A DNA stretch of 64,000 nucleotides from Tubulanus polymorphus (Eukaryota > Animalia > Nemertea): contig NC_134030.1 in assembly GCF_964204645.1 (NCBI RefSeq), forward strand, positions 22,714,210 through 22,778,209. The letters run 5' to 3'. Of this stretch, positions 1-64,000 are shown piece by piece (position 1 is the stretch's first letter; each line of letters opens with the position of its first letter). The position numbers and the translations under genes are program-made. Under the pieces are notes generated by a model. The model was given only the letters and a program-made list of their open reading frames with translations, searched no databases and was not told where the DNA came from.

Positions 1-1045
1 CATGTACATACAGAGGACTGTTAACAATTCAACCAATGAAATTGCGATAGAGATACAGAACATACAGCTTTAACAGTAAACAATGCAACCAATGAATTGC
101 GATTAACTAAGACCTACGAGCAATTATCAAGTTTGATAATTGCTCGTAGCTAAGACATACAGGACAAACAGGACTAACTTAATTGCGATAGACATACAGG
201 ACATACAGGATTAACAGTAGACAATTCAACCAACGAATTGCGATTAACTAAGACATACAGGACTAAACCACAGGACATACAGGACTAACAGTAGACAATT
301 CAACAACCAATGAATTGCGATTAACTAAGACATACAGGACATACAGGACTAACTTAATTGCGATAGACATACAGGACTAACAGTAAACAATGCAACCAAT
401 GAATTGCGATTAAGTAAGACATACAGGACATACAGGACTAACAGTAGACAATTCAACAACCAATGAATTGCGATTAACTAAGACATACAGGACATACAGG
501 ACTAACTTAATTGCGATAGACATACAGGACTAACAGTAAACAATGCAACCAATGAATTGCGATCGCGATCACAAAGACATACAGGACAAAACCACAGGAC
601 ATACAGGACTAACAGTAGACAATTCAACCAATGAATTGCGATTAACTAAGACATACAGGACTAAACCACAGGACATACAGGACTAACTTAATTGCGATAG
701 ACATACAGAATATACAGGACTAACAGTAAACAATGCAACCAATGAATTGCGATTAACTAAGACATACAGGACATACAGGACTAACAGTAGACAATGCAAT
801 CAATGAATTGCGATTAACTAAGACATACAGGACATACAGGACTAACAGCAGACAATTCAACCAATGAATTGCGATTAACTAAGACATACAGGACATACAG
901 GACTAACTTAATTGCGATAGACATACAGGATTAACAGTAAACAATGCAACCAATGAATTGCGATTGCGATCACAAAGACATACAGGACAAACAGGAATAA
1001 ACCACAGTAAATTGCGATAAAAAAGACATACAGGACTAACTGCAG
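1..1045. repeat. Complex satellite/minisatellite built from modules such as AAGACATACAGGACATACAGGACTAAC and AGTAGACAATTCAACCAATGAATTGCGATTAACT
   Basis: Modules recur throughout. A higher-order unit of about 153 bp is visible (CAACAACCAA at 301 and 454). The array probably continues left of the window. Confidence 0.9.
114..149. repeat. Perfect 36-bp palindrome embedded in the satellite
   Basis: CTACGAGCAATTATCAA-GT-TTGATAATTGCTCGTAG (17-bp arms). A related copy lies at 15176-15213. Confidence 0.85.
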
Positions 1046-1786
1046 TAAATATATAGGGCCTTAGGAATGCAAAATACATTCATTTTGTCGAATTTAAACA
1101 TTCCACAACTTATTTCATTATGTCATTTCCAGTTTTCAAAGGGAATTTTCTTAACTTCAGATGCCTCGAGGACATAAACATATAGAAAGATCTGTCCCAA
1201 AAAAATGTCAAGTGTCTTTCATAGTGCAATGGGCCCTGGTTTCCACGTTTATATATCACATATAAAATTCTACAGAAACAATCAATGAATAAGTGAAAAT
1301 TTACGAATAACAAACAAGACATTCAAGCAGTTGAGTAAGTTAAAATGGGACCAATCTATATATATTATATATGGATTATACAAGGACAGCCTTGAACCGA
1401 GGTTGATGTGTCCATACACTCTCTGAACATGCATGTATGTATACTGCTGCCAATTGATGATAAGTCAAGGATGTTGAAGTTCTAGACATGGTCAGAATCA
1501 TCCAGAGACATCGGCACGCATCACAATAACTGATGATTTTGCAGTAACCTGTAACATAAAAAATCAAGCGGTAATCTATTCACAAAATATATTTTCCTGA
1601 AAGAAAAAACCTGAAATAGAGCACTATAAACACCAGTGCATATACATCGCTTCTTAACCTTATATGTAATCGAGTAAATATATAGGTGACTAAGTGACGG
1701 CTTCTACGTTCACCATGGGAAATGAAAATATTTCTAACGTCAGGGATTCATTCGAAACCCGATCAATAATATTCAATACAAACTAT

Positions 1787-4495
1787 TTAGGAAATCGGGT
1801 CACAATGAAAACAAAACCACCTGATATGTTCAGGAGGAGCCTCATTGATTGGAGCACATTTCCAATGATACCATCTATGGCAATTATCACATTCAATTGA
1901 GAATGTGGACTTTTTCTTAGGATTAGCATTGCAGTTTTTGTGGCAGACAGGGCAGGTTTCAGCAACTAACTGAGGAGGGGTTTTTTCAACTTTTGATGGC
2001 AAAAGATTATCTAGTTTCAATTTTGCTAGGTTTTGGAGGCCTGCATTTCCAGGTTGATCTATAAGAATTTCTAATTCTTTTTCAGTATTGGAATTATTGA
2101 TTTCTGTAATAGGAGAACTGTTGAGATAATCATCTCTATTATTATAATCGATTACAATAGATTTTTTCTTATGATGATTATGTTCAATACGAATGTGCTT
2201 TTGAAGGAATGTTTCACTTGCATATGAATTAATAACCCCATCTGCCCAACAAATAGCACATGAGATAGGTTTCAAAGATGAATGAGAAGTGGATATGTGC
2301 CTATCTAGTTCCCTGCGACATGAACAAAGATATGGAGGATTTATTTTGTCTTTAATACAAAAGGAACAGACAATACTTTTTTCAAATAAAACAGACTTCG
2401 AGTCATTTTTAACAACTGGTTATGACTTAATATCTTTTGGTTTGGTATCTTTTGATTTTTTCGGTAAGGATGATTTATTCTGACTTAAAATATCTGCTGA
2501 AAATTCGATATCATTGCCAGGATCTGGATCAGTGGAGTCTATGGTTTCAATTTCTGATATTTTAGCTTTTTTAACCTAGTTTCATAGCAGCATTTTCAAC
2601 CATAGCAGAAAAGGATACACCTCTGTTAGCAGGTCTAATTATCTTTCGCCCTCCGTGTCTTGCATTCTCAGCATCTTTAGGCATTGTAACCTTAGGGCAG
2701 TAAGGGTCTATCACTTCAAGTTCAGGAAGGTTTATGGCAACCTGATTGTCCTTGATTGGACCCTCAGCACGCCTATGAGCCATATTGTGAGGTTGTCGTT
2801 TGGCAGGTCGTCCGCTTATTAACTTAATTCCACAGTGGCTTTCATTATGTAAAATACTTAGAATGTGCCCTTTCCGAGCAGCATTGATATCATTCGAGCT
2901 AGCAATGTGGGAATGATCTTTTAACTTATCAATGAGGGTAGATGAAACAGAACTATTTTGTCGAGTAAAATTGTAAGTTGGCAGAGGCTCCACAATGTGG
3001 AATTTATATGCATCAATTAAAGCCTTCGTTGTGGTTATATTGTTTTTTTGGGCAAAACAGGCAAAAAGATGTTTGCAAAAATATGGTTGTCCAATCATTA
3101 TAAAAGCTTCACAAGTACATATACCTAGTTTCAAATTGATTAAATGGCAATTACCATCTACGTATGAAAGACAATTTTCAGGAACGATTGTAATAACGTA
3201 ATTGAATAAGATACGACTGGATATTGAATCTAAATTTCCTATGTACCTTCGGCATTTTTTTGAAATGTCATATGAATGTTCCTCGGATATTGATACTTTA
3301 TCGGGGAATCTTTCTTCTAAAACATCAAGCTGATTGAATGTATATTGAGTATCACCATTGAAAAATTCTACGTACATTTCATCTTCATCTTTCAATAGCA
3401 GTAGTTCCATTATCCTGTTATTTATGAACTGATTTCCCTTACGGCTGGGGTGTAACAAGTCAGTCCTAGATCACAAAATTTAGAAAAAAACAAGTTAGTT
3501 TAAATCGCGAAAAAATGCACATAACCTACTGGGCTTATTAAAATTAAACGATTACTTACGGTGAAAGGAGATCTCTTGAGAAGTGAAAATCAACGAACTT
3601 TACACCAAGTGTAAAGCATTCGCGGTGCAGCATTTCATTGTAATGAAATATCTTTGTGTCAGCATCGAAACTTTAAAAAAGAAAGAAATTTAAAAATCAT
3701 AACATCGATCATAAATATAGTATTTCAAGAAAAATCTATTCTTGATACTTACTCATCACATCGAGGAAAAAGAGCTGGTACAATGATGGTCCCAGTACAT
3801 TTATAGAGCAACAATCGAATTAATTCAACGTGTCTTCGCAGAACAATCTCAAGCGGGACATCACGCGTCATATTATTTGTTCCAACATGGACGATTAGTT
3901 GTTCCACATTCAGCATCTTCACTTTTTCAATTCTGTAATATACAACTAATCAGTAACCCAATGAAAATGAACAATATAAATCAGTACTGAACCGAGAAAT
4001 TACCTTCCATCAATGTTTCAATGGTTCCTCCGGGGCACACGATCCTTGTCCATTCAAATAAGCCTACACCATCTAGCCCAGCATACTTTAAAATGCTGTC
4101 TGCTACGAGACCAATACGCTACAAAAAAGATTATTTGTCAGTCTCAGGCCAATATCACAGGGAGGTGTGAGAGAGCACACTGGTTACTGTAAGACCCTAC
4201 TATATGCAAAAGAAGTGACACATATATGTATATCAATGTGATAGAATTGATTGAAAAAATTGTGCATAATAGTAGCTAGTGCCCAAAAATAGAACACAGT
4301 GTTATTGAAGTGAAAATTTCTAAAATCCTCTGAAGCGGTGCTTATTTGGTAGCTACATGGGTATTCTAATCGATGCTCGCGGCGTTCACCAGTGTTACCC
4401 AGTGAGTTTTTTATAATCTTGCAATCTACCTCTTTTTTCAAACCAATATACCCACCAACTGGTCCGGAGACAAGCTTAACACGTTCGGAAAACAT
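1787..4495 (-). pseudogene. Decayed spliced gene: SGNH/GDSL hydrolase + SWIM finger + two C2H2 fingers + PHD finger, probably transposon-derived
   Basis: Exons 4118-4004, 3932-3753, 3670-3560 and 3465 onward give SGNH blocks IGLVADS, CPGGT, HVGTNN and TDLLHPSRKG. SWIM: CTCEAF...FCKH. C2H2: CSFC...RHISTSH and CAIC...KHIRIEH. PHD: CPVC...IECDNCHRWYHWKC...WFCFHC. Lesions: frame mismatch near 3930, frameshift near 2572, in-frame TAA at 2422-2420. The join to the 5' ORF 4184-4495 is uncertain. Confidence 0.75.
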
Positions 4496-4614
4496 GATTC
4501 ACAATCTTTTAATCAACAGCCAGCAAGAATACACTTGACAGCAAATTCAAATTCAGCGGTTAACCGTCAAAAGTGAGTTGTTTAGCTGTGGGAGTAACAA
4601 AAAGGCGATCTTGA

Positions 4615-4675
4615 TGACGTCACTAGCCATCGACCAAAACAGGCTTTCAACCTTTTGCCGTGACCCGCCATATTG
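4615..4675. promoter_or_regulatory. Possible promoter upstream of the SGNH-SWIM-PHD gene (CRE and YY1-like motifs)
   Basis: TGACGTCA at 4615-4622 and CCGCCATATTG at 4665-4675, about 120-180 bp upstream of the minus-strand ATG at 4495. Motif match only. Confidence 0.3.
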
Positions 4676-5639
4676 AAATTTGGTAAGTCTTGGAATTTTT
4701 CCAGTTTTTTATCCTTGAATGATATCTATGTATTAAGTTAACAGTTCGATATAAACCCCGGAGATGCAGGCGATAAACACCGTCTCTAAAACTGACCTGA
4801 GACCCGCCGCCAAACTATATTCAAAGTCGTTTTTGAAGTACGTTACGTGTGTCGTCACGGTCCGGTGGTCCGCACCTCCTCGCCTGTGCTGTGTACGTAT
4901 GAGATGAGGGAGAAAATGTGAAAGTTAAATGTGACCTGCTTGTTCAAAACAAATAATATGAAAACGGCAAATGCAATGAATCTGCTAAAAAAGCTTCAGT
5001 TGTTGTGTGAAGATCGATGTTCGACACAAACAGTAACAACAGCAGTAGCCTATATATTCACCCAGCACTGGCAGCGGTTGTCTCCACCAGTGATCTCTGT
5101 CGCTCTACGATCCTAGTGTAACCAACCACCCAGACGCGTGCATTCAAATTCGCTGTACAGTTGCCGACCAGAATTTGGTCGGCTTTTTTGTCCGTGTTCA
5201 AACTGCGATATCTCAGCAAATAAACAACCGATTTTGATGAATAAACTATCTACACTAACCTTTATGATGTCTTACGTTAGTTCATTATATCATTTTGACG
5301 ATAAATCTGATTTTAGTACGATTAAATTTAAGATACAAAAATGATGCGCTGTTTAGCGACGAGACACGCACCGCTCAAGTTGTCTTGTTGCTAACGAACT
5401 ACAGTGTTACAATGCCTAGTTTCAAAGTGAAAAAATGGTGTCATTTTTGCTATTTCTGTATTTATATCGCATCAAGCACGGACTATGATGAAGGAACCTC
5501 CGAATGAATATAATAATAAGAAAACTGAATGTATGAGGTTTGTAACGATAGTTTATTTTTCACAATCGGTTTAGTGAAACCGGATTTCTGGTGGTTTAAA
5601 GCTGCAGTGATCTAAAAGTATCGAGAAAATGTCGTTCGC

Positions 5640-5673
5640 ATCTTAGTGTCTGTGGTACATCAGACACTAAGAT
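5640..5673. repeat. Isolated hairpin (13-bp stem, 8-nt loop)
   Basis: ATCTTAGTGTCTG-TGGTACAT-CAGACACTAAGAT. Confidence 0.75.
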
Positions 5674-6087
5674 TCTTGGTGAACCTATATACAGCCAGTT
5701 GTGATGAATGAATTAGAATATTGTTATTACTGTTTACAGATTATGATTATATTGTGGTGAATATTACTAGTAATAATTACAGTGACCTCCTTTTCTTATT
5801 GATACAGATACAAACAACAGATTTCATCAATCGATCCTTCCTTCAACGGTCAGTTCAAATCAGTTAAAAACAACAATAATGACCAACTGCCTCCCGTCAC
5901 TGACTGTAACCAGGCTGAGATCTATCAATCATCTTTTAGAAAAGGTTTGTCTCTCTTTCAATCAATCGTGTAACTGATATCTGTGAATAGTCTACAATCA
6001 ACAGATACCACATTAAAATCTAATATTCTTTATTTCAGGCATTATTCCTGTTTACTGTGGTATGAAGATTGAGTCAAGCGCAACGCT

Positions 6088-6285
6088 GTAGGAGCAGCAG
6101 AGGAGGAGTATCATAGGAGCAGCAGAGGAGTATCATAGGAGCAGCAGGAGTATCGTAGGAGCAGCAGGAGTATCGTAGGAGCAGCAGGAGTATCATAGGA
6201 GCAGCAGGAGTATCATAGGAGCAGCAGGAGTATCGTAGGAGCAGCAGGAGTATCATAAGAGCAGCAGGAGTATCATAGGAGCAGC
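6088..6285. repeat. 20-bp minisatellite (GAGCAGCAGGAGTATCRTAG)n
   Basis: Period 20 is directly visible, about 9-10 copies. Confidence 0.9.
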
Positions 6286-7128
6286 TGAATGAATCACAGA
6301 AGAGATAAGATAAGTAGTTTTAGAATTATGTGTTCATTCATACCACTCATTGCGTGGAGGAGTTGAAGATGTTCAGGACCAGAATTCAGTAAATCTTCTA
6401 ACAGACTAAAACTAAATGTCGAATGATTATAACGGTTATTGAATTTGTCTCCAGCAAGTATCTGTATCCATCTTCAGCTCACTTCACACACAGCTATAGA
6501 TCAGAGTTCCTTACAGCGACCACTGAATCAACCTAATCATTACAACTGAAATAATGATAACAGATTCTATTTATGAATACATATGAAGCACATCTGAAAC
6601 CAAAGTGATAGAAAAATAGAAAGTTGTAAAATGTTTTCTGACGCAGTTTGATTTGTGTCAGATTGTAACTGTAGAAGTTTCACTCATTGTTTCAGTCTAA
6701 TAGAGATATAACTGATGTACATGTAACACTGACTGTGTAACACTGCAGTCATTTGTTCACTTATTCCTCCTCAGTTTGAAGAATGTTTTATTCTCTCATC
6801 ATCATTAGCGATAAGAATCATTGCCATCCGTCCAACTATAGCATCATAACATTTCTACTTATTCAATCATAGAGGGAATGAGTTGTATGAGGTTTGGGTA
6901 TGGAATGGGGCAGGGTATGGTGTAGTTGACCGTTAGGGTAGGATAGGGTAATGTGATGAGGTAAGGTCGGTTGGATGATGCAGGGTTATTTGATGTGGTT
7001 GGATTCGATGATGAGTTTAATATAGAACTGTTTGGGGGTAAGTGATGTATGTGGTAGTGTACGGTGTGTATGTTCGGAGGGTGTATGATAACGGATTGAA
7101 AGGTTGCTGGTAGAGGGCGGTACAGTAG

Positions 7129-8082
7129 CATCCTCGCTCACCAGGGCTCGGGTTGCTTCCTGCTGAAGCTCACGTCTACACAAACGCTGACCACAACTTT
7201 ATCCATCGGTCTGTTGGAATACAAGGAATTATCCAGCCAATGAAAACAGAGGAATTATCCAGCCAATGAAAATTATGGAATTATGCATTATTCTTGTGTT
7301 GGACCCTCGGTAAGGGAAACCAGTGATGCCAGTCACAATGAGGTGTACATGTTTTACTGTTGGCAAATATCCTTCAATACACTTTGATAAAGGATAAGTT
7401 GATGTCAGCAGCGGAGAATGCTGAGTTCCCGATCGGGAAAACAACATCACAGGAAATCATTGTATTTGTCTGAGTTCGTCCACAGGTCAAGGGTCAAGGT
7501 CTAATCATGTGACCTGGCAGTGACTTGTCTGCCCACACGGCAACCCACCCACTCTCCACCCGCCCGACCCCTGGCAGTAACCTGTTCACCTGGCAGTGGT
7601 CTAGAGCCTAGCCTTCATCGACACTGCGATTGGAGACAACTAGTTGCCGGGCAACTGGCTGGATACAATCAGTTGCTCGAACGTGTCGATCTGAGCTAGT
7701 TTACTGGTTAACGTCCATCTATCTCCAGTTCCACCCAGTTGCTCATGTTCTACTTTTGAGCAACTAGTTGTACTCAGTTACCGGTACTGTCATATCCGTC
7801 GATGTGAGCGCTCCATAATCAATAACACATGGTTGTTACTGACTAAAACAAAGCGACGAGTCACATGACTTGAGATGCCTTGAGAATATTTGCTAGATTA
7901 CACATCTCAGTTGCTGTCGATGTACGCGCTATGAACCTAGCGACTGACAAGAGCCACGCAGTTGCTGGTTTTCATTGGATGGGTACTCGCTCACTAGCAA
8001 CTAGTTATAGACCTATGATGGAAGTTTGATCAGTGTTTGTGAGTTTCTGCGGAAGGCAACCAGACCCTGGCGAGTGAGGATG
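7129..8082. mobile_element. Non-autonomous DNA transposon (~950 bp) with ~75-bp imperfect TIRs
   Basis: CATCCTCGCTCACCAGGG... at the left end and ...CCCTGGCGAGTGAGGATG at the right end. Absent from the homologous right arm of the inverted duplication. TSD unclear. Confidence 0.7.
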
Positions 8083-9311
8083 TGTAGTAGTGATGCTGGT
8101 ATGGTATGTGTAAGGTAGGGGGCGGTGTGTGTAGAGTGTTAAGGATAGAGTAAGGTACAGTTAGAGGAATTTGAAAGTGTAAGTTTGGGTAATGTGGGGT
8201 CAGGATGTTTGGTGTTGTTGAGGTGAGGGTGAATTCAGTAGAATTTATCCATGTCAAGAGTCAAAGTGGCAAATTTGGAAAATTATTTTTGAGTTATACC
8301 TAAGAAAATCATTTGACCAGTCTTGTTAGATTGGCTAAGTCTTAAGTTGTAAGATTGGCTATAGAACCAAAATGAGCGTAGACTGATCTTAGTGTTAGAC
8401 TGGTGTTAGATTATTGTTAGAACCAAAATCAGTTAGAACCAAACATCATTAAGACTAAGTGGCAAATTTGTGAAAATGGATTCAGGTCTGATCCGTGTGA
8501 TCCAGTTGACCCAGGATTATTTGATTAGAGTCAGACTCATTGATTACATAGGGGGTAATAGATGGAGCCACAGTTTGTGCTTTGAACAATGGTGAGTGAT
8601 GCTCTTGGCGTTTCACTCACCAGGAGAAAGTTCCCCCCCCCCATAACTTCTTTAGAAATCTCCAGATAGAATCCTGTTTTTGTCTTATTTGTCTGTGTAG
8701 AAATGGTGACATGGATGGTGATAGGACGGTACAGCCTGGGTGATGTTGGGGTAGGGTAATGTGATTCAGAGAAAGTGGTCCGGTCCAGACTGGCATTACC
8801 TCCTTCCCTTCCTCCTTCCCGCGCTTACTATTCCACAATCTCTGTATGAGATACATTGAGAATGATGCTATTGAAGATTGAATTCATCGTTTCATTTAGG
8901 AATTGAAACTTGTTTCATGGAACAAATGTCACTGCAAATAAACAATATCATCAAACAATGATTGTGATTGTGATTGACTATAATAGTGAACCACTGCCCT
9001 AGTGCAGTTTTATGTCACAAAAAGCTTTTTTCCACTCGATACAACAGATGATAGTGCCACCAATCGGACTGCCTGTGTAGGGCAAGTAATTTTTGTAGGG
9101 GGCAAGCAAAATTTCAGATATCCTTGCCCCTGGGGCAAGCGAATTTCATTCTTTAGATGGGACCCTGTAAAAGCACTGATTGAGATGGATTTAAACCCAG
9201 TTCAATTACTATATTTCCTATATATTCACTTACTGCCGGGTGGTACTGATACAGAGCAAGGAGAGATTGAGAGAGAGAGAGAGAGAGCCATAAGAAAAAG
9301 AAAGAACATGA

Positions 9312-9500
9312 AAAGAGTGGGGTCCGAGAGCAATACGAAGGTTTAGAGTCCTGCACGCTTAGATGGCGGGCAGGGGTCTATTCCTGCCTCGACTCAAAAA
9401 AAAAAGAAAAAATATAAAGAGTGGGGTCCGAGAGCAATTCGAAGGTTTAGTGTCCTGCACGCCTAGATGGCGGGCAGGGGTCTATTCCTACCTCGACTCA
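9312..9500. repeat. Two-copy tandem duplication, period ~104 bp
   Basis: AAGAGTGGGGTCCGAGAGCAAT...GGGGTCTATTCCT..CTCGACTCAA occurs twice. Confidence 0.85.
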
Positions 9501-11165
9501 AGAAAGGTGAGCTTAAAGCCACCAAGCACAAAAGTGGCGTCAAAAGGGTAGTCCACTACTGGCTTAGGGCAGTGGTCTATTCCTACCTCACGTGCTTAAA
9601 AATGTTCACAAAAATGGCAAATAAGAAAGTGTGTGAGAGTGAGAGAGAGAGCTGAGTTTCATGTATCACTGGGTGTAACGTGATATAAGAAATAATTCAC
9701 AGAAAATCTTGAATAATTGTGTTATGGGTTCAGAGTCTATTTCTCATCAGTTTGTTATTCGTAAAGCTTGTAGTCCGGTAAAAACAATTCAGAGATTTGT
9801 GAATCAGAAGATTTTGCCGTCATTTGCTTCATGAATCGTTCACTTGTTAAAATGAATCATGTGACACACATGTAAAATAATGTTACTGATTTATCATTGT
9901 TTTGATGGTGTCTTAATATTCAATATGTTGCAGGTATCGTCTCCTAGTATTTCACATTGAATTGAGGAGTAGTTTGAGGGATTGGGAGGGTTGGAGAAGC
10001 ATTGAGATGTCTAAAGGGAGCAGCCTGGAAGAGGCTGAGAGACGGACCGACCCTGTCAATCACTCATCACACCCTGTACTGTCCTAGCTCCACCCCTTAT
10101 ATCACATCACGTACCTCCAAATCTTCCACAGACACCACCCCCGACCTCACCCTCACCTCAACAACACCAAACATCCTGACCCCGCGTTACCCAAACTTAC
10201 ACTATCAAATTCCTCTAACTGTACCTTACCCTATCCTTAACACACTACACACACCGCCCCCTACCTTACACATACCATACCAACATCACACCTGTACCGC
10301 CCTCTACCAGCAACCTTTCTCCGTTATCATACACCTCCCTAACTATACATCGTACACTACCACATACACCCACCCCAAACAGTTCTATATTAAACTGATC
10401 ATCTAATCCAGCCATATCAAACAACCCTGCATCATCCAACCTGACCTTACCTTATCACAATGTCCTATCCTCCCCTAACGTGTCAACTCCCATACTCTGT
10501 CTCATTCCATACCCAAGCGCCATACTCCTCATTCCCTCTATGATTGAATAAGTGGAAATGTTACGATGTTGCAGTTAGATGGATGAGAATGATTCTTATC
10601 ACTAATGATGATGAGAGAACAAACATTCTTCAAACTGAGGAGGAATAAGTGAACAAATGACTGCAGTGTTACACAGTCAATGTTACATGTACATCAGTTA
10701 TAACTCTATTAGACTGAAACAATGAGTGAAACTTCTACAGTTACAATCTGACACAAATCAAACTGCGTCAGAAAACATTTTACAACTTTCTCGTTTTCTA
10801 TCACTTTGGTTTCAGATGTGCTTCATATGTATTCATATAGAATGTGTTATCATTATTTCAGTTGTTATGATTAGGTTGATTCAGTGGTCGCTGTAAGGAA
10901 CTCTGATCTATAGCTGTGTGTGAAGTGAGCTGAAGATGGATACAGATACTTGCTGGAGACAAATTCAATAACCGTTATAATCATTCGACATTTTCTTTTA
11001 GTCTGTTAGAAGATTAACTGAATTCTGGTCCTGAACATGTTTCAACTCCTCCATCAATACATTTCATGGTTTCCTGTAATAGAATCTGATAAATTGATGT
11101 CATTAAGAATTTGTTTTTTCAGTTCAGTGTTCATCATTATAATGTGAAGGGTACAGGATGAATCT

Positions 11166-11307
11166 ACAGATTCCACTGGTTCCACAGATTCCACTGGTTC
11201 CACAGATTCCACTGGTTCCACAGATTCCACTGGTTCCACAGATTCCACTGGTTCCACAGATTCCACTGGTTCCACAGATTCCACTGGTTCCACAGATTCC
11301 ACTGGTT
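11166..11307. repeat. 18-bp minisatellite (CACAGATTCCACTGGTTC)n
   Basis: About 8 near-perfect copies. Explains the VEPVES and QIPLVP ORFs. Confidence 0.9.
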
Positions 11308-11479
11308 TATTCAGACATGTCACGTATGTCGACAGAGACTAATTCAATAACAGTTTATCTGAAACACTTATTTATTAGTTAATGATTCTCCAATTTGTTT
11401 TAATCTTTTAGGAGATAAACTGAATTCTGGTCCTGAACATGTTTCAACTCCACACGATAACTGTATGTGTATGACAACA

Positions 11480-12022
11480 GAATTTCAACAGTTTATTTCA
11501 TGAATTTGATAAATTGAAGAATCTGTTATTTTCATTTCAGTGTCCTGAGGAGTTGTAGAATCTGATATAGAACTGATTTTCACAGTCAGCTTCACACATT
11601 AACGGTATGTATTACTTGTGTATGGATACAATTTCAATAAAATAATATTCATCCTCATCATCATTATCATCATCTAGTTCTGCCTCATCAGTAGCAGTGT
11701 GCATCCTGAGGAAGCAATAAGTGGTATGTATACGAAGACATAATTTCAACAATTTATTTCATAATTTCCTGCAATAGAATTCGATAAAATGAAGAATCTG
11801 TTATTTTCATTTCAGTGTCAATAATTGCTGGTGAGTTGTAGAATCTGATTTAGAACTGATTTTCACAGTCAGCTGCAGACATTAACGGTATGTATTACTT
11901 GTGTATGGATACAATTTCAATAAAATAATATTCCTCCTCATTATCATCTAGTTCTGCCTCCTCATCCTCATCATCATCTAGTTCTGCCTCCTCCTCAGTA
12001 GCGGTGTGCATCCGGAGGAAGC
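11480..12022. repeat. Degenerate tandem duplication (~270-bp unit)
   Basis: Blocks such as GAAGAATCTGTTATTTTCATTTCAGTGTC and ACATTAACGGTATGTATTACTTGTGTATGGATACAATTTCAATAAAATAATATTC each occur twice. Confidence 0.8.
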
Positions 12023-12361
12023 AATCTGTCCTCCTGCAATCACAGATTGCCCGCTCTGAAGGAGGTCAGGTTGGGTCTTTAGTTCACCTCGGTTTCAGCT
12101 TCTCAGTAACTGTTGGAGCTGCGTCTTACCCGACTAGATTGGCTGACCAGCTGGTATCATTAATGATTCTACATTTTGTTTTAACCTGTTAGGAGATGAC
12201 CAATTACCAGAAGACCAGGGATTGCCAATTTACCAATTGCCAGAGATGACCAATGGCCAGGCAATGACCAGCGATTACAGATTGCCAGTATTGTATGATT
12301 GATTTTCTATTTGTGAATGAACTTGAGCACAGTCACTTTTACAGCCATATTTTGATAAAAT

Positions 12362-12491
12362 CTCTTGCACAATCACCTCTAAACCTCTTGCACAATCACC
12401 TCTTAACCTCTTACACAATCACCTCTAAACCTTTTGCACAATCACCTCTAAACCTCTTGCACAATCACCTCTTAACCTCTTAAACAATCAC
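12362..12491. repeat. 23-bp minisatellite (CCTCTTGCACAATCACCTCTAAA)n
   Basis: About 5-6 copies. Confidence 0.85.
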
Positions 12492-12799
12492 TCCTATCTC
12501 ATCTCTATAATAAATACTCTTATTTTAACTCTCATCAATCAAAACGTGGTTGTCATTGATGTTCACAGAAACTGAAATCGCAGAATCTATTTTGTAAACC
12601 TGAATAAATGTATTTATCATTGTGTTGTGTTGTTTATTCAGCGCGATCTGTGGTGATTCAATCACGTGATCCGCTCAAGTTTTTTTTAATGTCAACTCCC
12701 TCCAAAATTCTGGATCCGATGTTATCCATTGTAGTTTAGACCATAGAGCAGAGTTTTATGTTGATGTTTGGATGAACTTAAGTCTAAAATCGCTAATTT

Positions 12800-13067
12800 G
12801 AAACTTTGTTTAAATCGATCATTTCACTGAACTTGTGCAAATCCTCGATTGTCAATCTTCCATATCCAAAACCCGGATCTAGATTTTGGAATATTAACGT
12901 AATGATAAAACTGGTTTGGACGACCACTTCAGTTGATGTAATTATCTCTAAACGCCATTCAAACAACTATTCCGTCGCCGTAGGCCAGTTATGTCATTTA
13001 TCGCTTTCGTATCCTCCCGAACACGTGTGTGGCGAACGAATCGTCACGTGGGGGTGCAGCCCGAACC
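12800..13067 (-). pseudogene. Possible CUB-like coding remnant
   Basis: A minus frame reads VTIRSPHTCSGGYESDK*...FEWRLEI...IITLIFQNLDPGFGYGRLTIEDL, loosely matching CUB spacing (I.SP..Y...W.I...I.L.F..LD...L.I.D). It contains stops and abuts a MITE. Confidence 0.25.
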
Positions 13068-13070
13068 CTA

Positions 13071-13149
13071 GACTGGTCGCCTGTCCAATTCTTCGCCACC
13101 TGCATTCGCAGTCAGAAAAGCGACTGAAGGTAGAGACCGGCAACCAGTC
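13071..13149. mobile_element. 79-bp MITE with 11-bp TIRs and TA flanks; second copy at 50782-50861
   Basis: TA-GACTGGTCGCC...GGCAACCAGTC-TA. A closely similar copy lies 37 kb away and a partial end at ~13198. Confidence 0.75.
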
Positions 13150-13994
13150 TACCCGGAACCACCCGATCATTGAATGTGAGTGCAGTCTTGCGTGTATGAC
13201 TGGTTGCCTGTCCAATACTACACCGAAATCCCAAAAGGCTTTGTTTGAAATCGGTTTCGGTTTGTAGGAAATTCGTCTTTGCGCGCGTTTGCAACATCAA
13301 ACCGACTTTTCCAACATGGCCGAATAAGGAAATTTCTGCGTTTTCGTTCATTCGTGCATTTGTTCACACTACGGTAAAACCGGTTTATGACGCAATAAAC
13401 TGATTGCTTCGAAGCTTTGACAAATTGACTCCTAATATCTACTAGATTATTTCGGGCTAGAATTATTTCGATGACGCTTCCCGGTTCGACATGAACCAAT
13501 TAGGCAGAAACCCGTTATCGCTGCTAATGCAGCTATATTAATATTTGTCATTATAACTGAAATGATAATCCGTACAAGCAGTAACGACTGTTAATATATG
13601 GTTGATTTGAAGGTTGCCAACAGAAAACGGCACCAAAAAACCAAATCCAATCGGCTATCTATTACGGTTCTGACGCGCAGTCTTACCTAATCGTTGGTGG
13701 TAAGCTTTTTATAATTGGATGAGCTTATACCAATGTGGTTTGTGAAAATATCCGATCGTGAAGCTAAACCACAATCAGGTTACTGACTAAGACTCCCAAT
13801 ATCTGATACTAATCATGATTTATCGTGCACTGGTTCTGTTTCTGGTTTAGATATCTCTCGGAGAGTAAGGTGTGACGCACGATCTTCAAATGAAGTTCGG
13901 ATCGGTCGTCCAACAGCTCCGGAAGTGCCGACCCGACACTGGTGTACTACGCTAGCTGCAGGCACAACGATAACATTTCCGATAGTAATTTCGT

Positions 13995-15419
13995 TTATGC
14001 GCTCAATGCGAACTCTGTTTGATGGTCCGGTTCTGATGACGTCACAACTTCTGCGCTCAAATACCTCTCAACGTACGGCGTGATATCCGGGTCACGTGAT
14101 GTAACAATGGTGGCGCTCGGGACGGGGCGGATCTCTGTCGACCTCGACCTGGACTCGGCGTATAGCGCCCCCACCGGGTCGCGACAGACACTAACCCTGA
14201 TAATCTTAATGATGGTCGTTATCAACGCTATGCACGTTACCACTAGCAACGTGACGTCATAGCTATCTTCAAAATCGACGTCTCCGATTGTTACAATACG
14301 ACCAATCAGAACGACCAGAGGAGGTAGACAGTGCGCCACCTGGTGGTGGGTGAACGCGCACTGAAACGCGATATCGAACAGGAAGTAGAATATAATGGCC
14401 ACGCCCACCAACGCGGTCGATATTATTAGCAATCGATTTTGGCTGATGAGCAGTATGACGTCATTGGGGGATTGCAACATGACTATAATCAGAGAATGAC
14501 TACAATAAAGAGCCAAACCATTCTGCAAACAAATCCGCAATAACCAAATATCCACGAAATTCCGCTTTTTGAATAATTTGCCAAATATCAGTTTTGAGTT
14601 GTTCACTGATGCTCGCAAAGCCATGATCAGTATCAGAGCGCGCACCACGTCCACCGCCCAGTTCAAATAGAACAACCGACTTATAGTGAAAACCGTCGTC
14701 ATTACGTCCAAAATTAACGCCGACAATAACAATGACGTCATAGCGAACGGCACGAGTTCATACTTTTTCGCTTTGATGACGCAAACAACATGGCGGCGTT
14801 TCCGGTTCGTCACGGTCGATAAAGAGTAACATGTTGCCACTAGCAACCAGACGAGGGCTGACATGCGGACGATCACGTGACTCCATAACGGGTCGGTTCG
14901 TCGCTGCGCCCCCTGGTGCTGACAATCGGAACAACTTTCGTTATAGCGCGTTAGTTTTTCTGGAAAAGATAGAGAAGGAGAGTTAAAAGATTCACAATAT
15001 TCTGTAGTTTCAAAGTTCAAATTACGAATTCATTCGGGTTTATAAACACAGATGACGTTATTCTAATCCGATTGAAATCGAATCTGGCGCCGCATTTGTA
15101 AAATAACGACGTAGCATCAAACAAATAAACGAGGTCTTTCGTAGATTATGAAATTCTGCTGTGCTGTTAGTGGTTCCTACGAGCAATTATCTGAACTAAT
15201 AATTGCTCGCAGGTTCTTACCTTCTGAAGTGTGATGTCGCCACTCATTGAGAGTCCGCAGCGTTTCCATAACCAGTAAACTGAACACTATTGATAAAGCC
15301 ATCACGATTTGTAAACAGTGAATTTGTGCAAATCGCTGCCTTCTCACGCTGCTGGTGCTGCTGGTGCTGCTGCTGCCGCCGCTGCTGCTGCTGGTGCTGC
15401 TGCTGGTGGTGATCGCCAT
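13995..15419 (-). CDS. Multi-pass membrane protein (~387 aa, 2 exons: 15419-15221 and 14959-13995)
   Basis: ATG at 15419; phase-1 intron GTAAG...TTTTCCAG joins two open frames; several hydrophobic helices. The motif DIWLLRICLQNGLALY recalls an uncharacterised animal membrane family (si:ch211-161h7.5-like, from memory). Confidence 0.75.
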
Positions 15420-16460
15420 GTTTTCCTGTCTTACAGCCTGAGTTCATACAGTCACTGGTAAGTCGTTGTGACGATCATAATGTTGACGACTTATCCAAAT
15501 GACGACTTAAAACACTTACGCCTAATCGAAATCAAAATTGGGATTAAAAATATAGACGATTTTAATTCAGTAATGTGACGAATAATCTAAACGAAACGAC
15601 TGAACTGAATTCGTATTTCACCAGTGTTTTCACAAGCGAAGCACATTTTTAAAAACGTGATTTTATGCCTAAATAACTAACAGCGCTTTATAGAACCATA
15701 AGGTCATAGGACGGCCACAAATATTCGGCACAGCGTAATGACACACGAGGTTCAAAACAAACTATATGAAAACTAAAGTTTCGCTCGACAGGCCCGTGTG
15801 AGTTCAGAGCAGGAATCCTTTATCGACTTTCTTCAGTTAATAAAGGGTACGATATAAATAACGAAAAGCCCCCTTTTTGTAAAACAAAGGAGTCAATTTT
15901 GTCGACAATCTTTGGAAAATTGCCTACCTTTTTACTAGAATATTACAGTCAAAAGGGCAACACCGCTAATAAGATCATCAACATTAGAATCGAAATTCTA
16001 TTGTTCTGTTCGAAAAAATATGCAATGACAAAGGGGTAAATTCTACTCACGCTTTCACTAATTTTCCAGCCACAAATTTCTCGACGTCAGTTGTAGATCA
16101 GAGATCACAGCTATATGCAGTGAATTTTACCAATTTTTTAATTCTTTCGAGCTGAAATCCACCTGTTTGACCGTGGAATTCCACCTGTTTTACTGTGGAA
16201 TTCCACCTGTTTGTGATTGGCATCCGAGGTTTTGCGCTTCAAATCTATTTACGATTCCAGAAATGATTTCAGAATATATTCTAGCGCGCCGAGTTCTGAT
16301 TTTATGTCAAATAGAATGGAATATTACTGTAGGATCTGTCCTGTCCTTTATGAGGTTTAGGATCAGTAGTTTTAGAACTACATTAACTGGACTGCATTTC
16401 AATGTTGTGCCTCACCTACTGGTTCTCAGAGGGTTTTAATTTCCATTTTCGTTGTGAAGT

Positions 16461-16675
16461 TTGTGAGGGCCAGTCCAGTGAGGGCAAGACCTGTGAGGAC
16501 CAATCCTCTGAGGCTAGTCCTGTGAGGGTCAGACCTGTAAGGACCAATCCTGTGAGGGCCAGACCTGTGAGGATCAATCTTCTGAGCTCTGAGGCTAGTC
16601 CTAAGAGGGCCAATTCTGTGAGGGCCAGTCCCATGAGGGCCAGACCTGTGAGGGTCAGACATTTGAGGGCCAATC
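16461..16675. repeat. Degenerate 15-bp minisatellite (TGTGAGGGCCAGACC)n
   Basis: Repeated GTGAGGGCCA core. Confidence 0.85.
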
Positions 16676-16900
16676 CTCCTTTTCCATAGAACTGGTCAGT
16701 CAAAAACGAAACGGAATTACTGTTGAATTTTGCCATTGTAAACGTCTTCAGCCAGAAAAAATTCCAACAGTACTGAAAAAATGTGTTTGGATGATGACGA
16801 ATTTCAGCAACTGATATTCAAAACTCTTAAACTCAATCTTCAAATGATGAATTTTATTTAGTTTTCATTGTTGACAACGAAACGAAGTTTTAAAGTTGAA

Positions 16901-17972
16901 TTAACGCCCGCAGTATGGTCCAGGGGTATTACATGCCGGTCCAACACCACCTGAAATATAGAAATCATGTCAAATTAAAGTCACAATTATTAGGATTGTG
17001 AGTGAGGATCCACCAGGTGTCACTAGTGTGCAGTAGGATATCAACTACTGCGGCTTTAGAAGATTCCACTTATGGCAAGTGAGGTCCTATTTACCCCGAT
17101 TACTGGACACTTCGATCAAGTTCCAAGTTTTACGGAAAGTTGATATCACACTGTGAAGAGTGCACACTGTGAGGAGCGCACACTGTGAGGAGCGCACACT
17201 ATGAGGAGCGCACACTATGAGGAGCGCACACGTTGAGGAGCGCACACTATGAGGAGCGCACACTGTGAGGAGCACACACTATTAGGAGTGCACATGTGAG
17301 GGGCACACACTGTGAGGAGCGCACACTGTGAGGAGTGTACGCTGTGAGAAGCGCACACTGTGAGGAGCACACACTATTAGGAGTGCACATGTGAGGAGCG
17401 CACACTGTGAGGGGCGCACACTGTGAGGAGTGCACGCTGTGAGGAGTGCACACAATGAGGAGCGCACACTGTGAGGAGTGCACACTATGAGGAGTGCACA
17501 TTATGAGGAGCGCACACTGTGAGGAGTGCACTCTGTGAGGCGCACATTAAGTGAGGAGTCAGTGTTGGAACCAGTGCTTTGGGCTGCGTTGACTGATTAA
17601 TACTTAATACTCCACCTCCGTTTCCATTGCCATTGCCATTATTTCCACCTCCGTTTCCATTACCAGTGCCATTATTTCCACCTCCGTTTCCATTATTTCC
17701 GTTTCCGTTATTTCCGTTTCCGTTTCCGTTTTGTCGTTTTGCTCGAGTTTCCTTCACTAGGTGAAATAGAAACAGAACGTAAAACCAAAGACTTCACAAC
17801 AGAACTGAACCGGACCTGAACGGACCGGACTGAACTGATCTGGACTGGTGCGGACTATACCGGACTGGTCTTAGATCTAAACCTTGTTACCGTTGTACTT
17901 ACTTTCTGAAGTGAGCGTCACAGAAATCATCACCAACAACAGAGCAAAAACCAGAAACTGTTTGGAAAACAT
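16901..17972 (-). CDS. Secreted Gly/Asn-rich peptide precursor A (~86 aa)
   Basis: Exons 17972-17903, 17756-17616 (donor weak; alternative end 17604) and 16950-16901 give MFSKQFLVFALLLVMISVTLTSE-MKETRAKR-QNGNGNGNN...G-GGVGPACNTPGPYCGR*. A non-coding first exon has its donor at ~18552, TATA at ~18630, AATAAA at ~16855. Confidence 0.75.
17147..17545. repeat. Intronic ~17-bp minisatellite (CACACTGTGAGGAGCG-like)
   Basis: More than 20 degenerate copies inside the last intron of precursor A. Confidence 0.9.
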
Positions 17973-18059
17973 CTGAAATAATTTAGGAACAAAACATGAA
18001 TTATTGACATTGACAACAAATTAGGTTCGAGATAATGGGCCTGTTATAGACAGAAAGAC

Positions 18060-18465
<406 letters not shown>

Positions 18466-19014
18466 GTAAGTGAGACAGAGAGAAGGAAAGTAGAGCGATA
18501 TAAACAGATTGATATTCACTATGGAGACGACACTATGATTCAGACACACTTACCTTGATAGAAGAGTTTTTTGTCGTTTGTGTTGAAATGTTTCAATTCA
18601 ATACGGTTTCACTAGGATTTCACTGGTGTTTATATACACTTTACGTCTGACTTATCACTTAGTAATTTGCATATAATTAGCATATTGCTTACAAATCGAT
18701 GTATTATATGTAAGTGAAATGGATAAAGCACGCGGCATAATTCACTCGTTACAGTCTGTTCTGTCAATCTACGAATGATGAATTATTGCGTAGTTTATGA
18801 ATGTGCTCGTAAATCTGTCTTATTTCTGAATTCATTTCGTGACCAGTTTTTCAATTTGCGCTTTTATTTTTTGCTATTGATCTAAATTTTATTACATCAC
18901 CACTTCGTGTTTTATCTATTTCCGAATTGAAAGTATTCAAAAATCACATCTTCTTAAAAAAGTTCTTACGTTTCGAGTTTAAAACTTGATGCGCGAATCA
19001 AACAGCAGCCACTG

Positions 19015-19263
19015 ACCACTCGTGGCAAGTGAGGATCCACCAGGTGTCACTAGCGTGTAGTAGGATTTGAACTTCCGGGGCGATAGTGGATTTCACTTGT
19101 GGCAAGTGAGAATCCACCAGGTGTCACTAGCGTGTCGAAGGTTATCAACTGCTGCAGCGATATAGGATTCCACCAGGTGTCACTAGCGCGAAGTAACTAC
19201 TTTGGCAATATTGGATTCCACTAGTGGCAAGTGAGGATCCACCAGGTGTCACTAGTGGCAAGT
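19015..19263. repeat. Tandem/dispersed repeat GGCAAGTGAGGATCCACCAGGTGTCACTAG
   Basis: Four cores here and another copy at ~17000-17085. Confidence 0.8.
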
Positions 19264-19524
19264 CTTGCATTCGTCCGTGTATCATAAAAACCCAAAATAC
19301 ATGATCAATATACTGAAAATATTTTATTCTTCGTCGACGTCAAGTAACATAGAATTCAGTCAAAAAGGATTGATAACTGCTTCCGTAATTATATCTATGA
19401 CGTCACTATTAAGTATGTTATCATCAAACACATTAGAAATAATTTATTCGATTGTTTATATCGATTTGATGACGTCATAAGGGGATTCACGCAGGAGGCT
19501 ACCTTTGTCTAATGTGTAATTATA

Positions 19525-20535
19525 CTACGAGGCAGATTGCCATAGTTTAAACCTACTGATGATAGATATCGATTTAACTCCGCCTTTGACGTCATTTCTA
19601 AAACTGCGACTGCACAAGAATATATACGCGTTAACCATGTGATTTGCCTGATATAGAACGGTACCAATTGAATTACCAATAATCATGAACGATCCGTAAG
19701 TTAAATTCTCGCAATGAGTAAAGTAGTATAAGTAAGTTTCCGAGCCATGTTCATATTCTAATACAATCGTAAGAGCCGCCAGAAATGATAGAACTAAAAA
19801 TGCCAGTGATGTTGAAATAACTAAAACTGTTATTCGCTTAGCTGTGGCTTGTTTTCTATCATCAGTGACTTGTTGAGTTGCGTCCATGTTAGCAGATCTT
19901 CTCACGCCAACTATTATAACACCATTCGCTACAGCGACGACAAGAAATGGTAAAAACAATGCTAAAGTGTTGTTTAGATTTGAATAAATCGCTGAACCGG
20001 TTAGGTTTACTATCATACAAGTTGTCCATTGACCAGTAAGGTCTATAGCCTCATGAAAAGCTGCTCCAATAATATTGATGATTGCTAAAATAGTGCTTAC
20101 AATCGCCACAGCTTTCTTAGCCCTAGCGACAGTGCACAGAGTGGCAGCTTGAAGAGGTTTAGAAACAGCTACAGCGCGATCAACCGTCATCAGAACCAGG
20201 ATCCAAACAGCTATCTGTTTCGGGCAATTCGCGTGGAAAAGTTTCACAATACACATGGGTCTGCTGAATTTCACATAAGCTATATCCATCAGATAGGGAA
20301 CTTCGGCACCCAATATCGCGTACAAATCAGCCATTCCTAAATACATCATGTAAAAATGGCCGCAACTCGTCGACGATTTCTTGTAAGTTCCCAAAACGAT
20401 GATTATCAAACCTATCAAACTCAATACAGGAAACGCGTATGCCGTCGTCCTGTTCAGGTTGAAAGTTATCGGAACCAACCATCCATAGATCTTAGTGAAA
20501 CACATATCTTCAAATGATATATTTGTGTAAACCAT
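19525..20535 (-). CDS. Class A (rhodopsin-like) GPCR 1, orphan
   Basis: 336-aa ORF with 7 hydrophobic segments, TM2 LGMAD, TM3 Cys and VDRAVAV, ECL2 Cys, TM7 NHMVNAY. Splice acceptor just upstream of the ATG. Confidence 0.92.
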   Translation of the reverse strand: MVYTNISFEDMCFTKIYGWLVPITFNLNRTTAYAFPVLSLIGLIIIVLGTYKKSSTSCGHFYMMYLGMADLYAILGAEVPYLMDIAYVKFSRPMCIVKLFHANCPKQIAVWILVLMTVDRAVAVSKPLQAATLCTVARAKKAVAIVSTILAIINIIGAAFHEAIDLTGQWTTCMIVNLTGSAIYSNLNNTLALFLPFLVVAVANGVIIVGVRRSANMDATQQVTDDRKQATAKRITVLVISTSLAFLVLSFLAALTIVLEYEHGSETYLYYFTHCENLTYGSFMIIGNSIGTVLYQANHMVNAYIFLCSRSFRNDVKGGVKSISIISRFKLWQSAS

Positions 20536-20813
20536 CTTTTTCTACCTAGAAAATATTAAATGAATAAGTCATATTTTCATCTTCATCCCAGATCTTCCTT
20601 CACCAGCAATAGCACGATTTATTCTAACTTGAAAATCATCAAAAAGGATCGATTAACCGCATATTTGTCTAGTGCTGTAAATGTAAATGTAAAACTGGGA
20701 GTAAATCTGAAACAAACTGATTGAAAATTGAAATTACCTTTAATCGGTGAAATGAAGACGTGTTGTCTCTATTAAACTAGTAAACTGAACTAGTAAAATC
20801 TACAATTATCAGC

Positions 20814-21343
20814 GACGATTTAAAGACGTTTGGGTAAAACTTGATATAGATTAGTGTTTTAGGTGAATTTTCCACCAATCAACGAGTAGAACCATAAGTT
20901 TAAAACATGAATATTTAATGAGCCGCATGCGCACAAGGGAAATTATTCTGTATCTTTGAAGTATGATTTAGTTTTACAAGACTCTCCTCACATCCAACCC
21001 GCTGGAGGCTGTATCTATATCAGTATAAGGATTCTTATTGTCTTTTCCACGATTGAGTTGGTGCCGCTGTCGCTGGAAAAAACATTTTTAGACAGACATT
21101 GCTCAATTATTGACGTGTCTGTTGTGCTTTTTCTGTTTAACAATACAAGGTTCACTCTTCCACACGCGTCTGAATCGAGTTGTTGAAGATAGAAACAAAT
21201 CGATGCATGAATGAAACAATAGGAAGACCTCTCTGATGATAAACATGTAGATATTGTCCTACTGTTCTAAAGAATAGACCGCTCAATAGCAGGGCGCGGC
21301 GGGGATGATCAAAGAATCAGACATTACTAAAACTTCGTTCTAA
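20814..21343. promoter_or_regulatory. Duplicated upstream region of the GPCR genes (direct copy at ~23110-23634) with a conserved ATGAGCCGCATGCGCA motif
   Basis: ~530-bp direct repeat. The motif lies at 20918-20933, 23212-23227 and inverted at 27603-27618. Confidence 0.7.
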
Positions 21344-21800
21344 CCATCACTGGCGTCTAATGGCGCGAACCTAATTGATATACATGATGTTACTGGCAAA
21401 TAAAGACCTCCCTAAAAAGTGTAACGTAGGTTGTAAGCGACAGGCATATTGTACAACGTCACTAGAATCACAATAATGAAACAAGATGATCGGATGATAT
21501 CAAACTTTACGTGATTGTTCTAATGAGTATTAAGTGTTGATTGGTTGATGCCATGATTGCGCGTTCCACGGCATGAAGAAATCTGAACAAACCTTGAAGG
21601 ATGAAATTCGGGTCGTACATTCAGAGACAAGATTGGAAAAGAGCACTTTGTTTTGTGAAGGAAGGTAAGAACTTTTCGAATTATTTTCCGACCCAAAAAC
21701 TCAAATTTCGCCTGAAGGAATATTGGAAAAATAAGGATGACTTTTGACTTCACGCTTCGTCATACGATTTCTCTTTTGAATTTTGCAGGGAAACTCGAAG

Positions 21801-22790
21801 ATGAGTTATTACGGGAATGCGAATGAAAGTGTCTTGTGTTGGGTGAAGAAATGGGGTTGGATTACACCGATAACCACGTACATAGTCGCTGGACCAGCCT
21901 GGGCGTACCCTTTCCTGAATCTTATTGGATTAGTCGTCATAATCCTGGGCACTTACAGAAAAGCGTCCTACAGTTCCTGTCATTTATACATGCTGGTTTT
22001 GGGAATGGCAGATTTGTACGCCATTGTAGGTATTGAAGTGCCTTATCTGATGGACCTTTACCGTGTAAAATTCAGTAGAGCTATGTGCATCGTGAAGGCT
22101 TTCCACAAAGATTGTCCTAAACAAGTTGCTATCTGGATCTTGGTTCTGATGACGGTTGATCGCGCTGTAGCCGTTTCTAAACCTCTTCAAGCTGCCACTC
22201 GGTGCACTGTCGCTAGAGCTAAGCGAACGATAGCCGTTACGATGGGTTTCCTGGCCCTAATTCAAGGAACATGGGCCGCTTTTCACGTCGATAAGGACCA
22301 ATTTGGCACATGGACAGCTTGCGTATTGGAATATGACCTAGCCTACACAATTTTCCATCATTATAACAACATGATGTCGTTATATTTACCGATATTTGTA
22401 ATCACTGTAGCGAATGGTGTTATAATAGTTGGCGTGAGACGATCTGCAAACATGGACGCAACTCAACAAGTCACTGATGTTACAAAAAAACAAGCTACAG
22501 CTAAACGAATAACAGTTTTAGTAGTTTCAACATCACTGGCATTTGTGATGCTCTCATTCCTATTCGCGGTTGTAACAATTCTATTTTTAGAATATGGATC
22601 AATTCGTAAAACCGCCGATTTCTACTACAGACATTGTGAATATGAATATTATCTACTGTTTCTCAGTTTAAGCCGTTCCGTTGGCACGGCTCTGATGAAC
22701 GCGAATCATTGGGTGAACGCCTGCATATTTCTGAGCAGCGCCAACTTTCGAAATGATGTCAAAACTAGCATCGAAAAACTGCGAAAGTGA
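21801..22790 (+). CDS. Class A GPCR 2, orphan
   Basis: ATG at 21801 follows the acceptor TTTTGCAG; 7TM; LGMAD, VDRAVAV, NHWVNAC. Confidence 0.92.
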   Translation: MSYYGNANESVLCWVKKWGWITPITTYIVAGPAWAYPFLNLIGLVVIILGTYRKASYSSCHLYMLVLGMADLYAIVGIEVPYLMDLYRVKFSRAMCIVKAFHKDCPKQVAIWILVLMTVDRAVAVSKPLQAATRCTVARAKRTIAVTMGFLALIQGTWAAFHVDKDQFGTWTACVLEYDLAYTIFHHYNNMMSLYLPIFVITVANGVIIVGVRRSANMDATQQVTDVTKKQATAKRITVLVVSTSLAFVMLSFLFAVVTILFLEYGSIRKTADFYYRHCEYEYYLLFLSLSRSVGTALMNANHWVNACIFLSSANFRNDVKTSIEKLRK

Positions 22791-23940
22791 CATAAAACGA
22801 ACGACAGAAAGTAGCAGAATTTTTGTCGAGGTTTTCGTTATTCTGAATGAAAGAAATGAATTTAAATTCATATGAATCACTTCTAATTTGTTCTAATGAA
22901 ATGTAATCACTGTTAGAAATATAATATACCTGATCAAAATGATCTCGATGCATGTTTTTATTTGTATTTTTGGTTCGAATTTCTCCCTTTAGAATCTGAC
23001 GAATATTCTCAAATATTTGCGTCCATGTTTGGTCGGTTGGGATTTTTATAGTATCACTCAGTGAAATCCATCAGTTGAGGATGTGACCAATTCATTTCAC
23101 TGTTTGCCTACGATTTAAAGATGTCTGGATAAAACTGAATATAGATAAGTGTTTTAGAATGAATCTTTCCACCAATCAACGAGTAGAACTAGGTTTAAAC
23201 ATGAATATTTAATGAGCCGCATGCGCACAAGGGAAATTATTCTGTATCTTTGAAGTATGATTTAGTTTTACAAGACTCTCCTCACATCCAACCCGCTGGA
23301 GGCTGTATCTTTATCAGTATAAGGATTCTTATTGTCTTTTCCACGATTGATTTGGTCTCTCTTGTCGCCGGCAAAAATATTAAAGACAGACACTGCTCAA
23401 TGATTGACGTGTCTCCTTGTTTTTCTGTTTAACAATACAAGGTTCACTCTTTCAGACTCGTCTGAAAGCCAGCAAGATATAAACAAATCGATACATGTAT
23501 AAAACAATAGGAAGCCCCTAATGATAAACATGTAGATATTGTCGTATTGTTCTAAAGAATAAACGGTTTACAGGTATAGCTGGGCGAGGCGAGGATGATC
23601 AAAGAATTAGACATTACTAAAACTTCTTTCTAAACATTTCATATCCTTTTTATCTCTAACATATGTAAAAAAAGATACTAAAAATGGATAGTAACCATAA
23701 ACACGGAACTGGTGACTGGATATCGATAGACCAATCAGATCCAGAATTCCATCACTATTTCTGCTGACGACTCTCGTTGAAGCACTGACACTAACACTGA
23801 CCTGACTGTGTTCAGCTCGTGTCCATTTCCTGGCTGATTTCGGATAAAGGACTTCAAACTAGAAGGTAAAGTATTTCCGAATTAATCACATGTAATTCGA
23901 GTCAAGAATTGTTATTTGATGCGTTATTTTGTAGGTTATT

Positions 23941-24942
23941 ATGAATCATACGAATTCGACGCGAGTTGATGGTGAAATGTGTTGGCTCGTGAAATATGGC
24001 TGGACTTCACCTATCACCTTGTACATGAACGTTGTATCTGCCTATCTCTACCCCGCAATGAGTTCTGTTGGTTTGGTGATCACCGTTCTGGGAACTTACA
24101 GAAAAGCTGCTCACAGTTCGTGTCATTTCTACATGCTCGCTTTAGGAGTGGCAGATCTGTACGCGATTATAGCCATTGAAGTGCCCTATTTGATGGATAC
24201 GTTCTTTTATCAGTTCACTACGATTATGTGCAAGTTTAAGGCTTTCCATCTGAATTGCCCGCAGCAGATTTCGATCTGGATCCTGGTTCTGATGACGGTT
24301 GATCGCGCTGTAGCCGTTTCTAAACCTCTCCAAGCTGCCACTCTGTGCACTGTCGCCAGGGCTAAGAAAGCTGTAGCGATTGTAAGCGTTTTAATGGTCA
24401 TTATTCATATTCCGTGGTCGGCTTTTCACGTGGCTAAGAAAAATCTCAAATTTATCAGTTGTATCTTGGGCGATGCAGAATCTTATGCCGGTTATAAACA
24501 TTTAAACAATGTTCTAGCTTTATTGCTGCCGATTCTCGTGATCGCAGTATCGAATGGAGTCATTATAGCGAATGTTAAAAAGTCCGTCGATGTTGATACG
24601 AGTCAAAAAGTCACTGATAACAAGAAAAAAGGAACAGCTAAAAGAATCACTGTTTTAGTAGTAACAACATCAGTTGCGTTTGTGGTGCTGTCTATTTTGA
24701 ATACTGTAACCAGTCTACTAGCACTAGAGCATGGAAGCGGCATGGCCACGTATTTATACTACATGGCTCATTGTGAACACGAAGTTTACGGAACTTTTTT
24801 ACTAATCGGTAACGCTATGGGTATTATACTGTTCAACGCCAATCATTCTATCAATGCTTACATATTTTTGTGTAGCGGGAATTTCAGGAGAGACGTTAAA
24901 ACTGGCGCTACAAAGTTTTATCGGAAATTCTTACGTCGTTAA
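23941..24942 (+). CDS. Class A GPCR 3, orphan
   Basis: 333-aa ORF; 7TM; LGVAD, VDRAVAV, NHSINAY. Acceptor just before the ATG. Confidence 0.92.
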   Translation: MNHTNSTRVDGEMCWLVKYGWTSPITLYMNVVSAYLYPAMSSVGLVITVLGTYRKAAHSSCHFYMLALGVADLYAIIAIEVPYLMDTFFYQFTTIMCKFKAFHLNCPQQISIWILVLMTVDRAVAVSKPLQAATLCTVARAKKAVAIVSVLMVIIHIPWSAFHVAKKNLKFISCILGDAESYAGYKHLNNVLALLLPILVIAVSNGVIIANVKKSVDVDTSQKVTDNKKKGTAKRITVLVVTTSVAFVVLSILNTVTSLLALEHGSGMATYLYYMAHCEHEVYGTFLLIGNAMGIILFNANHSINAYIFLCSGNFRRDVKTGATKFYRKFLRR

Positions 24943-25566
24943 CGACACATCATTTGAACTATATTTGTATATCATTTACTGTGTCTGATTCACGGAACCA
25001 CACTTTCCAACATAGAATTTCATAAAAACGGTTAATATACCTGCGCGTAGTATTTGTATAGAAACGCCCACTGAAAACCTATCAGCCAATCAGATACATC
25101 GATGCTTCTACATGTTTTGCATATAAGTCATAATGTACATACTCGCTGATTGGCTAGAGCGCTGATGTTATCAGGTTTGACTCGTCAACACAAATCACTA
25201 CGGAGAGTTTGCTGTTTTTATCCTGGTTTTGTGTTAGAAAAGTGAATTCCATAAACAAGGTAAAGTATCAATATTCAACTTCAATTAATCTTTCTCACAT
25301 TATTTTATATCAGCGTTTTTTTTTCTTAATTCCAATTTACCATTCAAACGCAAACGTGTGTTTTTGTAAAAATGTTATTTTGTCGACTTAATCAGTTGAT
25401 TTATACATCGAATTGATAAATTACTAGGTAAACTCACTATTCACAAATAAAAGCACATTTGAGTTTAAAATAATTCAAGATGTTTTCAGAATCCGGAAGA
25501 AGCGTGGCCATCGTTTGGTTTATGTAAATATATATTTTTCATTTTTGCTTTTATAGATTCACGAAG

Positions 25567-26568
25567 ATGAGCTCAAACGAAAGTTCGATGTGTTTGATTG
25601 AAAAGTACGAATGGGTTTTTCCAATTACGCGGAGTTTAACGTTCGCAATACTGTATATATTTCCGGTATTGAGTTTGATCGGATTTGTTCTGATTGTTCT
25701 TGGCACGTACAGAAAAGCCCCGTCCAGCTCTGTACATTTCTTCATGCTCGTTTTGGGTTTGGTTGATTTGTACGCGATTGTAGCGAATAATGTCACAGCG
25801 TTGATGGACAATTACAACATCAGATTCAGTAGAGCTATGTGCATCGTGAAGGCTTTCAATCTAGATTGTCCCAAACAGATAGCTATCTGGATCCTGGTTC
25901 TGATGACGGTTGATCGCGCTGTTGCGGTCTCCAAACCTCTCAAAGCTGCCACTTTATGCACTGTCGCGAGGGCCAAGAAAGCTGTTCTAGGATTAAGCCT
26001 TTTTCTGATGATTTACCAAACAATTTGGGCCGCTTTTCACGAAGGCAGAACTGTATATAATTTGTATACAAGTTGTAAAATTATAGATGCCACGGGTTAC
26101 GCGGTTTTCCAACATTTGAATAATGTTTTAGCGTTGTATTTACCATTTCTGGCAATCGTTGTGGCGAATGGTGTCATAATCGTAAATGTTAGAAAGTCCG
26201 TTGAAGTTGATACAAGTGAAAAAGCTACTGATGCGAAGAAACAAGTGGCCGCGAAAAGAATTACTGTTCTCGTTGTTTCAACATCAGTTGCATTTTTATT
26301 CCTCTCATTTTTGAAAGCGTTGATCATCATTTTGTTAATGGAAAAGGGAAATATTACCCAAACCTTCGGGTTTTATTTCACTCACTGTGAATACGAGGCG
26401 TATGGTGCGTTTCTAATGTTTGGTGAATTGGTGGGTACAATGTTATTGAATGCAAATCACTGGGTCAATGGTTTTATCTTCATCTGTAGCGACAGTTTCC
26501 GTAATGAAGTAAAAATTAACACTTTTCCTATTTGTAGACGAATTTCTGACTCACTGTTTTCCGATTAA
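25567..26568 (+). CDS. Class A GPCR 4, orphan
   Basis: 333-aa ORF; 7TM; LGLVD, VDRAVAV, NHWVNGF. Confidence 0.92.
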   Translation: MSSNESSMCLIEKYEWVFPITRSLTFAILYIFPVLSLIGFVLIVLGTYRKAPSSSVHFFMLVLGLVDLYAIVANNVTALMDNYNIRFSRAMCIVKAFNLDCPKQIAIWILVLMTVDRAVAVSKPLKAATLCTVARAKKAVLGLSLFLMIYQTIWAAFHEGRTVYNLYTSCKIIDATGYAVFQHLNNVLALYLPFLAIVVANGVIIVNVRKSVEVDTSEKATDAKKQVAAKRITVLVVSTSVAFLFLSFLKALIIILLMEKGNITQTFGFYFTHCEYEAYGAFLMFGELVGTMLLNANHWVNGFIFICSDSFRNEVKINTFPICRRISDSLFSD

Positions 26569-27871
26569 GTCGGTAGGTGTAATTTACTATTTCAAACTTT
26601 AAGCACTAGTACATCATACCAGAAAATGTCGGCTGATCAACTGATTGATAAATTTACGATCAACATTAAGGAATCAAGTTCAATCATCTGAGAAGTTGGC
26701 ATATAACTGAAGTCATCTCGATTTTTGAGTCCTATAGCTAAGTTGTATTGCACATTAAATCGTTATTTAAGTCCTCTCTATTTTTAGGTCCCATTGTAAC
26801 TGCAGACTTAAGTGACTAGTATTGACTTATCAGTTAGTTCATTTTTGTCACTCGAATCCTATACCTAATTTAAACAACGCAAGAACAAAATATTACTTGT
26901 TTTCAATGTTTATTAAGATACATGTTTATATTGGGGATAATTCAAATCAACGTTTCATGCGCCGGGAGAATATATAGCCATAGATAGGCTCCATTCGGTA
27001 GTTCTAGTTAGAAGTTCACCGTCTTAGCACTTCTTATAAGACTTTGTCAAATGAAAATAAGTAATAATATCAATTTTATTCCGGGGGGGGATAGGTGTTG
27101 GAATTGATAAGGAGAGTTTAATCCATTAGCTCTGCGCCGTTCTGCTTCCAAGTTGAATGTTGGATGCTGAAGGGCTTTCACAGTGACGTCATTATCAAGA
27201 ATTCACATATAGAACATAATTGGTTGCCACGTGCTAGTGAATTGTGGGGCCATTGCCATCAAAGTTGAACATGTTTATTACACAGTGCACCAAGGTACCA
27301 TCTTTATCAGCTGTTTATACGTTATTTCGCAAACCCGAAAACAAGTCGATTTTTGTGATCAAAAGAAAAATGTACTCGGTTGATCCTACTGGACCATGGT
27401 CCTTTATTATTCCATGTATTGTGAGTTTCTCAGCTTGAGTTTTACTGCAAACTTAAGAATCCTGTCAACTACAAAATGGTTCCTCTTAACTTCATTTAAA
27501 AACTAAGATTGATTCCTTGTTAATTAGAAAAATGGATCACAGTTTAAGGGATCATTAGAATTCTTATGAAACGGTTTCGTGTTTAGTTATAAATGGCATT
27601 TATGCGCATGCGGCTCATTTCATATTCACAGAAATTTGATTGGCGAATCAATGATTTAAATAACGCGGCACCGCTGTAATTTCACTTCATTCAAATTTTG
27701 AACCTGTATGGCAGTTTAAGGACTTTATTTCTAGTAGCACTTTATAATAAAAGGTAAATTCGTTGCTAGAGTAGATTATTATGATTTGTAAAATACATGT
27801 ATGTACGTAAATAATTACTTTCTGTAGTCTGTAGGATATATATGCCGTTTTATTCTAGGAAAAGAGAAAAG

Positions 27872-28858
27872 ATGATTTATACAAATATTTCATATGAAGA
27901 TATGTGTTGGACTAAGATCTATGGATATTGGGTGGTTCCGATAACTTTCAACCTGAACAGGACGTCAGCATACGCGTTTCCTGTATTGAGTTTGATTGGT
28001 TTGATAATCATCGTTTTGGGAACTTACAAGAAGTCGTCGACGAGTTGCGGCCATTTTTACATGATGTATTTAGGAATGGCTGATTTTTACGCGATATTGG
28101 GTATCGAGGTTCCTTATCTGATGGATATATTCTACGTGAAATACAACAGACCCATGTGCATCGCCAAGACATTCCACGCGAATTGCCCGAAACAGATTTC
28201 GATCTGGATCCTGGTTCTGATGACGGTTGATCGCGCTGTAGCTGTTTCTAAACCTCTCCAAGCTGCCACTCTGTGCACTGTCGCTAGGGCTAAGAAAGCT
28301 GTAGCGATTGTAAGCGCTGTTTTGGTCATCATTAATATTATTGGAGCAGCTTTTCACGAGGATAAAGATCTAAGTGGTCAATGGACAACTTGTATGATAG
28401 TAAACCTAACCGGTTCAGCGATTTATTCAAATCTAAACAACACTTTAGCACTGTTTTTACCATTTCTTGTCATTGCTGTAGCGAATGGTGTTATAATAGT
28501 TGGCGTGAGAAGATCTGCTAACATGGACGCAACTCAACAAGCCACCGATGATAGAAAACAAGCCACAGCTAAGAGAATCACAGTTTTAGTTATTTCAACA
28601 TCACTGGCATTTTTAGTTCTTTCATTTCTGGCGGCTCTAACAGAAATTTTGGAATATGAGCACGGTTCAAAGACATATGTTTATTACTTCACACATTGTG
28701 AACACTTGGCTTATGGATCGTTCATGATTATCGGTAATTCAATTGGTACCGTTCTATATCAGGCAAATCACATGGTTAACGCGTATATATTCTTGTGCAG
28801 TCGCAGTTTTAGAAATGACGTCAAGATTGGAGCTGCTTCATTCTATAATAGATCGTGA
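27872..28858 (+). CDS. Class A GPCR 5, orphan; closest paralog of GPCR 1 (inverted)
   Basis: ATG at 27872 follows the acceptor TTCTAG at 27858. Aligns almost residue for residue with GPCR 1. Confidence 0.92.
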   Translation: MIYTNISYEDMCWTKIYGYWVVPITFNLNRTSAYAFPVLSLIGLIIIVLGTYKKSSTSCGHFYMMYLGMADFYAILGIEVPYLMDIFYVKYNRPMCIAKTFHANCPKQISIWILVLMTVDRAVAVSKPLQAATLCTVARAKKAVAIVSAVLVIINIIGAAFHEDKDLSGQWTTCMIVNLTGSAIYSNLNNTLALFLPFLVIAVANGVIIVGVRRSANMDATQQATDDRKQATAKRITVLVISTSLAFLVLSFLAALTEILEYEHGSKTYVYYFTHCEHLAYGSFMIIGNSIGTVLYQANHMVNAYIFLCSRSFRNDVKIGAASFYNRS

Positions 28859-29337
28859 TTTAGATGTTTTTTCTCAACTCAGTCCTTGCGAAAAATAATG
28901 TTTATAACCAATAGAATTTAGAAGAATTAGAGCAAACGGAATTGATGTTTGGTTTTATTCTTTTTTAGTCAATGATACTTCACCAGTCAGTGTCACTTTC
29001 GATTAAATTTTGGGTATGCGTAAACTTCAAGCCTGTTTGTGTTGTGTCTTTCAAGGATATTTCAGAAGGTACAGATTTTGGGATATGATTTGATATGGAT
29101 TGAGCAAAATATAGCTTGACGTAGGTATTTAGATTGGAATAAATAGAATTTCAACACCATAAATTACTTAGAAAATCGATCAACACTTATGTATCATGAA
29201 ACTGACTTCCTTTTCTTATGTCCGTAAAGCGTGAGTTGTTGTCCGCAAAGGAAAAGGCAAATACACAAAAATATATTTCACGTGAAATATTTTAATTCAC
29301 TTCACTTTCACAAATACATGCCATTAAAATAAATATC

Positions 29338-29853
29338 TTAACCTCCTTGGCAAGAACCTGGGTTTTCGCATTCAGGTGTAATTGTGGAATCACCTGAAAA
29401 TAAGTTGATACGAATGATAACACACATAACGGTTTCTAAGAAGCTGAAGAATAAATATAACAAAAAGCTAAATAGTTTTCAGTTCAATGTATATACCTCC
29501 TGGAGGGCCATTGCCATTGCCGTTGCCTCCTCCGTTACCTCCTCCGTTGCCTCCTCCGTTACCTCCACCGTTACCTCCACCGTTGCCTCCTCCGTTGCCT
29601 CCTCCGTTACCTCCACCGTTGCCTCCTCCATTTCCATTTCCATTTCCACGAGTAACTCTAAACGCTATCACATTAAAGAAGATTTGTTATAACGATTCCT
29701 CTATTACAGAAATCACAAACAACATTTGAATTTGCATTGACAGATATCGATTAGTCTCATTAGGGTCAATATAAACTCACAATCCCCAAAAGCGAGCGTC
29801 ACAGAAATCATCACCATCATCAGAGCAAAAACCAGAAACTGTTTGGAAAACAT
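29338..29853 (-). CDS. Secreted Gly/Asn-rich peptide precursor B (~98 aa)
   Basis: Exons 29853-29781, 29664-29497 and 29393-29338 give MFSKQFLVFALMMVMISVTLAFGD-SFRVTR-GNGNGN(GGGN)n GNGNGPPG-GDSTITPECENPGSCQGG*. The signal exon, non-coding exon (donor ~30647) and TATA (~30725) are nearly identical to precursor A. Confidence 0.78.
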
Positions 29854-31139
29854 CTGAAAATCAGAGGGAACATAAATCATCGTTAATGTTTAAAAGATAC
29901 ATGTTTTGTAGGATAATTTGATTTCAGTTTTAAAGTTTACTTCGTATACAGACACCATATAAGTTACATTTGCATGACAACTATCACCAAAATCTATGAC
30001 CAACTAACCCTATCACCCTAGCCCCTCGTTCTGCAGTAAACCACTGATATCATCTATACTCGGTTTAAAAAGTAAGAAATATAAATACGAAAAACGACAA
30101 ACTCTTTCGATGAAAATTAAACATCAAAAACGTTGAATTAAGATATCCACTTTTCCTATAAGCTTTTCCCTCATGTTTGAAACATTAAACCAAACAACGA
30201 TAAAACTTGTAGACAATTCAAATGTGGATTTCACTTGGCAGCTATGATAATCCGAGAATGCATGAATCGACCAGTCATAAAATAAACACATTTCTAAACC
30301 CTTATTTTTCTTGGAAAAATAAAAACTACTCAACATTGATTCATTTTGTAAGATCAAAGATTTCGAAGAAGACGAGAGAGGAGAGACTGAAACATTCAGA
30401 GTCAAGAGAAAGTGAGGGGGAGAGAGAGGGAGGGAAGAGAGAAAGAGGGAGGTGATGGAGAGAGGAGAGAGAGAGTTGATTGTGATGGAGAGGTGAGAGA
30501 GGTGATGGTGAGGAGAGAGAGTTGATGGTGATGGAGAGAGGTGAGAGAGGTGATGAAGAGGAGAGAGAGGGGGGAGAGAGAAAGTAGAGCGATATAAACA
30601 GATTGATATTCACTATAGAGACGACACTATGATTCAGACACACTTACCTTGATAGAAGAGTTTCTTGTCGTTTGTGTTGAAATGTTTCAGTTCAATTCGG
30701 TTTCACTAGGATTTCACTGGTGTTTATATACACTTTACACACGTCTGACTTATCAACGAATAGAAATAATAGCCCTATAAATTTCTACCGGACAAACAAT
30801 TGTTACTGAAATTTCGCCAATTAAACACGTCATTAGTAGCAACCCGTGAATTTATTTGTTGCATAATTTTTAACATTATTGGCAGGATTTGTCAGTACTT
30901 AAGATGTTGCTGTGTGGGATTCACTTTCTGATTCTAATAAGTTATAAATCACACGGTTCAGTTATGAGGTCTACGTGTGTTATCACAGTGTTACGTGCGT
31001 CAGCTGTGACGTGTGCTGGTTATTGCCGCATCACGCCTCTCCTAGTCGGGTGGTCGGTCGCTGCCACAATGTGTTACAGCACTATATTTCAGCCAAGAAA
31101 TAACTTAGCATTTGAAGTTCCAGTTGCGCAGAAGTTGAA

Positions 31140-31311
31140 AAGTTAACCATCAGATCAATGCCCTGGTAAAAATGCCATTTTGTGTTTGTGATCAAGTAAA
31201 GTGGGGTAGGCCTATATCTGTGGTTGCAGTTGCTCTAAAGTTAACGTATTGATAGTTGACAAAGTGCAGATTAAAAACCACATTTAATGGTATCTATCTG
31301 ATGGTTAACTT
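31140..31311. mobile_element. Probable MITE core with a 16-bp inverted repeat
   Basis: AAGTTAACCATCAGAT ... ATCTGATGGTTAACTT. Confidence 0.5.
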
Positions 31312-32211
31312 GAGTCAACCTTGGTCCTGATTTTACTGAATTTATTAGCGGACACAAATTTCCACTATAAACTGAACTATCCCATCGTCTGAAAGCGATG
31401 CTATGTTTGTGTGGTGCTTAGAATATGTTTGTGGGCCCAGTTTTAAAGATTGGATACACATCATATGTTACAATAAGAAACTAGCTCTTGAGAATGAATA
31501 GTGTTCAAAGCTTCAGTCTTTTGAACGAACAGATGCAATATTGTTCAGCACCAGCCACAAATCAAGAACGTAATTGTAGAATTATTGATTTTATTCTATC
31601 TAGAATTCTATTTCATAGTTTACACAACAGCGATTGTTTCATTTCACATTTCCAACCGCGTGATAAAATCAGATCACGATATTTGAGAATAATGGACCAT
31701 TCAAAACAGGAATTGCACCACCCATATTTCGTAAAACCACACCCAAAAACTCGACATTCTTTGTAGAATAGCGTGCACACTGAGACGCGTGGAGAATAGG
31801 CGATAAGATTAAAAATCAATGGTTAGAATTTTAGAAGATTAAAAAGAAAATTTATTTATCAAAAATCAAAATAAAAGATACAACTTTTTGGACTCTTTTA
31901 GATTTTTGTTAGACTATTGGAATCTGTCCATCATCAGGTGTTAGGAAATAATCAAAACGAAATTCATGTATGAAATCAATGGGGGTGTGTATATTCACAG
32001 GGATGAAGTTAGTCGAGGAAATCTTTATGTATTTCATCATGGACTCTAAACCGAATTTAGAACCCGTGTTTTAATCAATACTGGCGATAGAGAGGAAGTC
32101 TTGTATCGCGATATATCTCATAACTTCTGATCTTATACATGAATTTAGTTTTAAGTCTTTTAGATTTCTATAAAAAGTGGTGTTGATTTTATCCGATTCA
32201 ATCATTCGCCA

Positions 32212-34532
32212 TTAATCGTAAAATATCGTATAAAACTCGCTGTATTCCGGAGTTATTTGTAACGGCGAAACTTTGTTCATCTCGCAGATTTTCGACCCGT
32301 CTGGGAATGCTCCGTAATTGACGCTGAAACAAGCCATTATAGTGAGACAAACGGCCAGACACTGAACTCTACTCTTCACCATCACGTTATCCAAGTGAAA
32401 ACCGCGTAATACTCGATTCCTCATTGAGTGGTATCTCGATTCACATCCGCTTGATACTGTACAAATAGAGAGAATCATCGAAATACATTCAAATTAGAAA
32501 TAATTCGTTCCTCGTGAAATATTAGTTTCCAAATTTGTAAGCATTCTCTAAACGTTGACTTCGAGGAACCAGGGGGCTATGCCTGGGACCTGAGTCGGGC
32601 CACGCTAAGCAGAAGTCATCCAACGGGCCTTGTAATCACTGGGAATTATAACCTGGATATCGTTAGTGAACTAAGTCACCAGACCTGACTGGTCAACAGT
32701 CACCACACATGACTGGTCACCCACCAGTCACAACACTGACCAGACAAACCTCCCAACTGTTTCGATCACTACTGGTCTATGGTCTAGTGGTTAGTGTGCT
32801 CGACGGGCATGTTGGAGGTCTCAGGTTCGAGTCCTGCTAGGGTTAGGGTTACGTGTGACCTAGGGTTAAGGTAACTGTGGAGCTAGGTTTAGGGTTACGG
32901 TTCACTGTACGACCGGATGGCCATGGGATTGGAAGCATCATTTTTATTTGAAAGATATGCAGTAAATTCAAATTTTGTTGAAATTTTTTACCTTGCCTAA
33001 TAACCAGTGCTTGGACCGACATCAGTGTGTTACCTTGGTAACCATTGTTGGTATCTAGGCGGGTTTGATTCGCCTGTAGATTCATGTCGTATATTGGAAA
33101 GTACACGTAATTGACGTTAGGGGGCACCACGGTACGGGTCACCTCGGCCGGAGTCATTGAGTCTTCTGTATGTAAACCCAACACGTCTCCCGTCAACGCC
33201 TACGAATATATACATCAGTTTTCTAGTTTGAATCAAAAACTTTTCCATCGCAATGAACTGTAATTTCGTAAAATATTGTTTTTGCCCGATTTGTTTTTAG
33301 GTGTCGGTGAAGTTTGTAAGTCGTCACATTTCTGATAGTTATCTTTACTTTCCAGATCAGTTTTACTAAGTGTAAGCCTGGGGCCGGTTGCATAGTCATA
33401 TGGCTTAGACTTTGGACCAGTCTAAGACCAACTAAATTCTGTAGCCGATCTTTCAACTTAAGACCAGTCTAAGCTCATTTTAGTCATATGGCCAATCCAG
33501 ACCAGTCTTAATTTCGTAAAATAATTTGTTGGTCTGTTTTGTTTCTAGGTATCGGTGAAGTCATATCTGAGAGTCATCTCTACTAAGGGTAAGCCTTGAA
33601 TCCATGGGGTAAGTCATCATTTGGATGACGTCAGCAAACGATCGTCTCAACTACAGTCAACTAATCATGTGTCTACGGTTTATTTCTAGATTACCTGGAA
33701 AGATGGTTCCAGAAGTCGAATTTGGAATCCGGCAAATTCGTTATGTAACATTTGTTTGTAAACGAGCCGATAGGTGGTGTTATGAGGGTCCGTGGGGTTC
33801 TCAGGTCGCCAGATATCCAGGCTGAAAGTAGCCGCGCTAACTCGAGTGAAATAACGCCAACCTACAGCCTCGCAGTCGTACGGGAACCGATACGTGTCGT
33901 CTGTCCAGATGTGTAGCTGGCTGTCCATACCGGTCACAGGGTCACCCACAATCGGCATCATCCCCACACTGGCTTTACAGAATGCACCATCAGCTGAAAT
34001 AGTAGTCAACAATAGCGAATTGCATCAAAGAACTAGACTTGGTTTCAAAATCTTTGGTTAAAATTTGACCCTGGATCCAGTCAGGTATCATTCTGGGACC
34101 GGTTCCACTCAAGAGTCAAATATTAACTCAGAATTGTGGAACGTTAGGTCCAGGAGTCCTAATGAACTCTAATCGTAACACTCAACAGTCAGAACTTGAG
34201 GAACAGGTGCAAGTTCTGTAGTTAAGACTTGACAGTGAACCTTGAAAACATTGCAAACGAACTACTTTTTACTTTTTAAACTGAATAAATAACTGTGGAA
34301 CTGTAATTTAGTTAACACATGCAACCGTTATTGGCATCTACACTTCCTGTTTCACTCGTTTTATCGACGAGCCCAACAACATTGTCCTTCCAATTTGCAT
34401 ATGCAAATCTTAAGTCAGACTCATTTGTTTATTTACTATTTTAGAGCGTCACTTACCGGCGGGTAAACAAACTAAAATCCGAGCGAAGAGAATCGACTGG
34501 AAAATGTTCCAAAATTCGTCACAGAAAAACAT
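32212..34532 (-). CDS. Probably secreted protein (~275 aa) with a C-terminal PAN/Apple domain
   Basis: Exons 34532-34457, 33993-33695, 33199-32992 and 32456-32212 join in frame through GT/AG. The last exon reads SRVQCLAVCLTIMACFSVNY...CEMN, the PAN pattern C-x3-C-x5-C-x-S-x-N-Y...C. Confidence 0.8.
32774..32850 (+). mobile_element. tRNA-derived SINE-like head in an intron
   Basis: A box TGGTCTAGTGG (32780-32790) and B box GGTTCGAGTCC (32824-32834) at tRNA-like spacing; no intact acceptor stem; followed by TAGGGTTAGGGTTA. Confidence 0.5.
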
Positions 34533-35740
34533 CGTTTCTTACTGAATTATTTCATGAATTTCCTCGCGAGAAATCACCAAAATTGAACCTTGACCATGAG
34601 GTTAAAACCTCTCCTAATCGTATCAGTATAAATCGGTCCAAAAATGTCAAGCCCGTTTTCTAATAAACGCCGTCTTATGTCAGACCACGTCAAACCTGTT
34701 TATATCCTTGTTTCCAATATGAGGAAAGTTAAAGATAAAACCTTAAAACTAAATTGATTGCCGAGAAATTGCGTTCCAGCAACTTGACAACAAACCACTC
34801 ATTCGAAATCTGTTCAGATATCTCACCGTTTTCAGATTTTGATGTATGATATGTTTTTAATGTTCGTCGGAATTTAGGGTTATTTTCATGTTAATGTCTA
34901 TAACGTTTTATTTAATGGTTTCGAAATGGATCGGTTTTAATTTCCTAGCGCACGTGAGATGAGCCGTAGGAATTAACCATTTCACATGAAAAAAACCGCC
35001 ATCTTGGATTTTGATCGATGTGAGACTTAAGCGAAATAGTTCTGAAACATAGAATTGAGATTTGTAATATCCGATGAATCGTTGTATCCGAGTTCATTAT
35101 ATCGAGATTCAACTGTAGTCATCTTCAAGAATACTGATTTTGTCCTTATTAAAACCGATCATATTGAATACGATATCTATGAAATCTACAGAACAAAACC
35201 TGAATTTACGATAAGAAATTCGTATAAAAATAACGGAATCAGTTTTTTTCAATATGCCATACGTTTATTTCAGTCATGTTGATAGTTTGTATTTGTATAA
35301 CAGGTTCCTAATACCGCTGTTTATATACATTAAGGATATATATGTATTATTATAAAGGATATATGTATTATTATAAAGGATATATGTATTATTGTTCAAA
35401 TTGTACAAAACAAACGAAATATTTTATTCATACTAGAAGTACAGAATAATTTATTCTTTCAATGTCCTAAAATCTATTTACTGGTTTAATTTTGCACAAT
35501 CAATGAAGCGTGGAATCAACGGTTTATTCACATTCATTTTCATTCACGGTGTTAGAAACTGAACATTTTGCAAGAAAATCACAAAAATTGGTTTTGTAAC
35601 TGGTGTCGATTAGTTTATGAGACCTGGATTTTATTCTGTGACCGTTTATATTTATCTAAACTGAAGTGAGGAATCGAGGCCTCAATGTATTGTCACTATA
35701 GCTATACTGCGTAGACGTACATTGAAGATAGATGTATTTG

Positions 35741-35958
35741 TAGGGCCAAAAAAATTGATACGTTGTTTCTCCGCCCTCTGCTGAGCTTAAAAATTTGACC
35801 TGGTCGCATATCGAACATTTACATTACTATTTTAAAAATCTGGATCATATAAAGGATCCGGCAGCTAGAAATGAACTGAATACGAATTTTATTATATATA
35901 TTTTACAAAAATTACCCGGACGCTGCGGAGAAACAAGGTATCATTTTGTTTAACCTCA
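35741..35958. mobile_element. MITE with ~33-bp imperfect TIRs
   Basis: AGGGCCAAAAAAATTGATACGTTGTTTCTCCGC ... GCGGAGAAACAAGGTATCATTTTGTTTAACCT. Confidence 0.65.
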
Positions 35959-36199
35959 CTAGTCGTTGTTTTATCGTGATTCAAGGTACACATGGACGCC
36001 AGTGATCGCAATCTTGAAATGGTCGTTGTTTGTCTATTCTCTGTCCTTGTCCCTATTTTATCCTATCCTATCCTGATAATCGCTTCCATCGAGAGAACGC
36101 GGCGCCGTCGCGATGTAGAACGTGCTCGTTGCAGCCCATGTAAATAAACCGTTGACAAAATCGCTTTCGAAAAACAAATTGCCGAACGTTTTACGAACA

Positions 36200-36605
36200 T
36201 GGGCCATCGAGCGATATGGGGGGTCCACCACTAGGCACGGGGTGTTCAGTCCCCGTGATGAGCGTGGCCGCTTACGGACCCCCGATCACTGTCTGACCCG
36301 GTTTAAACACCACACATCCTCACGCGCGTTTTATTGACCACGGCCCGGGGGCCGGTGACTGATAGAAAGCCAGTCCGGTCCTCGGGCCCAGCCGCTGTTA
36401 GCCGTCGATCATTTTATACGATGGTTGGTTGCGAAGTAAGCGATGTGAGGACACCCCGGTCTAACTGCATTGACACACAGAGACGGCTGGTTAATAGTGT
36501 ACTGATCTAGTACTGTTAACACACGGTTTATATACAGTACCGTACTGCGTGAGTATCGATTTGTTTGTCCCGTGACTATAGGGACGACAACCGTCACTCG
36601 TGACA
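36200..36605 (-). mobile_element. Candidate solo LTR (406 bp)
   Basis: GC-rich island bounded by TG...CA with AACA on both flanks (36196-36199 and 36606-36609). On the minus strand it starts TGTCACG and contains TATAAAA followed by AATAAAA. Confidence 0.4.
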
Positions 36606-36984
36606 AACAGCTGTAAATTTCCGCTTCAGTATCACAGCAAACCTAGACATACACTGCAGTTTCAAACTGCGTAATTAATCCTTTTCCAAACGATCGAATT
36701 ATTCCGCCACTTTTTATTTTTGTAGATAGTTTACCTATGAAAAACTGCAGGTAACGAATTTGTAAAATTTGCGAAATTAACTTCCTTTGACTGACGTGGT
36801 GTGTTTAGAGTGAGTGGGTTTATCTTAATTACTGTATTTCACCACATCGCGTAACCTGCGCTGTTTAGACATGTACTCAGATATTTATAGAATATATGTT
36901 TATTAGATTGAAAGAAATGCCCTTGAAAAATTCTGTGTGGTGTTTGCGAACATTTTCATATTTCTAGGTATCAGGTCTTGAAAT

Positions 36985-37510
36985 AGTCTTAAGATGGGTT
37001 AGAACAAAAATTAGCTTAGACTGTTATTATGTTATTGTAGATTGGTGATAAAAACCAAAGTCTTATTTGCATTATAAACCATTTTAAATGAACATAGACT
37101 GGCCTTAAGTTGTTAGATTAGTTAAAGAAACAAAATAAGTTTAGACTGGTCTTAAGTTGTTAGATTAGTTATAGAACCAAAATGAGCTTAGACTGGTCTT
37201 AAGTTATAGTTAGATTGGTTATAGAAACAAAATGAGTTTAGACTGGTCTAAAGTTGTTAGATTGTTTATAAAACCAAAATTATGGCTATAGAACCAAAAT
37301 AAGTTTAGACTGGAATTAAGTTGTTAGATTAGTTATAGAACCAAAACAAGCTTAGACTGGTCTTAGGTTGATAGATTGGTTATAGAACCAAAATGAGCTT
37401 GGTCTTAAGTTGTTAGATTGGTTATAGCACTAAAACAAGCTTAGACTTGTCTTAAGTTGATAGATTAGCCGAGTTCTATGGATTTGGCTTTAGAACCAAA
37501 TGAATTTAGA
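36985..37510. repeat. Tandem ~47-bp units (TTAGACTGGTCTTAAGTTGTTAGATTGGTTATAGAACCAAAATGAGC) related to a dispersed MITE family
   Basis: About 10 degenerate units. The same motif occurs at 8310-8460, 33380-33510, 41861-41994 and 62898-63010. Confidence 0.8.
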
Positions 37511-37632
37511 CAGGCAGTGAAGCTAACCCTTTGTTATCAAACAAAATGAAGATAATAAATTCGAACTTCAAGTGTTAAACTGTGTAAATATCTTTATTCC
37601 ACCTGACCAAAACCGAACCCGGAACTATAAGT

Positions 37633-37845
37633 CTATTCCAAATCATACTCCTCGTGATGCTGGTCAACTCCGAGATTTCTCCTGCGCCTGCTGCTAGAGA
37701 CGGGCTGCTCCTGTTCAGCGCCATGCTCGCTAGTATCATCGGTTAACGGAGCCAACTGTTCGTGCTCGTCGCTACCGAGTACTGTAACCTCCAGCGCCAC
37801 CACGAACACGATGAACACCGCCAACATGTAAATCATTAACCTCAT
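37633..37845 (-). CDS. 70-aa secreted prepropeptide (signal, acidic pro-region, RRRR, 14-aa peptide)
   Basis: MRLMIYMLAVFIVFVVALEVTVLG-SDEHEQ...SSSRRRR-NLGVDQHHEEYDLE*. Acceptor TTCAG 5 nt before the ATG; upstream donors at ~38742 and ~38818; AATAAA at ~37595. Confidence 0.7.
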   Translation of the reverse strand: MRLMIYMLAVFIVFVVALEVTVLGSDEHEQLAPLTDDTSEHGAEQEQPVSSSRRRRNLGVDQHHEEYDLE

Positions 37846-38131
37846 CTTATCTGAATTATGGAATGAATTATTTCATTCAGGTTTGAAGCGGTTTTCGGTG
37901 ATGAATGTGGGTGACGGGGACTAGGAAAGGGCGCTGAGATAAAACATCCCCCGTCACGCGGGTCCTGGCAGTAGTTGGAGTGGATTTATATTGCTACACG
38001 ATCCTAGCGTTACCCGAACTTATGGTATCCGCGGTAACATCCCACAGACACACTAAGTGTGGTGGGCAAAAGTTTGTAGGGACACCAAACCAAATCTACC
38101 AATCAAACGAATTACAGGATCAATCGCTATT

Positions 38132-38365
38132 CAGGGGTGAATCCAAGGATAGGGGGTCTCTGCTCCAAGGGGGTTGGGGGGGGGGGGGGTTAGGGGGTCT
38201 CTGCTTTGTGTCTGAAAATTTTGTGATCATGATATCAATCATATTAATGATGAAACTAGCCACAATTCAAATCTGTATCGATTACTGTTTAGGCGTCTGC
38301 TAATAATGCACTAAAATTGCATGACCGTATTTTTCAATCTGCTCAAATTTCTGGACCCGCCCCTG
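38132..38365. mobile_element. MITE of the CAGGGGCGGATCCAG type (hAT-like)
   Basis: CAGGGGTGAATCCA...TGGACCCGCCCCTG; both flanks contain GCTATT (degenerate TSD). Another right end lies at ~43609-43624. Confidence 0.55.
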
Positions 38366-40299
38366 CCTGCTATTATTCCAAGATCCGCAAAAACAACACG
38401 GGCGCTTTAAAGTGTTGTTATAACGTGAAGGATAAAGCTTGCCGCTCTGAAAATGGTCGCTATAGTCGGGTTTCCCTCCGTGGTGTTACCGAAAGAGATA
38501 CAATTTCCCACGCACAGAGTCAGCGTCCTAAAGATGTCTCGACAAAACGGTGGCAACATCCATAAGGGTCCGAACTCCTCTCGAGATCAGAAGATCCTCA
38601 ACTCAGAAGATCCTCTGAATTCTTTCAAACCGGTAATGCGGTATCTGATGAGAGGAATAATCTTGCTGAACTTAAGTTCTTTTAAGCAGACGAGATAATA
38701 ATTTATGGAATGATATCAGATGAGATAAGAATTACCTGATTACCTGAATAATCGTGTCTCCGCTATAGAGCTAGTGTCTGTATATAGTACTCGAGTTGTA
38801 TAACTCAAAGAGCTTACCTGAACTTCCCGATGGAGGCGCTGCATCTGGACATGATTTATAGCGATATAAAATACTTTTAATTATTCCAGATGTTTGTAAT
38901 TTATTGTTTGCCAGACTCGTCGCGAAATAGAGCAATATCGCAAACCGTCGAGTAAAATTAGAAAATATATTGCGAAATACATTAAGACAAAGACTGCGAG
39001 TTTCAGGCCTCCAGTTTCACTACCCCCGGCCGGGCTAGAGGGCTTGGTAGGGCAAAGGAGAATCTTATTTTCCGTAAAACTCAAACTCTCAAAATTGTGA
39101 GTGCTGCTTTAAAGGACAGTCAATGTTGTCGACGTAATCTGATATGAGCCCTTTAGCAAATTTGTTAAGACTAGTCTATCAGATCTTGCTTGGTGGATTT
39201 CCAAATCTCCCGGTCGTTACACTGGATCTGGATCGGTGCTAAATGATCTTCAGTTGTTTTACTCGCTATAGAACTAAATTATATCTTAGACTGGTCTTAA
39301 AATCTGAGAAAGGACTCAGCGACACTCGTGGTCCCCGGAACATGTCTTTGTAAATACAACACGAATATTCTTGATCTAGTTGTCGTAACGGGTCAATAGT
39401 TCATCGCTGTTTCATAAGTGTTTATTGTGTCGCATTTATTGATAATTCATTGATAATCTTGAGGCCTTTGTTCTATGAACCCTGTTCAACTAGGCACCCA
39501 GCGCTTATTGTCAATACCGGTACTGCAATACTATTATACATGCATTAATTAGGGCCTATTTATATCGTGCAGGTCACGCGGGTTGTTTCGATAGCAGGAA
39601 GTCGCATGAAATGTTACGACAATATTTCAATGCTTGTTTACCCGTAGACCCGTTCAGCACAACGCATAGCAAGGTAACAAATAATTTACAATTCACTGCG
39701 AATAAAAATGATTTATTCTTTTCATTTTCTAAGTCGTAAGTAATGAATACTATATAACAGGCTATATAACACGCACTGTCACTAACTTGAACACTGACGC
39801 TAGAACTGGTACTGGTCGGGGATACAAGGGGAGTCTTACTTTCGGGGAAGCCCCGCTTATGACAAACGGGTATATACAGCCCTCAGCAGTATCTCCTCAT
39901 AAGGGAATAACCCCCCCCCCCCCTAGTGTATGACATATGTAGTTTAGGAGCAATTTGTTGATTTACAAACTTTAGTCGCAGATTTTCTTTATTAATTCTA
40001 CCCTCAGTTTTATGTGTGCTATGTATAGTTTGTATCATTCGTGAACCGCGTACAAACAGGTTAAGAGTCTTGTATATAATCATTCATTCATCGAACATAG
40101 TTTTTAGTTGAGAACCGAAATTTTCAGATAGATTTTTGATAGATTCGTTTTGAAATCTTTCCGTTTTTCTCATAGCGGTTTCGACATTCTTTAGTTTACG
40201 ACGAAGTTTCTGGGCAGTAATAATTTTTTCGCTTGGATGATTTTTTTTTATTATGTGACGAAATCTTTTTTTTTCTATTTTCTGTAGGCGATTGTGAAA

Positions 40300-41829
40300 A
40301 TGGTGTCGATATTTCGCTTCGGTTTGTGTTTATGCGTGATTGTCACGTGTATCTCGACCTCGGCTTGTGTACCGAGCTGGAATCATCAGCGGACCCGTTC
40401 CCAACCGAACCCTCTACCTAAAGTAAAAGTGAACGAAAACGGATTCTTCGTCGACGACAGAAACAGAGTTTTGATTCTGCACGGATTGAATTCAGTCGTG
40501 AAAGAATTTCCCTGGTATTCTAAAGATCTTCTCAACGACACGGTGTTAGACTACTTCCAGCAGTGGGGGTTTAACGTCATCCGTTTGGGAACGATGTGGT
40601 CGGGAGTCGAACCCCAGAAGAACGCGTACAACGAGACGTACCTGGATGTGCTGGATACGATCGTGCGCAAACTATCCGCGAGGGGTATCTACGCCTTTCT
40701 GGACATGCACCAGGACGTCATGTCGCGACGATTCGGAACTTACGACGGATTTCCGTCGTGGCTGGTCGACTCGCTTCCTAAACCCTCCCATCCGTACCCG
40801 TGGCCTTTCCCGGATGATAAGTTCCAACCGGGGAATTGGGCGTTGCAATATCTAACGGAGGGGTGTAGCGTCGCATTTCAGGGATTCTACGAGAACTACA
40901 ACGGGAGTTTGAGTCAATTCGCCAAATTCTGGAAGAAAGTAGCCACGAAATTCCGCTCTAGGTCTGGAGTACTCGGGTATGAGTTAATTAACGAGCCGTG
41001 GGCCGGAGACGTCCTACATCAGCCCAGTCTATTCCTACCAGGTAACGCCGGCCGCAGGAATCTACTTCCGGCCTACGAGTTACTGCACGACGCGATACGA
41101 TCAGTCGATCAGCAGACGATCGTGCTATTCGAACCGGTCACGTGGGGCGTTATATTCAACGGTAAATACGCCGGAAGCGGATTCTCGCACGTACCCGGTG
41201 GCGCCGCCTATCGGAACCGTACGGCGCTATCGTACCACATGTACTGTTGGGTTCTGACGGACGCGGACCGCCACAAGCCGTACCCCGTCCTGAAGCGCAT
41301 TCTCTGCGACGATGTCTGGGCGTCGACTCTGTTCAAGACGGCGGTCGCCGATATCAAGTCGCTAGGATGCGGAGGTCTATTGACCGAGTTCGGCAACTGT
41401 CAACCGGATAAATCTAAAAACTCGACCGATACAGTCGAGTGCGAAAACGTGATGAAACTGGCCGATGAGAATCTGCAGTCGTGGACGTACTGGGACGTGA
41501 TATTCTTCAGCAGGGGTCAAATACAGTGGGATATTGCAAAACCGTTCATTCGTACTTACCCGCGAGCTATAGCCGGTACACCGGTATCAATCTCTTACGA
41601 CCCGAACACTTACATATTCATGTTCTCCTACTCTCTCGACGCCAGTATCGCCGCTCCGACCGAGATATTCGTTCCCAAACTGCACTACCCGAACGGGTTT
41701 TCCGTCAAGTTGTCAGACGGTGTCGCATGGACGTACGATCGGCAATCGTCGGTAGTTTCCGTGAAACTGAACGCGAAAATACCGTCAGCGACGACGATTT
41801 ACGTTCGCATTGCTCCTAACGTTCAATAA
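40300..41829 (+). CDS. Endoglycoceramidase (glycoside hydrolase family 5), secreted, intronless CDS
   Basis: Signal peptide MVSIFRFGLCLCVIVTCISTSA; WGFNVIRLG..WSGVEP; LDMHQD; acid/base YELINEP; nucleophile LTEFG; RTYPRAIAG followed by a C-terminal beta-sandwich. Acceptor at 40287, AATAAA at ~42046. Confidence 0.93.
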   Translation: MVSIFRFGLCLCVIVTCISTSACVPSWNHQRTRSQPNPLPKVKVNENGFFVDDRNRVLILHGLNSVVKEFPWYSKDLLNDTVLDYFQQWGFNVIRLGTMWSGVEPQKNAYNETYLDVLDTIVRKLSARGIYAFLDMHQDVMSRRFGTYDGFPSWLVDSLPKPSHPYPWPFPDDKFQPGNWALQYLTEGCSVAFQGFYENYNGSLSQFAKFWKKVATKFRSRSGVLGYELINEPWAGDVLHQPSLFLPGNAGRRNLLPAYELLHDAIRSVDQQTIVLFEPVTWGVIFNGKYAGSGFSHVPGGAAYRNRTALSYHMYCWVLTDADRHKPYPVLKRILCDDVWASTLFKTAVADIKSLGCGGLLTEFGNCQPDKSKNSTDTVECENVMKLADENLQSWTYWDVIFFSRGQIQWDIAKPFIRTYPRAIAGTPVSISYDPNTYIFMFSYSLDASIAAPTEIFVPKLHYPNGFSVKLSDGVAWTYDRQSSVVSVKLNAKIPSATTIYVRIAPNVQ

Positions 41830-41860
41830 CTGAACACTGTATGACGTCATATTGTACCGT

Positions 41861-41994
41861 GGGGCCGGTTGCATAGTCACAGCTAAGACTCAAGACCAGT
41901 CTAAGACCAACTTAGTTTTAGAGCACTTAAAAAGACCAGTCTTAAGACTAAGGCCGCTTTTCGACTTGAGTCACGACTGTGCAACCACAGCCCC
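41861..41994. mobile_element. MITE with GGGGCCGGTTGCATAGTC-type TIRs
   Basis: GGGGCCGGTTGCATAGTC ... GACTGTGCAACCACAGCCCC. An identical left end lies at ~33380. Confidence 0.7.
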
Positions 41995-42951
41995 AAATCT
42001 GAGGCTTTCTTTTTCGAAATGTTTTCCGTGATTTGTAAACATTCCAATAAAATCAAACAATATACAAGTAAAAAACGTGTTTAAATCTATTGATTTATTG
42101 TTTATTGTTCTCGGACAATGAGATAAAAATGTCTACGTGACGCGAGTAGTTCAAACGGTTTCATCCAGTTTCACTATCGATTAGACATGTTTATTGTGCT
42201 CGGACAGTAAGATGTAAATGTCGACGCGCTCGTAGGTCACATCGAAACCGGTTTCATCCAGTCTTAGACTCCACGATTTCGTGTGGTATATAGACAATGA
42301 ATTTATCTAGATCTCGGTGATTTATTCGGCGATTTTGTTTTTTCATAAAAACAAAAAAAAAGAACTCCAAAAGTATCTTCACCTATAAATGTTTGGGCTT
42401 TTCAACGACTGTAACGACAGCCACCTTTGACTAGTTCGCCATCTAGCGGGGAATGAGGTCAGTAGGCCGGTCACCCGTGAGTTGACCACGCCGTCATTAC
42501 CCACGTGACGACGCCAGCCGACCAGCTGAAGAATAATGCGTGCCAGTAACGGGGATGTTTTGGGAGCTGGACCCGTTATTGGTGGCGCCGAAATATCAAT
42601 CAGTGCATGGATATATCAATTAATTATTCAATTTCAAAATCAAATCCATCGCTATTAGATATTCTAATTGAAGTCTCTGATATAAACTGATATTATTCAA
42701 TGTAGAATGAATTGATTTTTAGTTTATACCCGCAGTTTATAGAGCGAAGATGGATTATAACAGTTGGACATGTGTAAGTTTACTGACCCAAATGCTAGTC
42801 ATTGTGAAATTTGACACTTTATAGTCTGACCATTCTTGTCGTTCGTGTTGGTGTACCATAGACCTCTGTTACAACTGGTATGGCTTTGCGCCGTCTCGCA
42901 CATGTCTCCCAAATCAGACAAAATATCGAAATACCTCTCGTGAACACGTGA

Positions 42952-43028
42952 TTAACCCTGGAGAGCCCAATCATATTCCGGCTAATTAGGAGAGGTCATA
43001 TTTGGCCCCGTTGGTTCCCCAGGATTAA
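42952..43028. mobile_element. Tiny piggyBac-like MITE (TTAA flanks)
   Basis: TTAA-CCCTGGAGAGCCCAA...TTGGTTCCCCAGGA-TTAA. Confidence 0.45.
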
Positions 43029-43151
43029 GTTCAACTTATACAAGTTGTTACTTGTAAGGTGAGTAAATTGAAGTTTTAATTTTTGCTATGAATGATTTAT
43101 GAGGTTATGCCTTTAAAACGTTGGAAACACAATTTTTAGAAAACTCACCAC

Positions 43152-43266
43152 GGCCCGGTTTCATGAAATAAATTTTAACTCAAATTTTTGGTGTAATTGC
43201 CGCCATTGGTTACTTCATGTTTTCGATGAGGACAACAATTCAAACTTAACCGTTTTAGGCTTAAAC
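43152..43266. mobile_element. MITE (GGCCCGGTTTCATGAAA...TTTCGTGAAACTAGACCC); related copy at ~48865-48978
   Basis: Imperfect TIRs; similar sequence in inverted orientation at 48.9 kb. Confidence 0.55.
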
Positions 43267-44138
43267 TGTTTCGTGAAACTAGACCCAGAGGTTTCGTCCC
43301 CAAATCCATGAATCGCTCTATATTCATGGTACACCGGTATCCTAGCACCTGCATACAGACTGAAGGGTAGTAGTGGGTCCTGGTAGATATCTGGTTGAAG
43401 TGTAAAGTAAAAATACCAACTAAACAGTTTAATTTCTCGAAAGGGAGGGTCTGAAAAACTGATTTTTAACTGGAGATATTTACATAGTATGTATCTGACG
43501 TGTTACTGTAGTATATCATCTTATGTTTGGCCAAACAATATGCTGTATAGGCCCCGGCCCTATCATTATACGGCAGGGCATTTTATATGAACCCCCTCTT
43601 TGAAAAATCCTGGATCCGCGCCTGATTAATTAGTTTGTCTGACAGTTAGGAGCCTTCAGTTATCGGTAGCGTTAAATGGGACTGTAACAGTAGAATAACA
43701 GGCATTTAACTTCAATTCTACTTCCTAATAGATATAAACTATCTTCAGGAGCTTATGAAAATAAGGGTTTACGACGTAACGATGGAGTTAAACGGGACTG
43801 AATCGTAATCAGTTTACAAATGATTACTTCAAGGTTAGACAGCATTGCAGGACATTTAGGGGACGTCTGTAAAATAAAGGCACTTCCTGCAACCATGCAC
43901 CATGGACTCTCAAACAATTCTAGTTGTTCTTTTGTTGTTGTATTCAACTAAACAAATGCAGTTTGTGTCAATATTGCAGTTTATTTACCGATAACCTTTC
44001 AAATCTTCCGTATAAAATACTCACCCGGAGCGGGATACGGGATTCGATATCATCATTTTATTCGGTGAAGAGATTTACAAGAACTCGTTCTTGCTTATTT
44101 TCGCTGTTTTACTGGGAGTCTAAACCAGAATCCTGAGA

Positions 44139-47100
44139 ATGATGTTGAGGAACTGTTTCGTACTAATGTGCGTCGTAGTTTTACTACAACTTGGAAATAT
44201 ACACAGTACAGAATTGTCTCGAATGAGGAGAAAGAGACGTAAGTTACTCAAATTATCAGTGACTTTGTTTTATTGTTTAGTTTACGCGTAGTATAATCGT
44301 TCCACAAACTTAAAACATATCAATTATTTTCAGGTGTCACGCATATTGAACCTCGCCCAGTTCCCACGGGTCAACTCGACCGTAAAACCCAAGGACAAGA
44401 GATAGTTTATAAATGCAAACTAGCGGTTGGAAAATCAAAGATTAAGGCAAAGTTGATATTTCAGCAGAAGTGTCGCGGTTCTGAATCATGGGGCCCTGTT
44501 CGTGGAGGGATACAACCGCGTAGTTATAACCAATACGCTTTAGCTTTAGCCGAGCTGAAATTCAAAGCAGATTTCAAACTACACAATGGAACGGCTTTTA
44601 GATGTCTTGTAAAGGAAAACCCAACAAATCCGGAACCTATTCGTTTTGATGTGATTGTATTTCTTCGTCTCGGTAAGTGAAGGTTCATTTCCTTATAATT
44701 AATTATCGAATCGGCAAACGAGAAGAAATTATAATCAATCAATGCGTGTCTATGAGCATTTAAATTGTTTATAGTTCATTATCAATTACAACTGCCTCAG
44801 ATGAACACAAGTGTCGACGATCAATGCGCCGATTCAATATGAAATCAAAAGTATTTCCACTGGTGAAATGCGAGACTGATTGAATAAATTCATGATTGAT
44901 ATAAGATCATACTTGGTACAGATTCGCTTTGTCTAACAATAGAATTTGGACTCGACGTTTATGTCATTACGGTTCATTCAGTGAAATGATGGATTTGATA
45001 ATCAGAACAAATGAACTTCTCAAAACTTCCTCATTCTTCAAATCAACAACATGACAGTGATCGCAGTTTATTGTTCATATCATATTTAGTTTCGTGCGCG
45101 TTGTTATCGAGACATGGCTTTGTGGTAAAGACTGCAGAGGTCGTCAGACTTTGGATCGACAGATTGAATGCTGTTGTTTTCAATAACGTTAACAATAGTT
45201 TATAAATACGTATCTATCTATTACTAAAATCAAATAGAGAATTAACGCGTGGTTAATGCCACGTTGCCGTTGCCGCTGTCGCTGTCGCTGACATTTACAT
45301 TTACTAGACATATTTTATTTCGGACACGAACGTATTTCGAATAGTTTTATGTCCAACAGTGCAACAAGTCATCATTGGGTTTGAATTCCGGTGAAATATA
45401 ATTTGGTTTCCGAAAAATAAAATCAAATTCGAAACCGCCATTTTGAGTTTGAATCCGATACGCATCAATTCAATTTGAATTTTAATACTCAGCGCTTTAC
45501 ATATTTCAGTTACATCAAGAACAGCCTTGTTTTTATATAATTTAGCATCTAGTCACTTTTAGTGTTGGACACACTTTCTCTTTCAAATAATTTTTGAAAA
45601 TATTATTTGCATTTAAAAAAATGTTAATAATGATAATAATAATAATAATAATGATTTTATTTTGTCATGTAAAGACACCATATAAATTAATTTTTCATAC
45701 ACACATAATACTTAAAAACCCATACATGGCACGGATGTACGGATGTATCCGTGCCATGTATGGAATTTTAAGTATTATTTCAAAGACAATGAAACAAAGA
45801 CTGAACAGTTTACTCTCATATTGCATTTGAAAACATTTTATGAAATCATACACTAACAAGAATTTGATCAGCCAGAAAAATTAAATTGTCAGCGTACAAA
45901 AACCTAGCTTGATTTTTTGGGGGTTGACTTTTTGGAGGGGCCAAGATTTTCAAGGGGTGTGTGGCCTGGACCATCCTCTAGGTCGAAGCCGTATTTTTCT
46001 AAAATTTGCTTGGTTAATTTTCGTTTCAGACAATACAACTACTGATCCGCCAAAGGTTAGTATCTGGCTGTCAAACCCACACTTTCTATTGTTAAACCGT
46101 GTACAGAAAATTAAAATTAAACCAGCCGAACTATGGAACTTGGATCCGGAGTCAAATAAAAAAATGCGCTACTTTAATTAAACTGAATGACTTTTTATAG
46201 GTTAAGATGAGTATGATGTAATTTCTCAGCACCGCGCGTTTAAAATCTTTAGAAACGGGTTAAACGGTCGACGGTTTGTTGATGATAAAATAATTATTCT
46301 TACATCTTTCAGACTACATCAGACCCCCATCACCGAACTATTGTGATACTTTACATCACGTGTGGAGCGACTGGATTCATTTTGATCGTTCTCATCGCAG
46401 TATTCACTATTCGCAGGTATGAACTCGACCGGAAACCACGGCATACACTGTGTGTGGTTCCGTCGAAATACCTACTAACCCTAAACCTCAACAAAATATC
46501 TGTATAGTCACCGTAACGTCTTAAGATGCTGACAGAATTAATACACGTTATCCCCTTAATTAATGCCCAGTAATTTCATACATCAAAGAAAACTTTTATC
46601 GTCACAGGTCTAGAAGCTTTCAGCTCTCTGGACTATGATGAAAATGAGAGCTTGATTGTCATTGAAATGTTTGGTTGTTCGGAATTCTGCGTTAAGCGGG
46701 ATAAGATCTCCAGTCTGAGAGATCACTAAGATTCATATTTACAAATAATTTGACTTTTTAACAATCATGATGGATTATGATAATAACAGATTAATACACG
46801 AAATATTTACTACTTTCCTCACGTAATTTTATGCTGCATAAATTACCCCCATTTCAGATGCAGACGTCGATCGCCCGGTGAAGGTCATGTGGAGACTTCA
46901 ACACCACCTCCACGGCTCAAAGCAACCGACGACGTGTTGTTAAACGTCTACGAAGACCCGGACGATGGCAGAAATTCCGATAATGTTTCAAACAGAAAAC
47001 CTGTGAGAAAATCTGAAACTAGATTACATAACGTACAAACTCGTAAATCCATGAGAGCCGAGAAGGGCAAATACACAACTGTTTATATGGATATGGAAGC

Positions 47101-47287
47101 CGAGAAGGGCAAACATGCAACTATCTATATGGATATGGGAGCCGGGAAGGGCAAAGATACTTCTCCTTACATGGATATGGAAGCCGGGAAGGACAAAGAT
47201 ACTTCTCCTTACATGGATATGGAAGCCGGAAAGGGCACAGATAAAGTTACATACATGAATTTGGATGCGAAGTTTGTCAAGAGATAA
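44139..47287 (+). CDS. Type I Ig-superfamily receptor A: one C2-set-like Ig domain, TM, cytoplasmic tandem YMDM motifs
   Basis: Exons: 44139-44238 (signal MMLRNCFVLMCVVVLLQLG + RRKR), 44334-44672 (Ig: YKC...ADFKLHNGTAFRC), 46030-46055, 46313-46416 (TM IVILYITCGATGFILIVLIAVFTI), 46858-47287 (tail). All phases are compatible. Confidence 0.82.
45720..45763. repeat. Isolated 44-bp palindrome
   Basis: CCATACATGGCACGGAT-N10-ATCCGTGCCATGTATGG (perfect 17-bp arms). Confidence 0.85.
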
Positions 47288-47892
47288 CATTGAACAGAAT
47301 CAGTTCAGAATCAGAAACCATTGAACTGTGAATAAACATTCGAATGAACAGATCTTTTCATCAGTCTAAATGAAAAGAAAAAAAATAACAATTTAATTTT
47401 CAATTTGTTTTCTGTACGTTTCCAATGATTTATTATGTTGTCCAATCTTCAAGTAGAGAATCTTTCAAAAAATTCTACTGAGAAACTATGGTATTTCTTT
47501 GTGTTGGCTATATGTATATGACGTGCGATGTAAGTACAACCACCACCACTTTTACCAGCAACTCGTTGGTGTAATTAGAATCGTGGGATCTTATGTGGTA
47601 GAATAGATTAACAGATTTTCCAGAACCTGCCATGAGAGTCCACCTGGCTTATCAGGGCAGGAACATGCCCTGAGAGGCCAGTCGTTTGAACCAATAGAAA
47701 ATGAAAACCCATTCGACAGATTGGGCTGAAACGGTGGCAAGGTGATCGGGTTATTCGGATTCAAACTAATGTTTTCGATCATACAATAGAAGACTACGCT
47801 GTATTCTATAGAAATAGATTAAGAAATACAAATGATTTTAATCATATTAAGCTAAAACAGTTAAAAATTTAAGTTAAAAATACATTTCTCGC

Positions 47893-47990
47893 CTAGGGAT
47901 CGAATTGGCGTTTCGTCTTCGTAGTTCTCAACTGTCGCGCACGATTCTAACGTGAGAACTACCAAAACGAAACGTCATTTCGATTCCTAG
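47893..47990. mobile_element. Fold-back MITE (~100 bp)
   Basis: CTAGGGATCGAATTGGCGTTTCGTCTTCGTAGTTCTCA ... TGAGAACTACCAAAACGAAACGTCATTTCGATTCCTAG. Confidence 0.65.
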
Positions 47991-49175
47991 GTTGGAAAAA
48001 CTCACGCTCTCATTCCTAGTATTGATTCGACTATGATATCACAAACATCAATCAGTCGCTTGCCGGTTATAGTATTCCGATTGCAGCAATCGCAATTGTT
48101 TAACCCGAGCTAAATGTTTCAATCTGACTGAACGTGAATGAAAATGAATGATATTCAAGATACAAGAAGCCGGACAAATACCACAACATCCGCACGAGGA
48201 CTCATACCAGAGGACCACTCCCCTCTCCTAAACACAATACACAACGATGTGACACCGATCTGTTTTCGATGGCACGACATCATCAACTACAGAATACACA
48301 ACAGACGATAGACATTGATCATAAGTATTCGATGAACATTTTACAAAATACCAGGGTAACAATTGTTTCAACAATCTTATGGTAATCCTTTGTTCGATTT
48401 ATTATTATATTCGATATGTCTCCGATAAAATAAAAAACTGACAGAGTGGAAACAGGCGTTTTTATAAACTACGGGATCTGATCTTTCGATTGATGTACGT
48501 TGCCAACCATTAGCAAAAAATGCCGTCATATCCAATTTTTGAACATTCGGCAGGCCGAATATTTTATTTATGCATTTATCGTTTGCCCAGTACATTAAAT
48601 GTGTGTAGTATCACTATTCGTCCTATAGGAATATCACTGATAGGATACTTTCACTTTAACAGATTGAAATCAAGCTGATTGAAATTCCTACGCGAAGATA
48701 ACAATTGATCATGAACTAGTTTGTTCGACTTTATGCAGCACATCTATCGAAAATGAGAGGATTATTTGATATTAAGTGTATCGTCTATGGGAATTTGGAA
48801 GAGTTTCACTTATTCTAATATACAGTTTGTTTCGTGAAGGTAAAACTCATTTTTCTATCACATCTGGGTTTTGTTTCATGAAACGGTTAAAGCTTAAGAC
48901 GGTTGAATTTCAATTGCTTTCCTTGAAATCCTCAGCTAGATAAAGTATTCAAGTCTCATTTTTGTGAATTGGACCCCACTTTATAGTTTTGATGTACACT
49001 TTTTTGTACTAGAACATGCATCTCCCAAGACCTTTTGATGTAACCAAAAATCTATTATTTGTGCATACAGATAAAGGATTTAAGAGTGAACCTTCATCTG
49101 AGGTCTTCTGTAGAAGGGTGTTGATATTCAATACGTTTGTATGTGTCTTTATTTCTAGGTAATGAATGAATCAAG

Positions 49176-52100
49176 ATGAAGAATCTATGGAGGAATCTGC
49201 AGCAGTTTAAATTGATATGCGTGATTTTACTGTTGATTCTGATCCCGTACAGCAACAGGTCACACGCGTTTAGACTCAAGAGAAATACAGGTAAGACTTG
49301 AAAGAACATATCACAGTTATCTATAGAAAATATATTACATAAGATAAAACCTATCACCAGACTGGAAACTTTTATTTGAAATTTCTAGGACAAAATGATA
49401 ATAGTTCAACCACTTGAACTGATAACACGTGATTCAAATAAAAGACCCGTTTACCTCAAACATTTTAACTGTTATTTTGTCTTCTAAATGATGAGTCATC
49501 TAAATGTGGATCAATTTTGAAAATTCATTTCTTATTCGGCAAGTGCAATTATTTATCAATTTAGGGATCAATTTTACCCTTTATTGATCAGTGACTTGAT
49601 ACGTATTTCATTACAAATTGTCGGCTTAATCGTTACAATTAATTTGAATATTGACTTAGACAACATCACAGGATACAGTCTTATAAATGACAGACATTTT
49701 GTGTGTATATTAGATTTTAAAAACCTCAAATCAGATGATAGTTCATTTATAGACAAGCCTTTAAACTGTGAAAATTCTATATTACAAGATAATTTCTTTT
49801 TTACTGAGGTCAGAGGCTGCAGTTGCTGTTAAGGTTGGTTAAAAGTTACCAAGAATATTACATATATTGTGTATTTGATATTTCAGCACCTGATGGAGTT
49901 GTACTGGACAGTGTGAATGTATTACCGGGTACTAGAATATTACGTATATTGTGTATTTGATATTTCAGCACCTGATGGAGTTGTACTGGACAGTGTGAAT
50001 GTATTACCGGGTACAAGAATATTACGGATATTGTGTATTTGATATTTCAGCACCTGATGGAGTTGTACTGGACAGTGTGAATGTATTACCGGGTACAAGA
50101 ATATTACGTATATTGTGTATTTGATATTTCAGCACCTGATGGAGTTGTACTGGACAGTGTGAATGTATTACCGGGTACAAGAATATTACGTATATTGTGT
50201 ATTTGATATTTCAGCACCTGATGGAGTTGTACTGAACAGTGTGAATGTATTACCGGGTACACCTATGTTACTGTCGCAGGAAGGTAAAACTGTTAGTATT
50301 ACCTGTAAACAGAGCAGCTCTACAGCGACTGGTGTTGAATTCCAGCTACAAGTGAACAGTGGACCAGGAGGGACCTGGACTGCATTACCTACACCACCAG
50401 CACCAGTTTGGAATATTTTACCTGAGGCTGGTAAAATGTATAAATGTGTGGCCACTAATTCTGCTGGAAAGAAAGAAAGTCAATTCTACCAATCAGATGT
50501 GATCAGTAAGTAATGCGTTCATCTACGTACGTTATAAGACTTTCAGAGGTATCTTGGTTTGAATCTGAAATAAAGAGTTTTCACAGTTTGACATCTGAAT
50601 TCATCTTTGATTAACATCAGTTGCATTCGCGCAACTAGAAATTTACGCGCAGTATCGCCGGAACAAAACAATCATATCTTGTGATGCAACCACGTTTTCA
50701 CACGTGTTTTCGATAAAGGGTGGCTCCAACTACATGTAAATCATGACAATAGGAGCTAAAAGATGGTCTCAGTATTTGTTAGACTGGTCGCCTGTCCAAT
50801 ACTGCGCCACCTGCTTATTCGTAGTCAGAATCTAACTGAAGGTAGAGACCGGCAACCAGTCTTCATTACTAACGCAATTGTGGAAACTTAATTTAGGTTG
50901 TTGTTGATTGTTGATTTTCATGTTTATAACAATATTTCACAACTATCGAAATCTTTTGATTTTTGAATCACTTTTCTTTAGAGTCTAAACTTTTCTTTAG
51001 TTTTGAAGAACAAAAAGATGTATAATGTGTTAGTTCATATATTACAGGTATAAAGATACGTGAAAACCCGTGTAAACTGGCTCAATTCCAACCATCACTG
51101 GCTTGTACTTGTGAAGCCACTAGTAAGATTGGTAATCCAAACATCAAAGTAAAATGGTATGCCGATGGATATACTAGAGGTTCAACGGCTATTGAAAATA
51201 TAAGAGAGCAAGGGGTAAATACTGCGCTGAAAGATGGAGTTATCAACAGAAATGAGATTTATTATCTATACAAGATTGACGCAACATTGATTCAATGTCA
51301 GTTGAGGAGATATAATGGTTTAATACTACCGAGACCGCTTCAAAATCAAATTCTTTATGAAACAAAAATGGATGTTACGTGTAAGTAAGAAAAGAAAAAC
51401 AGTGAGTTATTTTTATATAATATCAGACAGGAGTCAGGAGTGAGTTTAGGACATTTGTACGGGGTGTCCGCGTATGAATGTCCCTGTGTTACGTTGCGTG
51501 ACGGTCAAAAGTTATGTTTTCGATCACCCGTTCACAATTAAACATTTCATTAAGAAAGTAAGATAGTTACAACAAAATCTACCAAGTGAAATATTTTTCC
51601 ATATTCAATAGACGAATTTCTTCACATAAATTAAGGTTTTAAACTGATCCAGTTTAAACGTGAAAAGAATTAGAATGATTGAATATCTAGTTAATGAAAT
51701 CCAAATAAATACTTAATGTACATTCAGATTTTCCTGATGAAATTCAAACACGAGGTACTTTCACCGGAGAACCTGACATTAGAACCGAAGGAGAAGTTGT
51801 AGAATATATTTGTAGAACAGAAGGTGGGAGGCCCGATCCTACAGTGATATACCAACAGAAGAGAAGAGGTTCTGAACAATGGGAGCCAATTCCTCCTGAT
51901 CCACAACCTCGTAAAGTACCTCTTAAAGGGCATTTAAAAGGTTTTGACACGACGTACAAGTTTAAAGCTGATTTCAAACTGCACAATGGAACGTCATTTC
52001 GATGCGCTGTAAAGGAGAACCTTACGTTTCCAGAACCTCAGCAATTTAATCCAATTATTGTTCATTGTAAGTAACAGATTTATTCGTCGAATTTGAAAAA

Positions 52101-55100
52101 TCCTTAGAATAACAGTTTTTCTAGCCCCAGTCCTAGTAGACCTATCTACCCTGAGCATATGTCTTGATGCTATTAGGTTCGAATCCCTGCGTGGTATAGT
52201 CTCTGATTTCATCAGGTTCGACTCCCTGCTGAGGATGATGGGTCTACTATTACAGGGGTTTAGAACTCCGCAAGGGCAGATATTTGTAACAACTTTGACT
52301 TTTACTTTTATCAGATTTTGCACCAGATTGCAAGAAATCCAGTGAAAATGAAACAAATGCAGCGTATATTGTAACAGTTAATAGTAACCCATTGACTCAA
52401 CAAGTTACATGTGACCCTCCAGCTGTCGTTCAAAAACTATCAACCTATCAGTGGAATATAACGATACCTATCGTAAACAGTACCACAACTGACTATAGAG
52501 GGCGGTGTTTGGCTGACGGTATTAATGAAGGGGTCATTGATGTCGCTGGTTATCATAACGCCGGTAAAACTGATGAAGCAGGTAAGATTCTGCGTCAGAA
52601 CTGGATGAATTGTATCTGAATCTGAACAAATGATTTAGGTCCGGATGCAACATGATAAGAACTGTTAACATCTCATGTCGTCGTAGGAAAAGTCATTATA
52701 TTCACCTGAATTAACACTTTTAATTCTCGGGTCTCAATTTGAAAGTTTTAGCTTCGATTTAATTGCTGTTACAATAGAATAGCATAATAGCTTATCATGA
52801 TTTAATAAAGATTTCTGATTTGTTTAAATTTCAGTTCAAGAAGATGAGAATGGAGGAATAGTAGTGTTTGGTGCTGTAATCGGTAAATTACTGATATTAG
52901 TGATGATATTACTGATTCCGATAATACTGTTTATAATGTGGCGTCGTGGCTGCTGTAAGTTTTACAAGAAACCATCATTAAACCTTAAAAAAACACAATG
53001 ATACAAAATAATGAAATATTGTTTTTTATGGGCGTTACTTCCACTGACTGAACTCTCGAAAGTAAATGAAGAAACAGCAACAAAAATATCTCTTCCACAT
53101 ATCGAGGTTCCGTTGAAAGTTCCTCCTAAAAAGTTCACCAAACGAACAGTTTAACAAGAATATAACGCAGTATCATAAGTTCAGTTGTCGCCTCAAAATC
53201 AATCACAGCATCATCCATTTTCTCTGGTGGATCAATTGGTTAGGTTTTGTTGTGTGTCAGGTAAACGTGCATCATGTAGGACAAACAGTATTTCTGTTTT
53301 CTAATTCACAGTCACGTGTTTGTGTCCGAAACCTGAAGATGCGATTGAATTGTTGCGTTGGACAAGTGAAACCTGGTATAAAAAAGGTAAGATTCTCTCA
53401 CATGATTTACTGCACATATTCTCAGATATCGGTTTGATAATTTTAGGTGTTGTTTTCTCTTTGTAGATCATGAGAATTGGGTGAAAACACGTGACCAACT
53501 GCAGCCAGGTATTTACAGAACAGTTAACCCTTTATTTCCATAACATATAGAATTTCTTTGCACGAACACAGTACCTGATGCCCTAATGTAATGAAGCAGT
53601 ACATGTTGTTTATAATAATCGCTGTAAATGATACAGGATGATGGTTTTTCATTTATATATTTGTAGCTGGAGACTTTGAGGTCATTGACACATTCAGTCC
53701 ATGTATAATAATAAAATTGTTTATTTATCAATCAACTATTTGCTTGTGAGGTCAGTGAATTCATTTGGAACTTGATTTACTATGAATTATCTTTCATTTC
53801 GTTTATAGAAACTGTTAGAATAATTGTCGATGTTTACGGAACTGAGAATGATTGGATGATAACGAGAGATAAGGATAAACAAGGTAAGAGTAGTGAGTGG
53901 TAAGAGTAGTGTTGACTCAGTTGCCAGGGGAAGTGCAGAACCGACTGATTGGTATCTTGTAACCCTACACACCACACTGTCTCTAAATATGACACTTCTG
54001 CCTCCTATCTTCATCCAGCAGTAATTCAAACTGTTTGATGCACAGTTTATTTGACTATTGAACAAATAATTTCTATATTTCATTTCAGCAATAGCTATCA
54101 GAGAATTCCTGTTCCAACAGTTATCATATGATCAAAGTAAGTTATTGTTTACCTAGAGTTAAAGTTCATGTACAAGTTTACATGTACATGTGTGTTATGC
54201 GAAAATGTACATGTGTGTTATGTTAACATGTACATGTGAGTTATATGAACATGTACATGTGTGTTATGCGAAAATATACATGTGAGTTATGTGAACATGT
54301 ACATGTGAGTTATGTTGCGCATGTTAATGTTGCGTACATGTGCGTAATACACAAACATATACATGTACGCGTTATTCAAAAGAACATATTCAGTTTTGTT
54401 AGCATGCACATGTGAGTTCTGTTGACATGTTTAGTTAACAGGTACTTGTGATTTGTTAACATAGATTTAAGTTTAAGTTTAAGTTCATTTACGGTACATG
54501 TTCAGATGCACGTGTGAGTTGTCAGTTTAATCATTTCAGTTTTAACATGTACTTGTAAGCAAGCATTGTGTTCAGTCAACACAAGTTTCATCAATGTTTA
54601 TATATTTTCAGGTATGTTAAATTTGGTGAAAGAAATTCTAAGTAAGTATGACATTTCGGTATTTTATCAACTCAACTTCAACTCGAATCATCGATTCAAA
54701 TGTGTTTGTTATTATTTATTGACAGGAAAATACGCGAGAATAAACGATTTAAAAACGGAACTATCAAATGAGATCGGTAAGATTTGATTGAATTCAGTTA
54801 TTGATTTATGAGTTTATTGATTATTATTCTACTGTCAACTCATTTTGTAAATGTATTACAGATACATTACTGAACATGAAGAGGTCAATAGATGGCGCTG
54901 ATGCAGTTTACAATAGAGATGAAGGTATCGTTATTATTCACTGTTTGATAGATCATTTTGTACAGCTATACACCCATCTATGCACCCTTCTGGAAATATG
55001 GAAAATCTGATTTGAAAAGATGGCAGTCGTTTAGGTTTTGATTGGTCTCTACCGATTTCAAAATTCCTTTCTGGCGTGTTCATTTCGACCAGTATACGCC

Positions 55101-58100
55101 CTACCTATTCACGATAAGCTATACTGTAAACCTGATAGAAGCGGCCGGTAGAGAGTTTGTAATCTGTAAACCTGATAGAAGCGGCCGGTAGAGAGTTTGT
55201 AATCTGTAAACCTGATAGAAGCGGCCGGTAGAGAGTTTGTAATCTGTAAACCTGATAGAAGCGGCCGGTAGAGAGTTTGTAATCTGTAAACCTGATAGAA
55301 GCGGCCCCGGTAGAGAGTTTGTAATCTGTAAACCCGATAGAAGCGGCCCCGGTAGAGAGTTTGTAATCTGTAAACCCGATAGAAGCGGCCCCGGTAGAGA
55401 GTTTGTAATCTGTAAACCTGATAGAAGCGGCCCCGGTAGAGAGTTTGTAATCTGTAAACCTGATAGAAGCGGCCCCGGTAGAGAGTTTGTAATCTGTAAA
55501 CCTGATAGAAGCGGCCGGTAGAGAGTTTGTAATCTGTAAACCTGATAAAAGCGACCGGTAGAGAGTTTGTAATCTGTAAACCTGATAGAAGCGACCGGTA
55601 GACAGTTTGTAATCTGTAAACCTGATAGAAGCGGCCGCTAGAGAGTTTGTAATCTGTAAACCTGATAGAAGCGGCCGGTAGAGAGTTTGTATTCTGTAAA
55701 CCTGTACCAGTCTATAGAACCGGGTTATAGCAATTGTGAGACACATTAATTCAATTAAATTAGTGGTAATAAACAGCATAAAACAGTAGCAATCCATCTT
55801 GTAAATGTTCCATCCTCAACGAATAAAACAGCATACAACCTTTGTTCTAAATAGACCCATGATCCGACGAAAAACCTGATTGCTTCAAGTGTTTCATGTT
55901 TTAACGTGTTTCAGATGAAGTTCATGTTAGTTTTATGACGCAATTGAATGAAGAGAAAAGACCCCTGACAAACAAAGAGAAAGGGTTCATCACAGATGGT
56001 CAGTAAAACTATGAATTCTATCTCTGAGTTCCAGTTTGTTGTTTGCGCACAGCGAATTGCCAACGAGTTTTAAAAGTGCTTTATTCTGACACAAAATATC
56101 AATTTTCACTGAAAATGCATTTTGAAATATGTCTTCAAATAGTTAGCAAAATGAAGCAAGTGCTTAAAGAGCTACTACTCTGTGTCAATCACTGAGCTTT
56201 TACTGTAAGCTAAAAACATTCTAAATATTTAGTTTTTCTAAGTTTTAAATCCCCAGTAAACGGTTATTATGAATGTCTATATTTTCAGTTGCTTCAGCAG
56301 TTGATGCTAAAGTTGATTTTTTTGCTAAAATGTCCGGTAGGTTCCATAAATCATTTCAGTAAAAATACTGTGGAGTTTGTTGTGGAATCATTGAATAATT
56401 GATAGTGTTTATTTTTACTGTAGATGCTGAATTATGTGAACGAGGAATATTCAACATAAAACGTAGGTTTTAATTCTCATTTATCCTCGACTGAGTTTAT
56501 AAATACATGTGCTCTATAATCTACTGTACATGTAGATTTTATCTGTACATGTACATGCGTAAACCGTTCGTGTACATGTGGGTTCTCTGTACATGTGCAT
56601 ATGAGTTATCGTAACTAGTGAGTTCTGTGCTTATCACTTTCGTTATATTTCAGCTACTGTTGAAATTGCTGGTAAGTTATAATATTCACTATGATGTTTA
56701 AACTGGTGCTGATTCTGTTCAATTATAACTGAAATATCACTGTATCTTTTTATAGAAAAGTTTGTTAAGGAAGCACTTGATAAAGAAGTTAAACAACAGA
56801 ATGGTGAGTGTTTAGTTAATCTAGGAATCTATGAGGAAGGGGCTGACAACTATGAACTGATTACAAATTATACATATTTTGTCTAATTACAGGAAAACTC
56901 GTCACACAAATAGAAAACCAGAAAGTAACTGATGAAACAAAGACAGGTTTGTTACCAGAAAATCTGATTATCATAATTTATCCATGATTTATTCAAATAT
57001 TGTCAATGAATCTTCTTTATTTAACTATCTACTGGTACTGAAAACATGTACTTAGAAATTTACCCCGCGATATGAATATCTTTATGGTTGGTATTACAGA
57101 AATGGGAGTGGCCGACTGGGACCGTTTTGTGAACAAAGATATTTGTGGTAAGACTGAAAATGTTATTCTTTCATAATTTGTCACGCTTTGTAATTAATCG
57201 TTTCGTTAATGAGAAATCCGATGTACAATAAAACCAGCTAGACCCGGTAATGTGCAACAATTGGCAACGTTGTCAAAATTCATCCGCTTTGTGGGAAATT
57301 TAAGGTTTAATAATACCCGGTTAATCCAGATGTATTTGGATGAAATTCTAGTTTGAACTGATCTGATCAATATTCATGTTATTCTATTCATGTATTCATT
57401 TGTAGAATCAGTTTTATTGGCGTCAAGTTCGCAGAAATTAGAAGAGAACAAACATTCTACAGAACTAGATAAAAGTAAGTTTAAACTTTCTTTGTCCCTA
57501 GAAATAAATTTACAGAGTATTTGATGACCATGAATTGAAGATGAAATTTATCGATGTCATCAGATTATCAGAGGCATCTGTTTTGATTCAGAACCAGGTT
57601 TTAGCTGAAAGTTTGTATCGACGTGAATAATCTTCAGACCGAGTTCATCGTAGATGATTAAAATCAGTTGTGTTTAAACGCAAAAAGTTAAGCAATATCA
57701 TCGTACAAAATCAATAGAAACCATGTTTTGAATGTCATGCATATATCGAATGAGATGGTTCCGATAATATCCAAATCAGATCATCACCAGAGGATGGCTC
57801 CGAGTGATTTCTGTCAAAAATGTCTGCACATTTTGGGAAACTACTTTTTTGTGATTAGTTTATTTCATTGTTTAACTATATTTTCAGGTATTTGTGAAAT
57901 AAGCCGAGATGTTTTAGGTAAGAACTAAATAATAGTAACAAACTATAAAAATCGAGGTCTAGGGTCGAGAGCAGACGCTTAAAAAGAAATTATGAGAAAC
58001 TTTAAAGGGATTTTTTGTCCCTTTCGTTATTTTCTGATGATTGAATTGAAGTTTTATCAGATACTATTTGAAAAGAGGTTTAGAATAGAAGTAGTGATGT

Positions 58101-61100
58101 CACTGAATTGCTGTGTTTGATCAAAGCCGATTTTGATTCGTTTTCTATTTTTTCAGAAATTAAATTGAGAATCGCAGTTTTCGAATCTATCAAAGGTAAG
58201 AGGTTTATGTATGGATTGCATCACAATCAGCAGGGTTTATTCCATCATTTTCCAAGATTCAAAATGAGCTCAATTTTTTCCTGCAACTCAATTTCAGTTC
58301 TGATGTCATTTTCATGATAATGTTTAGAATTGTTTCATGTTAATTCATATTTACGAATAACTTATAGAATTGTACGCTGGACGAGCTGAAAGATTTCAGA
58401 AAGAACTCAAAGAGAAACTGAAACAAGTGGAAAATGAGGAGGAATTGAACAGAATAATTCACAGTTCAGTTTGTCAGGCGTTTAAATATATCACTGATAT
58501 GGATGAAAGTAAATATCGATTTTATATCTCAAATTATACATTCACTTAACATGTCACATATTATGTGTGAATGAATGCTCATGTAACATGTTCATGTGAA
58601 TGAATGCACATGTAAAATGTTCATGTAAATGAATTCACATGTAACATGTTACATGTGAATGAATGCACATGTTACATGTTGGTTTTCTGATATATTTCAG
58701 AAACTCTGATGGATAATGAAGTTGTAGGATATGGAGGTTTGTATATAATTCAACTTTTTCAATCACAAACCAGTTTTCATTAAAAAATGTGTTTTATTTT
58801 CTCTATTTATATTTCAGTGAGTCCAAAAGAGATAAGTGAGTTCTGATTGATATTTATAAATATTCTCAGTACACTAGACTGCGCGCTTGCCTCTGATTTC
58901 ATGTTGTAGTTCGTCATATTTACCTGTTTATAAGTTGTTTGTGATGTCAGTGATTTTCTATATTGATAGATTCTAAACTACATGAATTAGCCGATAAAGA
59001 GTTTGAAGATAAGAAAGGTACTGTACACATAACAAAGTGCGAAATTCAACGTGTTTTATGTTTTAAATCTCATTGATTATTATCAATGTTTATTATAGTC
59101 GGTGAATTTAATCTAATAAAGACACCTGAAGAAATAGTAACTCTAACACTGAATATACCGGCACAACTCAGCACTGGTAAGTGACTATACAGTGAAGTGT
59201 TACTGAAAAGTTGAGAATCTGGCAAATCGGTTTATTACAAATTTAATGTGTTCTTAAACTGTTAGAATTTCATTTAATTTTTGTAGATTTGTATTCAGCT
59301 GAACGAGATCCAGTTATTTTATGGGACCGAGCAGGTATTGTATAAGTCTGTTATAAATCTAACCTGTTTAATGCCACTGATCTCACCATGTATTTCATCG
59401 GTCCCAACAGTGGCATTATGAAAGACTTTTTCTGTGATAACGGAATTTTTAGCTTCTTAGGAGCATTAGCCTTGAATATTCTGCAACTGATCTTTGTCCC
59501 TGAGAAGATGGTTAACTCTTGTTTTTATGTGAATTTCAGTGGAATATTTCAAGGATGAATTCATTAGCGCAATACAATCTGATGAATCATTGAAAACTAC
59601 TACTCGAACTGCTTTAGATAACAGTAAGTTACATCTACAGTAAACTACATTTACATCTACAGTAAACTACATTTACATCTACAGTAAACTACATTTACAT
59701 CTACAGTAAACTACATTTATATCTACAGTAAACTACATTTACATCTACAGTAAACTACATTTACATCTACAGTAAACTACATTTACATCTACAGTAAACT
59801 ACATTTACATCTACAGTAAACTACATTTACATCTACAGTAAACTACATTTACATCTACAGTAAACTACATTTACATCTACAGTAAACTACATTTATATCT
59901 ACAGTAAACTACATTTACATCTACAGTAAACTACATTTACATCTACAGTAAACTACATTTACATCTACAGTAAACTACATTTACATCTACAGTAAACTAA
60001 ATTTACATCCGCAGTAAACTACATTTACATCTACAACAAACTACATTTACATCTACAATTAGATACATTTATTCACTAAGATTTTCAATCATTGAAATTT
60101 GTTTGTGGTTTTTTGAAGAATCAAGCAACATCAACGATTTGTTGAGGAAAGAAAACTCGAAAGGTGAAATTGTCTCATGAAACGTGGATAAGACGTTTGT
60201 TTTTACGAACCGAATAATTACACTGTGTAAAATGATTCAAACGTTGTCTTCTATTTTCAGTTGTTGATAGAATTTATGATGATGTGAAAAACAGAATAAA
60301 ATCAATATCTACCGGTTTGTATTTTAATAATTTACTATCAATTCTTATATTTGCATCTAACAATTCTTGCATCTGTATTTAAATAGTTTATTATCAATAC
60401 TTGCATTTTAATGTGAGATATATTTCCTCCTGTTGAGGTTTTTTTCATATCGTATATCATAATATATCCTCATATGCATATTATGTCATATACCACTAGC
60501 ATATACAATTGCATCAATCATGTATATCATATATCAGTTATCTCATCACATCATATCACATATCATACCATTTATGCTTTTAAAACGTAATTTTGAAGGT
60601 GATAATTTTCATTTCATTTTTCATCACGGATTGATTTATTTGTATTTCTATTTGTGATTTCAGAGGAATTAAAGGAACGAGGAATCGTAGCTTATAGAAG
60701 TGAGTGAAATTTCGCAGTTTTGAGTTGCCCTAACCCGTAACCTTTACCCTAATTAAATTATTAGACTCGTTACCTGTATATTCCTAACACCAAACTCCTA
60801 ACACTGAGACTGAACTAAATTCAACCGTAGTTAAAGTTAACTGTATGAATTGACCTGTTTAGATCTACTCAATATTTGAATTATTGTTGTTTTCTGTTTT
60901 TCAGTAAAAGATGAAACAGCGAGTAAGTACTGATAACAACTTACACGTTAAAGTCTACATAAATAGATTTATAAAATGATATAAGTTATGTTTTAATAGC
61001 TGTTAAATCCAATGAAACTGCTCATAGTAATTTACAGATGATGAAATACTTCCTTCAAGAGAAAGGGTGGTAAAAGAATAATATGTTTCACTCTCCCTGC

Positions 61101-63844
61101 AGTAATCTATTGTGTTTATCCCGTTTCAGTGAAACACATTAAACAAATTTTTGCAAACAGAATCCAAACGGAATTTAAAGGTGAATCAATGGACTGTGAG
61201 GTGTTTTAATTAACAAATTAAACCGGTACCGGGAGTAACGGTGAAGGTCGATCGGTACCGATTAAGGGTGAAGGTCAACTGGTATAAAGTAAGGGTGAAG
61301 GACGAATGTATTTTGTTGGAGGATATTTGTCGCCATAGAAGCATAAACATCAGTCAATGTCACAGCAGTTTCAAAAAACATTTTATAATTACAGATTCAC
61401 TAGTGACTGTTTTAGAAGAGAAATGTAAGAAGGCTCGCAGCAGTTCGCCTCTCAAACACTGGACATATGATATATCTGGCGCGAGTAAGTTCACAGTGAA
61501 ATCAGTTGTTTGTGATTTATAATAGAATTCTATTGTATAAAAACTTGTCTATTGTTTATTACATATAGTGTCTGTACTCAGTGAATTTACCAGTAGAACT
61601 CTAAAGACAGACACAGGTTATTGGAAACAAGTCAAAGAATGTTTTGGTAAATAATAAATTCTTCTTTGACTGAACGTTTTATTAAATGATCTGATTTTCA
61701 GGTTTTGAATAATAATTGTTTGTTCTGTTTGAATAGGAGATGAAATTGCCAGTGAAACAAATACAACTAAACTGACAAAAATAGGTGAATATCAATACAA
61801 TAACAACAACTCATTTTTCAGATTAAGAAAACTGTGGCGTCGAATTCATTGAAGATGATATTCATCAATCATGAAATATAAATGTATACCTGGATCAACA
61901 TATGTATGTAATTGTATTGTACCTTGCACATAATACACGTGGACACAGATTAATTATAAATACATCCCTAGCCTAGAGTCCCTCATCTTATGTTTGTAAA
62001 AACTATCTGAACTCCTATAATTGTATAATAATCTTGGATGAAATGATGATGAAAATAAAATTATCATTATCATTATTATCAATGTGATAAGATCTTTAGA
62101 GGCATCTGTTTTGATTCAGAGCCATGTGTTACGCATATAGCTGTATAACCACTGGCCAAGTGTACTTTTGGTATAAAGTTTAACGTGTGCAACTATAGAT
62201 TAGTAAAAGTGCAAGCAAGTTACGCAGTGTCATCGGTTCAATTGTCGGCTCAATATCAAACATAGCCACGTGAAGACGCCATGTTTTAAGCGTTAAACTA
62301 AGAATGTTTATAAGTCATCACAGTTTGTTCACGGTTTGTATCGATGTGAATATTTGTTTATTTATCTATTTGTTTTCAGTTGACGAGTGTTTGGGTGAAT
62401 GCACTAAAACAATGAGTGATAAATGGAATACTGGTGAGTTACTCCCCTCATGAGTAACCCTTTATGAGAGGTACTCATGAGTAACCCTCATAAGTACCTC
62501 TCATAAGTACTCCTCATGAGTACCTCTCATGAGTACCCCTTATGATCAGTACCTGTATTCATACCTGACATCTTGAGTACAATTTGAGTACAGGACCTAA
62601 ATACAAATCGTAATTTGGGTGCCTGAGTACCAAAGCTATTGGACCTTGAATTAGTGACGGGATATGTCATTGTAGTGAGTACATGAAGTACCAAATACAG
62701 ATACTCAACTGAGTACCCGGTCCCGTTACCTGAATCGTTTAAATGATGTAATGATCAGAAATCATGAAGTTGAAACAAACGGCAAACTAAATCAGATTTC
62801 TGTGAGCTTATATTTCATGTTTTAATATTTTTAGACGATTTTAAGGGGCGCAACATGATTTTAGAGACAGGTAAATATTCCGTATATAATTCACATAGGG
62901 CCGGTTCATCACTACTCAAAGTTAATACTAGTCTAAGACGATATCAGTTCTACAACCGATCTCACAACTTTAAGACGAATTGTGAACTTAGGTTTCGACT
63001 ATGGAACCTGGTTCAATCACAAACCAGTTTTTATCTTAAAAATCTATTTGATTTTCTATCTATTACCATGAATTTTTTTCAATCAAGCACAAACGTTTCA
63101 ATGAAAGTAATGAGTTAGGAGTCTAGATCCCTCCTAATCCCTGAACTCCTAAGACTTGACTCCTAAGCTGAGTCTTGAAATGGGCTAAATCCAACAAAAA
63201 ATATAAAATATAGCTGCGAAGCAGCGCTAACGGGTTTTCTGACAAGCCATGCGGCCAAAACAAAAGGAATAAGAGAAGATAAAAATATTTCATTTGCGGA
63301 ATTCGAACTCGATGTGGCACCTTCAGAAATAAAAAAATTATTGCCGGGGATTCGAACCAGTTATAACTGCATAAAATAAAAAAATAAAAACACTCGTCAA
63401 CTGAAAACAAACAAATAAATAAATAAATTTTGACATCGATGCAAACTGTGACAAAACAGTGATGACTTATAAACATTCTTAGTTTAACACTTAAAACACG
63501 GCGTCTTCACGTGGCTATGATTAAGCGGACAATTGAACCGATGATACTGCGTAACTTGCTTGCACTTTTACTAATCTATAGTTGCACACTTTAAACTTTA
63601 TACCAAAAGTATGAGTGAATATAAGTTTATGATTGAATATCTAAGCAGAAGACAATTCTATTGTGTTCACTATTGTATTTCGTATTATGTTTATATTGTA
63701 GGGCGAAGTAGTGAAATGTCTGACGATGGTGGAGTAAGTCAGCGGCCATCAAGAGGTTATGGCCGGTCACCTGATGTTGGACAAGGTCAATCTAGTGGTG
63801 ATAGTAACGTAATGAGTGGTTATGGTAGATCGAGCTATCGTTGA
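49176..63844 (+). CDS. Type I Ig-superfamily receptor B (~1079 aa, 38 coding exons): signal, 3 Ig + 1 degenerate Ig-like domain, TM, cytoplasmic region from 31 symmetric small exons
   Basis: Exons: 49176-49290 (signal + RLKR), 50215-50505 (Ig, YKCVATNSAG), 51048-51380, 51728-52066 (CRTEGGRPDP...HNGTSFRC), 52315-52581, 52835-52954 (TM), 31 small exons from 54089 to 62870, and terminal exon 63702-63844. The joined CDS is 3240 nt and open; AATAAA at ~63965. Confidence 0.8.
49851..50260 (+). repeat. 82-bp tandem repeat x5 spanning an intron/exon junction
   Basis: Acceptor-exon starts recur at 49887, 49969, 50051, 50133 and 50215. Confidence 0.95.
55124..55703. repeat. Intronic 40/42-bp minisatellite (CTGTAAACCTGATAGAAGCGGCCGGTAGAGAGTTTGTAAT)n
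   Basis: About 14 contiguous copies with no spacers. Confidence 0.95.
59629..60057. repeat. Intronic 22-bp minisatellite (TTACATCTACAGTAAACTACAT)n
   Basis: About 19 copies starting right after the donor at 59624. Confidence 0.95.
62163..63611. repeat. ~230-bp inverted repeat (62163-62392 versus 63388-63611)
   Basis: Direct reverse-complement match with few mismatches. The left arm includes the acceptor and first 13 nt of exon 62380-62433. Confidence 0.9.
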
Positions 63845-64000
63845 TATCTGTCTGATTTTTCTATGCTTGAAACAAGTGCGATTTTTTTTTTGAAAAGAAA
63901 AAATTATCGATGAAGGAAAAAAATTCGATTAAAAGAGAAATCACTGTAGTTTGTTTTATTGATAAATAAATTAGTATTTAGGAAATATCCAGAGATTGAT

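Follow-up and report, generated by a model that had tools for sequence, protein, structure and literature searches.

Introduction

Several animal gene families are known to combine immunoglobulin (Ig) domains, small symmetric exons or NACHT domains in ways that resemble the locus described here. The chicken BG genes of the butyrophilin family form an Ig-TM multigene family whose helical tails are spread over many small exons that split codons; the number of exons differs between genes and some tail splicing occurs (PMC5938342). The sea-cucumber protein AjNLRC4 has extracellular Ig, a TM helix and an intracellular NACHT, and is reported to be a phagocytic microbial receptor (PMC8699970). In the zebrafish NLR-B30.2 family, one-exon N-terminal repeats precede a large NACHT exon and are shuffled across a tandem family (10.1101/027151). 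The schistosome MEG genes contain runs of tiny symmetric exons (PMC4350168).

Here we describe LOC141906974 (gene B) of the nemertean Tubulanus polymorphus, which lies in a window (the whole stretch of DNA analysed) of 64,000 nucleotides. Gene B is predicted to encode a type I membrane receptor with a signal peptide, four Ig domains, a TM helix and a tail of about 610 aa. Like chicken BG, it belongs to an Ig-TM multigene family with a helical cytoplasmic tail of many small exons, whose number depends on the gene. BG proteins contain one Ig-V domain and a coiled coil encoded by near-uniform 21-nt heptad exons, whereas gene B has four Ig domains, exons of 18-141 nt, bundle units of 125-190 aa and NACHT-LRR in its relatives, and no homology to BG was detected. 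Four relatives (P0021-P0024) have the Ig-TM-NACHT design of AjNLRC4, by sequence only. Two TM helices are predicted for AjNLRC4, which is without LRRs; the relatives in Tubulanus, in contrast, have 4-10 Ig domains, one TM helix, an LRR-like region at the C-terminus and, in some cases, helical units, and gene B itself differs from AjNLRC4 in having no NACHT. As in zebrafish NLR-B30.2, repeats upstream of the NACHT exon differ in arrangement from member to member of a tandem family through shuffling, but the zebrafish proteins are cytosolic, their repeats are of about 30 aa and one exon, and they have neither an Ig-TM part nor multi-exon units. Gene B shares with schistosome MEG genes its runs of very small symmetric exons. 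MEG proteins are small, secreted and encoded almost wholly by micro-exons, with demonstrated splice variation, whereas the array of gene B encodes the intracellular part of a receptor of 1143 aa, for which RefSeq lists isolated skips only.

Gene B is an Ig-TM receptor with a micro-exon tail

The original prediction was of a single Ig-TM receptor with a symmetric micro-exon array as its cytoplasmic part. RefSeq agrees, since in its model of LOC141906974 the TM exon is spliced to the array, and XP_074652586 (isoform X1, P0027) equals the model spliced from the DNA, minus the weak 53667 exon. Only isoform X3 of the product is without a TM helix, the membrane topology being that predicted from hydropathy alone. 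The four Ig exons (Table 1) give weak Ig_2/C2-set matches, and the Ig1 acceptor repeat is also tandem in all five fetched paralogues.

All 31 exons first listed, AG/GT-bounded, multiples of three in length and in an open phase-1 frame of 1632 nt in total, were confirmed from the DNA. The tail was found to be longer, with 35 phase 1-1 micro-exons and a terminal exon. Four phase 1-1 exons absent from the earlier list fall between the TM exon and 54089 (53312-53386, 53467-53508, 53667-53702 with a weak donor, and 53809-53883), and the terminal exon was likewise absent from it. The 35 symmetric exons have a median of 48 nt (22 are of 51 nt or less, none is of 21 nt) and make up about 54% of the CDS, the remainder being large Ig exons. 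Every intron of the gene, 41 of 41, is in phase 1. The chance of this is about 2e-19 at p = 0.35 each, a rough background rate for phase-1 introns.

Could the transcript stop after the TM exon, with the small exons belonging to another gene? Read-through of the TM donor meets a stop after 17 aa, and two RefSeq models (P0002, P0004) begin within the tail. Such an arrangement is nevertheless scarcely credible, because RefSeq joins TM and array in gene B and in 12 paralogues, and exon order and spacing are kept in every copy.

Table 1. Features of gene B and the neighbouring gene A (positions within the window).
Feature	Position	Strand	Remarks
Gene A	44139..47287	+	exons 44139-44238, 44334-44672, 46030-46055, 46313-46416, 46858-47287; 332 aa
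First coding exon, gene B	49176..49290	+	signal peptide (hydropathy maximum at aa 8) with basic RLKR site; phase 1 at exon end
Ig1 acceptor repeat	49850..50261	+	82 bp x5 in tandem: splice acceptor and first ~42 nt of exon
Ig domain 1 exon	50215..50505	+	phase 1-1; Pfam Ig_2 E=4e-4, below cut-off; matches RefSeq
Ig domain 2 exon	51048..51380	+	ectodomain exon with most variation; mean 71% identity to relatives
Ig domain 3 exon	51728..52066	+	C2-set-like; 24 close genomic copies
Ig-like exon 4, extracellular	52315..52581	+	no Pfam match; assigned by size, Cys pair and phase
TM exon	52835..52954	+	internal donor 52882 gives RefSeq isoform X3 without TM helix
Tail unit U1	53312..56462	+	11 micro-exons; donor of 53667-53702 weakened, exon skipped in RefSeq X1
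Tail unit U2	56654..58736	+	9 exons; first 18+48 nt, last 36 nt
Tail unit U3	58818..60699	+	8 exons: 18, 48, 78, 48, 84, 45, 54, 36 nt; dN/dS ~1.05
Tail unit U4	60905..62870	+	7 exons: 18, 51, 90, 78, 48, 54, 36 nt; best-modelled helical domain
Terminal exon	63702..63844	+	short Ser/Gly-rich end and stop; relatives carry U5 or a NACHT-LRR exon here

The tail is a stack of four helical units

The tail of gene B is made of four helical units (U1-U4) with a common exon-size signature and a junction motif. All three 18-nt exons are flanked by exons of 36-39 nt and 48-51 nt (permutation p = 2e-5, for a pattern picked post hoc), and leave-one-out searches with the junction motif give ranks of 1, 1, 1, 10 and 8 among 710 positions. 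AlphaFold2 places the elements of U3 and U4 in the same order, in models of low confidence (pLDDT 51 over the full tail and 68 for U3-U4). Unit-to-unit homology by hhalign is not significant (best E = 0.009, probability 4%), and BLAST between the units finds nothing significant.

The tail had been assigned to no recognised family, and this holds for both Pfam families and solved folds. Homologue searches, with single exons or RefSeq proteins as queries, return T. polymorphus only, and beyond this species the searches gave neither a homologue nor a matching fold. There was no match to the tail among Pfam families or PDB sequences, nor to its models in Foldseek. The best hits in VIA (Z 6.3-6.6) are small helical bundles such as sigma region 2, TM scores in Atlas are at most 0.29 (by query), and a metagenome scan came back empty. 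An ADP-ribosyltransferase match, sub-threshold at a best E of 8e-5 (E 0.17 against C3 residues 34-102), was dismissed as a chance similarity between helices.

An ESM feature search gives the Sey1_3HB cluster as the top match of U3-U4 (0.94), with GBP_C and GVIN1 lower, and the weak structural rows include a bacterial dynamin (Z 4.9) and the MxB stalk (Z 4.3). The units might accordingly be read as dynamin-family stalk-like three-helix bundles of the Sey1/GBP/GVIN type that oligomerise at membranes or remodel them as an effector. This is improbable, as the 160 shared features are fewer than the 170 typical for true family members, only three of the ten best named matches agree, no Pfam family matches, all Z are below 7 and the tail has no P-loop. 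With neither a profile or structural match nor a linked GTPase domain, the Sey1/GBP/GVIN stalk is a feature-search lead only.

An IYDDV motif had been pointed out in the tail. It is present but not conserved (IYNDV occurs eight times, IYGEV six times and IYDDV once), is neither an ITIM nor a YxxM, and lies mid-helix in the predicted model. A conserved tyrosine signalling motif (ITIM or YxxM) was not found in the gene B tail.

Paralogues reshuffle units and exons in frame

About 18 genomic copies of the tail family are found in T. polymorphus. Five paralogous RefSeq proteins map exactly to fetched DNA; from the first tail exon onward they have 43-58 exons, all in phase 1 and with GT donors, and every internal exon is a multiple of three. 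Whole units and single exons have been duplicated, lost and reordered in frame. Among the RefSeq relatives compared there are seven kinds of arrangement: U1U2U3U4; U1U2U3U4 followed by U5; U1U2(U3U4)x2U5; U1U2U3U4U3U5; U1U2(U3U4)x2U5U4U5; U1U2U4-NACHT-LRR; and NACHT-LRR with no units. In the genomic DNA of three of the five fetched copies a 15-exon block is duplicated in tandem, and single exons are lost in frame. The tail units of relatives average 74-84% identity to those of gene B, and sequence comparison indicates a family that is young and expanding.

The neighbouring gene A encodes a signal peptide, one related Ig domain, a TM and a tail with four YMDM motifs. Genes A and B recur as a pair along the cluster. 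A contig search for a neighbouring glycosidase gave no match.

Some relatives of gene B are predicted membrane-anchored NLRs

Five RefSeq relatives (P0004 and P0021-P0024) are predicted to end in NACHT-LRR. Their NACHT matches to PF05729 are above cut-off (E 1e-14 to 1e-16), and those of the LRR region are all below it (LRR_14 E 0.012-0.035, NLRC4_HD2 E down to 7.5e-5). Two of the five retain tail units upstream, as Ig-TM-U1-U2-U4-NACHT-LRR, and U4 stands before NACHT-LRR in P0022 and P0004. Ig, U1, U2, U4 and NACHT are co-linear on the same strand at C6:22.26-22.29 Mb and C9:306-321 kb; the NACHT-fused loci are known from coordinates and RefSeq proteins alone, and RefSeq models are predictions. 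That the ectodomain and helical units of gene B also precede NACHT-LRR in relatives had been missed at first reading. Because relatives join the same Ig-TM part, and in two RefSeq models the same units, to NACHT-LRR, gene B is probably a NACHT-less sibling of membrane-anchored NLRs. Its protein (P0020) has no NACHT, and with 36 of 36 candidates scored no NACHT exon was found next to gene B or in the array at 21.7-22.1 Mb. Trees of U2, U4 and Ig3-4 do not polarise the direction of NACHT gain versus loss.

The dN/dS is 0.5-0.7 for U1 and U2, 0.82 for U4 and 1.05 for U3, a range (0.5-1.05) that is compatible with relaxed selection as well. The values of U3 and U4, the decay of exon 53667-53702, the loss of U5 in gene B and the many broken NACHT copies across the genome would suit a drifting remnant. 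On that view the tail began as the linker of a TM-NLR from which NACHT-LRR has since gone, and the array, with little specific function, expands by unequal crossover under relaxed selection. We regard this as quite unlikely. None of the six copies examined has a broken frame or splice site, exon lengths change by multiples of three, and U1 and U2 have the lower dN/dS. One pairwise comparison places 15 gap columns in exons versus 560 in introns, with 94% versus 87% identity.

Diversity seems to lie in genes rather than in splicing

Combinatorial diversification by splicing had been proposed for this array, as in schistosome MEG genes, such that skipping would give many cytoplasmic isoforms per gene. 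The premise that a symmetric array allows skipping stands in part: every exon is symmetric, skips are frame-safe, and RefSeq isoform X2 skips 60119-60163 while X4 skips 62380-62433 and 62835-62870. Paralogues also lose single exons in frame, so exon deletions are tolerated. Over 12 loci there are about eight RefSeq micro-exon skips in six genes, two of these isoforms being in gene B, but the annotated isoforms are one event apart each and number 1-4 per gene, counts that reflect RefSeq annotation, and annotation pipelines under-report isoforms. Several introns interrupt long helices predicted in the AlphaFold2 model, and exon symmetry is not peculiar to the array, since the Ig and TM exons share its 1-1 phase. 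With isolated single skips in RefSeq, introns within helices and demonstrable diversity that is genomic, the combinatorial proposal is not supported and is unlikely to be correct. Most variety seems to reside in genes, not in splicing. Three sequencing runs of unrecorded type over 55750-59600 have no exon-exon joints and cover the introns; they behave as DNA and are therefore mute on exon skipping. A 580-bp repeat at 55124-55704 was kept out of the read-mapped region.

A probable NACHT-less member of an NLR-type immune family

We favour, at a probability of roughly 0.6, a membrane receptor with a mostly constitutively spliced, non-catalytic tail stack of four ancient helical units (125-190 aa), which belongs, without a NACHT of its own, to a young and expanding family of membrane-anchored NLR-type immune receptors. 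This reading builds on what the data establish, namely the gene structure, its uniform phase 1, the in-frame reshuffling of units and exons, the joining of the same Ig-TM part, with the same units in two RefSeq models, to NACHT-LRR, and the pairing with a YxxM receptor. Uniform phase 1 would make Ig, TM, unit and terminal exons plug-compatible, and unequal crossover in a tandem array could therefore alter tail length or the terminal module without a frameshift. Unit shuffling at junction exons happens whatever the function. More speculatively, ligand binding by the Ig domains might cluster the receptors, with the helical units serving as a stalk for spacing and self-association. Gene B and other NACHT-less members might be co-receptors, decoys or modulators of their NACHT-bearing siblings, and gene A might be the source of a PI3K-type tyrosine signal. 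Exon skipping would be a minor, tolerated layer.

A bolder possibility, of which we are doubtful, is that animal NLRs have in the helical unit a new domain for homotypic interaction or with an effector role. It would pair NACHT-less Ig-TM-unit receptors such as gene B with Ig-TM-unit-NACHT-LRR receptors in a membrane sensor/helper network. Phase-1 exon shuffling would rewire the tail length, the order of units and the terminal module of this network, and skipping of micro-exons and the TM exon would tune them.

The effector domain of an NLR usually sits in the region between TM and NACHT, which in this family is occupied by a repeat for which neither a homologue nor a fold was detected. The combination of a helical tail built from micro-exons, spiralian membrane-anchored Ig-NLRs and pairing with a YxxM receptor is absent from the papers searched. 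One genome shows how uniform intron phase permits immune receptors to swap their signalling ends. If the tail is a mere spacer, it would still be an unusually clear example of exon shuffling.

Gene structure of LOC141906974

The 31 micro-exons of the original prediction were confirmed, with AG/GT ends, lengths divisible by three, an open phase-1 frame and a total of 1632 nt. A splice-site scan trained on them recovered most of the set and detected extra exons between the transmembrane (TM) exon and 54089; on the reverse strand the same scan gave no comparable exon run. The gene is real and is already in RefSeq, as uncharacterised. All 41 of its 41 introns are in phase 1, and those of the array measure 81-990 nt. 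RefSeq isoform X1 (1143 aa) is the same as our spliced model without a weak exon at 53667; the donor of that exon carries T at position -1 versus G in paralogues. The RefSeq model also joins the TM exon to the micro-exon array, as had been predicted, and it is extremely improbable that the two belong to separate genes. The RefSeq proteins of this gene and its relatives are computational models, which are usually RNA-seq-guided.

Features of the window
Feature	Position	Strand	Description
LOC141906974, full gene	49176-63844	+	signal-peptide exon, 4 Ig-type exons, TM exon, 35 tail exons, short terminal exon
TM exon of LOC141906974	52835-52954	+	internal donor at 52882
Ig1 acceptor repeats	49850-50261	+	acceptor with ~42 nt of exon in tandem, 82 bp x5 (paralogues about 3-10 copies); open Ig1 exon from last copy only, others spare acceptors
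Gene A	44139-47287	+	single-Ig TM receptor; tail with four YMDM motifs on 42-bp repeat
GH5 glycosidase	40300-41829	+	single 509-aa ORF, Glyco_hydro_5_C domain, presumably endoglycoceramidase-like; stretch GC-richer
Five GPCR genes	19525-28858	both	intronless, rhodopsin-family, closely related, 333-338 aa
Multi-pass ORF	13995-15020	-	hydrophobic, 341 aa, no Pfam match
PHD-finger ORF and adjoining 295-aa ORF	1787-3458	-	PF00628, E 6.5e-6; 295-aa ORF with Cys/His motif, no Pfam match; together possibly a transposon relic

A modular helical tail

Charged residues make up 35% of the cytoplasmic tail, and a scan of it found no second hydrophobic segment, P-loop, ITIM or YxxM motif. It had not been recognised as a member of any described family, and searches of Pfam, PDB sequences, Foldseek, VIA and Atlas bear this out, with no significant match. 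Identity with the Sey1/GBP/GVIN helical stalk was a feature-based lead (0.94, 160 shared features) that found no confirmation; a tail working as a dynamin-stalk-like effector is very doubtful.

The tail is divided into four helical units, U1 to U4. Each of the three 18-nt tail exons has a 36-39-nt exon before it and one of 48-51 nt after it (post hoc permutation test, p=2e-5). A motif of the form xELxxRG(I/F)V is common to the unit boundaries; in leave-one-unit-out tests it ranked 1, 1, 1, 10 and 8 among 710 positions. The exon sizes of U3 (18,48,78+48,84,45,54,36 nt) parallel those of U4 (18,51,90,78,48,54,36 nt), and AlphaFold2 predicts for both a long helix, a strand, two helices, a long helix, a short helix and a strand (pLDDT 68). 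Neither hhalign nor BLAST gave a significant match between whole units, which leaves exon pattern, motif and model as the grounds for a common origin. The unit junctions are where paralogues recombine, in seven arrangements such as doubled U3-U4, U3 joined to U5 (a unit absent from LOC141906974) and U2 joined to U4.

Splicing

The array was originally proposed to diversify the receptor by exon skipping. RefSeq lists four proteins for LOC141906974: the full form, one without 60119-60163, one without 62380-62433 and 62835-62870, and a TM-less form (X3), in-frame from the TM exon's internal donor at 52882. The annotation of 12 loci contains about eight micro-exon skips, spread over 6 genes, and TM-less forms in 3 genes, with one event per isoform. 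These isolated in-frame skips speak for tolerance of skipping rather than for combinatorial use. Several introns interrupt long helices predicted by AlphaFold2, which would argue against free skipping. No splice joints appeared in three sequencing runs, which behave as DNA and carry no information on skipping. We consider combinatorial splicing of the array unlikely. TM-skipping isoforms also occur in two paralogues, where the product would be a secreted ectodomain plus tail. Isoforms of LOC141906708 lose two or three Ig domains together.

Family and selection

Homology queries were single exons or RefSeq proteins, the joined model being confined to scripts. The 141-nt exon as sole query against 1.84 billion representatives gave 5 protein matches, all Tubulanus polymorphus (Nemertea) RefSeq models. 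Searches bound by length and word limits found no homologues beyond this species; homologues elsewhere may have escaped them because of these limits and because predicted-protein sets often lack micro-exon genes. The 141-nt exon and the U1 region each occur in 18 genomic copies, the U4 region in about 27 and the Ig3 exon in 24 close copies, mostly in tandem on the window's chromosome. Most family copies have a single-Ig gene A about 7-12 kb upstream; four paralogous gene A tails in 200 kb of fetched DNA have only about 40% identity to the tail of the window's gene A and keep several Yxx[MIL] motifs.

Pairwise dN/dS among six copies, from non-independent pairs and without statistical test, is 0.58-0.65 for Ig exons, 0.68 for U1, 0.51 for U2, 1.05 for U3 and 0.82 for U4, which suggests either relaxed or diversifying selection on U3-U4. 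Relaxed selection would suit a tail that is a drifting remnant, a reading we consider quite unlikely. The 5 paralogues in the 200 kb keep the exon order, and their RefSeq proteins map exactly (43-58 exons counted from the first tail exon, phase 1 throughout). Their exon lengths differ by multiples of 3, and one pairwise alignment has 94% identity in exons versus 87% in introns, with 15 versus 560 gap columns.

NACHT-bearing relatives

In an ectodomain search, 4 RefSeq proteins shared the Ig-TM part (Ig3 identity 90-92%) and continued into NACHT. Among the relatives, known here by P-labels, P0022 reads Ig-TM-U1-U2-U4-NACHT and ends in an LRR-like region, while P0004 reads U2-U4-NACHT. By their coordinates, Ig, U1, U2, U4 and NACHT follow one another on a single strand at two loci, as do U2, U4 and NACHT at a third; NACHT-fused loci are known from coordinates and RefSeq proteins. 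A NACHT exon search of the main array and the surroundings of LOC141906974 found none. A 100/99 branch of the U2 tree has both NACHT-linked copies on the same side; the U4 and Ig trees lack resolution, so that the trees do not polarise NACHT gain or loss. At 18.07-18.09 Mb and 17.59-17.61 Mb (C6), two near-identical copies, + strand tail units face a - strand NACHT exon ~14 kb off, possibly after an inversion that split tail from NACHT. The Ig-TM-NACHT relatives P0021, P0022, P0030 and P0029 also have Ig exons multiplied in blocks. P0003, P0015 and P0017 carry extra Cys-rich juxtamembrane segments after the TM helix, possible palmitoylation sites, which are common to NACHT-bearing members and absent from LOC141906974.

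Probable diversification of the receptor family at the DNA level

No description of this receptor family was found in the literature searched. Its tail construction is like that of chicken BG (PMC5938342), its architecture is like that of AjNLRC4 (PMC8699970), and exon shuffling upstream of NACHT also occurs in zebrafish NLR-B30.2 (10.1101/027151). Tests of LOC141906974 as a BG, MEG or NLR member failed, the NLR failure concerning this gene itself; the family is a variation on known kinds of system. The data show the structure and the shuffling. An immune role and partner binding are suggested by analogy with the NACHT relatives and AjNLRC4 (PMC8699970). The reading that we favour, at a probability of roughly 0.6, is that the tail forms a non-catalytic helical stalk on an Ig receptor belonging to an immune family, and that the family would diversify at the DNA level because all modules are phase-1 compatible. 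NACHT-less members such as LOC141906974 may then serve as co-receptors, decoys or modulators of their NACHT-bearing siblings.
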